A stretch of 62,961 bases of DNA, filler included, from Dugesia japonica (lineage: Eukaryota): assembly GCA_001938525.1 (NCBI GenBank). It is 6 parts of 6 records of this genome, joined end to end, with 100 filler letters (N's around TTAATTAATTAA, not from the genome) between each part and the next. Parts side by side here need not be neighbours in the genome. Positions count along the whole stretch, not along the records: positions 1 to 13,119 come from MQRL01640162.1; 5 more parts are not named here. The stretch is one strand, 5' to 3'. Within the stretch, counting starts at the first letter, position 1. The number at the start of each line of letters is the position of its first letter. Shown here piece after piece: positions 1 to 62,961 of this stretch. The notes under the pieces were generated by a model. The model made no database searches and had not been told where the DNA came from. It saw nothing but the letters and a program-made list of their open reading frames with translations. Made by a program: the position numbers and the translations under genes.

Positions 1-33
1 TATTATTTATTTATTATAATTATTAAAACAAAC

Positions 34-3000
34 CTCAGAAAACATATTATGGAACCAGCATTCTCTCGGAGTTTCTGGAATCATATTTGTCGCTGCTTGA
101 GTTCTTTCGAGGATAAACACTGCTGCTTGTATGATGGAATTATATTTCAATTTCATAATAATATCTTTGTTCTTTAAACTGTCTTGAGAATCGATTTTAT
201 CGATTTCAGACTGTAATTGATGTGCCTTCTTGTTCAGCTCATCATAACATTGTCCTAATGAAGAAACCCACAATTCATCCCACAGAACAGTAATCCGCCT
301 CAATTCTTTAATGAATACACTCACTTCATCTACTAGCACTTTATTACTATCGACGAGAACTTTTTTAATTTCATGATAAAGTGAATTGTTATTGGAATTT
401 TCATTTATTGATCCAACTAATGTTGGATAGATAATCAATTTACTACAATTATTGCTCGACACTGCCAATCGTTGTAATAATTCCGACATGCACATTCGAA
501 TCGTTTTATCACTGTGTTTTAATCGAGCAAATAACTGTGGAATCACATTTGTCCAAGATCCAGGAGGACTCATTTTTATTTTATTTATTATCGAATCTCG
601 TAAATATCTTGATCGTTTACCGAGCAGAGATAATATTCTCAAATTTGCTGTGGTTTTATTTTTATTACATAGATTATCTTTGCTTTTCACTGGAGTTGCA
701 TCTTTNNNNNNNNNNNNNNNNNNNNNNNNNNNNNNNNNNNNNNNNNNNNNNNNNNNNNNNNNNNNNNNNNNNNNNNNNNNNNNNNNNNNNNNNGCCATTT
801 CAAAGGTTATATCCGGATCAAGAGCTAAAATCGATTGTTTCAGTTCAAGTAGGAATGCTGAATCTTCATAGCAATCACCAAACCAATCGGATTCTGATTT
901 CATTTGCGAAGGACAAAAATTACTTTTCAGTAACAATTCAATGTTTGTGATCATTTCATTGGTAAACCCGTGTTTCTCTAATTTCAATGAAAAATCCACT
1001 GAATCCGAATTGAATCCAACTTCATCGAGAGATCTAGATCTATTCAGACACCATTGTGCAAGTGTCATGAAACTCTTATCACTGTTGTCTTGATTTCGTG
1101 ATTTACTTGCCAAAATTAGTAATTGGCTGCAAATATCAGTTACTGTCGATTGACATGTTTTTTCCATTGATCGATGTTGCGGAGAAACCAAAGGCAATCC
1201 ACTAATCCAGGGAACTTCGGCCAACTCAATTAGAAATTGTAAATTACTCGATATTTTACTGTCGCTACAAATAATACTCGAGAACGCATTTTTATCGTTA
1301 CATAACCACATAAATAGAGTCAACAAAGATTTCGTATTCAATTGACATTTAGAACTGTGTAAAATCGAATCACTTGTTTCGAATAAAAGACTTTCTTTTA
1401 AACTACTAGTTAATAACAAAAGAGCGTCGTTTTTTTTCTCTTTTTCCCATAGTAATTTAACTAATTCTCTTTCGAGTTGCATTTGTATAATCGGAGACTG
1501 GGAATTACTTAGAGAAACTTTTTGCATCATTTCTCGACCGAGAAACGTAGAAAATGAATGAGAAATTAAATTTTGGCATTTTTCAAAGTTGAAATGTTTT
1601 CTATGCCATTGAATGAGATATTTTTCGTTGGAAAACTGTTGCGGTAAATTGTAAGCTTTCTGAATTGTGTTACAGAAACTAATAACCGATAATGGCAGGA
1701 TAGTTGAATAATTTGAGAGATTCTTACAATCGACAATTAGATTTTCGGCGGATTTATTTGCTAATTTGAAAAATTTTAATCGTTCACTAATTAAAATGAT
1801 GTCGGAATTGAAAAAATTACTCGGAAAGTCACAAATCGATTGAATTGATGACAAATTCCCGATGAATTTTTCAGTGTCGGATGCTTTTTCTGGCGAATGA
1901 TCAACGACAGATCTGTACAAAATGTCTTCGCAATGATCAATTACTGATCTATATTTCCAGGTCAACTCATTTTGTCTAAGAGGAACACATTCATCATCTA
2001 AATTTTCATTATCCCATTTCGATAATTTACTAAGGCAAATCAGTCTTTCCCAATTTATACTCGATTTTTGTGCTTCTACCATTTGCGAGTTGGATTTCCA
2101 TAATTGAATCTGTTTTTTCCACAATTCCAATCCATCGATATTATTCAATAATTTATAGCAATCAGCAATTTCTTCCATACACAAAATAAACGAGCTGTGA
2201 CTAGTTGCTTTTCTCGTTAATAATCTCATTTCAGATGATTGCTTTATTCTTTCTGGATCATGGTGGTTTCTTACGTAATTTTCAAACTTCGTTAAAGCTA
2301 ATTCTAATTTCCCTACGGTTTTATCAGCCAATGCCTCTATCCAATCGAATTTACTACCATAAGTTTCTACTGACAACTGACTTAAACCGACAAGACTTTC
2401 CCAATTTCCTAATTTACTGAATGCCATTGATGTCAAAACAATGCAATCTTCTACTTCAGGCACTAAAATTCTCGCGGCAGAACTCGAATGAAAATTATTC
2501 ATATCCAAATGATGTTTGAGAATTTGCATTCCATGCCAAATAACAGTACTCCATTGACCGGAATATTGAGCTAATGCTACTATGAACAACCTCATTTTTA
2601 TAAACCATTCAATACAGACATGCTTATTAGTGACGAAAAACGTTTCTGTGGATTTATTAACAGATGGTAATCCAATACAACAGCCTTCATAGGAATTATA
2701 GAACATTTTCTCTAAAACATCTAGCAAGAGAATCATTAAATTCACTGACAACGACTGATCTTCTGGAGATTTTGTGGTGAATTTAGTCATTAATTTNNNN
2801 NNNNNNNNNNNNNNNNNNNNNNNNNNNNNNNNNNNNNNNNNNNNNNNNNNNNNNNNNNNNNNNNNNNNNNNNNNNNNNNNNNNNNNNNNNNNNNNNNNNN
2901 NNNNNNNNNNNNNNNNNNNNNNNNNNNNNNNNNNNNNNNNNNNNNNNNNNNNNNNNNNNNNNNNNNNNNNNNNNNNNNNNNNNNNNNNNNNNNNNNNNNN

Positions 3001-5523
3001 NNNNNNNNNNNNNNNNNNNNNNNNNNNNNNNAACACATCTTTATTATTGAAACTGCATCTGTCAATACTATCTATAATCCACTGGAAAATTGATTTACTA
3101 AAATCTATAGGAAATTTAAATGATCGTCCAGAGACCGACATCGCTTGAATGGATTTAATCTCTTCACTAAACGATTCCTGAGAGATTGGAGTATCGTTTT
3201 TACTAAGTAAATCAAAGTAAATCTTGAAACATTTACTCCTAATCAAATATGACGANNNNNNNNNNNNNNNNNNNNNNNNNNNNNNNNNNNNNNNNNNNNN
3301 NNNNNNNNNNNNNNNNNNNNNNNNNNNNNNNNNNNNNNNNNNNNNNNNNNNNNNNNNNNNNNNNNNNNNNNNNNNNNNNNNNNNNNNNNNNNNNNNNNNN
3401 NNNNNNNNNNNNNNNNNNNNNNNNNNNNNNNNNNNNNNNNNNNNNNNNNNNNNNNNNNNNNNNNNNNTGTTGTTGTTGTTAAATACTACCGATTTATTTT
3501 CATTCATTGTTTTTTTGAGTAAATCAAACGCGATAGATTTCGATTCAGAATTCAAACTTGAAGTGTTAATCATTAAACAAAGAAATTTTATGAAATCTGG
3601 AATCATTTCGGAACCGAGTTCTATTTTCGATACGGTATTCATGATGAAAATTGCGACCGAAGGAAATTGATGAATAACTGATGATTCTGTGAACAATAAA
3701 TATTTCGTAAATAGAACCGGAATAGATGGAACTAAAATTGAAGTAGGATCATCCCGTAATCGATCGTATAGTAACATTATTAAGTTGATATTGTATTTAA
3801 CAACGGGTTCCGCTTGTAACGGTTCGTAGGATTTCGTTTTAAAAGCATTACTTTGAACCAAACGAACTAGATTTGTACAATTCGATACTTTCATGAGGAT
3901 ATTAAGAGCTAATTCGAGGTCACTCAGTAGAATTTGATAGAATGTAGTCACACATTGAGATTTAGCGATTATATCGACGAGTCGTAGATATTTTTCCAGC
4001 ATTTTATTGTCAGAACAAGAACCGTAAAATATGCACGAATGTATCCAATTAACTGGAGATAGAATCTGTACGACTGTGTTTGGTTCGAGATTAATTTTCA
4101 CTAAGCAAATACTAATCAGATTCAAATAAGAGATTATCAGCTCTCGGTTATAATAATTGGTGTTGCTGCTACCTTCTTGGAGGATATGAGATTGGAGTGG
4201 TACAGATGTTCCGATCACATAACGAAATACACTTTGATAAACCGTTCCAACCGATTCGATTTTGTTCAAAATGAACAGCATGTGAAGAATAACCGTATTT
4301 GATTGTAGAAGAAGATTGTCGAAATCGATTTGTTTGCTGCATATTATTAAACTTTCGACAAATTTTTCAATTATACCAACAATGAAATAATTCGGTAGAA
4401 TTTCAGAGAAATTCTCCGAGAATTCCACATTAAAATTGACTTCGGTAACATCAGATATTTTACTGATACCCGCTGTAACACAAGATAATGCGAAACAGAA
4501 GAATTTGATTTTCATTTTGAGTTCATCGATTTGAGAACGTTCTTTGTCTATACGATGAATTCTAGATAACATCTGACAGTGTGTTAATACGTCTTTTTGG
4601 AGATTTGTCACTGTTTTCTTCAAATTAACCGGATCAGCTATCCAACACTCGTGTAAATCAACACTACGTTCGTACAATGACGCCATAGTTGTCAGATCTG
4701 TGTCCGGGTGAATGCACCACCCAATCATTATGTCGATAACATTGTGGAATCTCTGCACAACACATTCCGGACAATGATTGTAAACTCTGTTCAATATCAT
4801 CAATGACAGATTTAAACATTTCGGAAAACAGAGATTTTCAAAAAAGTATTCCCAACTGTGTAGAAATGTGTCTTTGTTTGATTTTAAGTTATTAATTACG
4901 CCATCAGTTGCAAATTCGATCATTTTCAGGAGCATTTTCAAAATTTGCAATGTGTACTGTTCAATTTGTAAATTCGTCATTTTATCGAATATTCGACACC
5001 AGAAATCAATAACAGCTGCATCACCGCGACGAATATTCAAATGAAGAAGATTCATCATTAATTGGCTAGTTACATTAATGAAATCGTCGGAACTTGCGGA
5101 ATCACAGATGCACAACTCTAAAATATTTATCATTTGATCGGAGAATTTATTCTGTGGAACTATTCCGTCTTGATTATTTATCAATAATAAGATTTCCTTG
5201 GCAACCCCTATTTTCTCTGTGTCACTATCAGATATCGATATTTTTCTAATCAATGGTGCAAGCGCGTTTAGCGGTTCGATTGTTCTTCGCATTTTTTTCA
5301 ATAAATCTTGTCGACGGCGTTTTAATTCGTTGTCATACTCTGTGATGACTTTCGTTTTATTAAGTTTTACTGGTTTTATCTCCTCAATTTCCCGGTCGTG
5401 TAATCTACTCATGATATCATAACCATTACTATCGATTTTTCTATAATTATTAGTGTCAGCCAAATAGGCTTTATTTTGTTCGTCGAGAAACGCTGGATCT
5501 AATATTTCTTTTTGTATGCACAT
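34..5523 (-). CDS. smg1: SMG1 PIKK-family kinase (nonsense-mediated decay), N-terminal ~1830 aa in one giant exon; kinase exons lie beyond the window start
   Basis: SMG1-typical motifs FHNVIDIMIGW, WTNVIPQLFARLKH, ELRRITVLWDELW and PETPRE. The ORF ends at a GAG|GTTTGT donor (GT at 33-32). The true start may be in an upstream exon. Confidence 0.9.
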
Positions 5524-5859
5524 TTGTAAATAGTTCTAAAATTAATATTAAAATGATGAAACGGAGAATTTATTTGATAGAAAAANNNNNNNNNNNNNNN
5601 NNNNNNNNNNNNNNNNNNNNNATTAACCCGTTCCAGGTAGGTCATGTTGCTCTGAATACGTATTTCAATCGGATTATATGCATTAATATGTTGAACAAAA
5701 ACATTTTCTATAATATAAACACATTTACAAACCAAATATTTACTTTTCTCGTTCTCAAATATAGAGAAAATATCATTCGAACATACACGCTATTTATTTA
5801 TAAATCCCATTAATACAGGATTGATTATAAAAGTCGCATTATAAAGATGTTTGATATTG

Positions 5860-6335
5860 AATGATGAGGAATATTGGGATAAAGAAAATTGTGAATGTGG
5901 AAAAGAAGAAATAGATGAAGATTAGAAAAAGGTGAGGAAGATTATAAATGTAGAATAGAAAGAAATGAAGATTATAAATGTAGAAATAGGTGAGGAATAA
6001 TGGGAATGTAGAAATAGGTGAAGATTAGGAATGTGGAAAAGAAGAAATAAATGAAGATTAGGAATGTGGAAAAGAAATAGATGAAGATTAGAAATGGGTG
6101 AGGAAGATTGGGAATGTAGTAAAGAAGAAAAGATGAAGATTAGAAATGTAGTAAAGAAGAAATAGATAAAGATTGGGAATATAGAAATAGATGAGGAAGA
6201 TTGGAAATATATGAAGATTAGAAATAGGTGAGGAAGATTGGGAATGTAGTAAAGAAGAAAAGATGAAGATTAGAAATGTGGAAAAGAAGAAATAGATGAA
6301 GATTGGAAATATAGAAATAGGTGAACAAATATTTG
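5860..6335. repeat. Purine-rich degenerate minisatellite (~GATGAAGATTAGAAATGTGGAAAAGAAGAAATA units)
   Basis: More than 10 variant units are visible; this explains the spurious ORF 6088-6495. Confidence 0.85.
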
Positions 6336-6339
6336 TAAT

Positions 6340-6837
6340 GTAGAAAGTTTGCTCGTCATAATAGATGACAGCTTGTTCACTAAGTGCAAGAATCGAGTCG
6401 GTTGAGTGCTTCCTCTTCAGGGGACCTTTTGATGGACTGTCAGCACATGCGTAAGGTATTTTTGATGAAAGTTTCCGATTGCAGTGCCAGGACATTTCAA
6501 AAAATATTGAAACTAATTCGGTTATATACTGTGATAGTTGGCGTTCATNNNNNNNNNNNNNNNNNNNNNNNNNNNNNNNNNNNNNNNNNNNNNNNNNNNN
6601 NNNNNNNNNNNNNNNNNNNNNNNNNNNNNNNNNNNNNNNNNNNNNNNNNNNNNNNNNNNTACAAATGACAACATGGAACAGTATGCCAGCTTTCCTTTGG
6701 AGAAATGAGATATCAAAAACAAAGATGTCATGTCATTTCTCATTATATCTCTATTCTATTGTCTGATAACCATAATAAATCTGTTAATTACTATAATTAA
6801 TTTCTATAATTATGCATCCTATTGACGCAATAGTACC
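6340..6837 (+). mobile_element. Merlin (IS1016/IS1595-like) DNA transposon remnant
   Basis: From 6361 reads IDDSLFTKCKNRVG*VLPLQ, then VFLMKVSDCSART and IETNSVIYCDSWRS (Merlin IDES.F.KRK..RGR and SDxW motifs). A candidate right TIR ends ...CAATAGTACC at 6837. Confidence 0.75.
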
Positions 6838-7055
6838 CAATTTCATAATTTTCACAGGAAATATCAAGTGTTTAAAGTTTTTCCCATCTAATTTTTAACA
6901 TAAATTCTAATTTCATTAAATTACCAGTTTAAGTTTAATTTATAAAAGAATTCAACAAATTGATTATTTAGCATAAAACAAAGCAAATTTTTTAATTAAA
7001 TTCATTTAAATATTNTGAAATTCAATATTTATATTTTCAAAGTAGCAAAATTTAC

Positions 7056-7612
7056 CCTATCAATGCCAACCAAAGAAGCCCCATGATGCAATAACTTCTT
7101 TACTGTGTCACGCATATAAGCTTGAAGTGCAAAATAAATAGGTGTTTCTTTAGCCTTCAAACAAATTAAATATTGGCATTAGCTTTAAAGAATTCTACTT
7201 CTGTTTCTACATTAACTTCAGCTCCACCAAGAACTAATAAATTAACTGTGGTCACATGACCATGTTGAGCAGCAAAATGAATCGGACGCCAACCACCCTG
7301 TCAACCCACGTAAAATCCATAGAAAAATTATTAAAATACATACATCAGACATTGAATTAACATCGGCTTTATTATCAATCAACCATTTTACAAGATCCCG
7401 ATTTCCTTGAAATGATGCTTCGATTATTGCATTAGTTTGATAGGTCTAATAATTTAATATTACAATGTTTTGTTCTTGATTATACTTACATTTCTACCAT
7501 CATTCATAGTTGTAAATTTATTTATAAAATCTGGATTACTTTTAAAGATATTAATTATTTCTTTCAAATTTCCGTTTCGAATTGATTCGAACCAAGTATC
7601 TAATAAATCCAT
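7056..7612 (-). CDS. Small ankyrin-repeat protein; exons 7612-7490, 7445-7344, 7297-7199, 7154-7056 (3' end uncertain)
   Basis: Spliced through 44/46/44-nt phase-0 GT-AG introns it reads MDLLDTWFESIRNGNLKEI...|TYQTNAIIEASFQGNRDLVKWLIDNKADVNSMSD|GGWRPIHFAAQHGHVTTVNLLVLGGAEVNVETE|AKETPIYFALQAYMRDTVKKLLHHGASLVGIDR. Not in the ORF track. Confidence 0.88.
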
Positions 7613-8502
7613 TTCTAAATTTATATATTAATTAAATGTAATTTATCATTTTTTTTCAAGATCAGATGAAAAAAGGAATACTATATTCATTGTGAAATAC
7701 GTATTTACCCATATAAACCATATTAATAAAACAAAGGTATTTAACAATTTTAAATAATAACGACTAGTTACCTCTTGTCATAAAAAAGGCTTTATTTAGT
7801 AATAGAGAAACAAATTAATTAAATTGTGAAGTAAATTCAATTATTAATAAAAATATTATATTGATAAAACATAACTTAAATCATGAATCAAATCGTAATG
7901 ATAAAATTAGTCTATAAATTAAAATTTTGATTAAATTTTTTTGTAAAATGAAATTCAATCAGTAGTTTAATAGTAAAATTATTTGTAAAGTTTAGTTGCA
8001 GTTTATTTGTCAAATTAAATTCAATCAATAGTCTAATAGTAAATAATCAAAAAAATATTCATAAGATCTTTTATTAGTTTTAAAAATTAATTATCAAAAT
8101 TAATTTTTACAAAAAGTTGAAAGGTCATATAGGTTAAAAATCATTTAATGAAGAGCCAAAATTTCGAGATTAGTGATTTATTGCAAAAATATTAAAGAAG
8201 ATTTATGGAAAATAAAATTAATAAAATAAATTATTTCGGGAATTCGTTTATAAGCGAGAGTTTCTTCTTTAACATAATCAAGAGTTACGTGATTGAGTTA
8301 TCAGAATGTGTTATCTCAAAAGTGACGCATTTCGATTTCTTTTATGAAATCATAGATTATGGAATCACAAATTGCAACTTTGAAGTCGAATGATAATTTC
8401 CCAGGAATCACTAAAATTATCAGAAATTTGTTTTATTTTAATAAGCTAATCTACAAAATATGTAAATGTGCAATTCTTCTACCAATAATTTGCGGTGCCA
8501 AT

Positions 8503-8602
8503 AAGTCAATTCCTGACGAATACAAAGTTGAAATATCGATTCAATCTCAAAAAATCAATAACAAATATATTTTTGATCGAAGCTTTTATTTTAAATGAAT
8601 TA
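8503..8602 (+). ncRNA. Penelope pLTR fragment with degenerate minimal type-I hammerhead ribozyme
   Basis: AATTC-CTGACGA-A-TACAAAGTT-GAAA-TA-TC-GATTC; same repeat as 61856-61947. Confidence 0.6.
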
Positions 8603-11600
8603 ACTTACTTATTATTATTGTTGAATTGCTTATTGTTTTTAACTCGAAACTTACCAGGAATTGATTGATAGTGTTTGGAATGCAATAATATTTTACTTTG
8701 GATTTATTTTGATTATTTTATATAATTCTGATCTTGAAGTCTATTGTAATTTTATTAATTGTACTATTTTAATAATTACTAAATTTCGTTATTATAATTC
8801 TTTTTATTAAATTGCTGTAAATAAATTTAGTTTTGATAAAATGGTAGCAGCAACAAATACTGACTCTATCACAGGGAGGCTGTTGCCGAAAGTTTTTGGC
8901 AGATGCGATGACCTCAAACAATTTATAAAGTTGTTGGGGTGAAACATACAGTCTGAAAAGGAAGCCAAACGAATAGTCAAAAGGGAAGAATTAACAAAGA
9001 AAAAGGAGTAGAAGGAAAGTCAATCAGGAACAAAGCACCTACGATGAAAAAGAAATAGTACATTCATCAATCAAAGAAATCACAAGGAATTAGTATGAAT
9101 AACCAGTATGGCTAAAGCAGAATAAAATTAAGTAATAAATAAAAAAATTAAAAAATACTGAGAAGATTGGATAAAAGATCTTGGAGGAATTAATTTGGAC
9201 CACATTGATGATGATAATCAAAAATAATTAAGAAAATAATTATAATAAATCAAGGAAATTATGTTTGAAAAAACATTTAATTACCAAAAAATATTAATTA
9301 AGACGGAATTAAAGTAAACTAAAATTAAGCATAAATCCGTTTTTTACGAATAATTTGGCTCCAGATAACCGCAGAGATTCGGAGAAAGAAAGTCTGAGAA
9401 GAAATATTAAGATTTTGTAACCAAAAAACTCTGTCACCATCAGAAAGATCACCACAAGGGTTGGAAAAATGGGCCAATAAGGGTTCAAAAAATAAAAATG
9501 GAACAAAGCCACGAAGATCACTTGGCGTTCCAAAAATAAACGCCAATTAGAGTTCTAAAACTCTATAAAAAATTTTTGAAATTGGCGCAATGACCAATGA
9601 AACGACAGAAATTCGAATAAAAAATAGCTGGCCAATACCAAACAAATCGGGGTGTCACCGTAAATGGTATTTAAACCCACTAGTTTTAGACAGAAACATG
9701 CTCAAAAAACATTCACTTTAACCGTTTAACAGTTGCGTTATAATCGAGAAAATCCAGTATTAATTCTATACGAAATATTGTATCACACTCGGGGAAATTT
9801 ACTATTTAAAGGAAAATATTCCCACAAATCATTTATCAGCACCTATTTGGAAATCGATCTCGAACGACAATAATCAAGTAATTCGGTTTACTACCAACGT
9901 AAAAATAACTGTTTATTGAAAAGAAAAGGAACAATTTGTTCAAAACAGATATTGGCAATTTGGAAACTGATCAAGGAAAAAAACTCGCAATTAAACCGAA
10001 ACCCGTTGCAGAAAATACTCTCATTAAAATAAAATATTTTTCTTTGTTTCTATTCACTGTATTATGTGTGAAATATATATTTAAACTGTTAACAAATATA
10101 ACTTTCAAATTATTATAGTTAAATTATTAAGTTAGAAATTGAAAAGGCGAATAATGAAACTTTATTTATCATATAACCATAAAAAACAATTTTACAAATT
10201 ACCCAGATATGACTTATAACTGCGGAATCTGTTTTTCCGTAATACTATTACAACTATCGGTGACCTATGCCACAAATAACTCTTTTCGCTGTTATTTATG
10301 ACTGCATGTAAATCCNATGGTCCTGAGTTTAGCATCCACATCGAATATGGGAAATTTCTTCACCGAGAAGCTTAAGCATGCTTACGTTTCACTGCTATTA
10401 AGAAAATCATGCTGATAGTCTTAAAAGGGCATGATAAATCCGTAGAAAAAATTCCATTTGAGGATTCGACAGGAATGAAATCTAAATTTCCACCAACTTA
10501 GTTAATTATCAATCGACAATCAGATATTAATTGCTTCTGAAAATCATCCGTTAAAACAGCATTACATCATCCCTCTGTAATTTATGAGTTACTATTGACC
10601 GTATCACTGAGTCACTAAAAAACATTTCACTCCTTCGCTAAAGAAATATGCCACGGTGTCTGCCATATTGTAGCAACCTGATGACTCATTCTCGCCAACC
10701 AGCATGCATCAACACTAGCCAGTTTTACGCTCCTAGTACACAATAGTAATTTCATTGATGACTAAAGGAGATTAAGTGGTAACGATCTAAGTATGGAATT
10801 CCTGGCAGTGTACACACATAGATTGTTAAATTTAAATAGCGTTAAATATTATAACTGCAAAGTAAATAACTCCAATTCAACTTTGATTTCGTGTTGTTAT
10901 CAATCGTCATGCCGATATTGTTGGTGTCAATATTAATTAGTTATTAGGTTTACTGATCTTCTAATTATCTTGCTNGGTATCACATTTATCACCGTCGCTA
11001 TTGCCTGATACTTTCATTATCAATAATGTAGCACGAATATTAGTATTATTGCGGTCAATTTTATGACTATTGTTACTAATATTGTTAATATTACTATTAT
11101 TATTAATATTGATATCATTATTTCATTATTATTAGTATTAGCACTATGCATACTATTGTTATGATTATTTCTAATATTTTATGATTAAAATTAGATTCTG
11201 ATTAATAACGTTAACCTCACAAGAATTGGGCTTTCTGTTAGTCACTAGCATTATCATCCCGGTCAGTATTATAATAAAGGATGTTAATTTCACGATGACG
11301 TTAGATTTATTTTTGTTCTGGGTCATTGAAATTTAAATTTTCGGGTAATCAGGGTGTACTGTTAAAAGAAGGAAGGAATCATAAATTTGGTTATCAAAAC
11401 CCACTTGATTGGTTAGGCACACTCCGCTCCGTTTAGTCTATTAGTAATAATTATATTCTGAATACTGACGTCTGCAGGGCAGTCCATAACTGAATTCTGG
11501 TTATATTTTAAGGTAGCATAAGTTAATTTCTCGGTAACCCAGATCCAACTAGTGTGATTGAATTCAGTATTGGCGATTTTTTTTGTCGAGAACTCCGGCA

Positions 11601-11752
11601 GTTCCCATCACTACCCACCTAGGGATATATAGGGAACGGTTCAACTACAACGCCTGGATAAGTGCATAATGATTTTGCATTCAAGAGTGGTGGTATGAAA
11701 AAATTAGATTCTTTCCTTCGCAACTACAAATAAACCTTATTATATTTAGACC

Positions 11753-11935
11753 ATGATGTCAGAATTGAAAAATGCCCTTCACACCATTCGTAAACGACGC
11801 AAGACTGCCCGTCTTAAACAGTTACTCGCCCATCTTTTATCGCGACGCAGGATCGAACATCCCGATGAGACGCACTTGTGTCGTTTCGTCGAGATGTTCT
11901 CTCTGTATAATCCTGTAGACCTCAACGAAGAATGA
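11753..11935 (+). CDS. LTR-cassette ORF1, 60-aa basic helical protein
   Basis: Homologous to 45889-46071 (TIRK.R...RLKQL..H...R.R.EHPDET.L..FVEMF); preceded by a TTTAG acceptor. Confidence 0.75.
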   Translation: MMSELKNALHTIRKRRKTARLKQLLAHLLSRRRIEHPDETHLCRFVEMFSLYNPVDLNEE

Positions 11936-12125
11936 TAGCAATAAGTGAGTATAGAAACACTGGATTTTGATTACTTTTGTTTATAATAAATGTGTTAGAA
12001 TAGTTAATCCATTTACTAACTCTTAAAATCCTTTTTCGTGCTAGTAAAAAATAGTTAAACAAGAACTTTCGAGTTCTTTTTCGTAATAAATTAAACATGT
12101 TTTGAAAAGTAATGTTTTATTCTAG

Positions 12126-12484
12126 TGCACTCTTTACTAAATAGATCGCAGGCCCCGACCAAGAAAGTCCGTGAGTCCAGCAAGAACTTAGAGATGACCT
12201 ACGACGTTTACAAACTCGCTAAACGTCGCTGGGAAGCCGATACTGCAAACGCCAATATCAAGGTGAAAAGGTACAAATATAAGTGTATGGCTTTTAAAAA
12301 TGAAGCCGAAGCATCCCACACACAAGATAGAGTATGGAAAGCTCAAATAAAGACATTCACAGAGATTATTCGGTCCTACCAAGACCGCGAGAATAAACTG
12401 GTCCGGGATATCTTGAAATTGAAAACAGCGATGCCCCTCGAATCATTAATGGTCGATAAGGGTACACAAACGGCACGCCCGTGA
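12126..12484 (+). CDS. LTR-cassette ORF2, coiled-coil protein with C-terminal DKGTQT (LC8 motif); exon lacking its own ATG
   Basis: Homologous to 46858-47197 (PTKK.RE.S...E.T.D.YKLAKRRWE...KVKRYK...EIIRS..D.ENKLV.DIL...LM.DKG); begins at TTCTAG|TG. Confidence 0.75.
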
Positions 12485-12611
12485 ACTCATTTATCTATAA
12501 TTTTATCTTAATAAACTTGTTTATATTCTTAACTAAATTTCTTGGTGTTATTGAGTATCGAAAGGATTATTATGATTAGGTGGTAGTAAAAGTTAATAAC
12601 TTCTTGTTTAG

Positions 12612-12973
12612 TGCCCCGGATCCAACTTCCAACTAACCTAAAACGGTGCCATCGGCTGATACAGAAACTATTATTCGAGCGCCATCTCAAAAGACAAAAT
12701 GAGAGGGCTCTGTTAAAACAACTCTCTCAACGTAACAAACTAATTAAAAAACAAGACATGATTGTGAAAAAGCAAAACGACGTAAATGAACAAACAAAGC
12801 AGCTCTTACAACACAAAGTGGAATTTTTGAAGCGGTATATCGTGGACCTATCGCGACAACTTGGTAACGCAGCATGGGTTCATTGGAACGACAATGATGA
12901 TGAGGCTGCCTTTAATTTTTTTGATATTGATCCGACCCAGTGGTTAGAACCGGGCGCTTTAGATTTGTTGTAA
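12612..12973 (+). CDS. LTR-cassette ORF3, coiled coil plus acidic/aromatic tail; exon lacking its own ATG
   Basis: Homologous to 47321-47703 (EFLK.YI.DLSRQ.GN, AAFNF, QWL.PGALDLL*); begins at GTTTAG|TG. Confidence 0.75.
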
Positions 12974-13119
12974 ATTTTAAGCATTAATAAACTTTAGTCT
13001 CCATACTTTGTTAATTTTGAATAAGGGAAAATAAGGAACCTGAAGTAAAGGTGCACGAGTGAGAACCTCCCGTAAAGGTCGAAGGTCAACCGCTCTGTAC
13101 CGAAAATCTTACTTAGGGG

Positions 13120-13219
13120 NNNNNNNNNNNNNNNNNNNNNNNNNNNNNNNNNNNNNNNNNNNNTTAATTAATTAANNNNNNNNNNNNNNNNNNNNNNNNN
13201 NNNNNNNNNNNNNNNNNNN
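13120..13219. other. Artificial contig-joining linker
   Basis: N44-TTAATTAATTAA-N44 (stops in six frames). Confidence 0.97.
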
Positions 13220-13769
13220 AAAACTGTGTAAATTTCTTAATTTTTATGCAAGTAAATAATTTTGATGAAACAATTTTTTATTTAAAATTTTTCACCAGCA
13301 AGATCGAAATTGCTGTTCTTATATTTTATAAATTGTTCAATATTTCGGTCATGCTTTCTTCACGAATCATTTTTCAATAAATTTTGTTAAAATTTTTCAA
13401 ATGCAAACACAATTTTCAGAAATCTTATTTTTATTAGTTAGTAATTATAACATTAAATTTATTGAACCTATTCTTTGTTGTTTCTTACATGCAAGTTTAT
13501 TATTTTTTTCCATTTTCTATTTACATTTGAAGTTTCTTGCCAAAGCTTTTTGATAGTTTTTTAAACTCGCTAAACTTTTTCTTTACCTATTTCTTCTATA
13601 TTTGCAACCTCTTTGATTGCATCTTCGTCACTGAATTCTTCTTTGTTTATTTCTTGCTCTTTACAGTTTGTTTAATTCTTGCTCTTTTTAACCTTTCCTT
13701 TTAGAATAATTCTCGATTTTTGAACCGTTATTCACCTTATTAACTAAAGCTTTTTTTAAATTCAGACAT

Positions 13770-14407
13770 TTTATAATCAAATTATTTCGCCAATTGTTTA
13801 TATACTGTGATCCCATTTTAATGGAAAATATCAGTTCGTACCCTAAATTCATATGGACATTGTTGTCTAGAGTAAAAATAATACACCCTTGATAATTTTT
13901 TGTTGCATCCTTGAATGAATCCATAAGAAATTTTATATTATTAGGATAATTATGTCTTGTTTGAAAATTAACAATTGTTTTACCCTATAAAATTTTAAAT
14001 AGAACTAAGTATTGTACATTTAAATTTTGTGTTCTATGGCCTCCTTGATGATATAGATTTTGAGTAATGAATATCACAGTCACATTACAAGAAATTGATA
14101 TCTTTGTGAATAAATTGTTTAAGTCCTTTACTTAGTTTGCATCCTGATACAGATAATCAACAATCACATCACATTTACTTAATTTCATTCTCCAATTACC
14201 ATCAAAACCATTTATAACTGTCATTTTTATATTATAAAATTCTAATTGTGTCAATCCAAACTCTTTATATGCATCTCTATTGCAATATATTTTGTTGAAT
14301 TTCGATTTAAGTAAATTTGATTTCAAAAATTTGCATATAAACAGAAATTTTACTTTACCACTAAAACCGAAAATTTAATATATAGCATCATTTCTTAATT
14401 TTTCCAT
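13770..14407 (-). pseudogene. Polinton/Maverick A32-like packaging ATPase, decayed
   Basis: Degenerate Walker A (IFGFSGK), Walker B (CDVIVDYL) and LFTKISISCNVTVIFITQNLYHQGGHRTQNLNVQYLVLFK, typical of Polinton ATPases; contains stops. Confidence 0.8.
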
Positions 14408-14438
14408 TTTTAAAATCGATAGTTTATATTATTATTTT

Positions 14439-14510
14439 ATATTAGTTTATATTATTAGTTTATATTATTAGTTTATATTATTAGTTTATATTATTAGTTT
14501 ATGTTAGTTT
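14439..14510. repeat. 13-bp tandem repeat (ATATTATTAGTTT)n
   Basis: About 5 copies visible. Confidence 0.85.
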
Positions 14511-15159
14511 GTACTATTACCTTGTTTATATTATTTAGACACAATATTTACAACAAAACACATAAATATTTGAAAGCTATTAATAATGATTACCAATATC
14601 ATTTACAAAGGAAAGGTATCACAAGAAATAGTAGGCAAAGAAAGTTTTTAATTGATAAACCGTCACAAATCGTTAATAAAAGTAGAAAGTATACAATTAT
14701 TCTTTTAAATCAAGAAATTTTAGAATCATAGGTTTCAAGAAACAAAACGAAATGAACCATTTACAGTATAAGGATTAAAAAGACATTTGTTTTTTGTATG
14801 ACATCGAGTACAGCACTTGAATTTAGCATATTATGTGCATTTTCAATTCGTTTTTCGTTTAAATCATGATATACCTTCGCAATATTTTTGATAATCGAAT
14901 TATCACAAGAAACAAATAGCTCTCATGATATACAGATCTCACAAACGAAAGTTATATTCATTTAGTAATTATTAATATCAACCTTTATTATTTCTTTGTT
15001 AAGACATTGTTGAATAATTAAGATAATTTTATTTAGAAAAATCAATAAATATACTTGTTATTATTACTTAATTTACTTAATCTGCTTAATCTTTATTATG
15101 ATAACTGTCATTTTGAAATAATCTTTCTATTGAACATCTCTCTTATGAAGTCATAACTA

Positions 15160-15252
15160 TTTAAAATAAAAGCTTCGATCAAAATTTGGTTTTTCTTGGT
15201 TTTTTGAGATTAATTTGATATTTCGACTTAGTTTTCGTCAGGAATTGACTTT
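15160..15252 (-). ncRNA. Penelope pLTR fragment with hammerhead motif
   Basis: Minus strand reads AAGTCAATTC-CTGACGA-AAACTAAGTC-GAAA-TATC-AAATT. Confidence 0.6.
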
Positions 15253-15754
15253 TTAATTTATTCAAGATTTATGTTTATAATGGTAACATTTTTTGAATAA
15301 ATTTTTGTAATTAATTTTAATTGGTTAATTTTAATTCTTATTTACATTTAATTATTTAATTTAATTATTGTAAATTATTTATTTTAGGATAGTCTTCTTT
15401 GATTAGTATTTCTTCATGTTTTTTACCTATGTAATGTAGAAATGTAGCCTGTTCCTAGTGTTTTCCATGTTATGTGATGTTGTTCTTTGTTTGTATTAAA
15501 AGTGTTTGAAGACTTTGCCTTCTTTCAGAACCCTCCGGAACAAGAATTAAGGACTATGTAACACAAAAAGAAAGCGAAGTCTTAGGCTTATACAAGTCTC
15601 ATAGTACCAACCGCTACTGAAGTTAGCCAACTAATTCGTCACCGAGATTATTTAATGCGCCTCTACAAGCGACATGCAAGTCACGAAGGCAATGAACGGT
15701 ATCGCCTTCAGCTGGTCAAGACGACAAATTTTTACTGGTTGTTCCAAACCTAAG

Positions 15755-16400
15755 CAATTTGCAAATAGGTTATTAGAGTAAATCACATAAGGTAATTACG
15801 TTTCATAGGAAAATCATAAAAGGTTATTACGTTTCAGAAAGCAAATTATATAAAGATAATTACAGTTCATAAGCAAGTTGCGAATGAGTATTGTATTTTA
15901 AGAGTAAATTACAAAAGGTAATTGCATTTCAGAATGCAAATTATACAAAAGGTTTTACAATTCATAAGCAAATTGCGAATAAGTATTGTATTTCAAGAGT
16001 AAGTCATAAAAGGTTATTACGTTTCATAAGAAAATCACAAAAGGTTATCACGTTTTAGAAAGCAAATTATACAAGGTTATTACACTTCATAAGCAAATTA
16101 AAAAAGGTTATTACGTTTCAAAAACAAATTAAAAAAAGGTTATTACATTTCATAAGTAAATTGCAAATAAGTTATTGTATCTTAAGTATGAATTACAAAA
16201 GTTTATTACTTCTCATAAGCATATTACATAAGTAAATTACAGCTGAGTGATTGCATCTCATAAGCCAATTACAAATAGGATATAATCAGTTATTAAATCA
16301 AATTGAAATCCATCATTAAATCAAGTTATAAAATCAGTTATTAAATCAAGGTACAAAATCGATCATTAAATCGAAGTATTAAATTAGTCAATAACTGCAA
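15755..16400 (+). repeat. ~30-bp tandem array in the 3' internal region of an LTR retrotransposon
   Basis: Repeated AAAGGTTATTACGTTTCATAAGCAAATTAC-like units ending ~200 bp upstream of the PPT at 16599. Confidence 0.8.
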
Positions 16401-16614
16401 ATAGATACGAAGGACATCATAGCGGTAAAATGCGACTTTAAAATGAATCCCTAGAAAATTTAGGACAAACAATCTTGAGGATTCTGTCAAGTGGGCTGGA
16501 GATCGATCGGAGCTAGAAAGCACAATGAATGACCACAAAGAAGCCGAGATACATAATCAAATCGCCACGAGTGTTAAATTCCGAGACGGAATTTTTTCGG
16601 AAGGGAGTGTATTT

Positions 16615-18537
16615 TGTTTGGGTTAAACACCTGGTATAGAAAATAAAAACAGTGATAGATAAATCCGAAATTCAAAAGAATATCACAAGAAAATAAAACG
16701 AAGAGTCCAGACAGAGGAAGGACACAGTTCAGTTAAAAGAAAGAAATAATTAAAGAGAAAACCATATTATGGAGCTAAAAATTACGAAATAACCAGGAAG
16801 ATCTAGAATTACAGCAAGAAACAACTCAGAAATAAGAAAGCCGAAGAAGAAAAGAAGTAATAAAAGCTATTAGCAGGACAGAGAAAATAAATTAAATGAA
16901 TAAATTAACGAAAGAAAACGACTAAATTGAATTAATTTTAGATCAGAAACGAAAATGAAACATCTAATTAACAATCAAGAAGAAAATCAAATAAATAATT
17001 TATTTATTTAAATAAAATAAATCATACAAATTAAAATAATTTATTTTAAAAAAAGAAAATTAAATTTATACGAAATATGAGAAAATAAAGACTTCCTATT
17101 GGGACAAAATTAGCAATTATAAAAATAATAGTCAAAAAAACATCTGGGATTTCGAAAATCTCAGTTAAAAAATCATAGCAAGACCAAGAAAGAAGATATA
17201 AGGGTCTGAAGACTGGCCAATTGAACTCCAATAATTTCGGAATTTCAAATTTTTTACCAATAAGAAAAGTCAGGTGACAAAACCTGATTAAATTAACCAA
17301 TAAAAACGTAAAAATGCAATTCAACAAGGAAATGAACGAGAGTGTATAAGAAAACCGATATAAATACCGATGGAATTTTCAGCAAAAAATCAATCAAAAA
17401 ATTTAGTTAAAACCAATCGAATTAGTAGAAGACTACGAAGTAATGAATGGATTTTTAACTCATGCAACGGTTTTCGACTTACAGGATCACAGAAGTATTA
17501 AGACCCAAAATAATCGATATCGTTAGGTAGATGAGAATCCTAAATTAATGATTAAGTGGAATACGTCAAGTTAATACAATCGGTGGTCATGATAAGTCAA
17601 ATGATTCCTGGATGCTTGCTCCAGATCGAGATGCAGTTCATGTTAGTTTTTTTGTTTGATTGATGCAATTGTTGATTTAATGTGTAAGTGGTAGTATTAT
17701 CAATGATAATATAATTTTCAATAACCGGATTTCCTTTTTTGTAATAATTAGGTGAATTTTTACCAGTAATTAAAGTTCAAATTAAATCATCATTTATTAA
17801 TTGAGTAATAAGCAAAATACTCAATTAAAATCGTTCATACTAGGAACATCTACTACCGTACTATGGTTCTTCGTTCATGATAGATTAAAATATAGATTTT
17901 ACACTAAAATAATTTCTCTTTTTCTAGGAAGCAGTAATCAATACCTATCATGGAGTACCTTTTGAATGAAAATAGTAATGAAATTCGACTCGAACTGGTG
18001 ATGCTAATTGTTAATAATAGACTTAATGCCAACTCGTGTTGATATAGTTTCAGGATTATTTTTAATATTCAATTAAATTACAATGAGGTATATTGATGAT
18101 TTCACCTTTATAAAATCAGAGCGTTGGGTTAGTAATAAGCTCACACTACTCAATATCATCGCCAATAACTTTTAAAGTTAATTATAATAGCCATAACTTT
18201 AAATACTTGACAACGTGCTAAAACATCATTCACCATAACGAGTACAGATATGAGGGTAACAGTGGTTAGATCTAGATATATAATGCAATAAACTGACACC
18301 ATTGACCAATAGACAATAAAGATGAAGAGTGTCCATAATTTAAAACGAGTATCACGAGAAGGAATCCGAACCAAAGAAATGCGATTCTGTACTCGAACCA
18401 CGGGTTACGAGTCAACGGCTCAATTCCAAGGATCTTGATTTTTGGGGACATCAGATTAAATTCTTCGCGGGGTTATTCTAAGTCATACCACTCTAGACAT
18501 AATTTAAATTGAAAACACCCTAGATAAAACCCAAACA
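16615..18537 (+). mobile_element. Complete 1.9-kb 3' LTR of a Gypsy-type retrotransposon (related, cassette-less subfamily)
   Basis: TGTTTGGGTT...AACCCAAACA perfect 10-bp terminal inverted repeat with TG..CA ends; polypurine tract GGAAGGGAG at 16599-16607; TATAAATA at 17359. Confidence 0.8.
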
Positions 18538-18539
18538 CT

Positions 18540-19180
18540 TCTATTGCACAATAAGTAGGATTCATATCATCTAAGGCTCCACTTGACTCTTTGTTTGACA
18601 TGTACTGTCCATCAATTTCAAAAATCGAGTTTCAAAAAAGAACTTGTTCAAAATGCAAAATACTTCACAGTCAAATTTGAAACGTCATCGACACATTCAT
18701 GAAGATGAATATGTTATTGTCACATCTGCTACCGAAAAAATGGATATGACAAGATTATGATAAGCAGGACAGAGAGATTTCAGTTATTTGAAACTTGTTT
18801 GAGTGGTTATAGAATGCATTCGAGAACGCTGAAAATTAAATCAATATTAACCGAAATGCTACTGACTTTTAGTTAATTTTNCCATAGTGATAGANTTTAG
18901 TTCTGTTTTAGATTTAGTTTATCTTTCTGAACAATATAATTTAAAATTCTTCGGGTTTCATTTATTTTAATTACTATTTTTTGGTTTTATTTTGCTATGA
19001 AAGTGAATTTAATAAGTATTATTGAACTAAAAAATTCCAAGTTTATACATTATCATGTTTATAACGGGAAAAGGCCGCCGTGCGTATGTACGCATAGCTA
19101 TGTATGTACGCGGTGCAACAAGAGGATGAAGGGGTTTCAAAATCTGGAACTAATTACGTACATAGTATGTGGATAACTCT
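18540..19180 (+). mobile_element. Zator-like DNA transposon 3' remnant
   Basis: FDMYCPSISKIEFQKRTCSKCK...LKRHRHIH C-terminal zinc finger. The end TACGTACATAGTATGTGGATAACTCT resembles a Zator TIR. Confidence 0.5.
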
Positions 19181-19704
19181 TTACGTGAACTCACATGTTA
19201 AGACAGTGGCAAACAGGAAATCCTCATCAGTTTGTAAAGTCACTTCTACACCATGTGAATAATGGTGTATAGGTGGCTATTTATNNNNNNNNNNNNNNNN
19301 NNNNNNNNNNNNNNNNNNNNNNNNNNNNNNNNNNTTCTACACCATGTGAATAATGGTGTATAGGTGGCTATTTATCGCAGCCGTATTATTCGTCTAATAT
19401 TTATTGAAAGACCACCAAACAAAAGATATTTTTTATGCCCAATTATCATACAACCATTTTATTGATATATTTGTATAGAGAACTTTAACAAATATTTAAT
19501 GATGGATACTATGACTCATATCTTCATATTGTTAATACTCTTAAATATTGGGATTGCATGAAAACTAAAATTTTTAGGAAGGTATTTTAAATACGGCCGC
19601 TTTAAAAGTTAAATTTCAAGCTATTTTGAATCAATAAATTACAAACTACAATAAAACCGTAATTTTTAAAATATTTTTTTAGTTGTTAGTAATTCTAATT
19701 TTTA

Positions 19705-21480
19705 ACTATTGTGTTCTTCAGGAATTGACTTTGTAAAATTAATATTAGCTTAAAATTTTAAGTAATTACAATTATTACAATTGTTTTTACAATTATAATT
19801 ACCATTTGCTTTTACTCAAACTTTATGATTATTATTTTATCTATGGACATCTTTGTGTTCATAGTGACTTATATTGTATAATACAGAATATAATTAAAAG
19901 AATCTTATTTCCAATAATGATCTAAAGCTGATTAAAAATAAACTATTCGAAAAGCTTTTAAACCTGCATTTAAAAAAGCGCATAAATTTTTTTGTCGCAA
20001 TTTTCTTTTAAATTTGAACTCATTATTGTTTAAAAGTTATTACAATAAGCAACTCATCTCAAAATACTTAAGTATCGAACTTTTTTCCTAACACTATTAA
20101 AAATGAATTAATTTAACATATCTACATATTATGTTCGATATAAAATGTTAAAATTTATTCAGAATTTTATGACAAATATCATTAACTAACTGCACACATC
20201 TGTTAAAAATTATTTTTACATTCCAATTTTTTTGTTATTTATTTTGCAGAAGTTTTAATTAAAATAAATGTTAACAAATTATAATGAAATACTCAAATTT
20301 ATTTTAATTCAATAATTATTAGGCCTTACAATCAAATATAACAATGAAAAATGTATCTAACAATCAAATAATAATAATAATATATATAGACAAGTATATT
20401 TGCTATAATCCAGATTAACAATAATAACATGGCTGTAACTAAAATTACAATATGGTGTTTTAATTATACAGATAATCTTTAATAAACATCAACCAAAAAA
20501 GGTTCACAGTGCCATCCATACTTTTAAACAGTATGCAATTAATAAAGCCAAAACCGGTTTTATAACGATAAAAAAATTAAAGCAAACTGAAATCAAAATA
20601 TTGTTTCCATGGTGTTATAGATTTCATCAACTCTAGATAAAACTCAACAACAATTGATGAAGAACACGAAGGAAAATCGAAAATGTTGCTTTAATTTATG
20701 CAAAATAACAACGAATTTCGTTTATAGTCAGTAAGTTGTTAAGTTTTAATAACGTCAATATGATCACGATCATTAAGTTTTAAAGAATACATGAATCTAT
20801 TAAATTTACCACGGATTAATCTATAGCTACCACAAAATAATCACTTGGGAAACATAGTAATAATCACAGATATAAGTTTTCAAATAAAAATACAAATAGA
20901 TTCAACGAAATAAAGCTTCACATTAACAAAATAATTAAAATGGGATAGAACACAGTTTTGATAAACATTACGATTATAAACAATAATGATATTACAGATA
21001 CATTTAAAAAAATCATAGTCAAAATAATAATGATAATAAATCCAATTAATTCAATCGTTCTCAAATGGAATAATATCTAAATCTAAAAAATAAAAGCCAA
21101 TTAATAAATTTATAGTAAAATTTAAGTTGTATATACATCCAAAACATTCGATTTTTCCATTAACCAGATGAAAAATTATTTTAATAGAAATTGTGTAAAA
21201 TAGTGAGATTAAAAAAAGAAATAATATAATTAAGAATATTGGCTGTATTTAATTTAAACACAATTCCTTCAATATTTAAAAAACATTTTAGTGTTTAAAC
21301 TAAAGTTCAAATAACCTAGATGAGTAAAACTATAAATAATCAAAAAGAACAAAGAAAATCTTCTTAACTAATGATAACAGTTATTGGCTTTTTAAAGGTT
21401 CATTTTCTTCTTAACCCATATATAAACCTACCGCTCTTTTAAAAGGACATCTAAAATTCGCGACATATTAATTAGTAAAA
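19705..21480 (-). mobile_element. Highly decayed Penelope-like retroelement
   Basis: Minus-strand vestiges of RT/thumb (RYKTG..INCILF) ending in a partial pLTR/hammerhead AAAGTCAATTCCTGAAGAA at ~19732-19714. Confidence 0.4.
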
Positions 21481-21495
21481 GCAATTAATGAGACA

Positions 21496-21595
21496 NNNNN
21501 NNNNNNNNNNNNNNNNNNNNNNNNNNNNNNNNNNNNNNNTTAATTAATTAANNNNNNNNNNNNNNNNNNNNNNNNNNNNNNNNNNNNNNNNNNNN
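21496..21595. other. Artificial contig-joining linker
   Basis: N44-TTAATTAATTAA-N44. Confidence 0.97.
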
Positions 21596-21755
21596 TACAT
21601 CAATTGAAAATATAACTTTAAATATATTTAAATAAATTTATTAATTTTTATCAATCAAAGTAAAGTAATAAATGTATTAGATTTTTTCAATCAATACTTG
21701 TGGCCCTAATGAGGGCCGTTATACATTCACATAATAATAATCAACATAATTGTAA

Positions 21756-22888
21756 TCAACTAAAATTTTGTGAGAAATGTTCTTGCATTGAATAATTTAA
21801 TTTTGATATTATTGCGTTCCGATGATTTTCATTTGTTGCATCTTCATAATACAATCTTTCATTATCGAAAATATGGAAGTGGCATCTTCTTCTAATTGCA
21901 GATTTCTGGGCCTCATTCGAATTTTCATTAATAATTTTTTTAACTATATTGGAACATATAATAATCTTTGTTTGGGTGGTTATTACCCGTTCTATATTTG
22001 AAATTTATCGAAATGTCATAGTTTATTAATTTATTAACTTCTCTGCGGTCCATTGATGCAACGGTAAGTCATCAATTACGCAACCGTCGTATTGATATTT
22101 TGTCGGACCTAATTTGCCGAAGTCCTGGCGAATAGTTATATGAATTGCATTGTCAAATAGGCTTAGTTCAAAATTTGTTTTACCTATTCCTAAAAAGATG
22201 AAATTTATAATATTTTATAATTAGATATTTCAAAAACATTACCAGTTCCAACTATAAAGATTTTCGTCCTGTTATCTTCCTAATTAAAGAATGGGATTCT
22301 CCATTTTTTGTTGAAATTGGCTTTCGTCACTGCCTCTAATCTAAAAATCAAAACACTCTGTAATTTAGAGTAAATCTTGATATAATCAAGTGATCGTTAT
22401 TTTTCTACCATTAAAAGCCCTGCTTCAACACTTTCACTTTCCAGAAAATGGGTCCAAAATGTTTCATCTTCAACTTTTTTGCGATATCCAAATTGAATTT
22501 TTAGTCAATTTGTAACCGCATTTTGAAAATGGCCGCATTGGTTCAAATATTTATAGACATTTTCGTAATCAATACATGTAATTATACACATAAAAAATAT
22601 ATATATGTCTAAGAAAATATTACCTTTTATTTCGATTATACCTAATAATGACAATGCCGCTTGAAAAGTCATATTATGCTTGAATGTAATGAAACATTCA
22701 AATATGGTACCACCGGTTACATCAACGTCTTGTCCAATAAAGAATTTGGATTTATCTTTTTTTAATATAACAAATTGCTTTCTGATTTCTTTGAAGTGAC
22801 TGGTGATGATATGGAAGCGGAAATTGCGGTATCTTTTGTTTCCTCCAGTTGGCATATTATCTGTATGTATTTCATTATTGCCTCTCAT
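21756..22888 (-). pseudogene. CRESS-DNA-virus-like Rep (HUH endonuclease + SF3 helicase) with introns 22242-22190 and probably 22623-22576
   Basis: Motif I-like RNFRFHI, degenerate motif II GGTIFECFITFK, Walker A VGTG|IGKT split by a GT-AG intron, Walker B DGCVIDDL, motif C KII.CSN (frameshifted) and Arg finger AIRRR; several in-frame stops. Confidence 0.8.
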
Positions 22889-22894
22889 CAGGTT

Positions 22895-23450
22895 ATTTTT
22901 GTTTTATTGAGAAACTTATAACATTTTATTTCTATTGAGTAACTCAACAAAATAAATAGTTTTGAATTATTATAAACCTAACAAAGGCAAGTAATTTTAC
23001 TTTATGAATAATTTCATGACATCTTAATTTTTATAAATTATAATTTGATTTATTTCAGAAATACATGAATTTAAAATAAATTAAAAAGATATAAATAAAC
23101 AAAAGGTAATTTTCAAAAAATCTTTTTTTATTTTATTGAGTAATATAAATTTGTTTTTTAAATTATTGGAAAACTCAAATTTTTGTTTAATTGAAAAACT
23201 TATAACTTTTTATTTTTATTGAGTAACTCAATAAAATAAATAATTTTTCATTATTATAAAATTATAACTTTTTTAAATTATTGAGTAACTTATATCTTTT
23301 TATTTCTATTGAGTTTTTCAATAAAATAAATAGTTTTGGATTATTATAAACTTTATTATGAATAATTTCATGACATCTTATTTTTTATAAATTATAACTT
23401 AATTAATTTCAGAAATACATGAATTTAAAATAAATTAAAAAGAAATTAAA
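22895..23450. repeat. AT-rich direct-repeat array with hairpin units (TTTTATTGAGT-A-ACTCAATAAAA) upstream of the Rep
   Basis: TATTGAG(T/A)AA units recur about 6 times; 22905-23085 is duplicated at ~23280-23450. Confidence 0.7.
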
Positions 23451-23457
23451 GTATAAA

Positions 23458-23781
23458 ATGAAATAACAACGAAGTATTACATTTTTTACATCATTAAATA
23501 AATCTTCAAAATCGGCGAGAATGCAAATTTTGAAATCATTTCCAACTTTTGTTATGGATGATTTAATTGAAATTATTATTAATATTGTTCGCGGAAATGT
23601 AAATGTGAGCAACTCTAGAAAGGAAGTATTAAAAATACATAAAAGAACGCTATTAACACTTTTAAATACAAAAAATAGGAAATTGATGAAGCGAGTAATA
23701 CGAGATAATCAAGGAGGCGGCTTTATAGCAGCATTACTACCAATTGCATTAGCAACCCTAGGATTAACTCATTTCAAATAA
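23458..23781 (+). pseudogene. Polinton/adintovirus small conserved protein (GG|F maturation-site type)
   Basis: EIIINIVRGNV...LKIHKRTL...NQGGGFIAALLP pattern directly upstream of the integrase; stop at codon 3 from the ATG at 23458, ORF intact from 23521. Confidence 0.7.
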
Positions 23782-23893
23782 AAAAATTATAGTTTTACAT
23801 CAGCAGTACTAATATTATTTCATTTCAAATAAATAAGGAGTGGTTTACAATCATTACCTAATTTTGATTTCAAATTTTTATCTTATTGTTGTA

Positions 23894-24118
23894 ATGGGCA
23901 AGCTGAAGAAGATGTGGACGGACCCAGAAAATCCCGCAGGTTTTCATGGCTTAGAAAAATTGATGAAAGCAGCACAAAAAACAAAAACAAAGACCAAAAA
24001 GTGGTTATCGCGTCAACGAGCGTACAGTCTGAACAAACCAATGTTGAAAAACATTTCCGAAGAGAGCATATATAACGTATGATATTGATGATTTATGGCA
24101 AATGGATTTGATGGAGAT
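23894..24118 (+). pseudogene. Polinton retroviral-like integrase N-terminus (truncated)
   Basis: MWTDPENPAGFHG...KWLSRQRAYSLNKP, then frameshifted FPKRAYITYDIDDLWQMDLMEM (first DDE Asp). Confidence 0.85.
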
Positions 24119-24307
24119 GAGTAATAGAGAAACTACGACTTGCTTGCAGTAACCACTCTTCAAATCCTCCCTTCGGCATAAAAGATTACTCTAATTTTGG
24201 TATATTAATTTGGTGCGGTATTTTAATCCCAAAGGGCCCCATTGTTCTTGCCAGTGGATATTCTATATTAAATTTTCTATCGGCAAGTCGTAGTTTTTCC
24301 ATTACTC
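24119..24307. mobile_element. MITE-like element with ~25-bp TIRs
   Basis: GAGTAATAGAGAAACTACGACTTGC ... GCAAGTCGTAGTTTTTCCATTACTC; no TSD seen. Confidence 0.7.
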
Positions 24308-24417
24308 GTTACTTGTTATAAGTCTTTTCGTTTTTATGATTTGTATTTTGTGTATTGAATTTTAAAAAATCTAAATTCATTGAAAAAAACAATTCAATTA
24401 AATTGTTTATAGTTAAA

Positions 24418-27400
24418 ATGGTTAGTAATCAGTTGATTTGTAAAAAGGTTTTTAAAAATAAATCAGGATTAGCAGATCATATTGGATCAAGATGTTGTCT
24501 TTTAGACAGAACAAGATTTAATTGTTCAAAATGTCTAAAAACGTTCAGAACTATGAGGGAATTGACCGAACATTTGAATTCTACTGATTGTGGAAATTTA
24601 AAGAAGGTTCCGTTGTTTTGTGAAGTTTGTTATGAAAAGTTTTCAAGACAAACTCATGCAAAAGCCCATTTTAATTCAAAATCACATAAAAAAATGGTCA
24701 ACAAAGTATTTTTTGAAGACTTACCTAGAGAAGAAGTAATTGATTTCAATCCAGAAATTTGAGACATCTTCAGAATGTACCAAAAAATCTATGAAATCGA
24801 ATATTTTAAAGAAAGTAAAGTTGAATTAACTATAAATGTTAAAAGTTTAGAAATACCAGTAAAAATGATTAATGAATTTCAGAAAGAAATCCAAGAAATT
24901 ATTACAAAGTATTTCAACTATGAAAAAAAGATTATTGTCCGAATCAGTGTAAATTGTAATTATAATAAAGATGTTAACGGTGAAGAAGACGAAAAAATTT
25001 TTAATTCGTATTCAAGTAATAAACAAATTACATTAACAAGTGAAATTAATGATAAAGTTAATAATATTTTAAATCACCTTCAAACATAAATTGAAGATGA
25101 AGATAGACGTTAATCAGGATGGAATCTAAATTATATAGTTGATCATAAAATTGAACTTTCAAAATATCAATCTATAGCTGGAGGGAAATCATCTTATCAA
25201 AAATTATCTTTTTCTAAACAAGGTGTCATTAATATTAAAAATAAAGATGAAAAATGTTTTTCCTATTGAATTTTAGCCCATAAACATTTATGTATTGATC
25301 CAACTAGAATAGAAAAATATATTCCTTATTTAGATGAATTAAATACTATTGGAATTAAATTCCCTGTTCATATTTGTTATGTAAAAAAATTGAAAAGTTA
25401 AATGAATGGAAAATAAATTTATTTGTTGTAACCGAGTTTAAACAACTTGAACCTTTGTATATTTCGCATTATGAAACTAAACCCAAACCAAAAGAAAATA
25501 AATGTAATTTATTAGTTTATAAAAAACAATTATATTTTATGCGGATATAAAAGTGTTTTATACAAAAAATAGAAATAAAAATCATTTGTGTATTAGATGT
25601 ATGAATTGTTATTATAGCAAAGACTTATTAATTAATCATCAAAAAGAATGTATTAATCATGAAATTAGTAATGTAGTTTTTTCTAAATATCAGAACTATT
25701 ATTACAAAAATAAAATACTTTTTTTAATTTATGGAGACTTTGAATGTTGGACTAATTCATCAACTAAAAAACAAAAACCACTTTCCATTGGTATTTATAT
25801 AGTAAGTAAATATCAAACTTTAATTCGAAATTAATACAAAGAATTTTATGGAGAAAACATTCATCAAGATTTCTTTGAATTTTTAAATGGACTTATTAAC
25901 AAATTAAAAGACAAAAGAAAATAAATTAATTGAAACTTATATTGGAACTAACCATCCAGAATTTACTAATCAAAATTGTAGATATTGTGATCAAGAAATG
26001 GGATTTGAAACTCCAGTAATTGATCACGATCATTCCAATGGTGAATTTAGAGGTTATTCACATTCTAAATGTAATTTACAAGATAAATCGATAAAAAATT
26101 TATTTATTTCTTTTTACTTTCACAATGCATATGGATATGATATTCATTTATTTTTTAAAGAAGTAATTATAAAATATACAAAAGAAGTTAGAAAAAAATT
26201 CCTCATAGTGATGAAGTTTACATTTCCTTTGAACTTGTAAAACCTAAAGAACCCTCAATTATATTTATAGATTCATTAAGAATGTGTACTCTTACTTCAA
26301 TTGAAAAAGTGGGAGAAACGTAAAATCAATCAGGAAAATATAATAATTTAAAATTTTTTAATTTAGCTCCGAAGAAAATTTCATTTCCTTTTGTATATGT
26401 AAAAGTAGAAAATATAAATGAAGTAATTGAATTATTAAAAAGAAACCATCCACCAACAGAACAAGATTTTTTCAATATATTAAGACAAAACAAAATAACT
26501 GATCATTAATACAATGAATTTTTACAAGATTTTATACAATTCAATAATCTTTGGGAATACATGTTACATTACATGAAAATAGATGTAATTATTTTAGCTG
26601 ATAAATTTGAAAATTTTAGAGAAACATGTTTAAATAATTATCAAATTGATCCAAATTATTGTTATTCAGCTCCGGGTCTAAATTGGAATGCAGGTGTGAA
26701 ATTTACTCAAGTAAAATTAAAATATGCTCAGAAAAAAACTTATGATAGATTTATTAAAATTGAAAGATGAGTTAGAGGTGGTTATTCTGGTGTTTGTGGA
26801 GAAAGACAAGTTTTTGGAAATAGTAAAAGAAATGATAAAAAAATAAATAATGCTCAATTAGATGATTTATTAAATATATTTACAAATCCTGAACAATATC
26901 TTCCAGATGATTATTTTGAAGAAACATTTTTAAATATTTAGATGAGAATTCTTTGTATGCTAGTTGTATGACAAAAGCATTACCAACTGGTGACATCTAT
27001 GAATGTAAGGATTTAAAATATATTAAATTAACAGATAAAATTAATTATGTTTATGAAGTTGATTTAGAATATCTAAAAAAGATTCATGAAAAGACTAAAT
27101 ACTTTCCATTAGCACCAGATCCTTTAAATATTACAAAAGAAATGTAAGCACCTTATCAATTATCTTTTGATAAAAAGTTGAGTAAGAAAAATATTAAATT
27201 AACATTGAATCAATTTCATAAACAAAATTATATTATTTTAGGATCAACATTCCATTTGTATATTTCTTTAGGAATGAAAATATTATAAATACATTCTAAA
27301 TATAAAATGACTACAAAACCTTAGTTAAAGGATTAGATTCAATTTAATATCAATCAGAGAAATGAAGCTAAAAGAACAAACGATGTTTTTGGTGATGTCT

Positions 27401-28200
27401 TCTTTAAATTATTAAATAATACTTTTTGCGGGAAAACATTAGAAAATATAAGAAACAGGTGTAATGTTGAAATAGTTGGAAATGATAAAAAGATTATCAG
27501 AAATTCACTTCAAAGATAAACTTTAAATCAAGTCAAATATTTTCTAGAGAAACAGATCCTCAAGAAGCTAAAACAGCGACTATTCATCTTTATAAAACTA
27601 AATTAAAATATAACAAGTTTCCATACATTGGATTTACTATTTTGGAATATGTAAATGAAGTAATTTACGACTTTATTTAAATGGATTTAAATATTCCTGG
27701 AAAATACAAAATTCATTTTTCAGATACTGATTCAATTTTTATAGAAAAAAAGGAAAAGAGAATTTAAGCAAAGTAACAAGTTTATTAGGTAATAATTTAT
27801 TCCAGATGAAAGTTGAAAAACCAAATTCAGAAATAACTAAATGTAATTTTATAAAAGCTTAAATTTATATAATTGAGGATTGTGGATCCAAAAATAATAA
27901 AAATATAGAAACCAAACATAAAGGTGTTTCTACAACTATTAAAATAGGAATGGAGTTTTAAGTAACCCTAAAGAAATTATTTATGGAACTAATTATAGTT
28001 TAAAATCGAAAAAACATGAAATAGAATTAACTGCTCAAAAGAAAATTGTATTAATAGGATATGATGATAAAAGATTAATCGAGGATAATGAAATAAGGAC
28101 TTGGTCCCATGGTAATAAATTTAAATGTGAAAATTGTAGTGAATGGCATTTGATATTAGATAAATTATTAGGGAAAAATTGTTTAATAAAGTGGTGACCA
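24418..28200 (+). pseudogene. Protein-primed DNA polymerase B (Polinton/adintovirus type) with N-terminal C2H2 fingers and an EndoVII-like insert; many stops and frameshifts
   Basis: C2H2 fingers 24418-24700; ExoI YGDFEC; DHDHSNGEFRGYSHSKCNL; ExoII FHNAYGYD; Pol A DENSLYASCM; Pol B FKLLNNTFCGKTLEN; Pol C SDTDS. Confidence 0.92.
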
Positions 28201-28929
28201 CGGTAACAATTAAAATTAAATTGTAATCTGGGGATGGGACCTTTTGGGATTTTAAAGGGTAAAAATGAGGAATTCAAAATAGAAATAGGATGGGACCTTT
28301 TCTTGCTTATTAATTATAAAACCTTTGCCCGCGGGCACATTTTTCAACTTGGTAAAATGGCTACTAGAGAAAACATAAGTGTGATCATTAAAGATGTAAA
28401 AAACTATAGAGTTTATGAATTATTTAAAACAAGAGTATACCAAATTTATTAACTTTACATTAAAAGAACAAAGTGTAGTTTTAAATGGAAATTTACCCAA
28501 AGTTTGGATTATATAAAAAAGCAATTAGTTTAGCTGATAATATAATTAATAAATTACAAAGTGAATTATAAAATACCAAGTGCCAAAATGAAACGCTTAA
28601 AAGAAATATCGAAAATAATAATATTAAAAATAAACAAATAAAAGATACAATGAGAAAAATAAATAAACAAAACAAACACTTCAATAAATTATTAAATAAA
28701 ATGACTAGTGAAATAAATGTAAAAAGAAATGTATAACTTTGTAAAAAATTATATTAACTTAAATAAAATATTTGAACAACAAAACATTTAATTATATTTT
28801 CAATTATTATCATTTGTATAATTGTTTGTTTAATTCCAATTGTAATCCCATATATAATTGTTTATGTAATTGAAAATTTAATCTCAAATATAATTCCATT
28901 TATAAATTCTTATTTTTTTACTAAAGAAA

Positions 28930-29361
28930 ATGGAAAGTAGAAAAGATTTCAATGTTAATGGTAATGATTCAATTAATTGTGCAAATTCATTTGTTTCAAC
29001 ATTATTTATTAAATCTCAGAAAATTTATTTAGCAGAAAAATATCATGAATTATGTTTTAAAAAACCAAATTTTAAAGATTCAGACATTGCTAAAGAAATT
29101 GGAATTACAATTCAAGCTTTAAATAAAACTTTAAGGGAATTGAATTTAAAACCAAAAGTAAAAATATATCCAAGGGTAAAATATTTATTCAATGAACAAA
29201 CAAATAAATTTATGAAAAATAATTATAGAGTTCATGTTTTTAATATTAAAACTAATACATTTGAATTGATAGAAGTTTTACCCAAATATACTTTAACTGA
29301 TAAAAGAAATAATTTTATGTCAACAAAATTAAAAAGTAATTCAATTTCAAATTTAAAATAA
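28930..29361 (+). CDS. Polinton-associated HTH-like protein
   Basis: DSDIAKEIGITIQALNKTLRELNL; clear homolog at 50165-50680. Confidence 0.6.
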   Translation: MESRKDFNVNGNDSINCANSFVSTLFIKSQKIYLAEKYHELCFKKPNFKDSDIAKEIGITIQALNKTLRELNLKPKVKIYPRVKYLFNEQTNKFMKNNYRVHVFNIKTNTFELIEVLPKYTLTDKRNNFMSTKLKSNSISNLK

Positions 29362-32300
29362 TTTTAAAAATAAGAAATCAAGAAAAAATCGAAATGAAAC
29401 TGGTGGAGTGATGTTTGAATATATTATAAATGATGCAGATAGAAATTTAAAAAACCTCGTTTTTCCTTAAAAACTATACCTACAGGAACAATTAAAACTT
29501 CTTTTTTCTGCTTGTTGACATTATAATATTAAAGTTGTGACTGCGGTAACCGGTTTATAAATTTGTTTTAATTTTAATTTTAAAAATTCAAAAGTGTTTA
29601 TTGCAGTAAAAATTAAAGCGTCCTTAATATTTATCATTCTTATTATATATTCTATTCCAGAAGATATGTAAATGTATATCGCTTTAAATTTTAGTTAATT
29701 TATTAAATAAAGCAAAATATAAACCATTCTATTTGGAAAAACCCCTTTACACTAATTTTTCTATTAAAACATTAAAACTAATTCGACTTAATCAAACAAA
29801 AGTCATCTTTATTCACGCAAAATATAAACCAATTTCAACATAATATCAATTTATAAAAAACATTAGTTGAATTATTATTCTTATTTAATTTTTCCAAAAA
29901 ATGAAGCAGATTAGATAAATTTTATTTACATTTTGTCTTGTAACAAACCTCAAAACCAATTATCAAACTTTTAAGCTAAATTATTACATTTTTTATCAAA
30001 AACATTTAAATCCCTTCAATTTAATATTAATCTAAATTAATTCTCTTAACTCTACTTCACCTCCATTATCTTCTCTTCATCTTCTTATGACTCTTTAATT
30101 GGCTATTTTAACTCTTTAATTGACTCTTTACCTCTTTTGTTAACATCTTTACCTCTCCTTCTTTTTAAAAAACTCATTTAATCAATTCCTAAATACTTAA
30201 AATATCTGCCAGATGTGCTGTGGACTTCATTTATCAAAGCTCTGCTCACTGTTTACTAGTTTTCAGTAATTAATACTCTTCCAATTGTTTACTGATATTT
30301 AATTATCGTTGTTCACATGTTTTCACTCTTTACTGGTTTTCTGACTCTTTGAAAGTCTCGCTTTTCATTGGTGTTAAAGGTACTGTTTGATTAATAGTTA
30401 AGTTTCAACCTGACTATTAGAATAAACGATACACAGATTAATCTATTAACTGAATAATCAATAGGTAAATTATGATAACGAGTATTGTGCACGGTAATAC
30501 TTGATGATAGTGAGTATTGTCTATGTTAAGACTTAATGATAGTGGATATTATACTAAGTGTGATTGATAGGTGAATAATGTACAATAAATGGATTTAACG
30601 TGTATTTTCGAAGATTTCATTATATTACGGTAAAATACGTGAATGATTAACTGGACTATTTGGTTAGATTAATAGTATAATCAAAATACAATTGAGTGAA
30701 CCATTGGTAAATTGTAAATAATCACTTGTCAGTATTAGAGACATTTTTTCAGAAAAGTTTATGTAAAATTTAACTATCTTTAAAATGTTTGTAAATTTTC
30801 AATGATTTTTAAAAAATTATAGTAAATTTTAGAATTGTTTTCCCATTCTTTTACATAGGATTTTTTGATTTTTGGATAGGTTCTTGAAAATTCTACCAGT
30901 TTTAGAAAGGTTCATATAGATTTTGACTAGTTTTCTTAAAAAGTTGTAGTAAATTTAAAAAAAAGTTTAAATATAATTAAAAAGATCATGTAAATTTCAG
31001 ATAAAATTATTTGAATTCAACTAAATTTGATAAAACTATCACACTCTTTTTTGTCATCATTGACAAAACATTCCTCACATTCTTGTTCTTACCTATAATT
31101 TTTTCTAACTTAAAGTAATGAATCATACTGAAGAATTAAGTAAAACCTAACTTTGATAAGAAATAATTGAAGAAATATTATTTATTTGTCAATGTATTGG
31201 TTGAATACATATGGTTTAATAAGTCTTTTATTCAATGATAAAACTATAAGACTATAAAACTATATGTATTATAAGACGCATATTTTTATGATAAATCCCA
31301 TATTTTCATGATAAAAAGTAGAGAGATAGTAGCGCACAAGCACAATTTGCTACGATTTTTGTGCTTGTTTTCATTCGAAGATTTTTGGGATCAAAATTAT
31401 TTTAATCGGATCATCATTCTTTGATCCTGAAAGTGTGTGTGTGTTTTTGATTTTTAAAATATGTGTGTGTTTAGAAAAATGTGTGTTAATTTAAAGTAGG
31501 TCAAATTGAGTTTGTGTGCCTATCGGTGTGTGTGTTTGAAAGAGTGTAAATGGACTCGAGGGAGGTCTGGAGATCTTGGAAATAATATTTTGGTAGTTTT
31601 ATGATATAGTTGTGGTTAGATAAAAAGTCTGTCTATATATTGTCTAAAACACTTATGTGGTAGGACGGATGGTTTGTTATAGAAGTGTGGTAGCGCACAA
31701 GCACAGTTGTATCGTGGTGTCATTTTTGTGAGGGTGTAAGTTTATAGAGGCTTGTTATATTTTGGTGGTTGATAAATTGTTGGAAAAGTAATAATAGGGC
31801 GGATGTTGAATGTCAATTGTGCTTTAATTTCTGATTGGTTGTGGTCAAATTTAATTTGTTGATGTTTGTACGTAGAATAAGTGTGTTAAAAAAAATTTAG
31901 GACGGGGAAATGGTATGGGTGGAAAGATTTTATTAGATTTATTTGAAATTTTTTTGCTGGGTTGGTGTGACGAAATAATTTCTTGAAAATTTAATTTTCC
32001 GTAAAATGCTGTATTTTGCTTAATTTGATGAATCCAATAAAAATAATGGTATGTTTGTAAAATAGATGTATTTTTGAGTATTTTTGTTGTATTTTTGTAT
32101 GGGAAGAAATGTGTTTTGCATTTTTTGAAGAGGAAGAGGTCTTGATATATTTGGAGGGAAAATTTGTTTTGACGGGAAAATTAAAAAATTATTTTTTGGT
32201 GGGAAATTTAAAAATATATTTTTGAGCAGATATTTTGAGCATATTTTTTATTTTACATGGGATGGATAAGTCTTGATATTTTACATGGTTTGGGACAGTT

Positions 32301-32691
32301 TTTTTCTTTGCATGGTATGTGGCAGTCTGGATATTTTGCAGTAAATGGGTCAGTCTTGATATTTTTGTTAGTGATTGAAGCAGTCTAAAATGCCAAGGCA
32401 CGTAATTTTTAGTGTATGTGTGTTGTATTAGTGTTTCATCTGAGTCGCATACCTATTGCATACCTATTGCATACAAAGTGCATTTAATGATAAGTGTATT
32501 TAAGTGCATTTTCAATAAGAAATTTAGTTTATTTTACTAATTAAAAATCTTTTTAATTTACGATTTATAAAAAATAAATAGGAAAACAATTATTCAGTAA
32601 AATATATATTATATTAACATTAGTGTTTGTTGTTTTTAATCATCTGCAGAATATTTTTTTTCATGATTTCATAATTGGTCTTGTTTTCTTT

Positions 32692-33038
32692 TCAATGAAA
32701 ATCCAATTCTATTTCCATGATGATTTCATACATAATAAGCTCTATGTCCATTTCTATTGTTCTCGAGATATGATCAAAATAATCGTTTGTGGACAACAGC
32801 ATATATTTATTAAGAAATTCTGGAAACATTTCATTAAATATCTGCTTTGCTATTAAACTCTTACCATACAAATACTGCTTTGTTTCTTCTTCTTTTTTCA
32901 ATCTAATCATATCATCATCATCAACAACATCATGGTATGTGTTTTCCATTTTTTCATCTTCATGTATTTGTTCAACTTGAACAGTCTTTTTTTCTTGGTT
33001 AATGACATTTTCATTTTCAAGATTTCTTTCTCTGTGGT
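32692..33038 (-). CDS. Acidic hypothetical ORF, open at the contig edge
   Basis: Open frame from the contig edge to the stop at 32692; no recognisable motif. Confidence 0.25.
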
Positions 33039-33138
33039 NNNNNNNNNNNNNNNNNNNNNNNNNNNNNNNNNNNNNNNNNNNNTTAATTAATTAANNNNNN
33101 NNNNNNNNNNNNNNNNNNNNNNNNNNNNNNNNNNNNNN
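33039..33138. other. Artificial contig-joining linker
   Basis: N44-TTAATTAATTAA-N44. Confidence 0.97.
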
Positions 33139-33164
33139 ATTATTATTGATAATATTTTCATCAG

Positions 33165-36100
33165 TTTGCAATGTCATTTGTATTCAATCCTCACAAATGG
33201 ATGCTTGTCAACTTTGATTGCTGTGCTGTCTGGTAAGATTTATAATTTAACTTAGAAAATGTTAATTCATTTATAATCATTAACACTGTAAGTATGGTTC
33301 GAGACAATTAAATTGTTTGATAGTTAGACAGAAATTAGTTTAACTAAATAATTTACTTAACATCATACAAAAAAGTTAGAAAATTTAAACATTTCAATAT
33401 TTCAAAATTATTAAAATGAAGAAAAAGCTTCGATCAAAATAAAATCTATTTGTAAAGAAATTCAAAAATAATTTCTTTACAAATAGATTTTATTTTGATC
33501 GATGCTTTTTCTTTATTTTAATGAAATCTCAAATGCGATCAATATTTAAGTCCAACAATTATTCTCACAATAATTGCAATTATAAAATTTAAAAATTATG
33601 TATTAATAATTAATTTTTAATTAATGGCTTAGTTCAATAAAATAATTTTAAAATGTAAAGTTTAGAATAATTTTCAAATAAATGTTGAAGTAAATAATAA
33701 TTTGATGTAATTTTTAAAAATAGTTTAATCGGAATTTAATTTTTATAAAAATCTTCTTCAATGAAATTTCTCTGAAATTTAATGAAAAATTTGGATTATT
33801 TATAAAACTTTATAAAAAAGATAATTTTCTAAAATTTAATTTTTTTTGATTATTAAATAATTTTTTAATTAGCTTCGGTCAGAATTAAATAAAAATGTTT
33901 AGGTTGTTTTTAAATTTGATTAAAAAGACAAATTTACAGTTTCTTGTTTTTGTTTAAATATTCGAATATTCTAATGAATATTTAAACAAAACCTTCAAAC
34001 AAAGTAACAGTGATTTAAATATTTTAAAAAATCTTACCAAAAAACCAATTAAAATTTGTAAATTTGATAAGGGTAATGGTCTTGCAATTTTGAATGATTA
34101 TATAAATAAAAGAGAAGATGTTTTGTAAGTACCGTAATTTTGTAAAATTAATAAATTTAATAAAAATGGTAAACTGCCACCAATCAAAGACAAAGAATGT
34201 TTGAATGGTTTATTAGGAAATTAAACAGTGATTAACTTCTTGATTAGGAATTGTATAAGGTACTTAAGATGGATTGTTCACAGCCAGATAACCTGTATGG
34301 TCTTCCTAAACTCCATAAGAGCAATGTTCCTATTAGACCTGTGCTATCTATGATTGATAAAGCTCAGTATAATACTGCTAAGTATTTAGATAAGAAAATG
34401 AAACATTTGATTGACTCCAAATATGAATGCAAGGATAACTTTGTTTTCTTTAATTTTATTTCTTATTCTGAAGTTGTTAGTAGTACTGAATGTATGATGT
34501 CTTTGATATTGTTAGTTTTTTTAAAAATGTTCCATTAGATGAAACTTTTAATCTTTGTTGTGAATTTTGGGAGAAAAAGTTTTTTGAACCTAATTTGTTA
34601 ACTGTGACTGCCTGAAGTAAATTTTTGAGCTTTGCTATGTCTAATACACATTTTTTGTTTAATTATGAATAATACATACAAGTTGATGGAGTTTCTATGG
34701 CTTCACCTCGTGCTCTTACTTTAGCTTCTTTGTTTTTGTCGAATATGGATGAAAAGATTGACTTGTTTATTGGAAATAAACCACTAATGTATAAACACTA
34801 TATGAACTATATATTTCTGGTTTTTAATAACCAAGTAGATATTAATCCGTTCTAAATTATAATAATTCATTGCATAGCAAAATTAAATTCACTACAGAAA
34901 TGGAATGTAAATCTAAACTTTCTTTTAATGACTTATTAATAGATAGAAAGTACATTCATTATTACAAACCAATGGATACAGGCTTGTATACATCTCCTGT
35001 TGGTTTTTGCGAATCTCGTTACAAGTAAAACATGATTAAAGGACGTTTGTATAGATCGTATAGAATGAAGTCTTGTGCTAATATTCAAAAATTAACTTTT
35101 TTGTTAAATAAAAATGGTTATTGTAAATCAATTGCGGAGAAATTAAATCAGGAAACAGTTGATAAGATCGTTTATAAAAATAATAATGAAATTAAAGATG
35201 TCAATAATAATGATAACAATAATTAAGATTGTGAAAATATTATCAAAGACCCAAATAATATAGATAAGTTTAATTACGTATTAACTATTCCGCATTCAGA
35301 AGGATTTAAACAATTTAAGAGTGAATTGTTATTAAAATATAGAAATGACTCTTTGAATTTTAAAATTGTTTTGAAATCTTATTAAATCATCAATACGTTT
35401 AGCAATAAATCTAAAACACCAATTCAATTGTGTTCTGATCTTGTTTATATATATGAATGTAATGGGTGTAATACCACATACATTGGAGAGGGTATCAGGA
35501 AAATATCCCCCTGGACAATTCCCCGGAAAAAATAATGTTTTATGAGATTAAAACCGAAAAAAATTTTTTTAAAGCAAAACTTACAAGTAAACTATTTAAG
35601 AAAATAAATTTAAAACAAAAAGATTTTGACAAGTTTTATTTTAATTAATAATATTTAAATATTTAATTAATAATATTTAATTTTTTTGGGTTTTAATATC
35701 ATAAATAATTATTTGAAAAAATTATTACTTGGAATTGAAAAGAAAAAAATATTTCACTTTCAAATTTTGTGCAAAAACTATAAAGATTATTGGGAGAGAG
35801 TCAGTCATGTGTGAAGCATTGATGATTAGATTAATTGATACAAAAATTAATGTTCAAACTGCTCTTTTTAAATCTTAATTGAATGTTTTTAATTAATTTG
35901 ATTTATTGAAGAGATTGCATAATTGTTTAAATAATCAGAATTTTTTCTGTATAATAATTTTTTAAAAAATTGAAAAAAAGAAATAAATATTGTTTCAATA
36001 ATGAATTTTCAAAAAAAAACGAATTAATTTATTGTATATAAAGATGAGATGTAATACAAAAATATTTATTTAAATGACGTTTTAAAGTTTTTATTAAAAA

Positions 36101-36217
36101 ATAGCTATTTTTCTTTGATTATNNNNNNNNNNNNNNNNNNNNNNNNNNNNNNNNNNNNNNNNNNNNNNNNNNNNNNNNNNNNNNNNNNNNNNNNNNNNNN
36201 NNNNNNNNNNNNNNNNN

Positions 36218-36263
<46 letters not shown>

Positions 36264-38751
36264 TATAATCATCATCATCATTAAAAAAAGTTTAGTAATT
36301 ATAACAATTTTGAGAATTCCATACAAACATGGTGTTCTGCGTGGAACAAACCATCAAATGCTATTTAAAATATCATTTGTCTTTTTGGTAATATCTGATT
36401 TTTCTTCTACACTTTGTTTGGAATAATTGTTTTGCCAAATATCTTTTTTTTTAATTAATTTTAAAATTTACGTCATTTGAAAGAAGGTAGAGCACCAATA
36501 ATGTGAAAATACCAAATTTTAGCAGAATGTGTGATGTTGGAATTGGTACATTCTTGATTAATTTATTTGCTCAGTATTTCCTTATACCAATTTTTAACAG
36601 AGTTTTATTTATTTCCTCTGAAATTGATACGAGAGATTCAAATATACACGTGAATATTTCAGCATAATAATGAGTTATTGCTGCTTGTATCTTATTTTTA
36701 AAATTCTCATATTTAATCAAGTTGCTTTCATTAACACATTCGCTGCCACACACAATTTTATATTTTTACCTGCAACCAACATCGAATATAAATATTAATT
36801 TTTGAAATAAATATCAGATTTATCTAAAATAAAAGCTTCGATCAAAATTTCTGTTTTTTTTTTGGTTTTTTATAATAATTTTATATTTTAACTTTGTCTT
36901 CTTCAGGAATTGATTTTTTTTAATTCAATTCCTGAAGAAGACAAAGTTAAAATATAAAATTATTATCAAAAACCAAAAAACAACAAAAATTTTGATCGAA
37001 GCTTTTATTGTAAATGAATTCTTTAAAACGATCAATGGTTTTGCCAACAATTATTGCAATTGTAAAAATATCAAATATTTTTAACTAACAGTCTCATATA
37101 TGACTACAAAAATAATAATCTTTTTACGAGTTATCTCGTAGTTGGCAGAGAACGTGGTAATCAATTGAAAATTCTTTTCCAAATCTAATAGACATTTGAT
37201 ATCTTATAGGAGGATTGCTTTTTCATCGTTTGTATTACTCAAGTCTATATGTTCTTTAGAGTTATTGAAAAATAAGTAAGCTTAGTAATTTCAATGATCA
37301 AGTTTGGAGATTTGAGGTAATATACAAAGGTTTTTAGACATGCATTATGTCTTTCAGTTGTTAAACTTTGATTAAATTTAAAACTTTGAAGAACATGAGA
37401 CACAGTTTCCTCTGCATCAAGACGACTGATAAATGATAAATGAACGAGCAAATATATTCAAGTTATTTAAACGAGCCTCGTGAATAAAGTTCAATTAAAA
37501 TTCATTAAGTTTGCCTTTATATATAAATTTGTAGATAATTGTAATATTGTCAATAATATTAGCGAGTTCTTATCAAAATGTTGCTTTCAGAAGATTTATA
37601 CCCGGTAAATTGTTTATTATACGTAATGTCATTTCTTGATCAATTATTTCAAATGATATCGAAGTATTGTAAATTTTCCTCAAATATTCCAGAGCATTTC
37701 TCAGACGTTAAAATTTAGTCTTTTTTGATTTTGAGTTGGAATTTGTTTGCACATCATTAATCGGTTGGAAGCATTCTTACATTATTGGATTAGACTTGTT
37801 AATATCAGTACTTACTACAAAACAGAGTGAATCTTACTTTATTTTTCTAGTGTATTAAAATATCGAAGTTACAAGTCTGAAATATTGAATCATGTTTTGA
37901 ATGTGATATTCATCAAGCGTGTCAGTACAGGCTTTCCACCATTTTATGTAGAATTATAGAAGTAAAATGTTTCTGACTGATAAGGAAGGTAAAATATCTA
38001 TCTAATAACATTGTGCAATAATCAAGCATAAATATTACAAGAATAATAAATTATTTATTTCATTTTAGAACAACTTCAAAATTATTTCATTATTTGCAGG
38101 TTCAAAGAAGCCAAATTTGTTGTTGAAACTTTCACAGTTGATCCGGCCTATTTGAAACATAAACACGAAGGTAAATGTCCTGATTTCCGAGTATGTTTTG
38201 CAGAATTTACTAATTCATTCTAAATGTTTGTTAGCATTGGCATATACAACTTGGTCGAAGATTTCGATCCTTGAAAATCTGGTTTGTGTTGCGTTTATAT
38301 GGAGTCAAGGGTATCCAAAAATATATTCGAAATGTAAATTATTAACATTATTGAAGAATCTTTAACTGATATCTTTAATAATAGCACATAGAGTTGGCGC
38401 ATTTGTTTGAAAGATTAATTTCCAGAGATGATCGGTTTGAAATTGTTGAAGAAGTCACGATGGGATTGGTTTGTTTTCNNTTGAAGGTAAAATACTTGAC
38501 TTTTTAACAAATAATGCATGTAATGTTTCTAGGGTAACAATGAGATTAATAATGATCTTTACAAGAGAATTGAAGCTGATGGTCGAATTCACTTAGTAAC
38601 ATCGGTATTCTGTGACACTGATATTGTTTATCTGAGATTCGCAGTGTGCTATCAATTCGCTACAAAAGATCACGTTAAATTTGCTTATGATACGATCATT
38701 GATGTAACAGATAAAATGAACTTGTCTATTAGCGCTCAATCAAAGAAATAG
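33165..38751 (+). CDS. ddc: Aromatic-L-amino-acid (DOPA) decarboxylase-like, 3' exons 33165-33232, 38100-38190, 38235-38333, 38385-38486, 38533-38751
   Basis: [23 protein letters not shown] (PLP lysine), [51 protein letters not shown]. All junctions are GT-AG and frame-consistent. Other group II decarboxylase paralogs are not fully excluded. Confidence 0.9.
33415..33525. repeat. Inverted repeat of the pLTR tail (no hammerhead core)
   Basis: AAAAGCTTCGATCAAAATAAAATCTATTTGTAAAGAAATT / AATTTCTTTACAAATAGATTTTATTTTGATCGATGCTTTT. Confidence 0.75.
33980..35880 (+). mobile_element. Penelope-like retroelement remnant (RT + GIY-YIG) in the ddc intron
   Basis: [56 protein letters not shown] and EALMIRL; interrupted after YIGE at 35491. 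Confidence 0.88.
36218..36263. repeat. (AAT)n microsatellite
   Basis: Direct reading. Confidence 0.95.
36300..37800 (-). mobile_element. Very decayed Gypsy-type pol remnant (RT/RNaseH/integrase)
   Basis: Minus-strand vestiges [23 protein letters not shown] and YGIL in pol order; weak. Confidence 0.35.
36815..37075. repeat. Divergent inverted pair of Penelope pLTRs with mutated hammerheads
   Basis: TCAATTCCTGAAGAAGACAAAGTTAAAATATAAAATT on both strands around 36915-36925. Confidence 0.8.

Positions 38752-62961: not shown

What the first reader, a model, noticed from the sequence alone, without database searches (positions are those of the whole stretch)
8932..13119. Giant LTRs carrying a multi-gene accessory cassette inside the LTR (copies at 8932-13119 and 43868-47958)
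Seen: two diverged, colinear >4-kb elements on different contigs. One starts TGTTGGGGT and the other ends ACCCCAACA, an exact reverse complement with TG..CA ends. The same start follows a polypurine tract at 16615, which identifies these as LTRs. Both hold ORF1-ORF2-ORF3 in the same order, separated by non-conserved AT-rich spacers. Protein is conserved while codons change (CGT CTT AAA CAG TTA vs CGC CTA AAG CAA TTA = RLKQL). None resembles gag, pol or env. Known: giant LTR elements with ~5-kb LTRs (Burro) exist in planarians, and single LTR-encoded genes exist in retroviruses (MMTV sag, HIV nef). Inference: this is a complex-retrovirus-like accessory unit downstream of the LTR promoter (CCAAT boxes ~9474-9635, TATTTAAA 9668), so each solo LTR could be a self-contained expression unit. 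I do not know of a description of this.
Basis: partly seen in the sequence, partly recalled or inferred. Interest (0 to 1): 0.88.

Follow-up and report, generated by a model that had tools for sequence, protein, structure and literature searches.

The report
Retrotransposon LTRs carrying small gene cassette
Two diverged repeats of more than 4 kb, in what is likely a flatworm genome, are likely retrotransposon long terminal repeats (LTRs), and each holds the same three small protein-coding frames under purifying selection, predicted to be spliced accessory genes; we found no report of several genes packed inside one LTR.

Summary
Copies 1 (8932-13119) and 2 (43868-47958) share three colinear frames at 59% amino-acid identity, with saturated synonymous change (pS 0.88, pN 0.27). 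The 16615 element is complete (16615-18537, 1923 bp). It has 10-bp inverted ends and a purine run upstream, and shares copy 2's last 180 nt, but lacks the cassette. Each frame begins at a homologous, strong splice-acceptor-like AG. ORF2 and ORF3 have no conserved ATG, so they are likely exons needing a leader. Copy 2 has a fourth frame. ORF2 is a predicted long helix ending in an LC8/dynein-light-chain motif; ORF3 is a basic helix with an acidic-aromatic tail. No homologs were found. Not shown: paired LTRs around gag-pol, PBS, TSD, Burro identity, transcription start, splicing. Three RNA runs were nearly silent, with no joints. The claim that a solo LTR is a self-contained expression unit is unproven. 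Verdict: likely a new variant of gypsy-type LTR element with a modular accessory cassette.

The parts
8932..13119 (+). Copy 1: likely LTR, 5' end intact (TGTTGGGGT), about 90 nt of the 3' end cut by the contig end
   Evidence: summed contig depth of run X1 rises from 35/95 to 442 across the boundary
43868..47958 (+). Copy 2: likely LTR, about 500 nt of the 5' end cut by the contig start, 3' end intact (ACCCCAACA), followed by an (AAT)n run
16615..18537 (+). Copy 3: complete 1923-bp related element with 10-bp perfect inverted ends, likely a 3' LTR; no ORF1-3
   Evidence: 0 of 300 shuffles hold the inverted 10-mer; last 180 nt align to copy 2's last 180 nt, 0 of 2000 shuffles, score above all 5464 tiles; no tblastn hit of ORF1-3
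16599..16607 (+). Purine run (PPT-like), ending 7 nt before copy 3
15780..16232 (+). Tandem array (31/63/95-bp periods) in the likely internal 3' region before the purine run
9424..9675 (+). Conserved non-coding block with a CCAAT cluster and a TATA-like site; likely promoter/enhancer (copy 2: 43897-44121)
   Evidence: blastn E 3e-19; 0 of 300 shuffles; X1 depth peak 2507; TATA-like site not conserved
11750..11935 (+). ORF1, copy 1: acceptor-like AG, ATG at 11753, 60 aa, basic N-terminal third
12126..12484 (+). ORF2, copy 1: likely phase-1 exon, predicted single 90-residue helix with heptad pattern
12452..12475 (+). LC8/DYNLL-type motif VDKGTQTA in the predicted disordered tail of ORF2
   Evidence: only K/R-x-TQT match in 125,918 six-frame residues; motif definition from PMC3078936; copy 2 keeps I-D-K-G-T up to its gap
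12612..12973 (+). ORF3, copy 1: likely phase-1 exon, predicted 86-residue helix, basic start, acidic-aromatic tail
12974..13119 (+). Conserved non-coding 3' block, with AATAAA 12 nt after the ORF3 stop in both copies
   Evidence: X1 depth 8045 in the last bin
45886..46071 (+). ORF1, copy 2 (ATG at 45889)
46263..46607 (+). ORFX, only in copy 2: acceptor-like AG, ATG at 46278, 109 aa, 48% GC, no homolog
   Evidence: one copy only, so selection is untested
46858..47197 (+). ORF2, copy 2 (end lost in assembly gap 47198-47308)
47321..47703 (+). ORF3, copy 2, broken (frame break near 47425, in-frame stop at 47614)
47704..47958 (+). Conserved 3' block and end of copy 2; motifs lie 125, 94, 83 and 69 nt from the end, against 126, 92, 81 and 67 in copy 3

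Best explanation
Copies 1 and 2 are diverged repeats of more than 4 kb that share end motifs with a complete 1.9-kb element behind a purine run, so they are likely LTRs of a gypsy-type retrotransposon lineage, and the three selected frames inside them are likely accessory genes, predicted to be expressed as alternatively spliced last exons. Shown: the anatomy, the selection on protein, many diverged copies, and a cassette whose content varies (copy 1 has three frames, copy 2 four, copy 3 none of them) between conserved 5' and 3' blocks. Inferred: a transcript likely started at the CCAAT block splices a short leader onto one of the acceptors and ends at a nearby poly(A) signal, giving one small protein per mRNA. 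ORF1 and ORFX carry their own ATG. ORF2 and ORF3 would get their start from the leader; 3 of their 4 exons begin with TG, so a leader ending in A would build the AUG at the junction. Predicted roles: ORF2 is a coiled-coil adaptor that binds the host hub protein LC8, for dimerisation or dynein-linked transport of the particle. ORF3, a basic helix plus acidic-aromatic tail, is a transactivator of the LTR promoter. ORF1 is a small basic nucleic-acid-binding helper. The copies are likely silenced in the tissues sampled.
For: Selection: pS 0.88 vs pN 0.27 over 291 codons; each part is significant alone (Fisher p 2e-14, 2e-17, 4e-5, 2e-24); all 6 shifted sense frames give dN/dS 0.9-5.8. Family level: between 10032 and 12991, the 7 bins that are at least half ORF have summed X1 contig depth of 351 or more, the 13 other bins 114 or less. 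LTR. Acceptors: the AGs sit at homologous positions and rank 4, 2 and 4 (with ties) of 96 YAG sites in copy 1, and 1, 5 and 12 of 108 in copy 2. Synonymous-type changes start right at the AG. LC8 motif: it matches 5 of the 6 specified positions of the natural motif, plus the affinity-raising Val-5, and lies next to a predicted helix as PMC3078936 describes. Precedents: env ORFs of insect gypsy elements are spliced to a short peptide or to an AU that completes the start codon (bioRxiv 10.1101/2023.08.03.551782); PIWI silences planarian gypsy elements (PMC8532177).
Against: No copy is seen paired around gag-pol, and no PBS or TSD is seen. The purine run is short and 7 nt off. The 5' likeness of copy 3 to copy 1 vanishes without the terminal 15 nt (1417 of 2000 shuffles), and its CCAAT region does not align above chance (160 and 111 of 300). 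RNA: only 27, 16 and 19 reads laid, of 13.6, 11.6 and 10.5 million. Most are under 90% alike and many are A-run artefacts; there are none on ORF1 and no joints. No conserved donor was found. AATAAA is common here (15 in copy 1, 18 in copy 2), and only the one after ORF3 is positionally conserved. Copy 2's ORF2 exon begins TT, not TG. Of the 15 listed X1 differences inside the ORFs, 12 change the amino acid. I read these as drift of copy 1 after insertion, since nearly all depth carries the other letter, but they are only part of the 40 best-supported rows of 519. The roles of ORF1 and ORF3 rest on composition only. X1 may be the source sample.
Confidence: 0.55

Rival explanations
1. They are LTRs with selected genes, but the cassette works like nef or sag. 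It is read mainly from the 3' LTR of full elements by splicing from a donor in the leader or gag. The true genomic start site may lie in the conserved 3' block, making the cassette U3. Solo LTRs would then not express ORF2 or ORF3.
For: No conserved donor was found inside the LTR. The TATA-like site at 9668 is not conserved. The 3' block is one of the two most conserved stretches, and in vertebrate retroviral LTRs most conservation lies in or beside R-U5 (PMC2664473). The clearest RNA signal, about 13 reads from about 4 starts in one run, is in that block. Env precedent.
Against: A conserved CCAAT block lies upstream of the cassette (0 of 300 shuffles; depth peak). ORF1 and ORFX have their own ATG. 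Copy 2's tail shows no significant fold (z -1.36).
Confidence: 0.22
2. The cassette is an operon-like unit resolved by spliced-leader (SL) trans-splicing, the SL's terminal AUG supplying start codons.
For: Flatworm leaders end in ATG and resolve polycistronic RNAs (PMC12582326). The frames are 130-190 nt apart, each with an acceptor and a poly(A)-like signal. ORF1 and ORFX would be in frame with a leader AUG. ORF2 has a second, in-frame CAG in both copies (12152, 46884).
Against: The main acceptors of ORF2 and ORF3 are phase 1, out of frame with a terminal AUG. The second ORF2 acceptor is weak (rank 67 of 96 and 17 of 108), and coding constraint starts upstream of it. No leader-like loose ends at the acceptors appear among the rows shown (368 rows not shown).
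Confidence: 0.08
3. The units are not LTRs but a self-standing mobile element with short inverted ends (a non-autonomous DNA transposon or a fragment of a larger viral element) that carries its own genes.
For: TG..CA inverted ends also fit Ginger-like DNA transposons (recalled). No gag or pol was found among 14 long frames and 7 short read-through stretches. A Polinton-like capsid frame lies 3.3 kb downstream of copy 2.
Against: The inverted ends are only 9-10 bp. Copy 3 follows a tandem array and a purine run, as a 3' LTR would. No transposase-like frame was found. Copy 1 has no Polinton link, and copy 2 ends sharply at a microsatellite.
Confidence: 0.1
4. The frames are exons of an ordinary host gene family, or decayed remnants that only look selected.
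For: Splice acceptors and higher GC are what host exons show. Copy 2's ORF3 is broken. RNA is nearly absent.
Against: Each frame ends in a stop. 2154 contigs of one run lay on copy 1, up to 77 at one site. The frames sit between terminal inverted repeats. Selection is strong. No homolog was found among 1.84 billion representatives.
Confidence: 0.05

Closest known systems
Burro (GYPSM1) giant gypsy-like LTR retrotransposons of planarians (PMC6431247, section 7 read; original paper Grohme 2018 not held)
   Same: AT-rich, likely flatworm host, multi-kb LTRs, many copies; tandem repeats are marked on the Burro map; an accessory ORF and apoptosis/ubiquitin domains are known in the family.
   Different: The section read describes extra domains in the polyprotein and one upstream accessory ORF, and mentions no genes inside the LTR; its figure could not be seen. 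Sequence identity with Burro LTRs is untested. Two of the three listed BURRO1 oligos were searched and do not match the window, which is uninformative.
MMTV sag and primate lentiviral nef (PMC2664473 passages)
   Same: Protein-coding frame inside an LTR.
   Different: One gene each, in U3, in LTRs of about 1.3 kb or less, in vertebrate retroviruses. Here three or four separate frames lie in a >4-kb LTR with no sequence likeness, and their U3/R/U5 position is unknown.
Spliced env of insect errantiviruses (bioRxiv 10.1101/2023.08.03.551782 passages) and extra ORF3s of bdelloid LTR elements (PMC5408684 passages)
   Same: An ATG-less accessory exon completed by a spliced leader; lineage-specific gain and loss of extra ORFs, some coiled-coil.
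   Different: Those ORFs lie in the internal region between pol and the 3' LTR, usually one per element.
Plant Ogre elements (PMC6431247)
   Same: LTRs of 1.9-6.5 kb, spanning the sizes of copies 1-3.
   Different: Their 1-2 extra ORFs are in the internal region, not the LTR.
LC8/DYNLL client proteins (PMC3078936 abstract and passages)
   Same: A TQT-type motif in a disordered tail beside a coiled coil.
   Different: Binding was not tested here; it is a motif match in one full copy and a partial match in the other.

Membership tests
LTR of a Ty3/gypsy-type retrotransposon | TG..CA ends with short inverted repeats | tested here: met
   10 bp within copy 3; 9 bp between the copy 1 start and the copy 2 end
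LTR of a Ty3/gypsy-type retrotransposon | Polypurine tract directly before the 3' LTR | tested here: inconclusive
   9-purine run 7 nt before copy 3 only; none before copy 1; copy 2's 5' end is missing
LTR of a Ty3/gypsy-type retrotransposon | Two direct copies flanking gag-pol | not testable with these tools
   No genome held; no related loci in viral or metagenome contigs
LTR of a Ty3/gypsy-type retrotransposon | Primer-binding site after the 5' LTR | not testable with these tools
   Copy 1's 3' end is cut off; copies 2 and 3 are followed by sequence not starting with TGG, as a 3' or solo LTR would be
LTR of a Ty3/gypsy-type retrotransposon | Target-site duplication | not testable with these tools
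   No insertion has both host flanks in the window
LTR of a Ty3/gypsy-type retrotransposon | Many diverged copies with a sharp boundary | tested here: met
   2154 contigs of run X1 laid; depth step at the 5' end; depth is not a copy number
Burro | Giant polyprotein with Gag, MATH/BIR/BCL2, env-like, PR-RT-RH-IN | not testable with these tools
   No internal coding region is linked to copies 1 or 2
Burro | Multi-kb LTR | tested here: met
Burro | Sequence likeness to Burro1-4 LTRs | not testable with these tools
   No Burro sequence on hand; original paper not held; no supplement for PMC6431247
Retroviral LTR-encoded accessory gene (sag/nef type) | Selected reading frame inside the LTR | tested here: met
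   given the LTR reading
Retroviral LTR-encoded accessory gene (sag/nef type) | Located in U3 and read from spliced RNA | tested here: inconclusive
   No start site, poly(A) site or joint in three RNA runs
Retroviral LTR-encoded accessory gene (sag/nef type) | Homology to a known accessory protein | tested here: not met
TIR DNA transposon (Ginger-like) | Terminal inverted repeats of tens of bases or more (recalled) and a DDE transposase | tested here: not met
   Inverted ends of 9-10 bp; no transposase family among the frames scanned
SL trans-spliced operon | Acceptors in frame with the leader's terminal AUG, or followed by their own ATG | tested here: not met
   Fits ORF1 and ORFX; the main acceptors of ORF2 and ORF3 are phase 1 with no conserved ATG
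LC8/DYNLL client | [D/S]-K-x-[T/V/I]-Q-[T/V]-[D/E] motif in a disordered segment near a coiled coil | tested here: met
   VDKGTQTA, 5 of 6 positions plus Val-5; tail pLDDT under 50 after a 90-residue helix
LC8/DYNLL client | Physical binding to LC8 | not tested

The most novel reading that the evidence does not exclude
In this lineage the LTR itself is a modular gene carrier: a promoter-driven, alternatively spliced multi-gene unit whose cassette is gained, swapped and lost between conserved end blocks. Every solo LTR left by recombination would remain a working expression unit for an LC8-binding adaptor and a transactivator, able to act in trans on full elements and on host cells.
Probability: 0.28. 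Interest if true: 0.82.

Novelty: new variant of a known kind. Interest (0 to 1): 0.63.

Why it matters
LTRs are treated as regulatory DNA and are seldom scanned for genes. The exceptions found in the literature searched are single frames in vertebrate retroviral LTRs (sag, nef, and putative frames in some HML LTRs). A selected set of three to four genes inside an invertebrate LTR would explain why some LTRs became giant, would add a hidden protein repertoire that annotation pipelines mask, and would mean solo LTRs can remain protein-coding. If a gene-bearing stretch of several kb lies in R or U5, reverse transcription must copy an unusually long strong-stop DNA or terminal redundancy, which is directly testable. 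The LC8 motif gives a concrete host target to test. That this is not in print rests on ten full-text searches of open papers (six of them aimed at this question). The original Burro paper, its supplement and Repbase could not be seen and may already note these frames (my estimate about 20-25%).

Tried and rejected
Own-genome search: no genome is held.

Homolog searches, all blank: ORF2 and ORF3 in 5.8 billion proteins, near lengths only; ORF2 profile in 1.84 billion representatives, all lengths; viral and metagenome contigs by protein. By a 3'-block motif: 0 viral matches and 37 metagenome matches, of which 0 of 37 show any blast likeness and all are 47-63% GC, so chance. ORF1 and ORFX were not searched in the large protein sets.

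Weak hits rejected: Pfam ADIP, TRAF_BIRC3_bd, TPR and EMG1 are all far below cut-off and mostly coiled-coil bias. PHROGs gave E 0.002-0.007. PDB sequence hits were E 0.08 or worse. Atlas hits were unnamed and low in recognition. Foldseek found nothing for ORF2 in BFVD or ORF3 in PDB; plain long helices are uninformative there. The ORF2-ORF3 complex job gave no answer (score 0.06).

No listed holder of the stretch was on record as RNA.

An antisense frame also shows low dN/dS in each ORF. This is the expected mirror of third positions; the frame was not pursued as a gene.

Fusion of the frames into one protein: ORF1 has no conserved phase-1 donor. The G|GT near the end of ORF2 is GC in copy 2, with the codon kept, so this is disfavoured but not excluded.

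Frames in the middle spacer (10150-10800, 11330-11750) have no counterpart in copy 2. No tRNA genes. The earlier-findings look-ups returned nothing. PMC6673714's phrase 'ORFs within the LTRs' means ORFs between LTR pairs. A six-frame family scan of the whole contigs was not obtained, so decayed gag/pol remnants outside the stretches scanned are not excluded.
Full report
SETTING. The window is six contigs joined by N-linkers, with about 27% GC. The long frame at 7-5535(-) is SMG1 (Pfam E 1.5e-29). Its only relatives of near length were an unnamed protein at 60% identity and a Trichobilharzia kinase at 21% (2 of 5441 candidates). The host is thus likely a flatworm; 'planarian' is an inference from AT-richness. 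No genome is held, so everything rests on the window, four sequencing runs and blank database searches.

THE OBSERVATION. Copy 1 begins TGTTGGGGT at 8932 and runs to the contig end at 13119. Copy 2 runs from the contig start at 43868 to ACCCCAACA at 47958, where an (AAT)n run begins. These are the only two exact matches of the 9-mer. Four blocks align in order: a non-coding block (9424-9648 with 43897-44121), ORF1, ORF2, and ORF3 with the tail. Copy 1 lacks about 90 nt at its 3' end and copy 2 about 500 nt at its 5' end, so the two ends belong to different insertions.

SELECTION. Over 291 aligned codons, amino-acid identity is 59%, pS is 0.88 (saturated, so dS is undefined) and pN is 0.27. Differences fall 106/58/188 on codon positions 1/2/3, and each of the four aligned parts is significant alone. 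All six shifted sense frames give dN/dS of 0.9-5.8; one antisense frame per ORF mirrors the signal, as expected. Run X1 (kind not on record, possibly the source sample) laid 2154 contigs on copy 1. Between 10032 and 12991 the 7 ORF-rich bins have summed depth of 351-11,802 and the 13 others 17-114. Depth is not a copy number, but many more copies stay within 85% identity over the frames than over the spacers. Against this, 12 of the 15 listed differences inside the ORFs change the residue. In those rows nearly all depth carries the other letter, so I read them as private drift of copy 1; they come from the 40 best-supported rows of 519. Copy 2's ORF3 is broken at two places, so that copy has also decayed.

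ARE THEY LTRS? The start at 16615 differs from copy 1's (13 of 15 identical), and by itself is weak: whole 5' parts reach p about 0.013, and the CCAAT region is not above chance. It closes at 18537 with a 10-bp perfect inverted repeat (0 of 300 shuffles), giving 1923 bp. Its last 180 nt align end-to-end with copy 2's last 180 nt: 93 identities, 0 of 2000 shuffles, 2 of 2000 without the terminal 10 nt, and a score above all 5464 other tiles. Four motifs lie at matching distances from the end (125/126, 94/92, 83/81, 69/67 nt). Local alignment alone was not significant (70 and 84 of 1000). Upstream lie a 9-purine run ending 7 nt before the TG and a 450-bp tandem array, as at the 3' end of an internal region. 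The frame before the purine run recalls a decayed integrase or chromodomain tail (from memory), but Pfam gave no such hit. So copy 3 is likely a 3' LTR, and copies 1 and 2 are its long relatives. Pairing around gag-pol, PBS and TSD could not be tested. I put the LTR reading at about 0.85.

A MODULAR CASSETTE. Copy 3 has no ORF1-3. Copy 1 has three frames. Copy 2 has a fourth, ORFX (109 aa, 48% GC, own ATG 15 nt after an AG), between ORF1 and ORF2, with no counterpart in copy 1. The gene content therefore varies between conserved end blocks.

HOW THE FRAMES ARE LIKELY READ. In both copies each frame is preceded by a T-rich tract and an AG at the homologous position. These rank 4, 2 and 4 of 96 YAG sites in copy 1, and 1, 5 and 12 of 108 in copy 2, the last cut by a gap (my own crude score, and T-rich spacers bias it). 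ORF1 has an ATG 3 nt after the AG in both copies. ORF2 and ORF3 have no conserved ATG, are conserved from the first base after the AG, and are in phase 1, so they need an upstream exon. Three of the four begin with TG, so a leader ending in A would form AUG at the junction. A strong donor-like GTGAGT follows an A just after copy 1's ORF1 stop (11945), but copy 2 lacks it, and no conserved donor was found. Insect gypsy env genes are completed this way, by a short peptide or an AU (bioRxiv 10.1101/2023.08.03.551782, passages). Each frame is followed by AATAAA or ATTAAA within 12-153 nt, but only the one after ORF3 is at the same place in both copies, and the hexamer is common here. SL trans-splicing (PMC12582326, passages) fits ORF1 and ORFX but not the phase of ORF2 and ORF3.

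EXPRESSION. Three raw RNA runs (two oligo-dT, one cDNA; about 25, 25 and 6% read) gave 27, 16 and 19 laid reads. Most are under 90% alike and many are A-run artefacts near 9121-9157. A few fall on ORF2 in all three runs, and about 13 in the 3' block in one run. None falls on ORF1, and there are no joints. Expression and splicing are not shown. Planarian gypsy elements, including Burro, are held down by PIWI (PMC8532177, passages) and are under-counted in poly(A) libraries (PMC6884822, passages), and active subfamilies may be under 85% alike. These points excuse the blank but do not support the model.

THE PROTEINS. No homolog was found by sequence, profile, language-model features or fold; ORF1 and ORFX had only the family and PDB scans. 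ORF2 is predicted as one helix (residues 14-103, mean pLDDT 80, pTM 0.38), with 68% hydrophobic a/d positions in its best heptad register and a disordered tail holding VDKGTQTA. [quoted passage not shown] It is the only K/R-x-TQT among 125,918 six-frame residues of the window; the looser natural pattern hit twice. Copy 2 keeps I-D-K-G-T up to its gap. ORF3 is predicted as one helix (9-94) with net charge +8/+5/-7 by thirds and a conserved acidic-aromatic tail, the layout of a small transactivator; this is inference from composition. ORF1 is basic in its first third.

MECHANISM. Most likely (0.55): a gypsy-type lineage has moved its accessory genes into the LTR, where a promoter at the CCAAT block drives alternatively spliced mRNAs, one small protein each, with ORF2 recruiting LC8 and ORF3 boosting transcription. 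The main rival (0.22) keeps the genes but reads them nef-style from the 3' LTR, using a donor outside the LTR, so that solo LTRs would not be self-sufficient. SL trans-splicing (0.08), a non-LTR mobile unit (0.10) and host exons or decay (0.05) trail.

COMPARISON AND NOVELTY. Burro elements are the obvious candidate family (PMC6431247, section 7 read whole). That text puts the extra domains in the polyprotein and in one upstream ORF and mentions none in the LTR, but its figure, the original paper, its supplement and Repbase were not seen. PMC11410931, PMC13238120 and PMC13309565 (passages) add nothing on LTR frames. Known LTR-borne frames are single ones: sag, nef and putative HML frames (PMC2664473, passages). 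Extra ORFs of bdelloid and Ogre elements are internal (PMC5408684, passages). PMC3315482 was read in passages only, for the host gene. Six searches aimed at genes in LTRs or at Burro found no description of a multi-gene LTR cassette. I file this as a new variant of a known kind, not as a proven Burro member.

VERDICT. Real, selected and probably undescribed. The LTR status is likely but indirect; expression and function are untested. Interest 0.63.

Noticed in passing
window 50222-52857: Polinton/Maverick-like fragment: double-jelly-roll capsid frame 51223-52242 (Pfam DJR-like_dom E 4e-8) continuing to 52536, with small frames around it; 50213-50553 is 70% like 28972-29310.
   Followed up: partly
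window 7-5535 (-): SMG1 kinase encoded in one 5.5-kb open stretch with assembly gaps; 60% identical to an unnamed 1846-aa protein.
   Followed up: partly
window 15511-15753: Broken reading frame behind an acceptor-like AG in the likely internal 3' region upstream of copy 3; no Pfam hit, no likeness to ORF1-3. Possibly another accessory exon.
   Followed up: partly
window 17928-18130: Strongest acceptor-like site in copy 3, followed by a broken frame at 30% GC; possibly a decayed cassette gene of its own.
   Followed up: no
window 10250-10500 and 11413-11607: Broken sense frame and a 64-aa antisense frame in copy 1's middle spacer, with no counterpart in copy 2.
   Followed up: partly
window 18560-18760: Frameshifted C2H2-zinc-finger-like remnant directly after copy 3's end (pattern recalled from transposon proteins); no Pfam hit in the two frames scanned.
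   Followed up: partly
window 8500-8600, 15158-15265, 36814-37069, 61696-61946: A roughly 100-bp repeat, often as inverted pairs, likely the ends of a MITE-like DNA element; one copy lies 330 nt upstream of copy 1.
   Followed up: no
window 24340-24762 and 61144-61518 (-): Host-like exons: C2H2 zinc fingers and a homeodomain (Pfam).
   Followed up: no

Follow-up and report, generated by a model that had tools for sequence, protein, structure and literature searches.

Two small genes in a repeated three-gene cassette of Dugesia japonica probably obtain their start codons at a splice junction

Introduction

In insect errantiviruses of the springer subclade, the start codon of env is completed by splicing to an AU leader, and the env genes of ZAM, Beagle, and idefix are described as receiving coding peptide leaders (bioRxiv 10.1101/2023.08.03.551782). 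Bocaparvoviruses, erythroparvoviruses, and amdoparvoviruses make their proteins from one promoter via alternative acceptors and internal polyadenylation, according to the sections of PMC12298888 drawn on here. MDG1-group LTR retrotransposons carry the accessory genes sORF1 and sORF2, whose isoforms are set by poly(A) choice, and sORF1 is reported there as nuclear (bioRxiv 10.1101/2025.03.14.642691). In the spliced-leader operons of flatworms, the leader ends in AUG, and same-strand genes lie at most 300 bp apart (PMC12582326). Giant elements with accessory ORFs, Terminon included, have also been reviewed (PMC6431247).

Here, we analyzed a 62,961-nt stretch of Dugesia japonica DNA (the window), in which a cassette of three small ORFs is present in two copies, A and B. 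Like springer env, ORF2 and ORF3 of the cassette are start-less 3′ ORFs that would receive part of their ATG from a spliced leader. The springer leader, as outlined in that preprint, gives AU to env alone and the acceptor supplies G, whereas the cassette acceptors present TG in phase 1, and two unrelated small genes would each receive a single A from the cassette leader. For neither copy did the ORFs or the six frames upstream of them match F-type Env or pol in Pfam, and no LTR pair was found. As to the parvoviruses, the donor of MVC lies 6 nt past the start site (PMC12298888), similar to the very short leader that the candidate donor at 11662 would give if the TATA-like word upstream of it is used. 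NS1/Rep and capsid genes are absent from the cassette, and junction-made starts are not described for these viruses in the sections of PMC12298888 drawn on here. The small ORFs, with isoforms that would be set by poly(A) choice, resemble those of the MDG1 group. There, they are accessory to a retroelement, sORF2 is a membrane fusogen-like protein, and acceptor-led start-less ORFs are not among the features covered by the available part of the preprint (bioRxiv 10.1101/2025.03.14.642691). The flatworm operons share with the cassette a short same-strand spacing, a poly(A) signal followed by an acceptor, and a leader that can supply the start (PMC12582326). The ORF1–ORF2 and ORF2–ORF3 gaps of copy A, 190 and 127 nt, fall within their 300-bp limit, but the flatworm leader, as described, gives a whole ATG in phase 0 (PMC12582326), and this ATG would not be in the reading frame of ORF2 or ORF3, where phase 0 stays open over 4 and 9 codons, respectively, in copy A. 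The individual parts of the mechanism considered below are each already known. An element with several start-less terminal exons behind one leader was not found in the literature searched, which lay mostly outside subscription journals and outside Repbase.

Two copies of a three-gene cassette

Copy A of the cassette spans 11753–12973 and copy B 45889–47703, both on the plus strand, and all comparisons below are based on these two full copies. In copy A, ORF1 (11753–11935) has 60 codons, its own ATG, and a basic N-terminal helix. ORF2 (12126–12484) is basic, with 118 codons past the junction, and ORF3 (12612–12973) has 119 codons past the junction and is predicted to form a long helix with an acidic-aromatic tail. 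In copy B, ORF1 occupies 45889–46071 (45871–46071 with its acceptor) just 3′ of a 21-N gap, ORF2 occupies 46858–47197 (from 46843 with its acceptor) and loses its 3′ end to an N gap, and ORF3 occupies 47321–47703 (47309–47721 with its acceptor and AATAAA). An extra ORF of copy B (46248–46607, plus strand) follows a phase-0 acceptor with its AG at 46262, runs for 114 codons from there with its own ATG at +16, and gave no family match. It occupies the site that ORF2 has in copy A, the spacer 3′ of ORF1 being 190 nt in A and 191 nt in B. Copy B is decaying, with two stops in 412 codons, both within ORF3 (47425 and 47614).

All three ORFs are 58–59% identical in amino acid sequence between the copies, with pS values of 0.81–0.93, at which silent sites are saturated, and pN values of 0.27–0.29 (ORF1: 58%, pS 0.92, pN 0.29; ORF2: 59%, pS 0.81, pN 0.27). 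Identical third codon positions number 19/49, 45/102, 16/59, and 17/53 (27–44% across the cassette). The ORFs are real genes under purifying selection.

Relatives of the encoded proteins were sought in several collections. No homolog of ORF1 was found in a search limited to 30–104 aa, none of ORF2 in a protein search limited to 64–207 aa, and none of ORF3 among 1.84 billion sequences. An atlas search gave no named match (the best, at 0.90 and 0.76, are both unnamed), the PDB search gave nothing, Pfam and PHROGs gave only weak matches below the Pfam cut-offs, and a viral fold search with ORF1 gave nothing at E 0.001. The ORF1 model consists of two helices (pLDDT 74.5), and the ORF3 model is a single 86-residue helix followed by the acidic-aromatic tail; ORF3 of copy B carries a 7-residue (heptad-length) insertion within the helix. 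No hydrophobic segment was seen by eye in the cassette ORFs. From the basic, helical character and the acidic tail in the models, we infer that the proteins may be nuclear coiled-coil regulators.

Splice acceptors and a probable A|TG junction

An earlier, sequence-only reading of the window held that each ORF opens right after a pyrimidine tract and an AG. This is borne out by the sequence and by the conservation between copies, and the positions that it gave are all correct: AG|TG at 12126, 12612, and 47321, AG|TT at 46858, GTGAGT at 11945, and AATAAA at 11985, 12510, 12986, and 47716. The acceptor of ORF1 (11735–11749, plus strand; its equivalent in copy B ends at 45885) is in phase 0 with an ATG at +4 in both copies. 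It has 9 and 11 pyrimidines in 12 nt in the two copies, which agree at 8 of the last 10 nt. The acceptors of ORF2 (12111–12125, plus strand) and ORF3 (12597–12611, plus strand) are in phase 1. TG follows that of ORF3 in both copies and that of ORF2 in copy A, and TT follows that of ORF2 in copy B. At all four of these acceptors, the same reading was also right that the phase is always 1 and that no conserved initiator ATG is present. Five of the six compared acceptors have 8–11 pyrimidines in the 12 nt before YAG, and that of ORF3 in copy B has 7 in 9 readable positions; the background of pyrimidine-rich YAG sites is 0.0039 per nt per strand. The last 10 nt ahead of the AG are identical at 7–8 positions between copies, compared with 9/30 further 5′ of ORF2. 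Every compared or long ORF in phase 0 carries its own ATG within 16 nt. The acceptors are very likely real.

The coding signal in ORF2 and ORF3 reaches these sites. Coding-type substitutions are found directly after the AG, with synonymous changes from the second codon of ORF2 on, and in copy A the frames of ORF2 and ORF3 are shut 4 and 7 codons 5′ of the AG. Conservation starts at the pyrimidine tract and AG, 16–60 codons ahead of any in-frame ATG; the first such ATG is codon 24 of ORF2 and codon 50 of ORF3 in copy A, as opposed to codons 61 and 17, respectively, in copy B. Because the coding conservation extends to the AG and the in-frame ATGs differ between the copies, a start codon is needed from elsewhere. 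A phase-0 acceptor at a conserved CAG nine codons into ORF2 was considered and rejected, as the codons ahead of it show coding-type changes.

TG is found at codon positions 2–3 in 8.1% of cassette codons, as opposed to three of the four phase-1 acceptors, and the chance that both ORF2 and ORF3 of copy A open with it is ~0.7%. A constrained ATG is favored over an unconstrained junction codon by a rough likelihood ratio of 10–80, which is sensitive to the decay estimate (1–8% per site). A noncoding leader ending in A fits all seven acceptors, with the TT of ORF2 in copy B as the sole misfit. The start codon of ORF2 and ORF3 is probably made at the junction, as A|TG.

Candidate donors and a putative upstream leader

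As ORF1 has an acceptor too, a donor must lie upstream of ORF1 if splicing is in cis. An ATG-free stretch of 373 nt (11298–11668, plus strand) with a TATA-like word at 11626 precedes ORF1 of copy A and is likely a leader or promoter-proximal. Between 11300 and 11661, ATG is the only one of the 64 trinucleotides that is missing, and a run of this length is reached in 8 of 1000 shuffles of 11200–11749, a window picked after the fact. The preferred candidate donor (11662–11667, plus strand) has a weak GTGCAT after an exon ending in ATAA. It is located 7 nt before the end of the ATG-free run, 36 nt from the TATA-like word, and 88 nt from the ORF1 acceptor. ATAA also precedes the donor at 11945; ATAAGTG occurs nine times in the window, including three times in copy A, once inside ORF2. 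Further ATG-free runs are found at 9701–10063 upstream of copy A (plus strand, 365 nt; A-ending donor candidate at 9878) and at 44022–44430 upstream of copy B (plus strand, 409 nt; donor candidates at 44274 and 44428). Runs as long were seen in 11 and 4 of 1000 shuffles, respectively, in windows chosen after the fact, and the donors are not demonstrably homologous. Three of the nine ATG-free runs of at least 360 nt in the window sit upstream of the two ORF1s on the plus strand (P about 0.003, again after the fact). The region just 5′ of ORF1 in copy B contains nine ATGs and an N gap, and it aligns to copy A at chance level (221/500 shuffles as high); the donor is therefore not confirmable by conservation, and the leader of copy B may lie within the gap.

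A donor at 11662 would imply introns of 464 and 950 nt, far above the 44–46 nt of three introns measured in one host gene, which are spliceosomal GT–AG introns and tolerate weak donors. This gene is a small ankyrin-repeat-like one, recognized by eye, on the minus strand at 7040–7613, with introns of 44, 46, and 44 nt.

A consensus donor, GTGAGT, lies after ORF1 at 11945–11950 (plus strand), where the exon would end in ATAA. It is the best consensus donor within 8800–13119 and one of three AAGTRAGT words in the window; an A-preceded GTRAGT is expected in 0.6% of 50-nt windows. This is the donor of the sequence-only reading, in which joining it to either acceptor would create an ATG overlapping a stop in the ORF1 frame. 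That stop is not the terminator of ORF1: ORF1 of copy A stops at the TGA at 11933–11935, followed by the codons TAG, CAA, and TAA, and thus ends three codons before the TAA concerned. Because translation of ORF1 has already stopped at 11933, the TAA–ATG overlap is incidental rather than a true stop-start overlap. In copy B, ORF1 stops at the aligned TAG. The caution that a donor is not obvious in copy B was justified, as no alignable one exists there. The post-ORF1 spacers of the two copies align no better than chance (180/500 shuffles score as well), and the best candidate of copy B, at 46111, is weak and 40 nt past the stop; such words occur in 17% of 80-nt windows. Homology of 46111 to 11945 was rejected. 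A second perfect GTGAGT is found at 12171, in phase 1 inside ORF2 of copy A. Splicing from it would fuse ORF3 in frame to the first 15 codons of ORF2. It has no counterpart in copy B, which indicates that such hexamers also occur by chance here.

On these sequence grounds, the likeliest donor in copy A would be the candidate at 11662, and 11945 may serve as a second donor; it is probably not the main one. Several other joins were tried and rejected: an ORF2-to-ORF3 join at 12462, where copy B reads GC; a short local intron before ORF2 from the GT at 12083, which has no ATG in frame and no match in copy B; and a short local intron before ORF3 from the GT at 12555, which is changed in a relative present in run X8.

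Putative poly(A) signals and RNA reads

As previously stated for copy A, an AATAAA lies behind each ORF, at 11985–11990, 12510–12515, and 12986–12991 (all plus strand), which is 50, 26, and 13 nt past the three stops. The second is 101 nt ahead of the ORF3 acceptor. A random 60-nt window contains AATAAA 15% of the time. In copy B, only the ORF3 signal (47716, same spacing) is as close as in A; the nearest one after ORF1 is distant, at 46235 (with an ATTAAA at 46151), and the end of ORF2 falls in an N gap.

A run search with the stretch listed 24 runs, eight of which, from four studies, contain all or part of it; none of these is recorded as RNA. Read alignment covered copy A only, in 7 of the 24 runs. 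Four raw RNA runs, sampled at 6–25% each, gave 42, 548, 84, and 80 reads on 6800–13119, mostly in a short repeat near 8500–8600, and the three splice joints among those listed for this region are all in that repeat. No junction reads or contigs into the cassette were found in the seven runs, where no raw read covered an acceptor. In run X10, the raw depth was zero at 12096–12153 and 12444–12907, which include both phase-1 acceptors. Leader-like loose ends at the acceptors were absent among those listed, at a depth near zero. Runs X16 and X20 gave no aligned reads on 11400–13119, which can be a false negative.

When run X10 was aligned to 11400–13119 at 80% likeness, 46 partial reads were obtained, 42 of them <90% alike. 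The poly(A) reads lie mainly on ORF2 (12154–12443) and on the 3′ unit described below. First mates are mainly on the minus strand (9.2 versus 4.1 at 12270–12327; 9.2 versus 1.0 at 13082–13119), so that, in a library of the usual stranded type, these reads would be mainly sense RNA; the small number of ankyrin-gene reads agree, and one to two reads on ORF1 are oriented the opposite way. Translated in frame, the loose ends listed correspond to ORF2 homologs from additional lineages. These diverged ORF2 relatives show that the cassette family is transcribed in one sample or more. Run X8, which is probably DNA, yielded seven pieces, one identical to copy A and six from relatives; pieces 2 and 5 cross acceptors unspliced.

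Proposed mechanism and alternatives

The earlier model of one transcription unit with alternative terminal exons thus stands in part: its acceptors and the A|TG junction fit the sequence, its stop-overlapping donor does not, and no junction reads were found at a depth too low to decide. The mechanism that we propose is as follows. A single promoter 5′ of ORF1 would give one pre-mRNA, in which the noncoding leader would be joined to one of the acceptors and cleavage would follow at the poly(A) signal downstream of the ORF chosen, so that each mRNA would encode a single protein. ORF1 and the extra ORF of copy B, with their own ATG, would not need the last base of the leader. ORF2 and ORF3 would take the A of ATG from that base and would, by this dependence, be untranslatable if unspliced. 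Leaders ending at 11662 or 11945 would both end in ATAA and place an A at −3 of the new ATG. We regard the chances as evenly balanced that such a shared, ATG-free upstream leader, ending in A and spliced in cis to the TG of ORF2 and ORF3, is the main route. The evidence against it comprises the weak sequence of the donor at 11662, the long introns implied, the region upstream of copy B that does not align, the lack of junction reads in the seven runs, and the AG|TT of ORF2 in copy B, which would give ATT, so that decay or a weak start must be assumed.

If this mechanism is correct, splicing would switch on the translation of several genes together, and a plug-in route for adding genes would be open to a compact element. 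Such ORFs would be overlooked or cut short by gene finders, which may explain the absence of homologs among billions of predicted sequences. A broader view, to which we give somewhat less than even weight, is that of an undescribed, modular mobile family, in which the small genes are interchangeable terminal exons behind one A-donating, start-less leader, several unrelated proteins depend on splicing for their production, and new modules, such as the extra ORF of copy B, enter at any acceptor.

Use of 11945 as the main donor is unlikely but has several features in its favor. The A|TG start would then be formed on bicistronic ORF1–ORF2 or ORF1–ORF3 mRNAs and translated by reinitiation, and use of this donor would compete with the poly(A) site of ORF1, 40 nt further 3′. 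Besides its consensus, its A-ending exon, and its rarity, this donor gives the shortest intron to ORF2 (181 nt) and has a stop on its 5′ side and a poly(A) signal on its 3′ side, which is the arrangement of a composite terminal exon. A splice from it would retain the 60-codon ORF1, with its strong start context, upstream of ORF2. Unlike in the UAAUG coupling of CHV1, as far as our source describes it, ORF1 terminates three codons ahead of the TAA. In addition, the donor is not conserved in copy B, where 46111 is weak, and the GTGAGT inside ORF2 shows that the word arises by chance.

Rather improbable is a short coding leader, consisting of an ATG and a phase-1 junction, that is fused to ORF2 and ORF3 in the manner of the ZAM, Beagle, and idefix env peptides, with the TG being coincidental. 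The AG|TT of copy B would then be a silent change, and peptide leaders are found in three of the four errantivirus subclades named in the part of bioRxiv 10.1101/2023.08.03.551782 drawn on here. On the other hand, TG would have appeared twice by chance (the 0.7% given above), the upstream region is ATG-free, and joining such a leader to the ORF1 acceptor would cover the ORF1 start with an out-of-frame ORF of 13 or 37 codons. ORF1 itself was rejected as the coding leader because ORF1 of copy B has no phase-1 GT.

We consider it quite improbable that the three ORFs form an operon whose mRNAs are separated by 3′ cleavage and a trans-spliced leader, which must end in A for ORF2 and ORF3. The gaps, and the AATAAA signals with 140 and 101 nt between them and the following AG, agree with the 300-bp flatworm criterion as given in the available part of PMC12582326. 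Moreover, an ATG-ending leader would be in frame with ORF1 and the extra ORF of copy B, and a conserved cis donor was not found. The flatworm leaders described in that source end in ATG, which does not match the frame of ORF2 or ORF3. The TG of these two ORFs calls for a different ending, and we know of no spliced leader ending in A. Initiation without splicing, in which read-through RNAs or RNAs with starts of their own would be translated from the genomic GTG or from an ATG inside the ORF, has very little going for it: the GTG codon at three of the four sites and the unspliced pieces 2 and 5 of X8, though from a run that is probably DNA, are outweighed by a pyrimidine at −3 in all four contexts, the GTT in copy B, internal ATGs that are not conserved, and the conserved pyrimidine tract and AG that also precede ORF1, which owns an ATG.

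Flanking units and possible mobility

A conserved noncoding 3′ unit follows ORF3. In copy A (13021–13119, plus strand), it is cut by a gap and shows 72% identity to 47767–47857 of copy B, where the full unit extends to about 47957 and is followed by a degenerate (AAT)n tail, a tandem repeat at 47958–48037 (unit and tail together 47767–48037, plus strand). It is predicted to form a nested hairpin in which 21 of 22 cells pair and two pairs are changed on both sides, although with two sequences 143 of 500 shuffles match this; the fold of the unit in copy B has a z-score of −2.2 (5/200 shuffles as good). The X10 relatives seem, by eye, to retain its outer stem and the next hairpin, and a U-rich word between the hairpins in copy B resembles what we take to be an Sm site. 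No Rfam family matched the unit, and no ribozyme family was found at E up to 10 or 5. A hammerhead ribozyme in the terminal unit is a feature of Penelope-like elements and retrozymes; this identification was rejected, as no ribozyme family matched. A role of the unit as a private leader RNA was also rejected, because its conserved GTs follow G and the X10 reads appear to run through. A pattern search with the unit gave no matches in metagenome and viral collections. Piece 6 of X8 (at 13021–13066) has sequence like the end of the copy B unit directly before the unit start, a possible head-to-tail junction suggesting that a unit of ~180–190 bp may occur in tandem or as a circle.

A block common to both copies lies further upstream (9435–9648 in A and 43907–44121 in B, plus strand) and contains three CCAAT words at matching places; the ATG-free runs at 9701–10063 and 44022–44430 come after it. 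Its alignment scores 67.6 bits (0/200 shuffles as high) at 65% identity, compared with 27–44% at the third positions of the cassette. It shows no codon-position pattern (38/35/31 of 53) and no Pfam match in any frame. The block may be a promoter block or what is left of a gag-like gene after decay; by eye, it presumably resembles a decayed gag/protease. No Pfam family was found in the six upstream frames of each copy (12 frames). Three 82-bp direct repeats lie 5′ of copy B (44601–44846) and are absent from copy A.

The cassette is likely a mobile family, in view of the two copies in 63 kb with saturated silent sites, the further lineages, the 3′ unit, the (AAT)n tail, and the possible head-to-tail junction. 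Neither a transposase nor a reverse transcriptase was found, and there was no sign of a pair of terminal repeats, a target duplication, or a second 3′ unit upstream of either cassette, both copies abutting gaps; since no mobility gene or repeat pair was found, we infer mobility from these features. A host gene family is possible.

Surroundings of the cassettes

The window is AT-rich, mostly 20–30% GC. The 100-nt gaps at 13120–13219 and 43768–43867 have a central palindromic linker; they are likely joins, and their flanks may not adjoin. SMG1 is located at 7–5535 on the minus strand, as an open frame of ~5.5 kb with N gaps (PF15785); one relative is 75% identical over 217 residues, and all other matches are 27–41% identical. 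Polinton-like fragments (51223–52909, 25908–26240, and 13600–14400 on the minus strand) include a double jelly-roll protein (PF21738), a PLA2-like protein (PF08398), and an endonuclease VII (PF02945). A broken frame beside copy A, with no Pfam match, is presumably packaging-ATPase-like. A homeobox exon (PF00046), which we take to be goosecoid-like, is found at 61144–61518 on the minus strand. A repeat of ~100 bp has six copies in the window, two as inverted pairs (including 8500–8601, 15159–15254, 36818–37020, and 61743–61946), and it attracts most of the RNA reads in all four raw runs.

Follow-up and report, generated by a model that had tools for sequence, protein, structure and literature searches.

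A candidate LC8-binding motif in the tail of an orphan, predicted coiled-coil exon of a high-copy repeat unit in Dugesia japonica

The window analysed here, a stretch of 62,961 nucleotides of Dugesia japonica DNA, is AT-rich, with a GC content of 0.19-0.38 per 2 kb. Artificial TTAATTAATTAA linkers between runs of 44 N lie at 13120-13219, 21496-21595, 33039-33138, 43768-43867 and 52858-52957, and adjacency across them is not proven because they are contig joins. At the left end, the N-terminal part of an SMG1 kinase forms a single open frame of 1842 codons on the minus strand (7-5535), whose closest match reaches 62% and whose arthropod matches are at about 35%. Polinton/Maverick-like fragments (51223-52242, 22505-26240, 52604-52909 and 28906-29361) include an ORF matching the double-jelly-roll capsid family PF21738 and a C2H2 zinc-finger ORF, while their broken ORFs presumably are polymerase- and ATPase-like. 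Besides, there is a homeobox exon (PF00046; 61144-61518, minus strand), which we take to be goosecoid-like, and a family of short palindromic MITE-like repeats at 8500-8600, 15159-15265, 33410-33587, 36814-37069 and 61696-61953.

The rest of this report deals with a repeat unit which occurs in the window as two copies, A and B, and whose features are collected in Table 1. In one DNA run (X1), 2357 contigs align to 8600-13119, and the summed contig depth rises from 23 at 8751-8901 to 304 at 8902-9052. The left terminus of copy A lies at this step.

Table 1. Coordinates of the repeat unit and its parts, counted along the whole window
Feature	Position	Strand	Remarks
Copy A, unit of about 4.3 kb, high copy number	8932-13119	+	right end lost in contig-linker gap
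Left terminus of copy A, TGTTGGGGT	8932-8940	+	inverted match to right end of copy B
Block common to A and B	9420-9640		copy B: 43890-44110; codon-position identity 0.55/0.72/0.65
ORF1, copy A	11750-11935	+	61 aa, basic orphan; after acceptor-like TAG (11747-11749); 58% identical to B
ORF2 exon, copy A	12126-12484	+	directly 3' of acceptor-like TAG (12123-12125)
PTKKVR, candidate monopartite NLS	12155-12172	+	copy B counterpart PTKKLR
Predicted single helix, ORF2 residues 26-106	12188-12430	+	heptads rich in aromatics; putative coiled coil
LC8-type motif VDKGTQTA	12452-12475	+	in predicted disordered tail; TQT at 12464-12472
ORF3 exon, copy A	12612-12973	+	after acceptor-like TAG (12609-12611); basic helix, coiled coil, acidic-aromatic tail
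Conserved non-coding block near right end	13021-13109		72% to B 47767-47857; best RNA-covered bin, run X10
Copy B, distant subfamily	43868-47958	+	left end lost in contig-linker gap
ORF1, copy B	45886-46071	+	compared with copy A
Extra ORF, copy B only, between ORF1 and ORF2	46263-46705	+	after acceptor-like CAG; apparent frameshift near 46600
ORF2 exon, copy B	46858-47197	+	ends MIDKG + ACN at N gap
ORF3, copy B	47321-47703	+	interrupted by two in-frame stops
Right terminus of copy B, ACCCCAACA	47950-47958	+	reverse complement of TGTTGGGGT

The ends of the unit were compared between the two copies. The left end of copy A agrees with the reverse complement of the right end of copy B at 9/9 and 12/15 positions, and the 8-mers TGTTGGGG (left) and CCCCAACA (right) have one occurrence each in the window. 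In 20,000 random draws, with the element-internal ones skipped, a TG-starting GC-rich 9-mer match was never obtained, and some 9-mer matched in 12.5%. The unit thus has TG...CA ends with a short inverted repeat, as expected of a solo LTR, the two ends being taken from two different copies. The first-pass annotation had labelled the frame with the motif as a retrotransposon ORF2, and this label found no support. Neither gag, RT, RNase H nor integrase was found by Pfam in the read-through frames or the small ORFs, where heavy decay could hide remnants; none of the 12 read-through frames taken 5' of the small ORFs, copies A and B included, gave a family at E<=1; no direct terminal repeat was found within copy A or B, each of which has one end in a gap; and the ORF itself is ATG-less and exon-like. 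The Rfam search gave 0 matches.

For the nature of the unit we weighed three readings. That it is a giant solo LTR we consider an even bet, while an internally deleted or other non-autonomous LTR element is possible at clearly lower odds. The giant Gypsy elements, such as planarian Burro and plant Ogre, likewise have accessory ORFs and a very high copy number, and the LTRs of Ogre measure 1.9-6.5 kb (PMC6431247, in its available part). The TG...CA ends of the unit fit an LTR as in these elements, which differ from it in that no gag, pol, env, BIR, MATH or BCL2 domain was found in the unit; for ORFs within an LTR, no description was found in the available part of PMC6431247. A Ginger-like DNA element is unlikely. 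Ginger transposons resemble the unit in their TGTNR termini, their length of 2.6-7 kb and their intron-containing genes, as given in the accessible text of PMC2836005. However, an integrase-like transposase was not found by Pfam in the read-through frames, the inverted match, compared between distant subfamilies, is just 9-10 bp against TIRs of 40-270 bp in Ginger, and the flanks (...AAAGT and ATAAT...) correspond neither to CCGG/CCGT (Ginger1) nor to RTATAY (Ginger2), the targets described in the same source (PMC2836005).

Some further details of the unit stand beside these readings. A purine run followed by TGTTAG is present at 47855-47875 and in an RNA loose end after 13109, from a sister copy that is transcribed. 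We assume that it resembles a PPT/LTR boundary; it lies 90 bases before the right end and is unaccounted for by the solo-LTR reading. A PBS (8842), a PPT, a 92-bp LTR (47868-47958), an env-like stretch and, on the minus strand near 10330, a Copia protease motif were considered as well and dropped for lack of a Pfam match or a second copy.

Judged from the comparison of copies A and B, the unit carries orphan exons, three or four in number, on which purifying selection is strong. Synonymous differences far exceed nonsynonymous ones in ORF1 (pS 0.92, pN 0.29), ORF2 (pS 0.81, pN 0.27; 112 codons, Fisher p 5e-17) and ORF3 (pS 0.92, pN 0.26); the +1 and +2 frames are without such an excess, and one reverse frame of ORF2 mirrors it. 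All seven ORF starts (three in A, four in B) lie directly 3' of a pyrimidine-rich stretch ending in YAG. ORF2 and ORF3 are best read as spliced exons, because they share no ATG between the two copies and have acceptor-like sites upstream. An ATG made at the splice junction would fit 3/4 acceptors and fails for ORF2 of copy B, so that this idea was rejected, and a literature search on it found nothing relevant.

The C-terminal tail of ORF3 (AAFNF...QWL.PGALDLL; A 12884-12973, B 47617-47703) is strongly conserved, and the layout of ORF3 as a whole presumably resembles that of a transactivator. The ORF present in copy B only gave no family or fold, its predicted fold having a pLDDT of 37.5. Upstream of ORF1 in copy A, the segment 11250-11720 is GC-richer, protein-like and broken by stops, with no match in copy B. 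The common block at the left of the unit is probably non-coding, judged from its third codon position, which is without saturation.

In copy A the frame of ORF2 (12113-12484, plus strand) is open over 123 codons and has the C-terminal end ...LESLMVDKGTQTARP before the stop, the exon requiring one base from an upstream exon. Near the N-terminus stands PTKK(V/L)R, conserved between A and B, which we take to be a candidate nuclear localisation signal of the monopartite pattern. For the remainder, AlphaFold2, run on an alignment of the two sequences A and B, predicts one helix of about 80 residues (26-106), with 73% of the a/d positions hydrophobic in the best heptad register; these positions are no better conserved between A and B (13/22) than the positions elsewhere (32/56). 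Behind the helix follows a tail with pLDDT<50 at residues 113-115 and 117-123, which is predicted disorder from the same two-sequence alignment. The motif begins ten residues past the helix, stands four residues from the C-terminus, and is the single LC8-type site per chain; its register is V-5 D-4 K-3 G-2 T-1 Q0 T+1 A+2. As a sequence observation, the first-pass description of a coiled coil followed by the motif, with copy B reading into an N gap, was accurate, and the heptads of the predicted helix would fit a coiled coil, presumably a dimeric one.

The tail was then compared with published LC8 rules, which it satisfies at 7/8 positions. These rules, as far as given in the available part of PMC6607443, are a TQT anchor, a large or basic residue at -3, a polar one at -4 (Asp is named), a non-aromatic one at -2, and P, D or E favoured at +2. 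The anchor TQT is present at -1, 0 and +1, in copy A only, and K-3, D-4 and G-2 (neither aromatic nor Pro) agree with the rules and are all retained in copy B. The exception is Ala at +2, which is not among the favoured P/D/E; counted by eye, two binders and two non-binders in Table S4 of that source carry it, one of the latter being VSVSTQTA (PMC6607443). By the same count, [KR]xTQT is present in 21/79 binders and 0/32 non-binders, the nearest binders being NEK9 (HSKGTQTA) and SLC9A2 (REKGTQTS), although only 7/19 PSSM-predicted peptides bound LC8 (PMC6607443). Measured affinities of related peptides are 0.07 uM for VDKSTQTD and 0.08 uM for VSRGTQTE, according to the accessible part of PMC3078936.

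We modelled a 2:2 complex of ORF2 residues 84-123 with a stand-in LC8, 87/89 identical to solved DYNLL2. The model scored 0.80, against 0.22 for the best of three controls; its runs share at least 90% of contacts, and the partner pLDDT is at least 71. ORF2 residues 112-120 contact LC8 residues 59-70, so the check by complex modelling that had been proposed for the motif did place it in the LC8 groove, albeit that of a stand-in. In calibration, the score mark was reached by 51/78 solved and 2/108 mismatched microbial pairs, and by 39/65 solved and 2/126 mismatched eukaryotic pairs. The model shows likeness and not binding, because this calibration was without peptides and like complexes are already solved; its pass may reflect memory of solved LC8 complexes. 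Taken together, the sequence rules, the predicted disordered tail beside the helix and the complex model speak for the LC8 motif as claimed, and it is very likely that the tail peptide would bind LC8 in vitro. The motif would probably be a new member of the class of single-site LC8 clients, judged from its sequence.

Over six frames of the window, [KR]xTQT is expected by chance 0.98 times on average and was present in 60/100 resamples, [DS][KR]xTQT has a mean of 0.08 in 100 resamples, and DKxTQT was present in 0/100. When the 298 residues of the three selected exons of copy A were shuffled 200,000 times, the three patterns appeared in 0.83%, 0.088% and 0.027%, respectively. All these figures overstate the surprise, because the patterns were picked after the motif had been seen.

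Conservation of TQT across copies, which the first-pass annotation had named as a check, could be followed up to the last base before the gap of copy B. There, the ORF2 frame (46845-47197) is 58% identical to that of copy A and reads ...LEPLMIDKG with a partial ACN codon, followed by a 111-N gap from 47198. The residues D, K and G, together with bases one and two of the T codon, are the same in both copies; the codons of D (GAT/GAC) and G (GGT/GGC) differ synonymously inside the motif, and position -5 changes from V in copy A to I in copy B. Residues -5 to -1 are read as under coding selection because they are retained although the synonymous sites are saturated, and on the codon comparison the ORF2 exon is taken as coding and selected up to T-1. 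Q0 and T+1 are readable in copy A only, as the gap of copy B covers both. In the DNA contigs, 53 of which span position 12443, the best 40 of 596 difference rows include none in 12452-12475 and 10 in the rest of ORF2, which is weak evidence because length alone predicts about 0.7 in the motif. One DNA contig departs at 12460 and rejoins at 12542, and judged from it at least one copy may lack TQT.

These data bear on the reading that the motif is incidental. The tail would then bind LC8 in vitro, yet LMxDKG would be under selection on other grounds and TQT would be no feature of the family. TQT is seen in one of two copies, and the pattern was chosen after the fact, with its loose form expected about once per window; against this, D-K-x-TQT is rare in the exon shuffles, -5 to -1 are retained between subfamilies, and the best difference rows spare the motif, though weakly. 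We regard an incidental motif as rather unlikely, and a selected role of the LC8 motif in the element family as likely.

It is also quite improbable that the motif is untranslated. Here GT at 12462 would be a splice donor that joins ORF2 in frame to the ORF3 acceptor, which would make TQT intronic; the phases match, for the donor would split the Gly codon behind its first base and the ORF3 acceptor needs one base, and the stop-bearing end of ORF2 was unseen in the 82 aligned RNA reads. Yet copy B has GC at this place, a synonymous Gly change (GGT/GGC), and at 12510, past the stop of ORF2, there is an AATAAA, although this hexamer is common, with 7 in 11700-13119. Presumably GTACAC at 12462 is, besides, a poor match to the splice donor consensus.

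As for expression, 19, 38 and 25 RNA reads were aligned from 10.5, 13.6 and 11.6 million in three runs, of each of which between 6% and 25% was read. Most of the aligned reads (70/82) are less than 90% alike, and many are poly-A artefacts near 9121-9157, going by the loose ends listed. No splice joint was found among the 82 reads of the three runs, and the depth over the motif bin is 0, 0.37 and 0. Over ORF2 and at the right end, distant sister copies show weak transcription, which was not detectable for copy A; copies A and B look decayed and silent.

No homologue of ORF2 outside the source genome was found in sequence, structure, viral or metagenome searches. Proteins of near length gave 1 candidate and longer proteins, searched with the A+B alignment, 688, with 0 confirmed in each case; viral and metagenome contigs gave 4 and 95 pattern matches, again with 0 confirmed. 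Two matches among representative proteins (E 4e-5 and 6e-5) were rejected, both being unrelated acidic repeat proteins. In PDB sequences there were 3 matches, all at E>0.3, in Foldseek 0 at E<=0.001, in the structure-atlas search generic matches at 0.90 with recognition under threshold, and in Pfam and PHROGs sub-threshold coiled-coil matches only.

We compared the motif with known LC8 clients. The TQT-anchored ones, namely NEK9, SLC9A2, EML3, Bim, Bmf and Swallow, belong to the same eight-residue [KR]xTQT class in the part of PMC6607443 available, and the NEK9 site has six residues identical to the ORF2 motif. They share with ORF2 a disordered tail beside a coiled coil, which is predicted here; unlike them, ORF2 would be an orphan mobile-element protein with the site four residues from the C-terminus. 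Viral LC8 clients, such as rabies P, Ebola VP35, ASFV E183L, HPV E4 and rotavirus VP4 (Table S4, PMC6607443, in part) and foamy virus Gag (PMC3705263, in part), are likewise proteins of selfish elements with an LC8 site adjoining an oligomerising helix, both of which are putative in ORF2. However, no sequence or fold relation to them was found by Foldseek or in PDB, and ORF2 is an exon-like accessory ORF of an endogenous repeat. Taken alone the motif is ordinary, since hosts and viruses both have many LC8 clients.

Our preferred reading, to which we give a probability of about 55%, is that LC8 acts as a clamp on the dimer of a small accessory protein of the element, which is probably nuclear. 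The element family would make this protein by splicing, with a candidate NLS, a long coiled coil and a short disordered tail with one LC8 site. Two chains would pair via the coiled coil, and in the model one host LC8 dimer would take both tails as added beta strands and lock the dimer. Its role for the element would then probably be a nuclear one, either regulatory or in assembly. The accessible part of PMC7919418 argues for homodimerisation of clients by LC8 and against bridging. The first-pass annotation had inferred recruitment of LC8 for dimerisation or transport, or competition with Bim-like clients; dimerisation is favoured by the sequence rules, the context and the model, while no evidence was found for transport or for competition.

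It is very improbable that LC8 is the handle by which dynein would transport particles or RNA of the element. Foamy virus Gag offers a precedent, binding LC8 via its coiled coil with centrosomal trafficking (PMC3705263, available part), whereas no capsid or RNA-binding domain was found in ORF2 by Pfam, PHROGs, Foldseek or PDB, the motif occupies the same LC8 groove as the dynein intermediate chain, a Table S4 client (PMC6607443, in part), and LC8 was found homodimerising (PMC7919418, in part). We give the least credence to a decoy, a protein that titrates LC8 from apoptosis (Bim/Bmf-like) or silencing (Panoramix-like) clients. The motif lies near the peptides with the tightest measured binding (PMC3078936), LC8 is a subunit of the fly piRNA silencing complex (PMC7919418), and planarian Burro elements have apoptosis-related domains (PMC6431247), all by the accessible text of these papers; but ORF2 has one site per chain and very low RNA, and the LC8-dependent silencing complex SFiNX is, by the same text, specific to Diptera (PMC7919418).

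In conclusion, the preferred reading of an LC8-clamped dimer may be part of a wider one, which we hold unlikely: giant retroelements would carry a cassette of separately spliced accessory genes in a multi-kilobase LTR, and every solo LTR would spread this cassette through the genome. One gene of the cassette would encode a coiled-coil dimer, nuclear and clamped by LC8, with a role in regulating the element or in hindering LC8-dependent host silencing. No transposon-encoded TQT client was found in the literature searched, which covered few subscription papers and Repbase reports, and no spliced accessory ORFs were found there for planarian LTR elements; under the wider reading, ORF2 would be the first such client in that literature. 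What is unusual here is a selected orphan exon cassette in a TG...CA unit without a visible replication enzyme. ORF2 appears to draw on a host hub, LC8, which in flies has a further role in dimerising a transposon-silencing complex; if confirmed, this would offer a first approach to the function of such orphan accessory proteins.

What the first reader, a model, noticed from the sequence alone, without database searches (positions are those of the whole stretch)
21756..22888. CRESS-virus-like Rep gene containing host-sized spliceosomal introns
Seen: HUH-like N-terminus plus SF3 helicase. Walker A is interrupted by a 53-nt GT-AG intron (22242-22190) whose removal restores TG-IGKT in frame. A second 48-nt AT-rich segment (22623-22576; GTAATA donor, acceptor decayed to CAT) restores EIKGIDYENVYKY when removed. 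Intron sizes match the host genes here (44-51 nt). Motif II lacks His. Known: some gemini/genomoviruses have one Rep intron. Inference: either an unknown multi-intron ssDNA virus lineage of this host, or a Rep that lived long-term in the genome (transposon-borne or domesticated helicase) before decaying.
Basis: partly seen in the sequence, partly recalled or inferred. Interest (0 to 1): 0.75.

Follow-up and report, generated by a model that had tools for sequence, protein, structure and literature searches.

The report
Virus replication gene carrying short introns
This is a broken copy, lodged in an animal genome, of a viral DNA-replication gene whose closest named relative is a planarian virus-like element; it holds two short segments that are likely introns, and its relatives hold similar likely introns at other sites, pointing to a little-studied virus group whose replication genes are likely spliced.

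Summary
Observation confirmed. Window 22895-21756 (-) is a decayed, 5'-truncated CRESS-type Rep gene (HUH domain plus SF3 helicase). Its nearest named relative is the Rep of the planarian element PEVE; both halves group with it (100/99; SH-aLRT 99). A family profile breaks exactly at the 53-nt GT-AG segment, inside Walker A. The 48-nt segment is a 16-codon excess against five relatives. In four DNA runs a high-depth form, 91-94% alike, carries both segments; there the first has canonical ends and (three runs) is 46 nt, so it could not be read through. Three metagenomic relatives and PEVE itself have 40-56-nt GT-AG segments at other sites; PEVE's deposited Rep lacks motif I, which lies behind such a segment. 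PEVE has terminal inverted repeats and a capsid-like ORF. So the introns likely belong to a PEVE/PIVE-type virus lineage and were not gained by a domesticated gene. PEVE and its integrated form PIVE are known; the multi-intron Rep was not found in my paper searches. Splicing is inferred (no RNA run); no capsid is seen beside this copy; whether the high-depth form is episomal or nuclease-dead is open. New variant of a known kind, interest 0.5.

The parts
22624..22895 (-). Rep exon A, 5'-truncated: HUH domain with motif I (22828), the GQ strand (22735) and a motif II position without His (22705)
   Evidence: profile nodes 5 onward; hhalign E 3.2e-5, probability 73; motif I to GQ = 31 codons as in relatives; high-depth contigs diverge at 22896
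22576..22623 (-). Likely intron 1, 48 nt, phase 1, GT donor, non-canonical end in this copy
   Evidence: 85% AT; 16-codon excess (35 against 19) relative to P0031, PEVE Rep, P0032, P0008, P0017; canonical ends in the high-depth form of 4 of 4 runs and 46 nt long in 3 of 4 (tables 3-4)
22243..22575 (-). Rep exon B: motif III position without Tyr (22540), helical middle domain, first half of Walker A; stops at 22507, 22399, 22282
   Evidence: tblastn of PEVE Rep, 33% over 105 residues; profile to node 194
22190..22242 (-). Likely intron 2, 53 nt, phase 1, GT-AG, inside Walker A
   Evidence: 87% AT, the most AT-rich 46-nt window of the gene starts in it; profile break at nodes 194/195; spanned without gap by a contig of depth 642 (X4 record 24)
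21756..22189 (-). Rep exon C: SF3 helicase (Walker A end, Walker B 22073, motif C near 21950, arginine finger 21893), frameshifted stretch from about 22028, stop at 21758-21756
   Evidence: phmmer, 27 hits with E<=1e-3; 98.0 bits to the profile
21644..21732 (.). Downstream stretch shared with further contigs; holds a 6-bp GC-rich hairpin at 21702-21717; possibly part of a terminal repeat (inferred)
   Evidence: summed depth at 21650-21699 is 2.6-4.5 times the median gene bin in 4 of 4 runs; hairpin in the folded strand, z -1.92, 7 of 200 shuffles as good; single site in the window
22896..23464 (.). AT-rich repeat of very high depth that stands where the 5' part of the element would be; not part of the element
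   Evidence: depth at 22900-22949 is 84-326 times the gene's; 82-nt and 109-nt repeats; 90-nt tandem unit
23467..28200 (+). Neighbour, not part: decayed Polinton/adintovirus-like region (zinc fingers, endonuclease VII, protein-primed polB pieces)
   Evidence: Pfam zf-C2H2, Endonuclease_7, DNA_pol_B_2; broken into many short frames; the label Polinton/adintovirus is recalled from this domain order

Best explanation
The stretch is a decayed, 5'-truncated copy of a CRESS-type Rep gene whose nearest named relative is the Rep of the planarian element PEVE, and its two short AT-rich segments are likely spliceosomal introns that the parent element itself likely carries, that parent likely being a persistent PEVE/PIVE-type ssDNA virus present in many near-identical copies in this animal. 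Shown: domain order, relationship, lesions, the segments, their presence in the high-depth DNA form, and similar segments at other sites in four relatives. Inferred: the element is transcribed in the nucleus and the host spliceosome removes the host-sized introns; the spliced message gives an HUH domain, a middle oligomerisation domain and a ring-forming SF3 helicase that unwinds the genome; in relatives with intact motifs (PEVE, L017, L019) the HUH domain would nick an origin, likely in terminal repeats, as PEVE has 118-nt inverted repeats; retention of intron 2 would give a helicase-less product. A piece of such an element integrated, lost its 5' part at an AT-rich repeat and collected stops and frameshifts. 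Because the intron sites differ between members, introns were likely gained (or lost) repeatedly in this lineage.
For: Nearest named hit is PEVE Rep; it matches both halves of the window gene in order, combined E 5e-28. Clade of window + PEVE + 8 unnamed rows has 100/99 support on the helicase half (11 of 67 rows) and SH-aLRT 99 on the N half (7 of 53 rows). Family profile hits circovirus Rep 7LAR over nodes 4-300, E 4.9e-16 (7LAR is PCV2 Rep per PMC10288648). Atlas features of the close relative P0031 score 0.97 to Cressdnaviricota Rep clusters. Profile break and spacing tests. High-depth form (contig depths 412-642 for the long pieces, against 4-13 for most diverged pieces in X1, X2, X4) carries both segments; none of the 13 listed joints skips either. 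GT-AG segments in relatives: PEVE L001:3903-3958 (56 nt; motif I to GQ is exactly 31 codons only without it) and 3417-3464; L017:1958-2005, 2864-2903; L018:3-53, 1218-1257; L019:96-140, 957-996. PEVE has 118-nt inverted repeats; its ORF1L scores 0.95 by features to ssDNA capsid clusters.
Against: No RNA evidence for any junction. No capsid-like gene in the window or in L002-L037; only 160 nt follow the stop before the scaffold ends. L017 is a Rep piece with tandem repeats inside a retrotransposon, without capsid. Contig depth is not copy number and cannot tell episomal from integrated DNA. The window copy lacks the HUH His, the catalytic Tyr and the first Walker A Gly, and its HUH core is only 26-33% identical to L017-L019, which are 48-65% identical among themselves; the one-codon shortening before motif II is also in high-depth contigs (no gap in X2 record 12), so the parent's nuclease may be dead. 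The capsid call for ORF1L has no Pfam or PDB sequence support, and only 5 of its 10 best Atlas hits share a family. The host was not identified.
Confidence: 0.62

Rival explanations
1. The high-depth form is a purely integrated, capsid-less repeat family (a PIVE-like transposon or an amplified array) descended from a PEVE-type virus; its Rep may keep only the helicase, and some introns were gained during residence in the genome.
For: No capsid in the window or next to L017-L019. Many low-depth pieces 81-86% alike to the window show repeated old insertions. The downstream stretch with a hairpin is shared with more contigs, as non-autonomous copies would give. HUH core diverges fast. PIVE is catalogued as an integrated element (Liu et al. 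2011).
Against: PEVE, not found integrated per Liu et al. 2011, has such segments too, so residence is not needed for introns. L017 and the window copy are both 5'-truncated pieces without defined ends. A nuclease-dead Rep could not mobilise the family by itself.
Confidence: 0.22
2. The gene is an endogenised Rep of an ordinary circular CRESS DNA virus, and PEVE's linear layout does not apply to it.
For: Domain order and arginine finger are those of CRESS Reps; spliced Reps are known in circular viruses (36 crucivirus genomes, PMC7468197); 36 of the 67 tree rows, mostly short viral and metagenomic contigs, carry the wider Rep family.
Against: Those rows lie outside the supported PEVE clade; the only clade member with a whole segment has inverted terminal repeats.
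Confidence: 0.07
3. The Rep is cargo of the neighbouring Polinton/adintovirus-like element.
For: It lies head to head with a decayed polB region on one gap-free scaffold.
Against: High-depth contigs leave the window at 22896 (X3 record 18 goes on for 512 nt elsewhere), and a repeat of 84-326-fold higher depth separates the two. No polB-like gene was seen beside Rep in the relatives whose DNA I read, L001 and L017-L019.
Confidence: 0.04
4. It is a domesticated single-locus host helicase that gained introns and then died.
For: Introns of host size; nuclease motifs lost while the first helicase part stays 65-69% identical to L017-L019.
Against: A homogeneous high-depth form beside many diverged pieces is not a single-copy gene; viral relatives have the same kind of segments.
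Confidence: 0.03
5. The two segments are unspliced insertions of AT-rich DNA.
For: Segment 1 has no stop and a non-canonical end in this copy; no RNA reads are available.
Against: Both begin with GTAAT, match host intron size, and sit in the homogeneous high-depth form, where segment 1 has canonical ends and a length not divisible by three; segment 2 would shift the frame inside Walker A.
Confidence: 0.02

Closest known systems
[quoted passage not shown]
   Same: Same Rep clade on both halves; same motif spacing; short GT-AG segments in the Rep gene.
   Different: About 35% amino-acid identity in the middle and helicase parts; intron sites differ; PEVE keeps the HxQ and YxxK motifs; PEVE was not found integrated (Liu et al. 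2011), this copy is integrated and broken; no capsid or terminal repeat is visible here.
PIVE, Schmidtea mediterranea integrated virus-like element (Repbase 2008; PIVE_3p)
   Same: Integrated, repeated planarian element; PIVE_3p is listed next to the PEVE large-segment Rep in Fig. S7 of Liu et al. 2011.
   Different: PIVE also encodes a parvovirus-NS-like protein (PIVE_1p), which was not seen in the window.
Cressdnaviricota Reps with one intron (mastrevirus-type sites in 36 crucivirus genomes, PMC7468197; mastre- and genomoviruses recalled)
   Same: HUH plus SF3 helicase in one protein, coding frame split by a predicted spliceosomal intron.
   Different: There the predicted intron lies between nuclease and helicase; here there are two, one before motif III and one inside Walker A, and relatives have others before motif I, after motif I, after motif C and in the arginine finger. 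Genome form of the clade's reference member is flanked by inverted repeats.
Replitrons and Helitrons (eukaryotic HUH transposons, PMC10288648)
   Same: HUH-family gene in many genomic copies; a hairpin near one end.
   Different: Replitrons have no fused helicase and Helitrons have a Y2 Rep with an SF1B helicase; this gene has a fused SF3 helicase and no defined transposon ends were found.

Membership tests
CRESS-type Rep protein | N-terminal HUH domain fused to an SF3 helicase | tested here: met
   profile nodes 5-194 and 195-332 in order; family profile to PCV2 Rep E 4.9e-16; Pfam alone 0 of 5 window pieces
CRESS-type Rep protein | Motif II HxH/HxQ and motif III YxxK intact | tested here: not met
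   window copy has Ile and Gln at these places; met in PEVE, L017, L019; unknown for the high-depth form (40 of 140 difference rows shown)
CRESS-type Rep protein | Walker A, Walker B, motif C, arginine finger | tested here: met
   all present in order; first Gly of Walker A reads Val in this copy
Cressdnaviricota (virus) | Circular ssDNA genome with stem-loop origin | not testable with these tools
   only an integrated piece and short contigs; the nearest whole relative has inverted terminal repeats
Cressdnaviricota (virus) | Placement within a named family by Rep phylogeny | not tested
   no named family references in the trees
PEVE/PIVE-type element | Rep in one clade with PEVE large-segment Rep | tested here: met
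   100/99, SH-aLRT 99; group defined after a first FastTree run
PEVE/PIVE-type element | Terminal inverted repeats | tested here: inconclusive
   copy cut at 22896 and by the scaffold end; raised depth at 21650-21749 fits a shared terminal repeat; no DNA match to PEVE's repeats
PEVE/PIVE-type element | Linked ORF1L (capsid-like) and ORF2L genes, second helicase gene | tested here: inconclusive
   no match to PEVE large-segment ORFs in the window, but the element's flanks are missing; the small segment was not fetched
PEVE/PIVE-type element | Extrachromosomal multi-copy state | not testable with these tools
   high-depth homogeneous contigs in 4 of 4 runs fit it but do not show it
Replitron | Y1 Rep without fused helicase; short terminal direct repeats | tested here: not met
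   fused SF3 helicase; definition from PMC10288648
Helitron | Y2 Rep fused to an SF1B (Pif1) helicase | tested here: not met
   helicase is SF3
Spliceosomal intron | GT-AG ends, host-like size, removal restores colinearity with relatives | tested here: met
   segment 1 has a canonical end only in the high-depth form
Spliceosomal intron | Spliced junction seen in RNA | not testable with these tools
   no RNA holder listed

The most novel reading that the evidence does not exclude
PEVE, this element and the metagenomic relatives form an unclassified lineage of invertebrate ssDNA viruses that join a CRESS-type Rep and a jelly-roll capsid in an inverted-repeat-flanked genome, a layout between CRESS viruses and parvoviruses; their Rep genes keep gaining host-sized introns at new sites (at least seven sites among five members); and in this host the element persists at high copy with a Rep that has kept the helicase and lost the nuclease.
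Probability: 0.25. Interest if true: 0.75.

Novelty: new variant of a known kind. Interest (0 to 1): 0.5.

Why it matters
It ties an orphan element described in 2002 to a wider clade and predicts that its deposited Rep is incomplete because splicing was not annotated. Several short introns at member-specific sites in a small-virus Rep would give a compact test case for intron gain and for adaptation of viral genes to the host's intron size. Gene callers cut such Reps into fragments (the four best hits, P0001-P0004, are 121-199 aa), so the group is likely under-counted. If the capsid call for PEVE ORF1L holds, a virus with a CRESS-type Rep and inverted terminal repeats bears on how parvoviruses arose from CRESS viruses. 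The window copy itself is a dead fragment.

Tried and rejected
No whole genome is held for this window. Pfam: 0 of 5 window pieces. Word-index search with the helicase part: 97 candidates, none with E<=1. PDB phmmer with the helicase part: one chance hit. BLASTP of P0028 against the first open frame: nothing. No RNA holder listed among 6 runs; this is no evidence on expression. P0031 found no relative in viral contigs or phage records. PEVE large-segment ORFs and a 4-sequence ORF1L profile found nothing in the window or in L002-L037. ORF1L: no Pfam or PDB sequence hit; the Atlas model of it is poor (pLDDT 0.29) and its structure search names no family. No structure was predicted, so fold-level checks are open. 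A 43-nt GT-AG stretch at 21986-21944 was rejected as an intron because it aligns to motif C. A 31-nt donor choice in PEVE was rejected because it does not restore frame or spacing. The profile places segment 1 only to within about 4 codons: replacing it scored first of 99 windows with one profile and second of 99 with the 4-sequence clade profile. P0014 and P0018 (RING and DUF285 proteins) were dropped as chance hits; 5 duplicate rows were dropped before the helicase tree and 4 before the N-half tree. Earlier-finding look-ups by place, sequence and words gave nothing on this element. Rebrikov et al. 2002 and the Cressdnaviricota paper are not held; the Repbase PIVE entry could not be seen and may already mention introns.

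Full report
Setting. The window is several scaffolds joined by N-spacer marks; the finding lies at the left end of a gap-free scaffold, 21596-33038. The DNA is AT-rich and animal-like: a homeodomain gene and a decarboxylase gene whose exons follow PF00282 without a break across introns of 44 and 51 nt, with a third of 46 nt. I did not identify the host. No whole genome is held.

The observation. The gene is more broken than stated: stops at 22507, 22399 and 22282, and a frameshifted stretch from about 22028. Pfam finds nothing in 5 of 5 pieces, a word-index search nothing among 97 candidates.

What it is. phmmer with the helicase half gave 27 proteins at E<=1e-3. Two were dropped as chance hits. 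Twelve of the 27 match Viral_Rep or Gemini_AL1_M at E<=0.01, most below the curated cut-off. Of 28 proteins looked up by cluster (30 look-ups) only two clusters carry informative names: the Rep of the planarian virus-like element PEVE (P0005, AAK53631.1) and a ladybird protein (P0020). A profile of 20 relatives matches the window in two frames, nodes 5-194 at 22840-22244 and nodes 195-332 at 22190-21774; the N-half match was not part of the query. A 27-sequence profile hits the circovirus Rep 7LAR over nearly its whole length, E 4.9e-16, and the close relative P0031 scores 0.97 to Cressdnaviricota Rep clusters. In a tree of the helicase half (67 rows, 117 columns) the window, PEVE Rep, P0028, P0032, P0001, P0002, P0004, P0026 and L017-L019 form one group, 100/99; the N half gives the same for its 7 available rows, SH-aLRT 99, with a long branch for the window. 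The group was named after a first FastTree run, the columns are few, and no named virus family is in the trees.

Are the segments introns? The profile break falls between two adjacent nodes of Walker A, exactly at the ends of the 53-nt segment; GT and AG at a given pair of places have a chance of about 0.0016. The distance from the end of the preceding helix to the motif III position is 19 codons in P0031, PEVE, P0032, P0008 and P0017, and 35 in the window, 19 without the 48-nt segment. Replacing the segment by X raises the profile score from 43.8 to 53.7 bits (first of 99 windows) and from 80.0 to 88.2 (second of 99). Four of six listed DNA runs were laid (three studies, contigs only). All 30 bins are covered in each. 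Long pieces fall into a high-depth class (412-642; 91-94% alike to the window) and diverged low-depth pieces (mostly 4-13 in X1, X2, X4; 18-39 in X3; 81-86% alike). A contig of depth 642 spans the 53-nt segment without a gap. In the high-depth form the other segment has canonical ends in 4 of 4 runs and is 46 nt in 3 of 4 (X4 does not show the length difference), so it could not be read through in frame. None of the 13 listed joints skips either segment. The high-depth form also differs from the window at one of the three N-half stops and at the frameshifted stretch, so these lesions are likely private to this copy; only 40 of 140 substitution rows and 12 of 19 indel rows were shown. No RNA run was listed, so splicing is inferred.

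Relatives. Scans returned 16 viral and 21 metagenomic loci. L001 is the PEVE large segment. Its motif I lies in another frame than the deposited Rep; the distance from motif I to the GQ strand is 31 codons in the window, P0031, L018, L019 and P0008, and exactly 31 in PEVE once a 56-nt GT-AG segment (3903-3958; 73% AT against 52%) is left out. A second segment of 48 nt with an in-frame stop lies upstream. L017, L018 and L019, from one metagenome, each show two AT-rich GT-AG segments of 40-51 nt: before motif I (L017, L019; L018 has an acceptor at the same place with an uncertain donor), in the arginine finger (L017, L019), after motif C and far upstream (L018). None has a segment at the window's two sites. 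L017 lies inside a retrotransposon. PEVE has 118-nt inverted repeats, and its ORF1L scores 0.95 by features to smacovirus capsids and 0.90-0.92 to densovirus and parvovirus capsids; only 5 of the 10 best hits share a family, and Pfam and PDB sequence searches are blank, so 'ssDNA capsid-like' is a lead and the family is open.

Ends and neighbours. High-depth contigs leave the window at 22896, where a repeat of 84-326-fold higher depth begins; X3 record 18 goes on for 512 nt elsewhere. The copy is therefore 5'-truncated, and the decayed polB region beyond is likely only a neighbour. Downstream, depth at 21650-21699 is 2.6-4.5 times the gene's median, around a 6-bp hairpin at 21702-21717, which fits a shared terminal repeat or non-autonomous copies. 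No capsid-like match is in the window, but the scaffold ends 160 nt after the stop.

Catalytic state. The window copy has Ile for the motif II His (47 of 53 rows His), Gln at the Tyr position by spacing (52 of 53 rows Tyr) and Val for the first Walker A Gly (49 of 53 Gly). Its HUH core is 26-33% identical to L017-L019, which share 48-65%, while the first helicase part is 65-69% against 73-88%. The one-codon shortening before motif II is shared by a high-depth contig (no gap, X2 record 12). The nuclease may thus have relaxed before this copy decayed; the motifs of the high-depth form were not read.

How it likely works. Shown: anatomy, relationship, lesions, presence of the segments in the high-depth DNA form and of similar segments in four relatives. 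Inferred: nuclear transcription, removal of host-sized introns by the host spliceosome, a Rep that nicks an origin (in members with intact motifs) and unwinds DNA as an SF3 ring, persistence at high copy, and occasional integration of pieces that then decay. Retention of intron 2 would give a helicase-less product, as with the short Rep forms of gemini- and circoviruses (recalled). If the nuclease is dead in this host's element, nicking would have to come from a second replication protein, such as the NS-like gene that PEVE's small segment and PIVE carry; this is speculation.

What is known. Liu et al. 2011 (PMC3198968; passages, section 8 whole, supplement passages) name PEVE, not found integrated, and PIVE, integrated in Schmidtea mediterranea, list PIVE_3p beside the PEVE large-segment Rep, and do not use the word intron in the main text or the three supplements searched. 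Craig 2023 (PMC10288648; passages) defines Replitrons and Helitrons, neither of which fits. De la Higuera et al. 2020 (PMC7468197; passages) report 36 crucivirus genomes with predicted spliced Reps. PMC6186406, PMC9241645 and PMC7595835 (passages) add only citations. Rebrikov et al. 2002 and the Repbase entry were not seen and may mention splicing. Ten searches found no paper on multi-intron Reps of this group; the library lacks most subscription papers. One earlier scan note (e1-7589380, another genome, unchecked) describes a 48-nt intron in endogenous Reps.

Verdict. A real, dead, integrated copy of a PEVE/PIVE-type Rep gene with two likely introns that belong to the element. The element type is known; several host-sized introns at member-specific sites, the likely mis-annotated PEVE Rep and its capsid-like ORF are the new parts. 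New variant of a known kind; interest 0.5.

Noticed in passing
L001:3096-4819 (PEVE large segment): The deposited Rep (272 aa) starts after motif I; motif I lies in another frame, behind a 56-nt GT-AG segment (3903-3958), and a second 48-nt segment with an in-frame stop lies at 3417-3464. A 265-codon frame (3127-3924) overlaps the 5' part and ends inside the 56-nt segment.
   Followed up: partly
L001:82-1003 (-), PEVE ORF1L; P0043-P0046: Scores 0.95 by Atlas features to smacovirus capsid clusters and 0.90-0.92 to densovirus/parvovirus capsid clusters; the deposited type 1 and 2 proteins change frame near the N terminus relative to P0045 and P0046, which read through.
   Followed up: partly
L017:1719-3640: A 5'-truncated Rep with intact HxE and YxxK motifs, two likely introns, three 109-nt tandem repeats and a (TA)n run sits inside a retrotransposon with a Ulp1-type protease and reverse-transcriptase-like frames.
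   Followed up: partly
P0008: A 17-residue excess between the GQ strand and motif II (28 against 11) looks like a retained in-frame intron at yet another site; no DNA was available.
   Followed up: no
window 23467-28200 (+): Decayed Polinton/adintovirus-like region: small ORF, integrase-like pieces (recalled resemblance), zinc fingers, endonuclease VII and polB.
   Followed up: partly
window 50660-52909 (+) and 57322-57627 (+): Double jelly-roll-like domain (PF21738) and phospholipase A2-like domain (PF08398) on another scaffold; a further polB-like end piece (recalled resemblance, no Pfam support).
   Followed up: no
window 22896-22977: Short AT-rich repeat with summed contig depth of 57,000-291,000, likely a major satellite or miniature repeat; it marks the 5' cut of the Rep copy.
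   Followed up: partly
window 7-5535 (-): Intron-less frame of 1842 codons with N runs, resembling an SMG1-type kinase (recalled, untested), in a genome whose other genes have short introns.
   Followed up: no
window 38101-38751 (+): 3' end of a pyridoxal-dependent decarboxylase gene with introns of 44, 51 and 46 nt.
   Followed up: yes
window 61144-62604 (-): Homeodomain gene (PF00046) cut by an intron at homeodomain position 46.
   Followed up: no
window 12113-12973 and 46806-47411 (+): Two related coiled-coil frames (72% alike over 102 nt) on different scaffolds, probably a repeat family.
   Followed up: no
P0020: A more distant member of the same wider Rep family lies on a 4.3-Mb contig of the ladybird Henosepilachna vigintioctopunctata.
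   Followed up: no
window 13120-13219, 21496-21595, 33039-33138, 43768-43867, 52858-52957: N44-spacer-N44 marks: the window is several scaffolds joined; the finding's scaffold is 21596-33038.
   Followed up: yes
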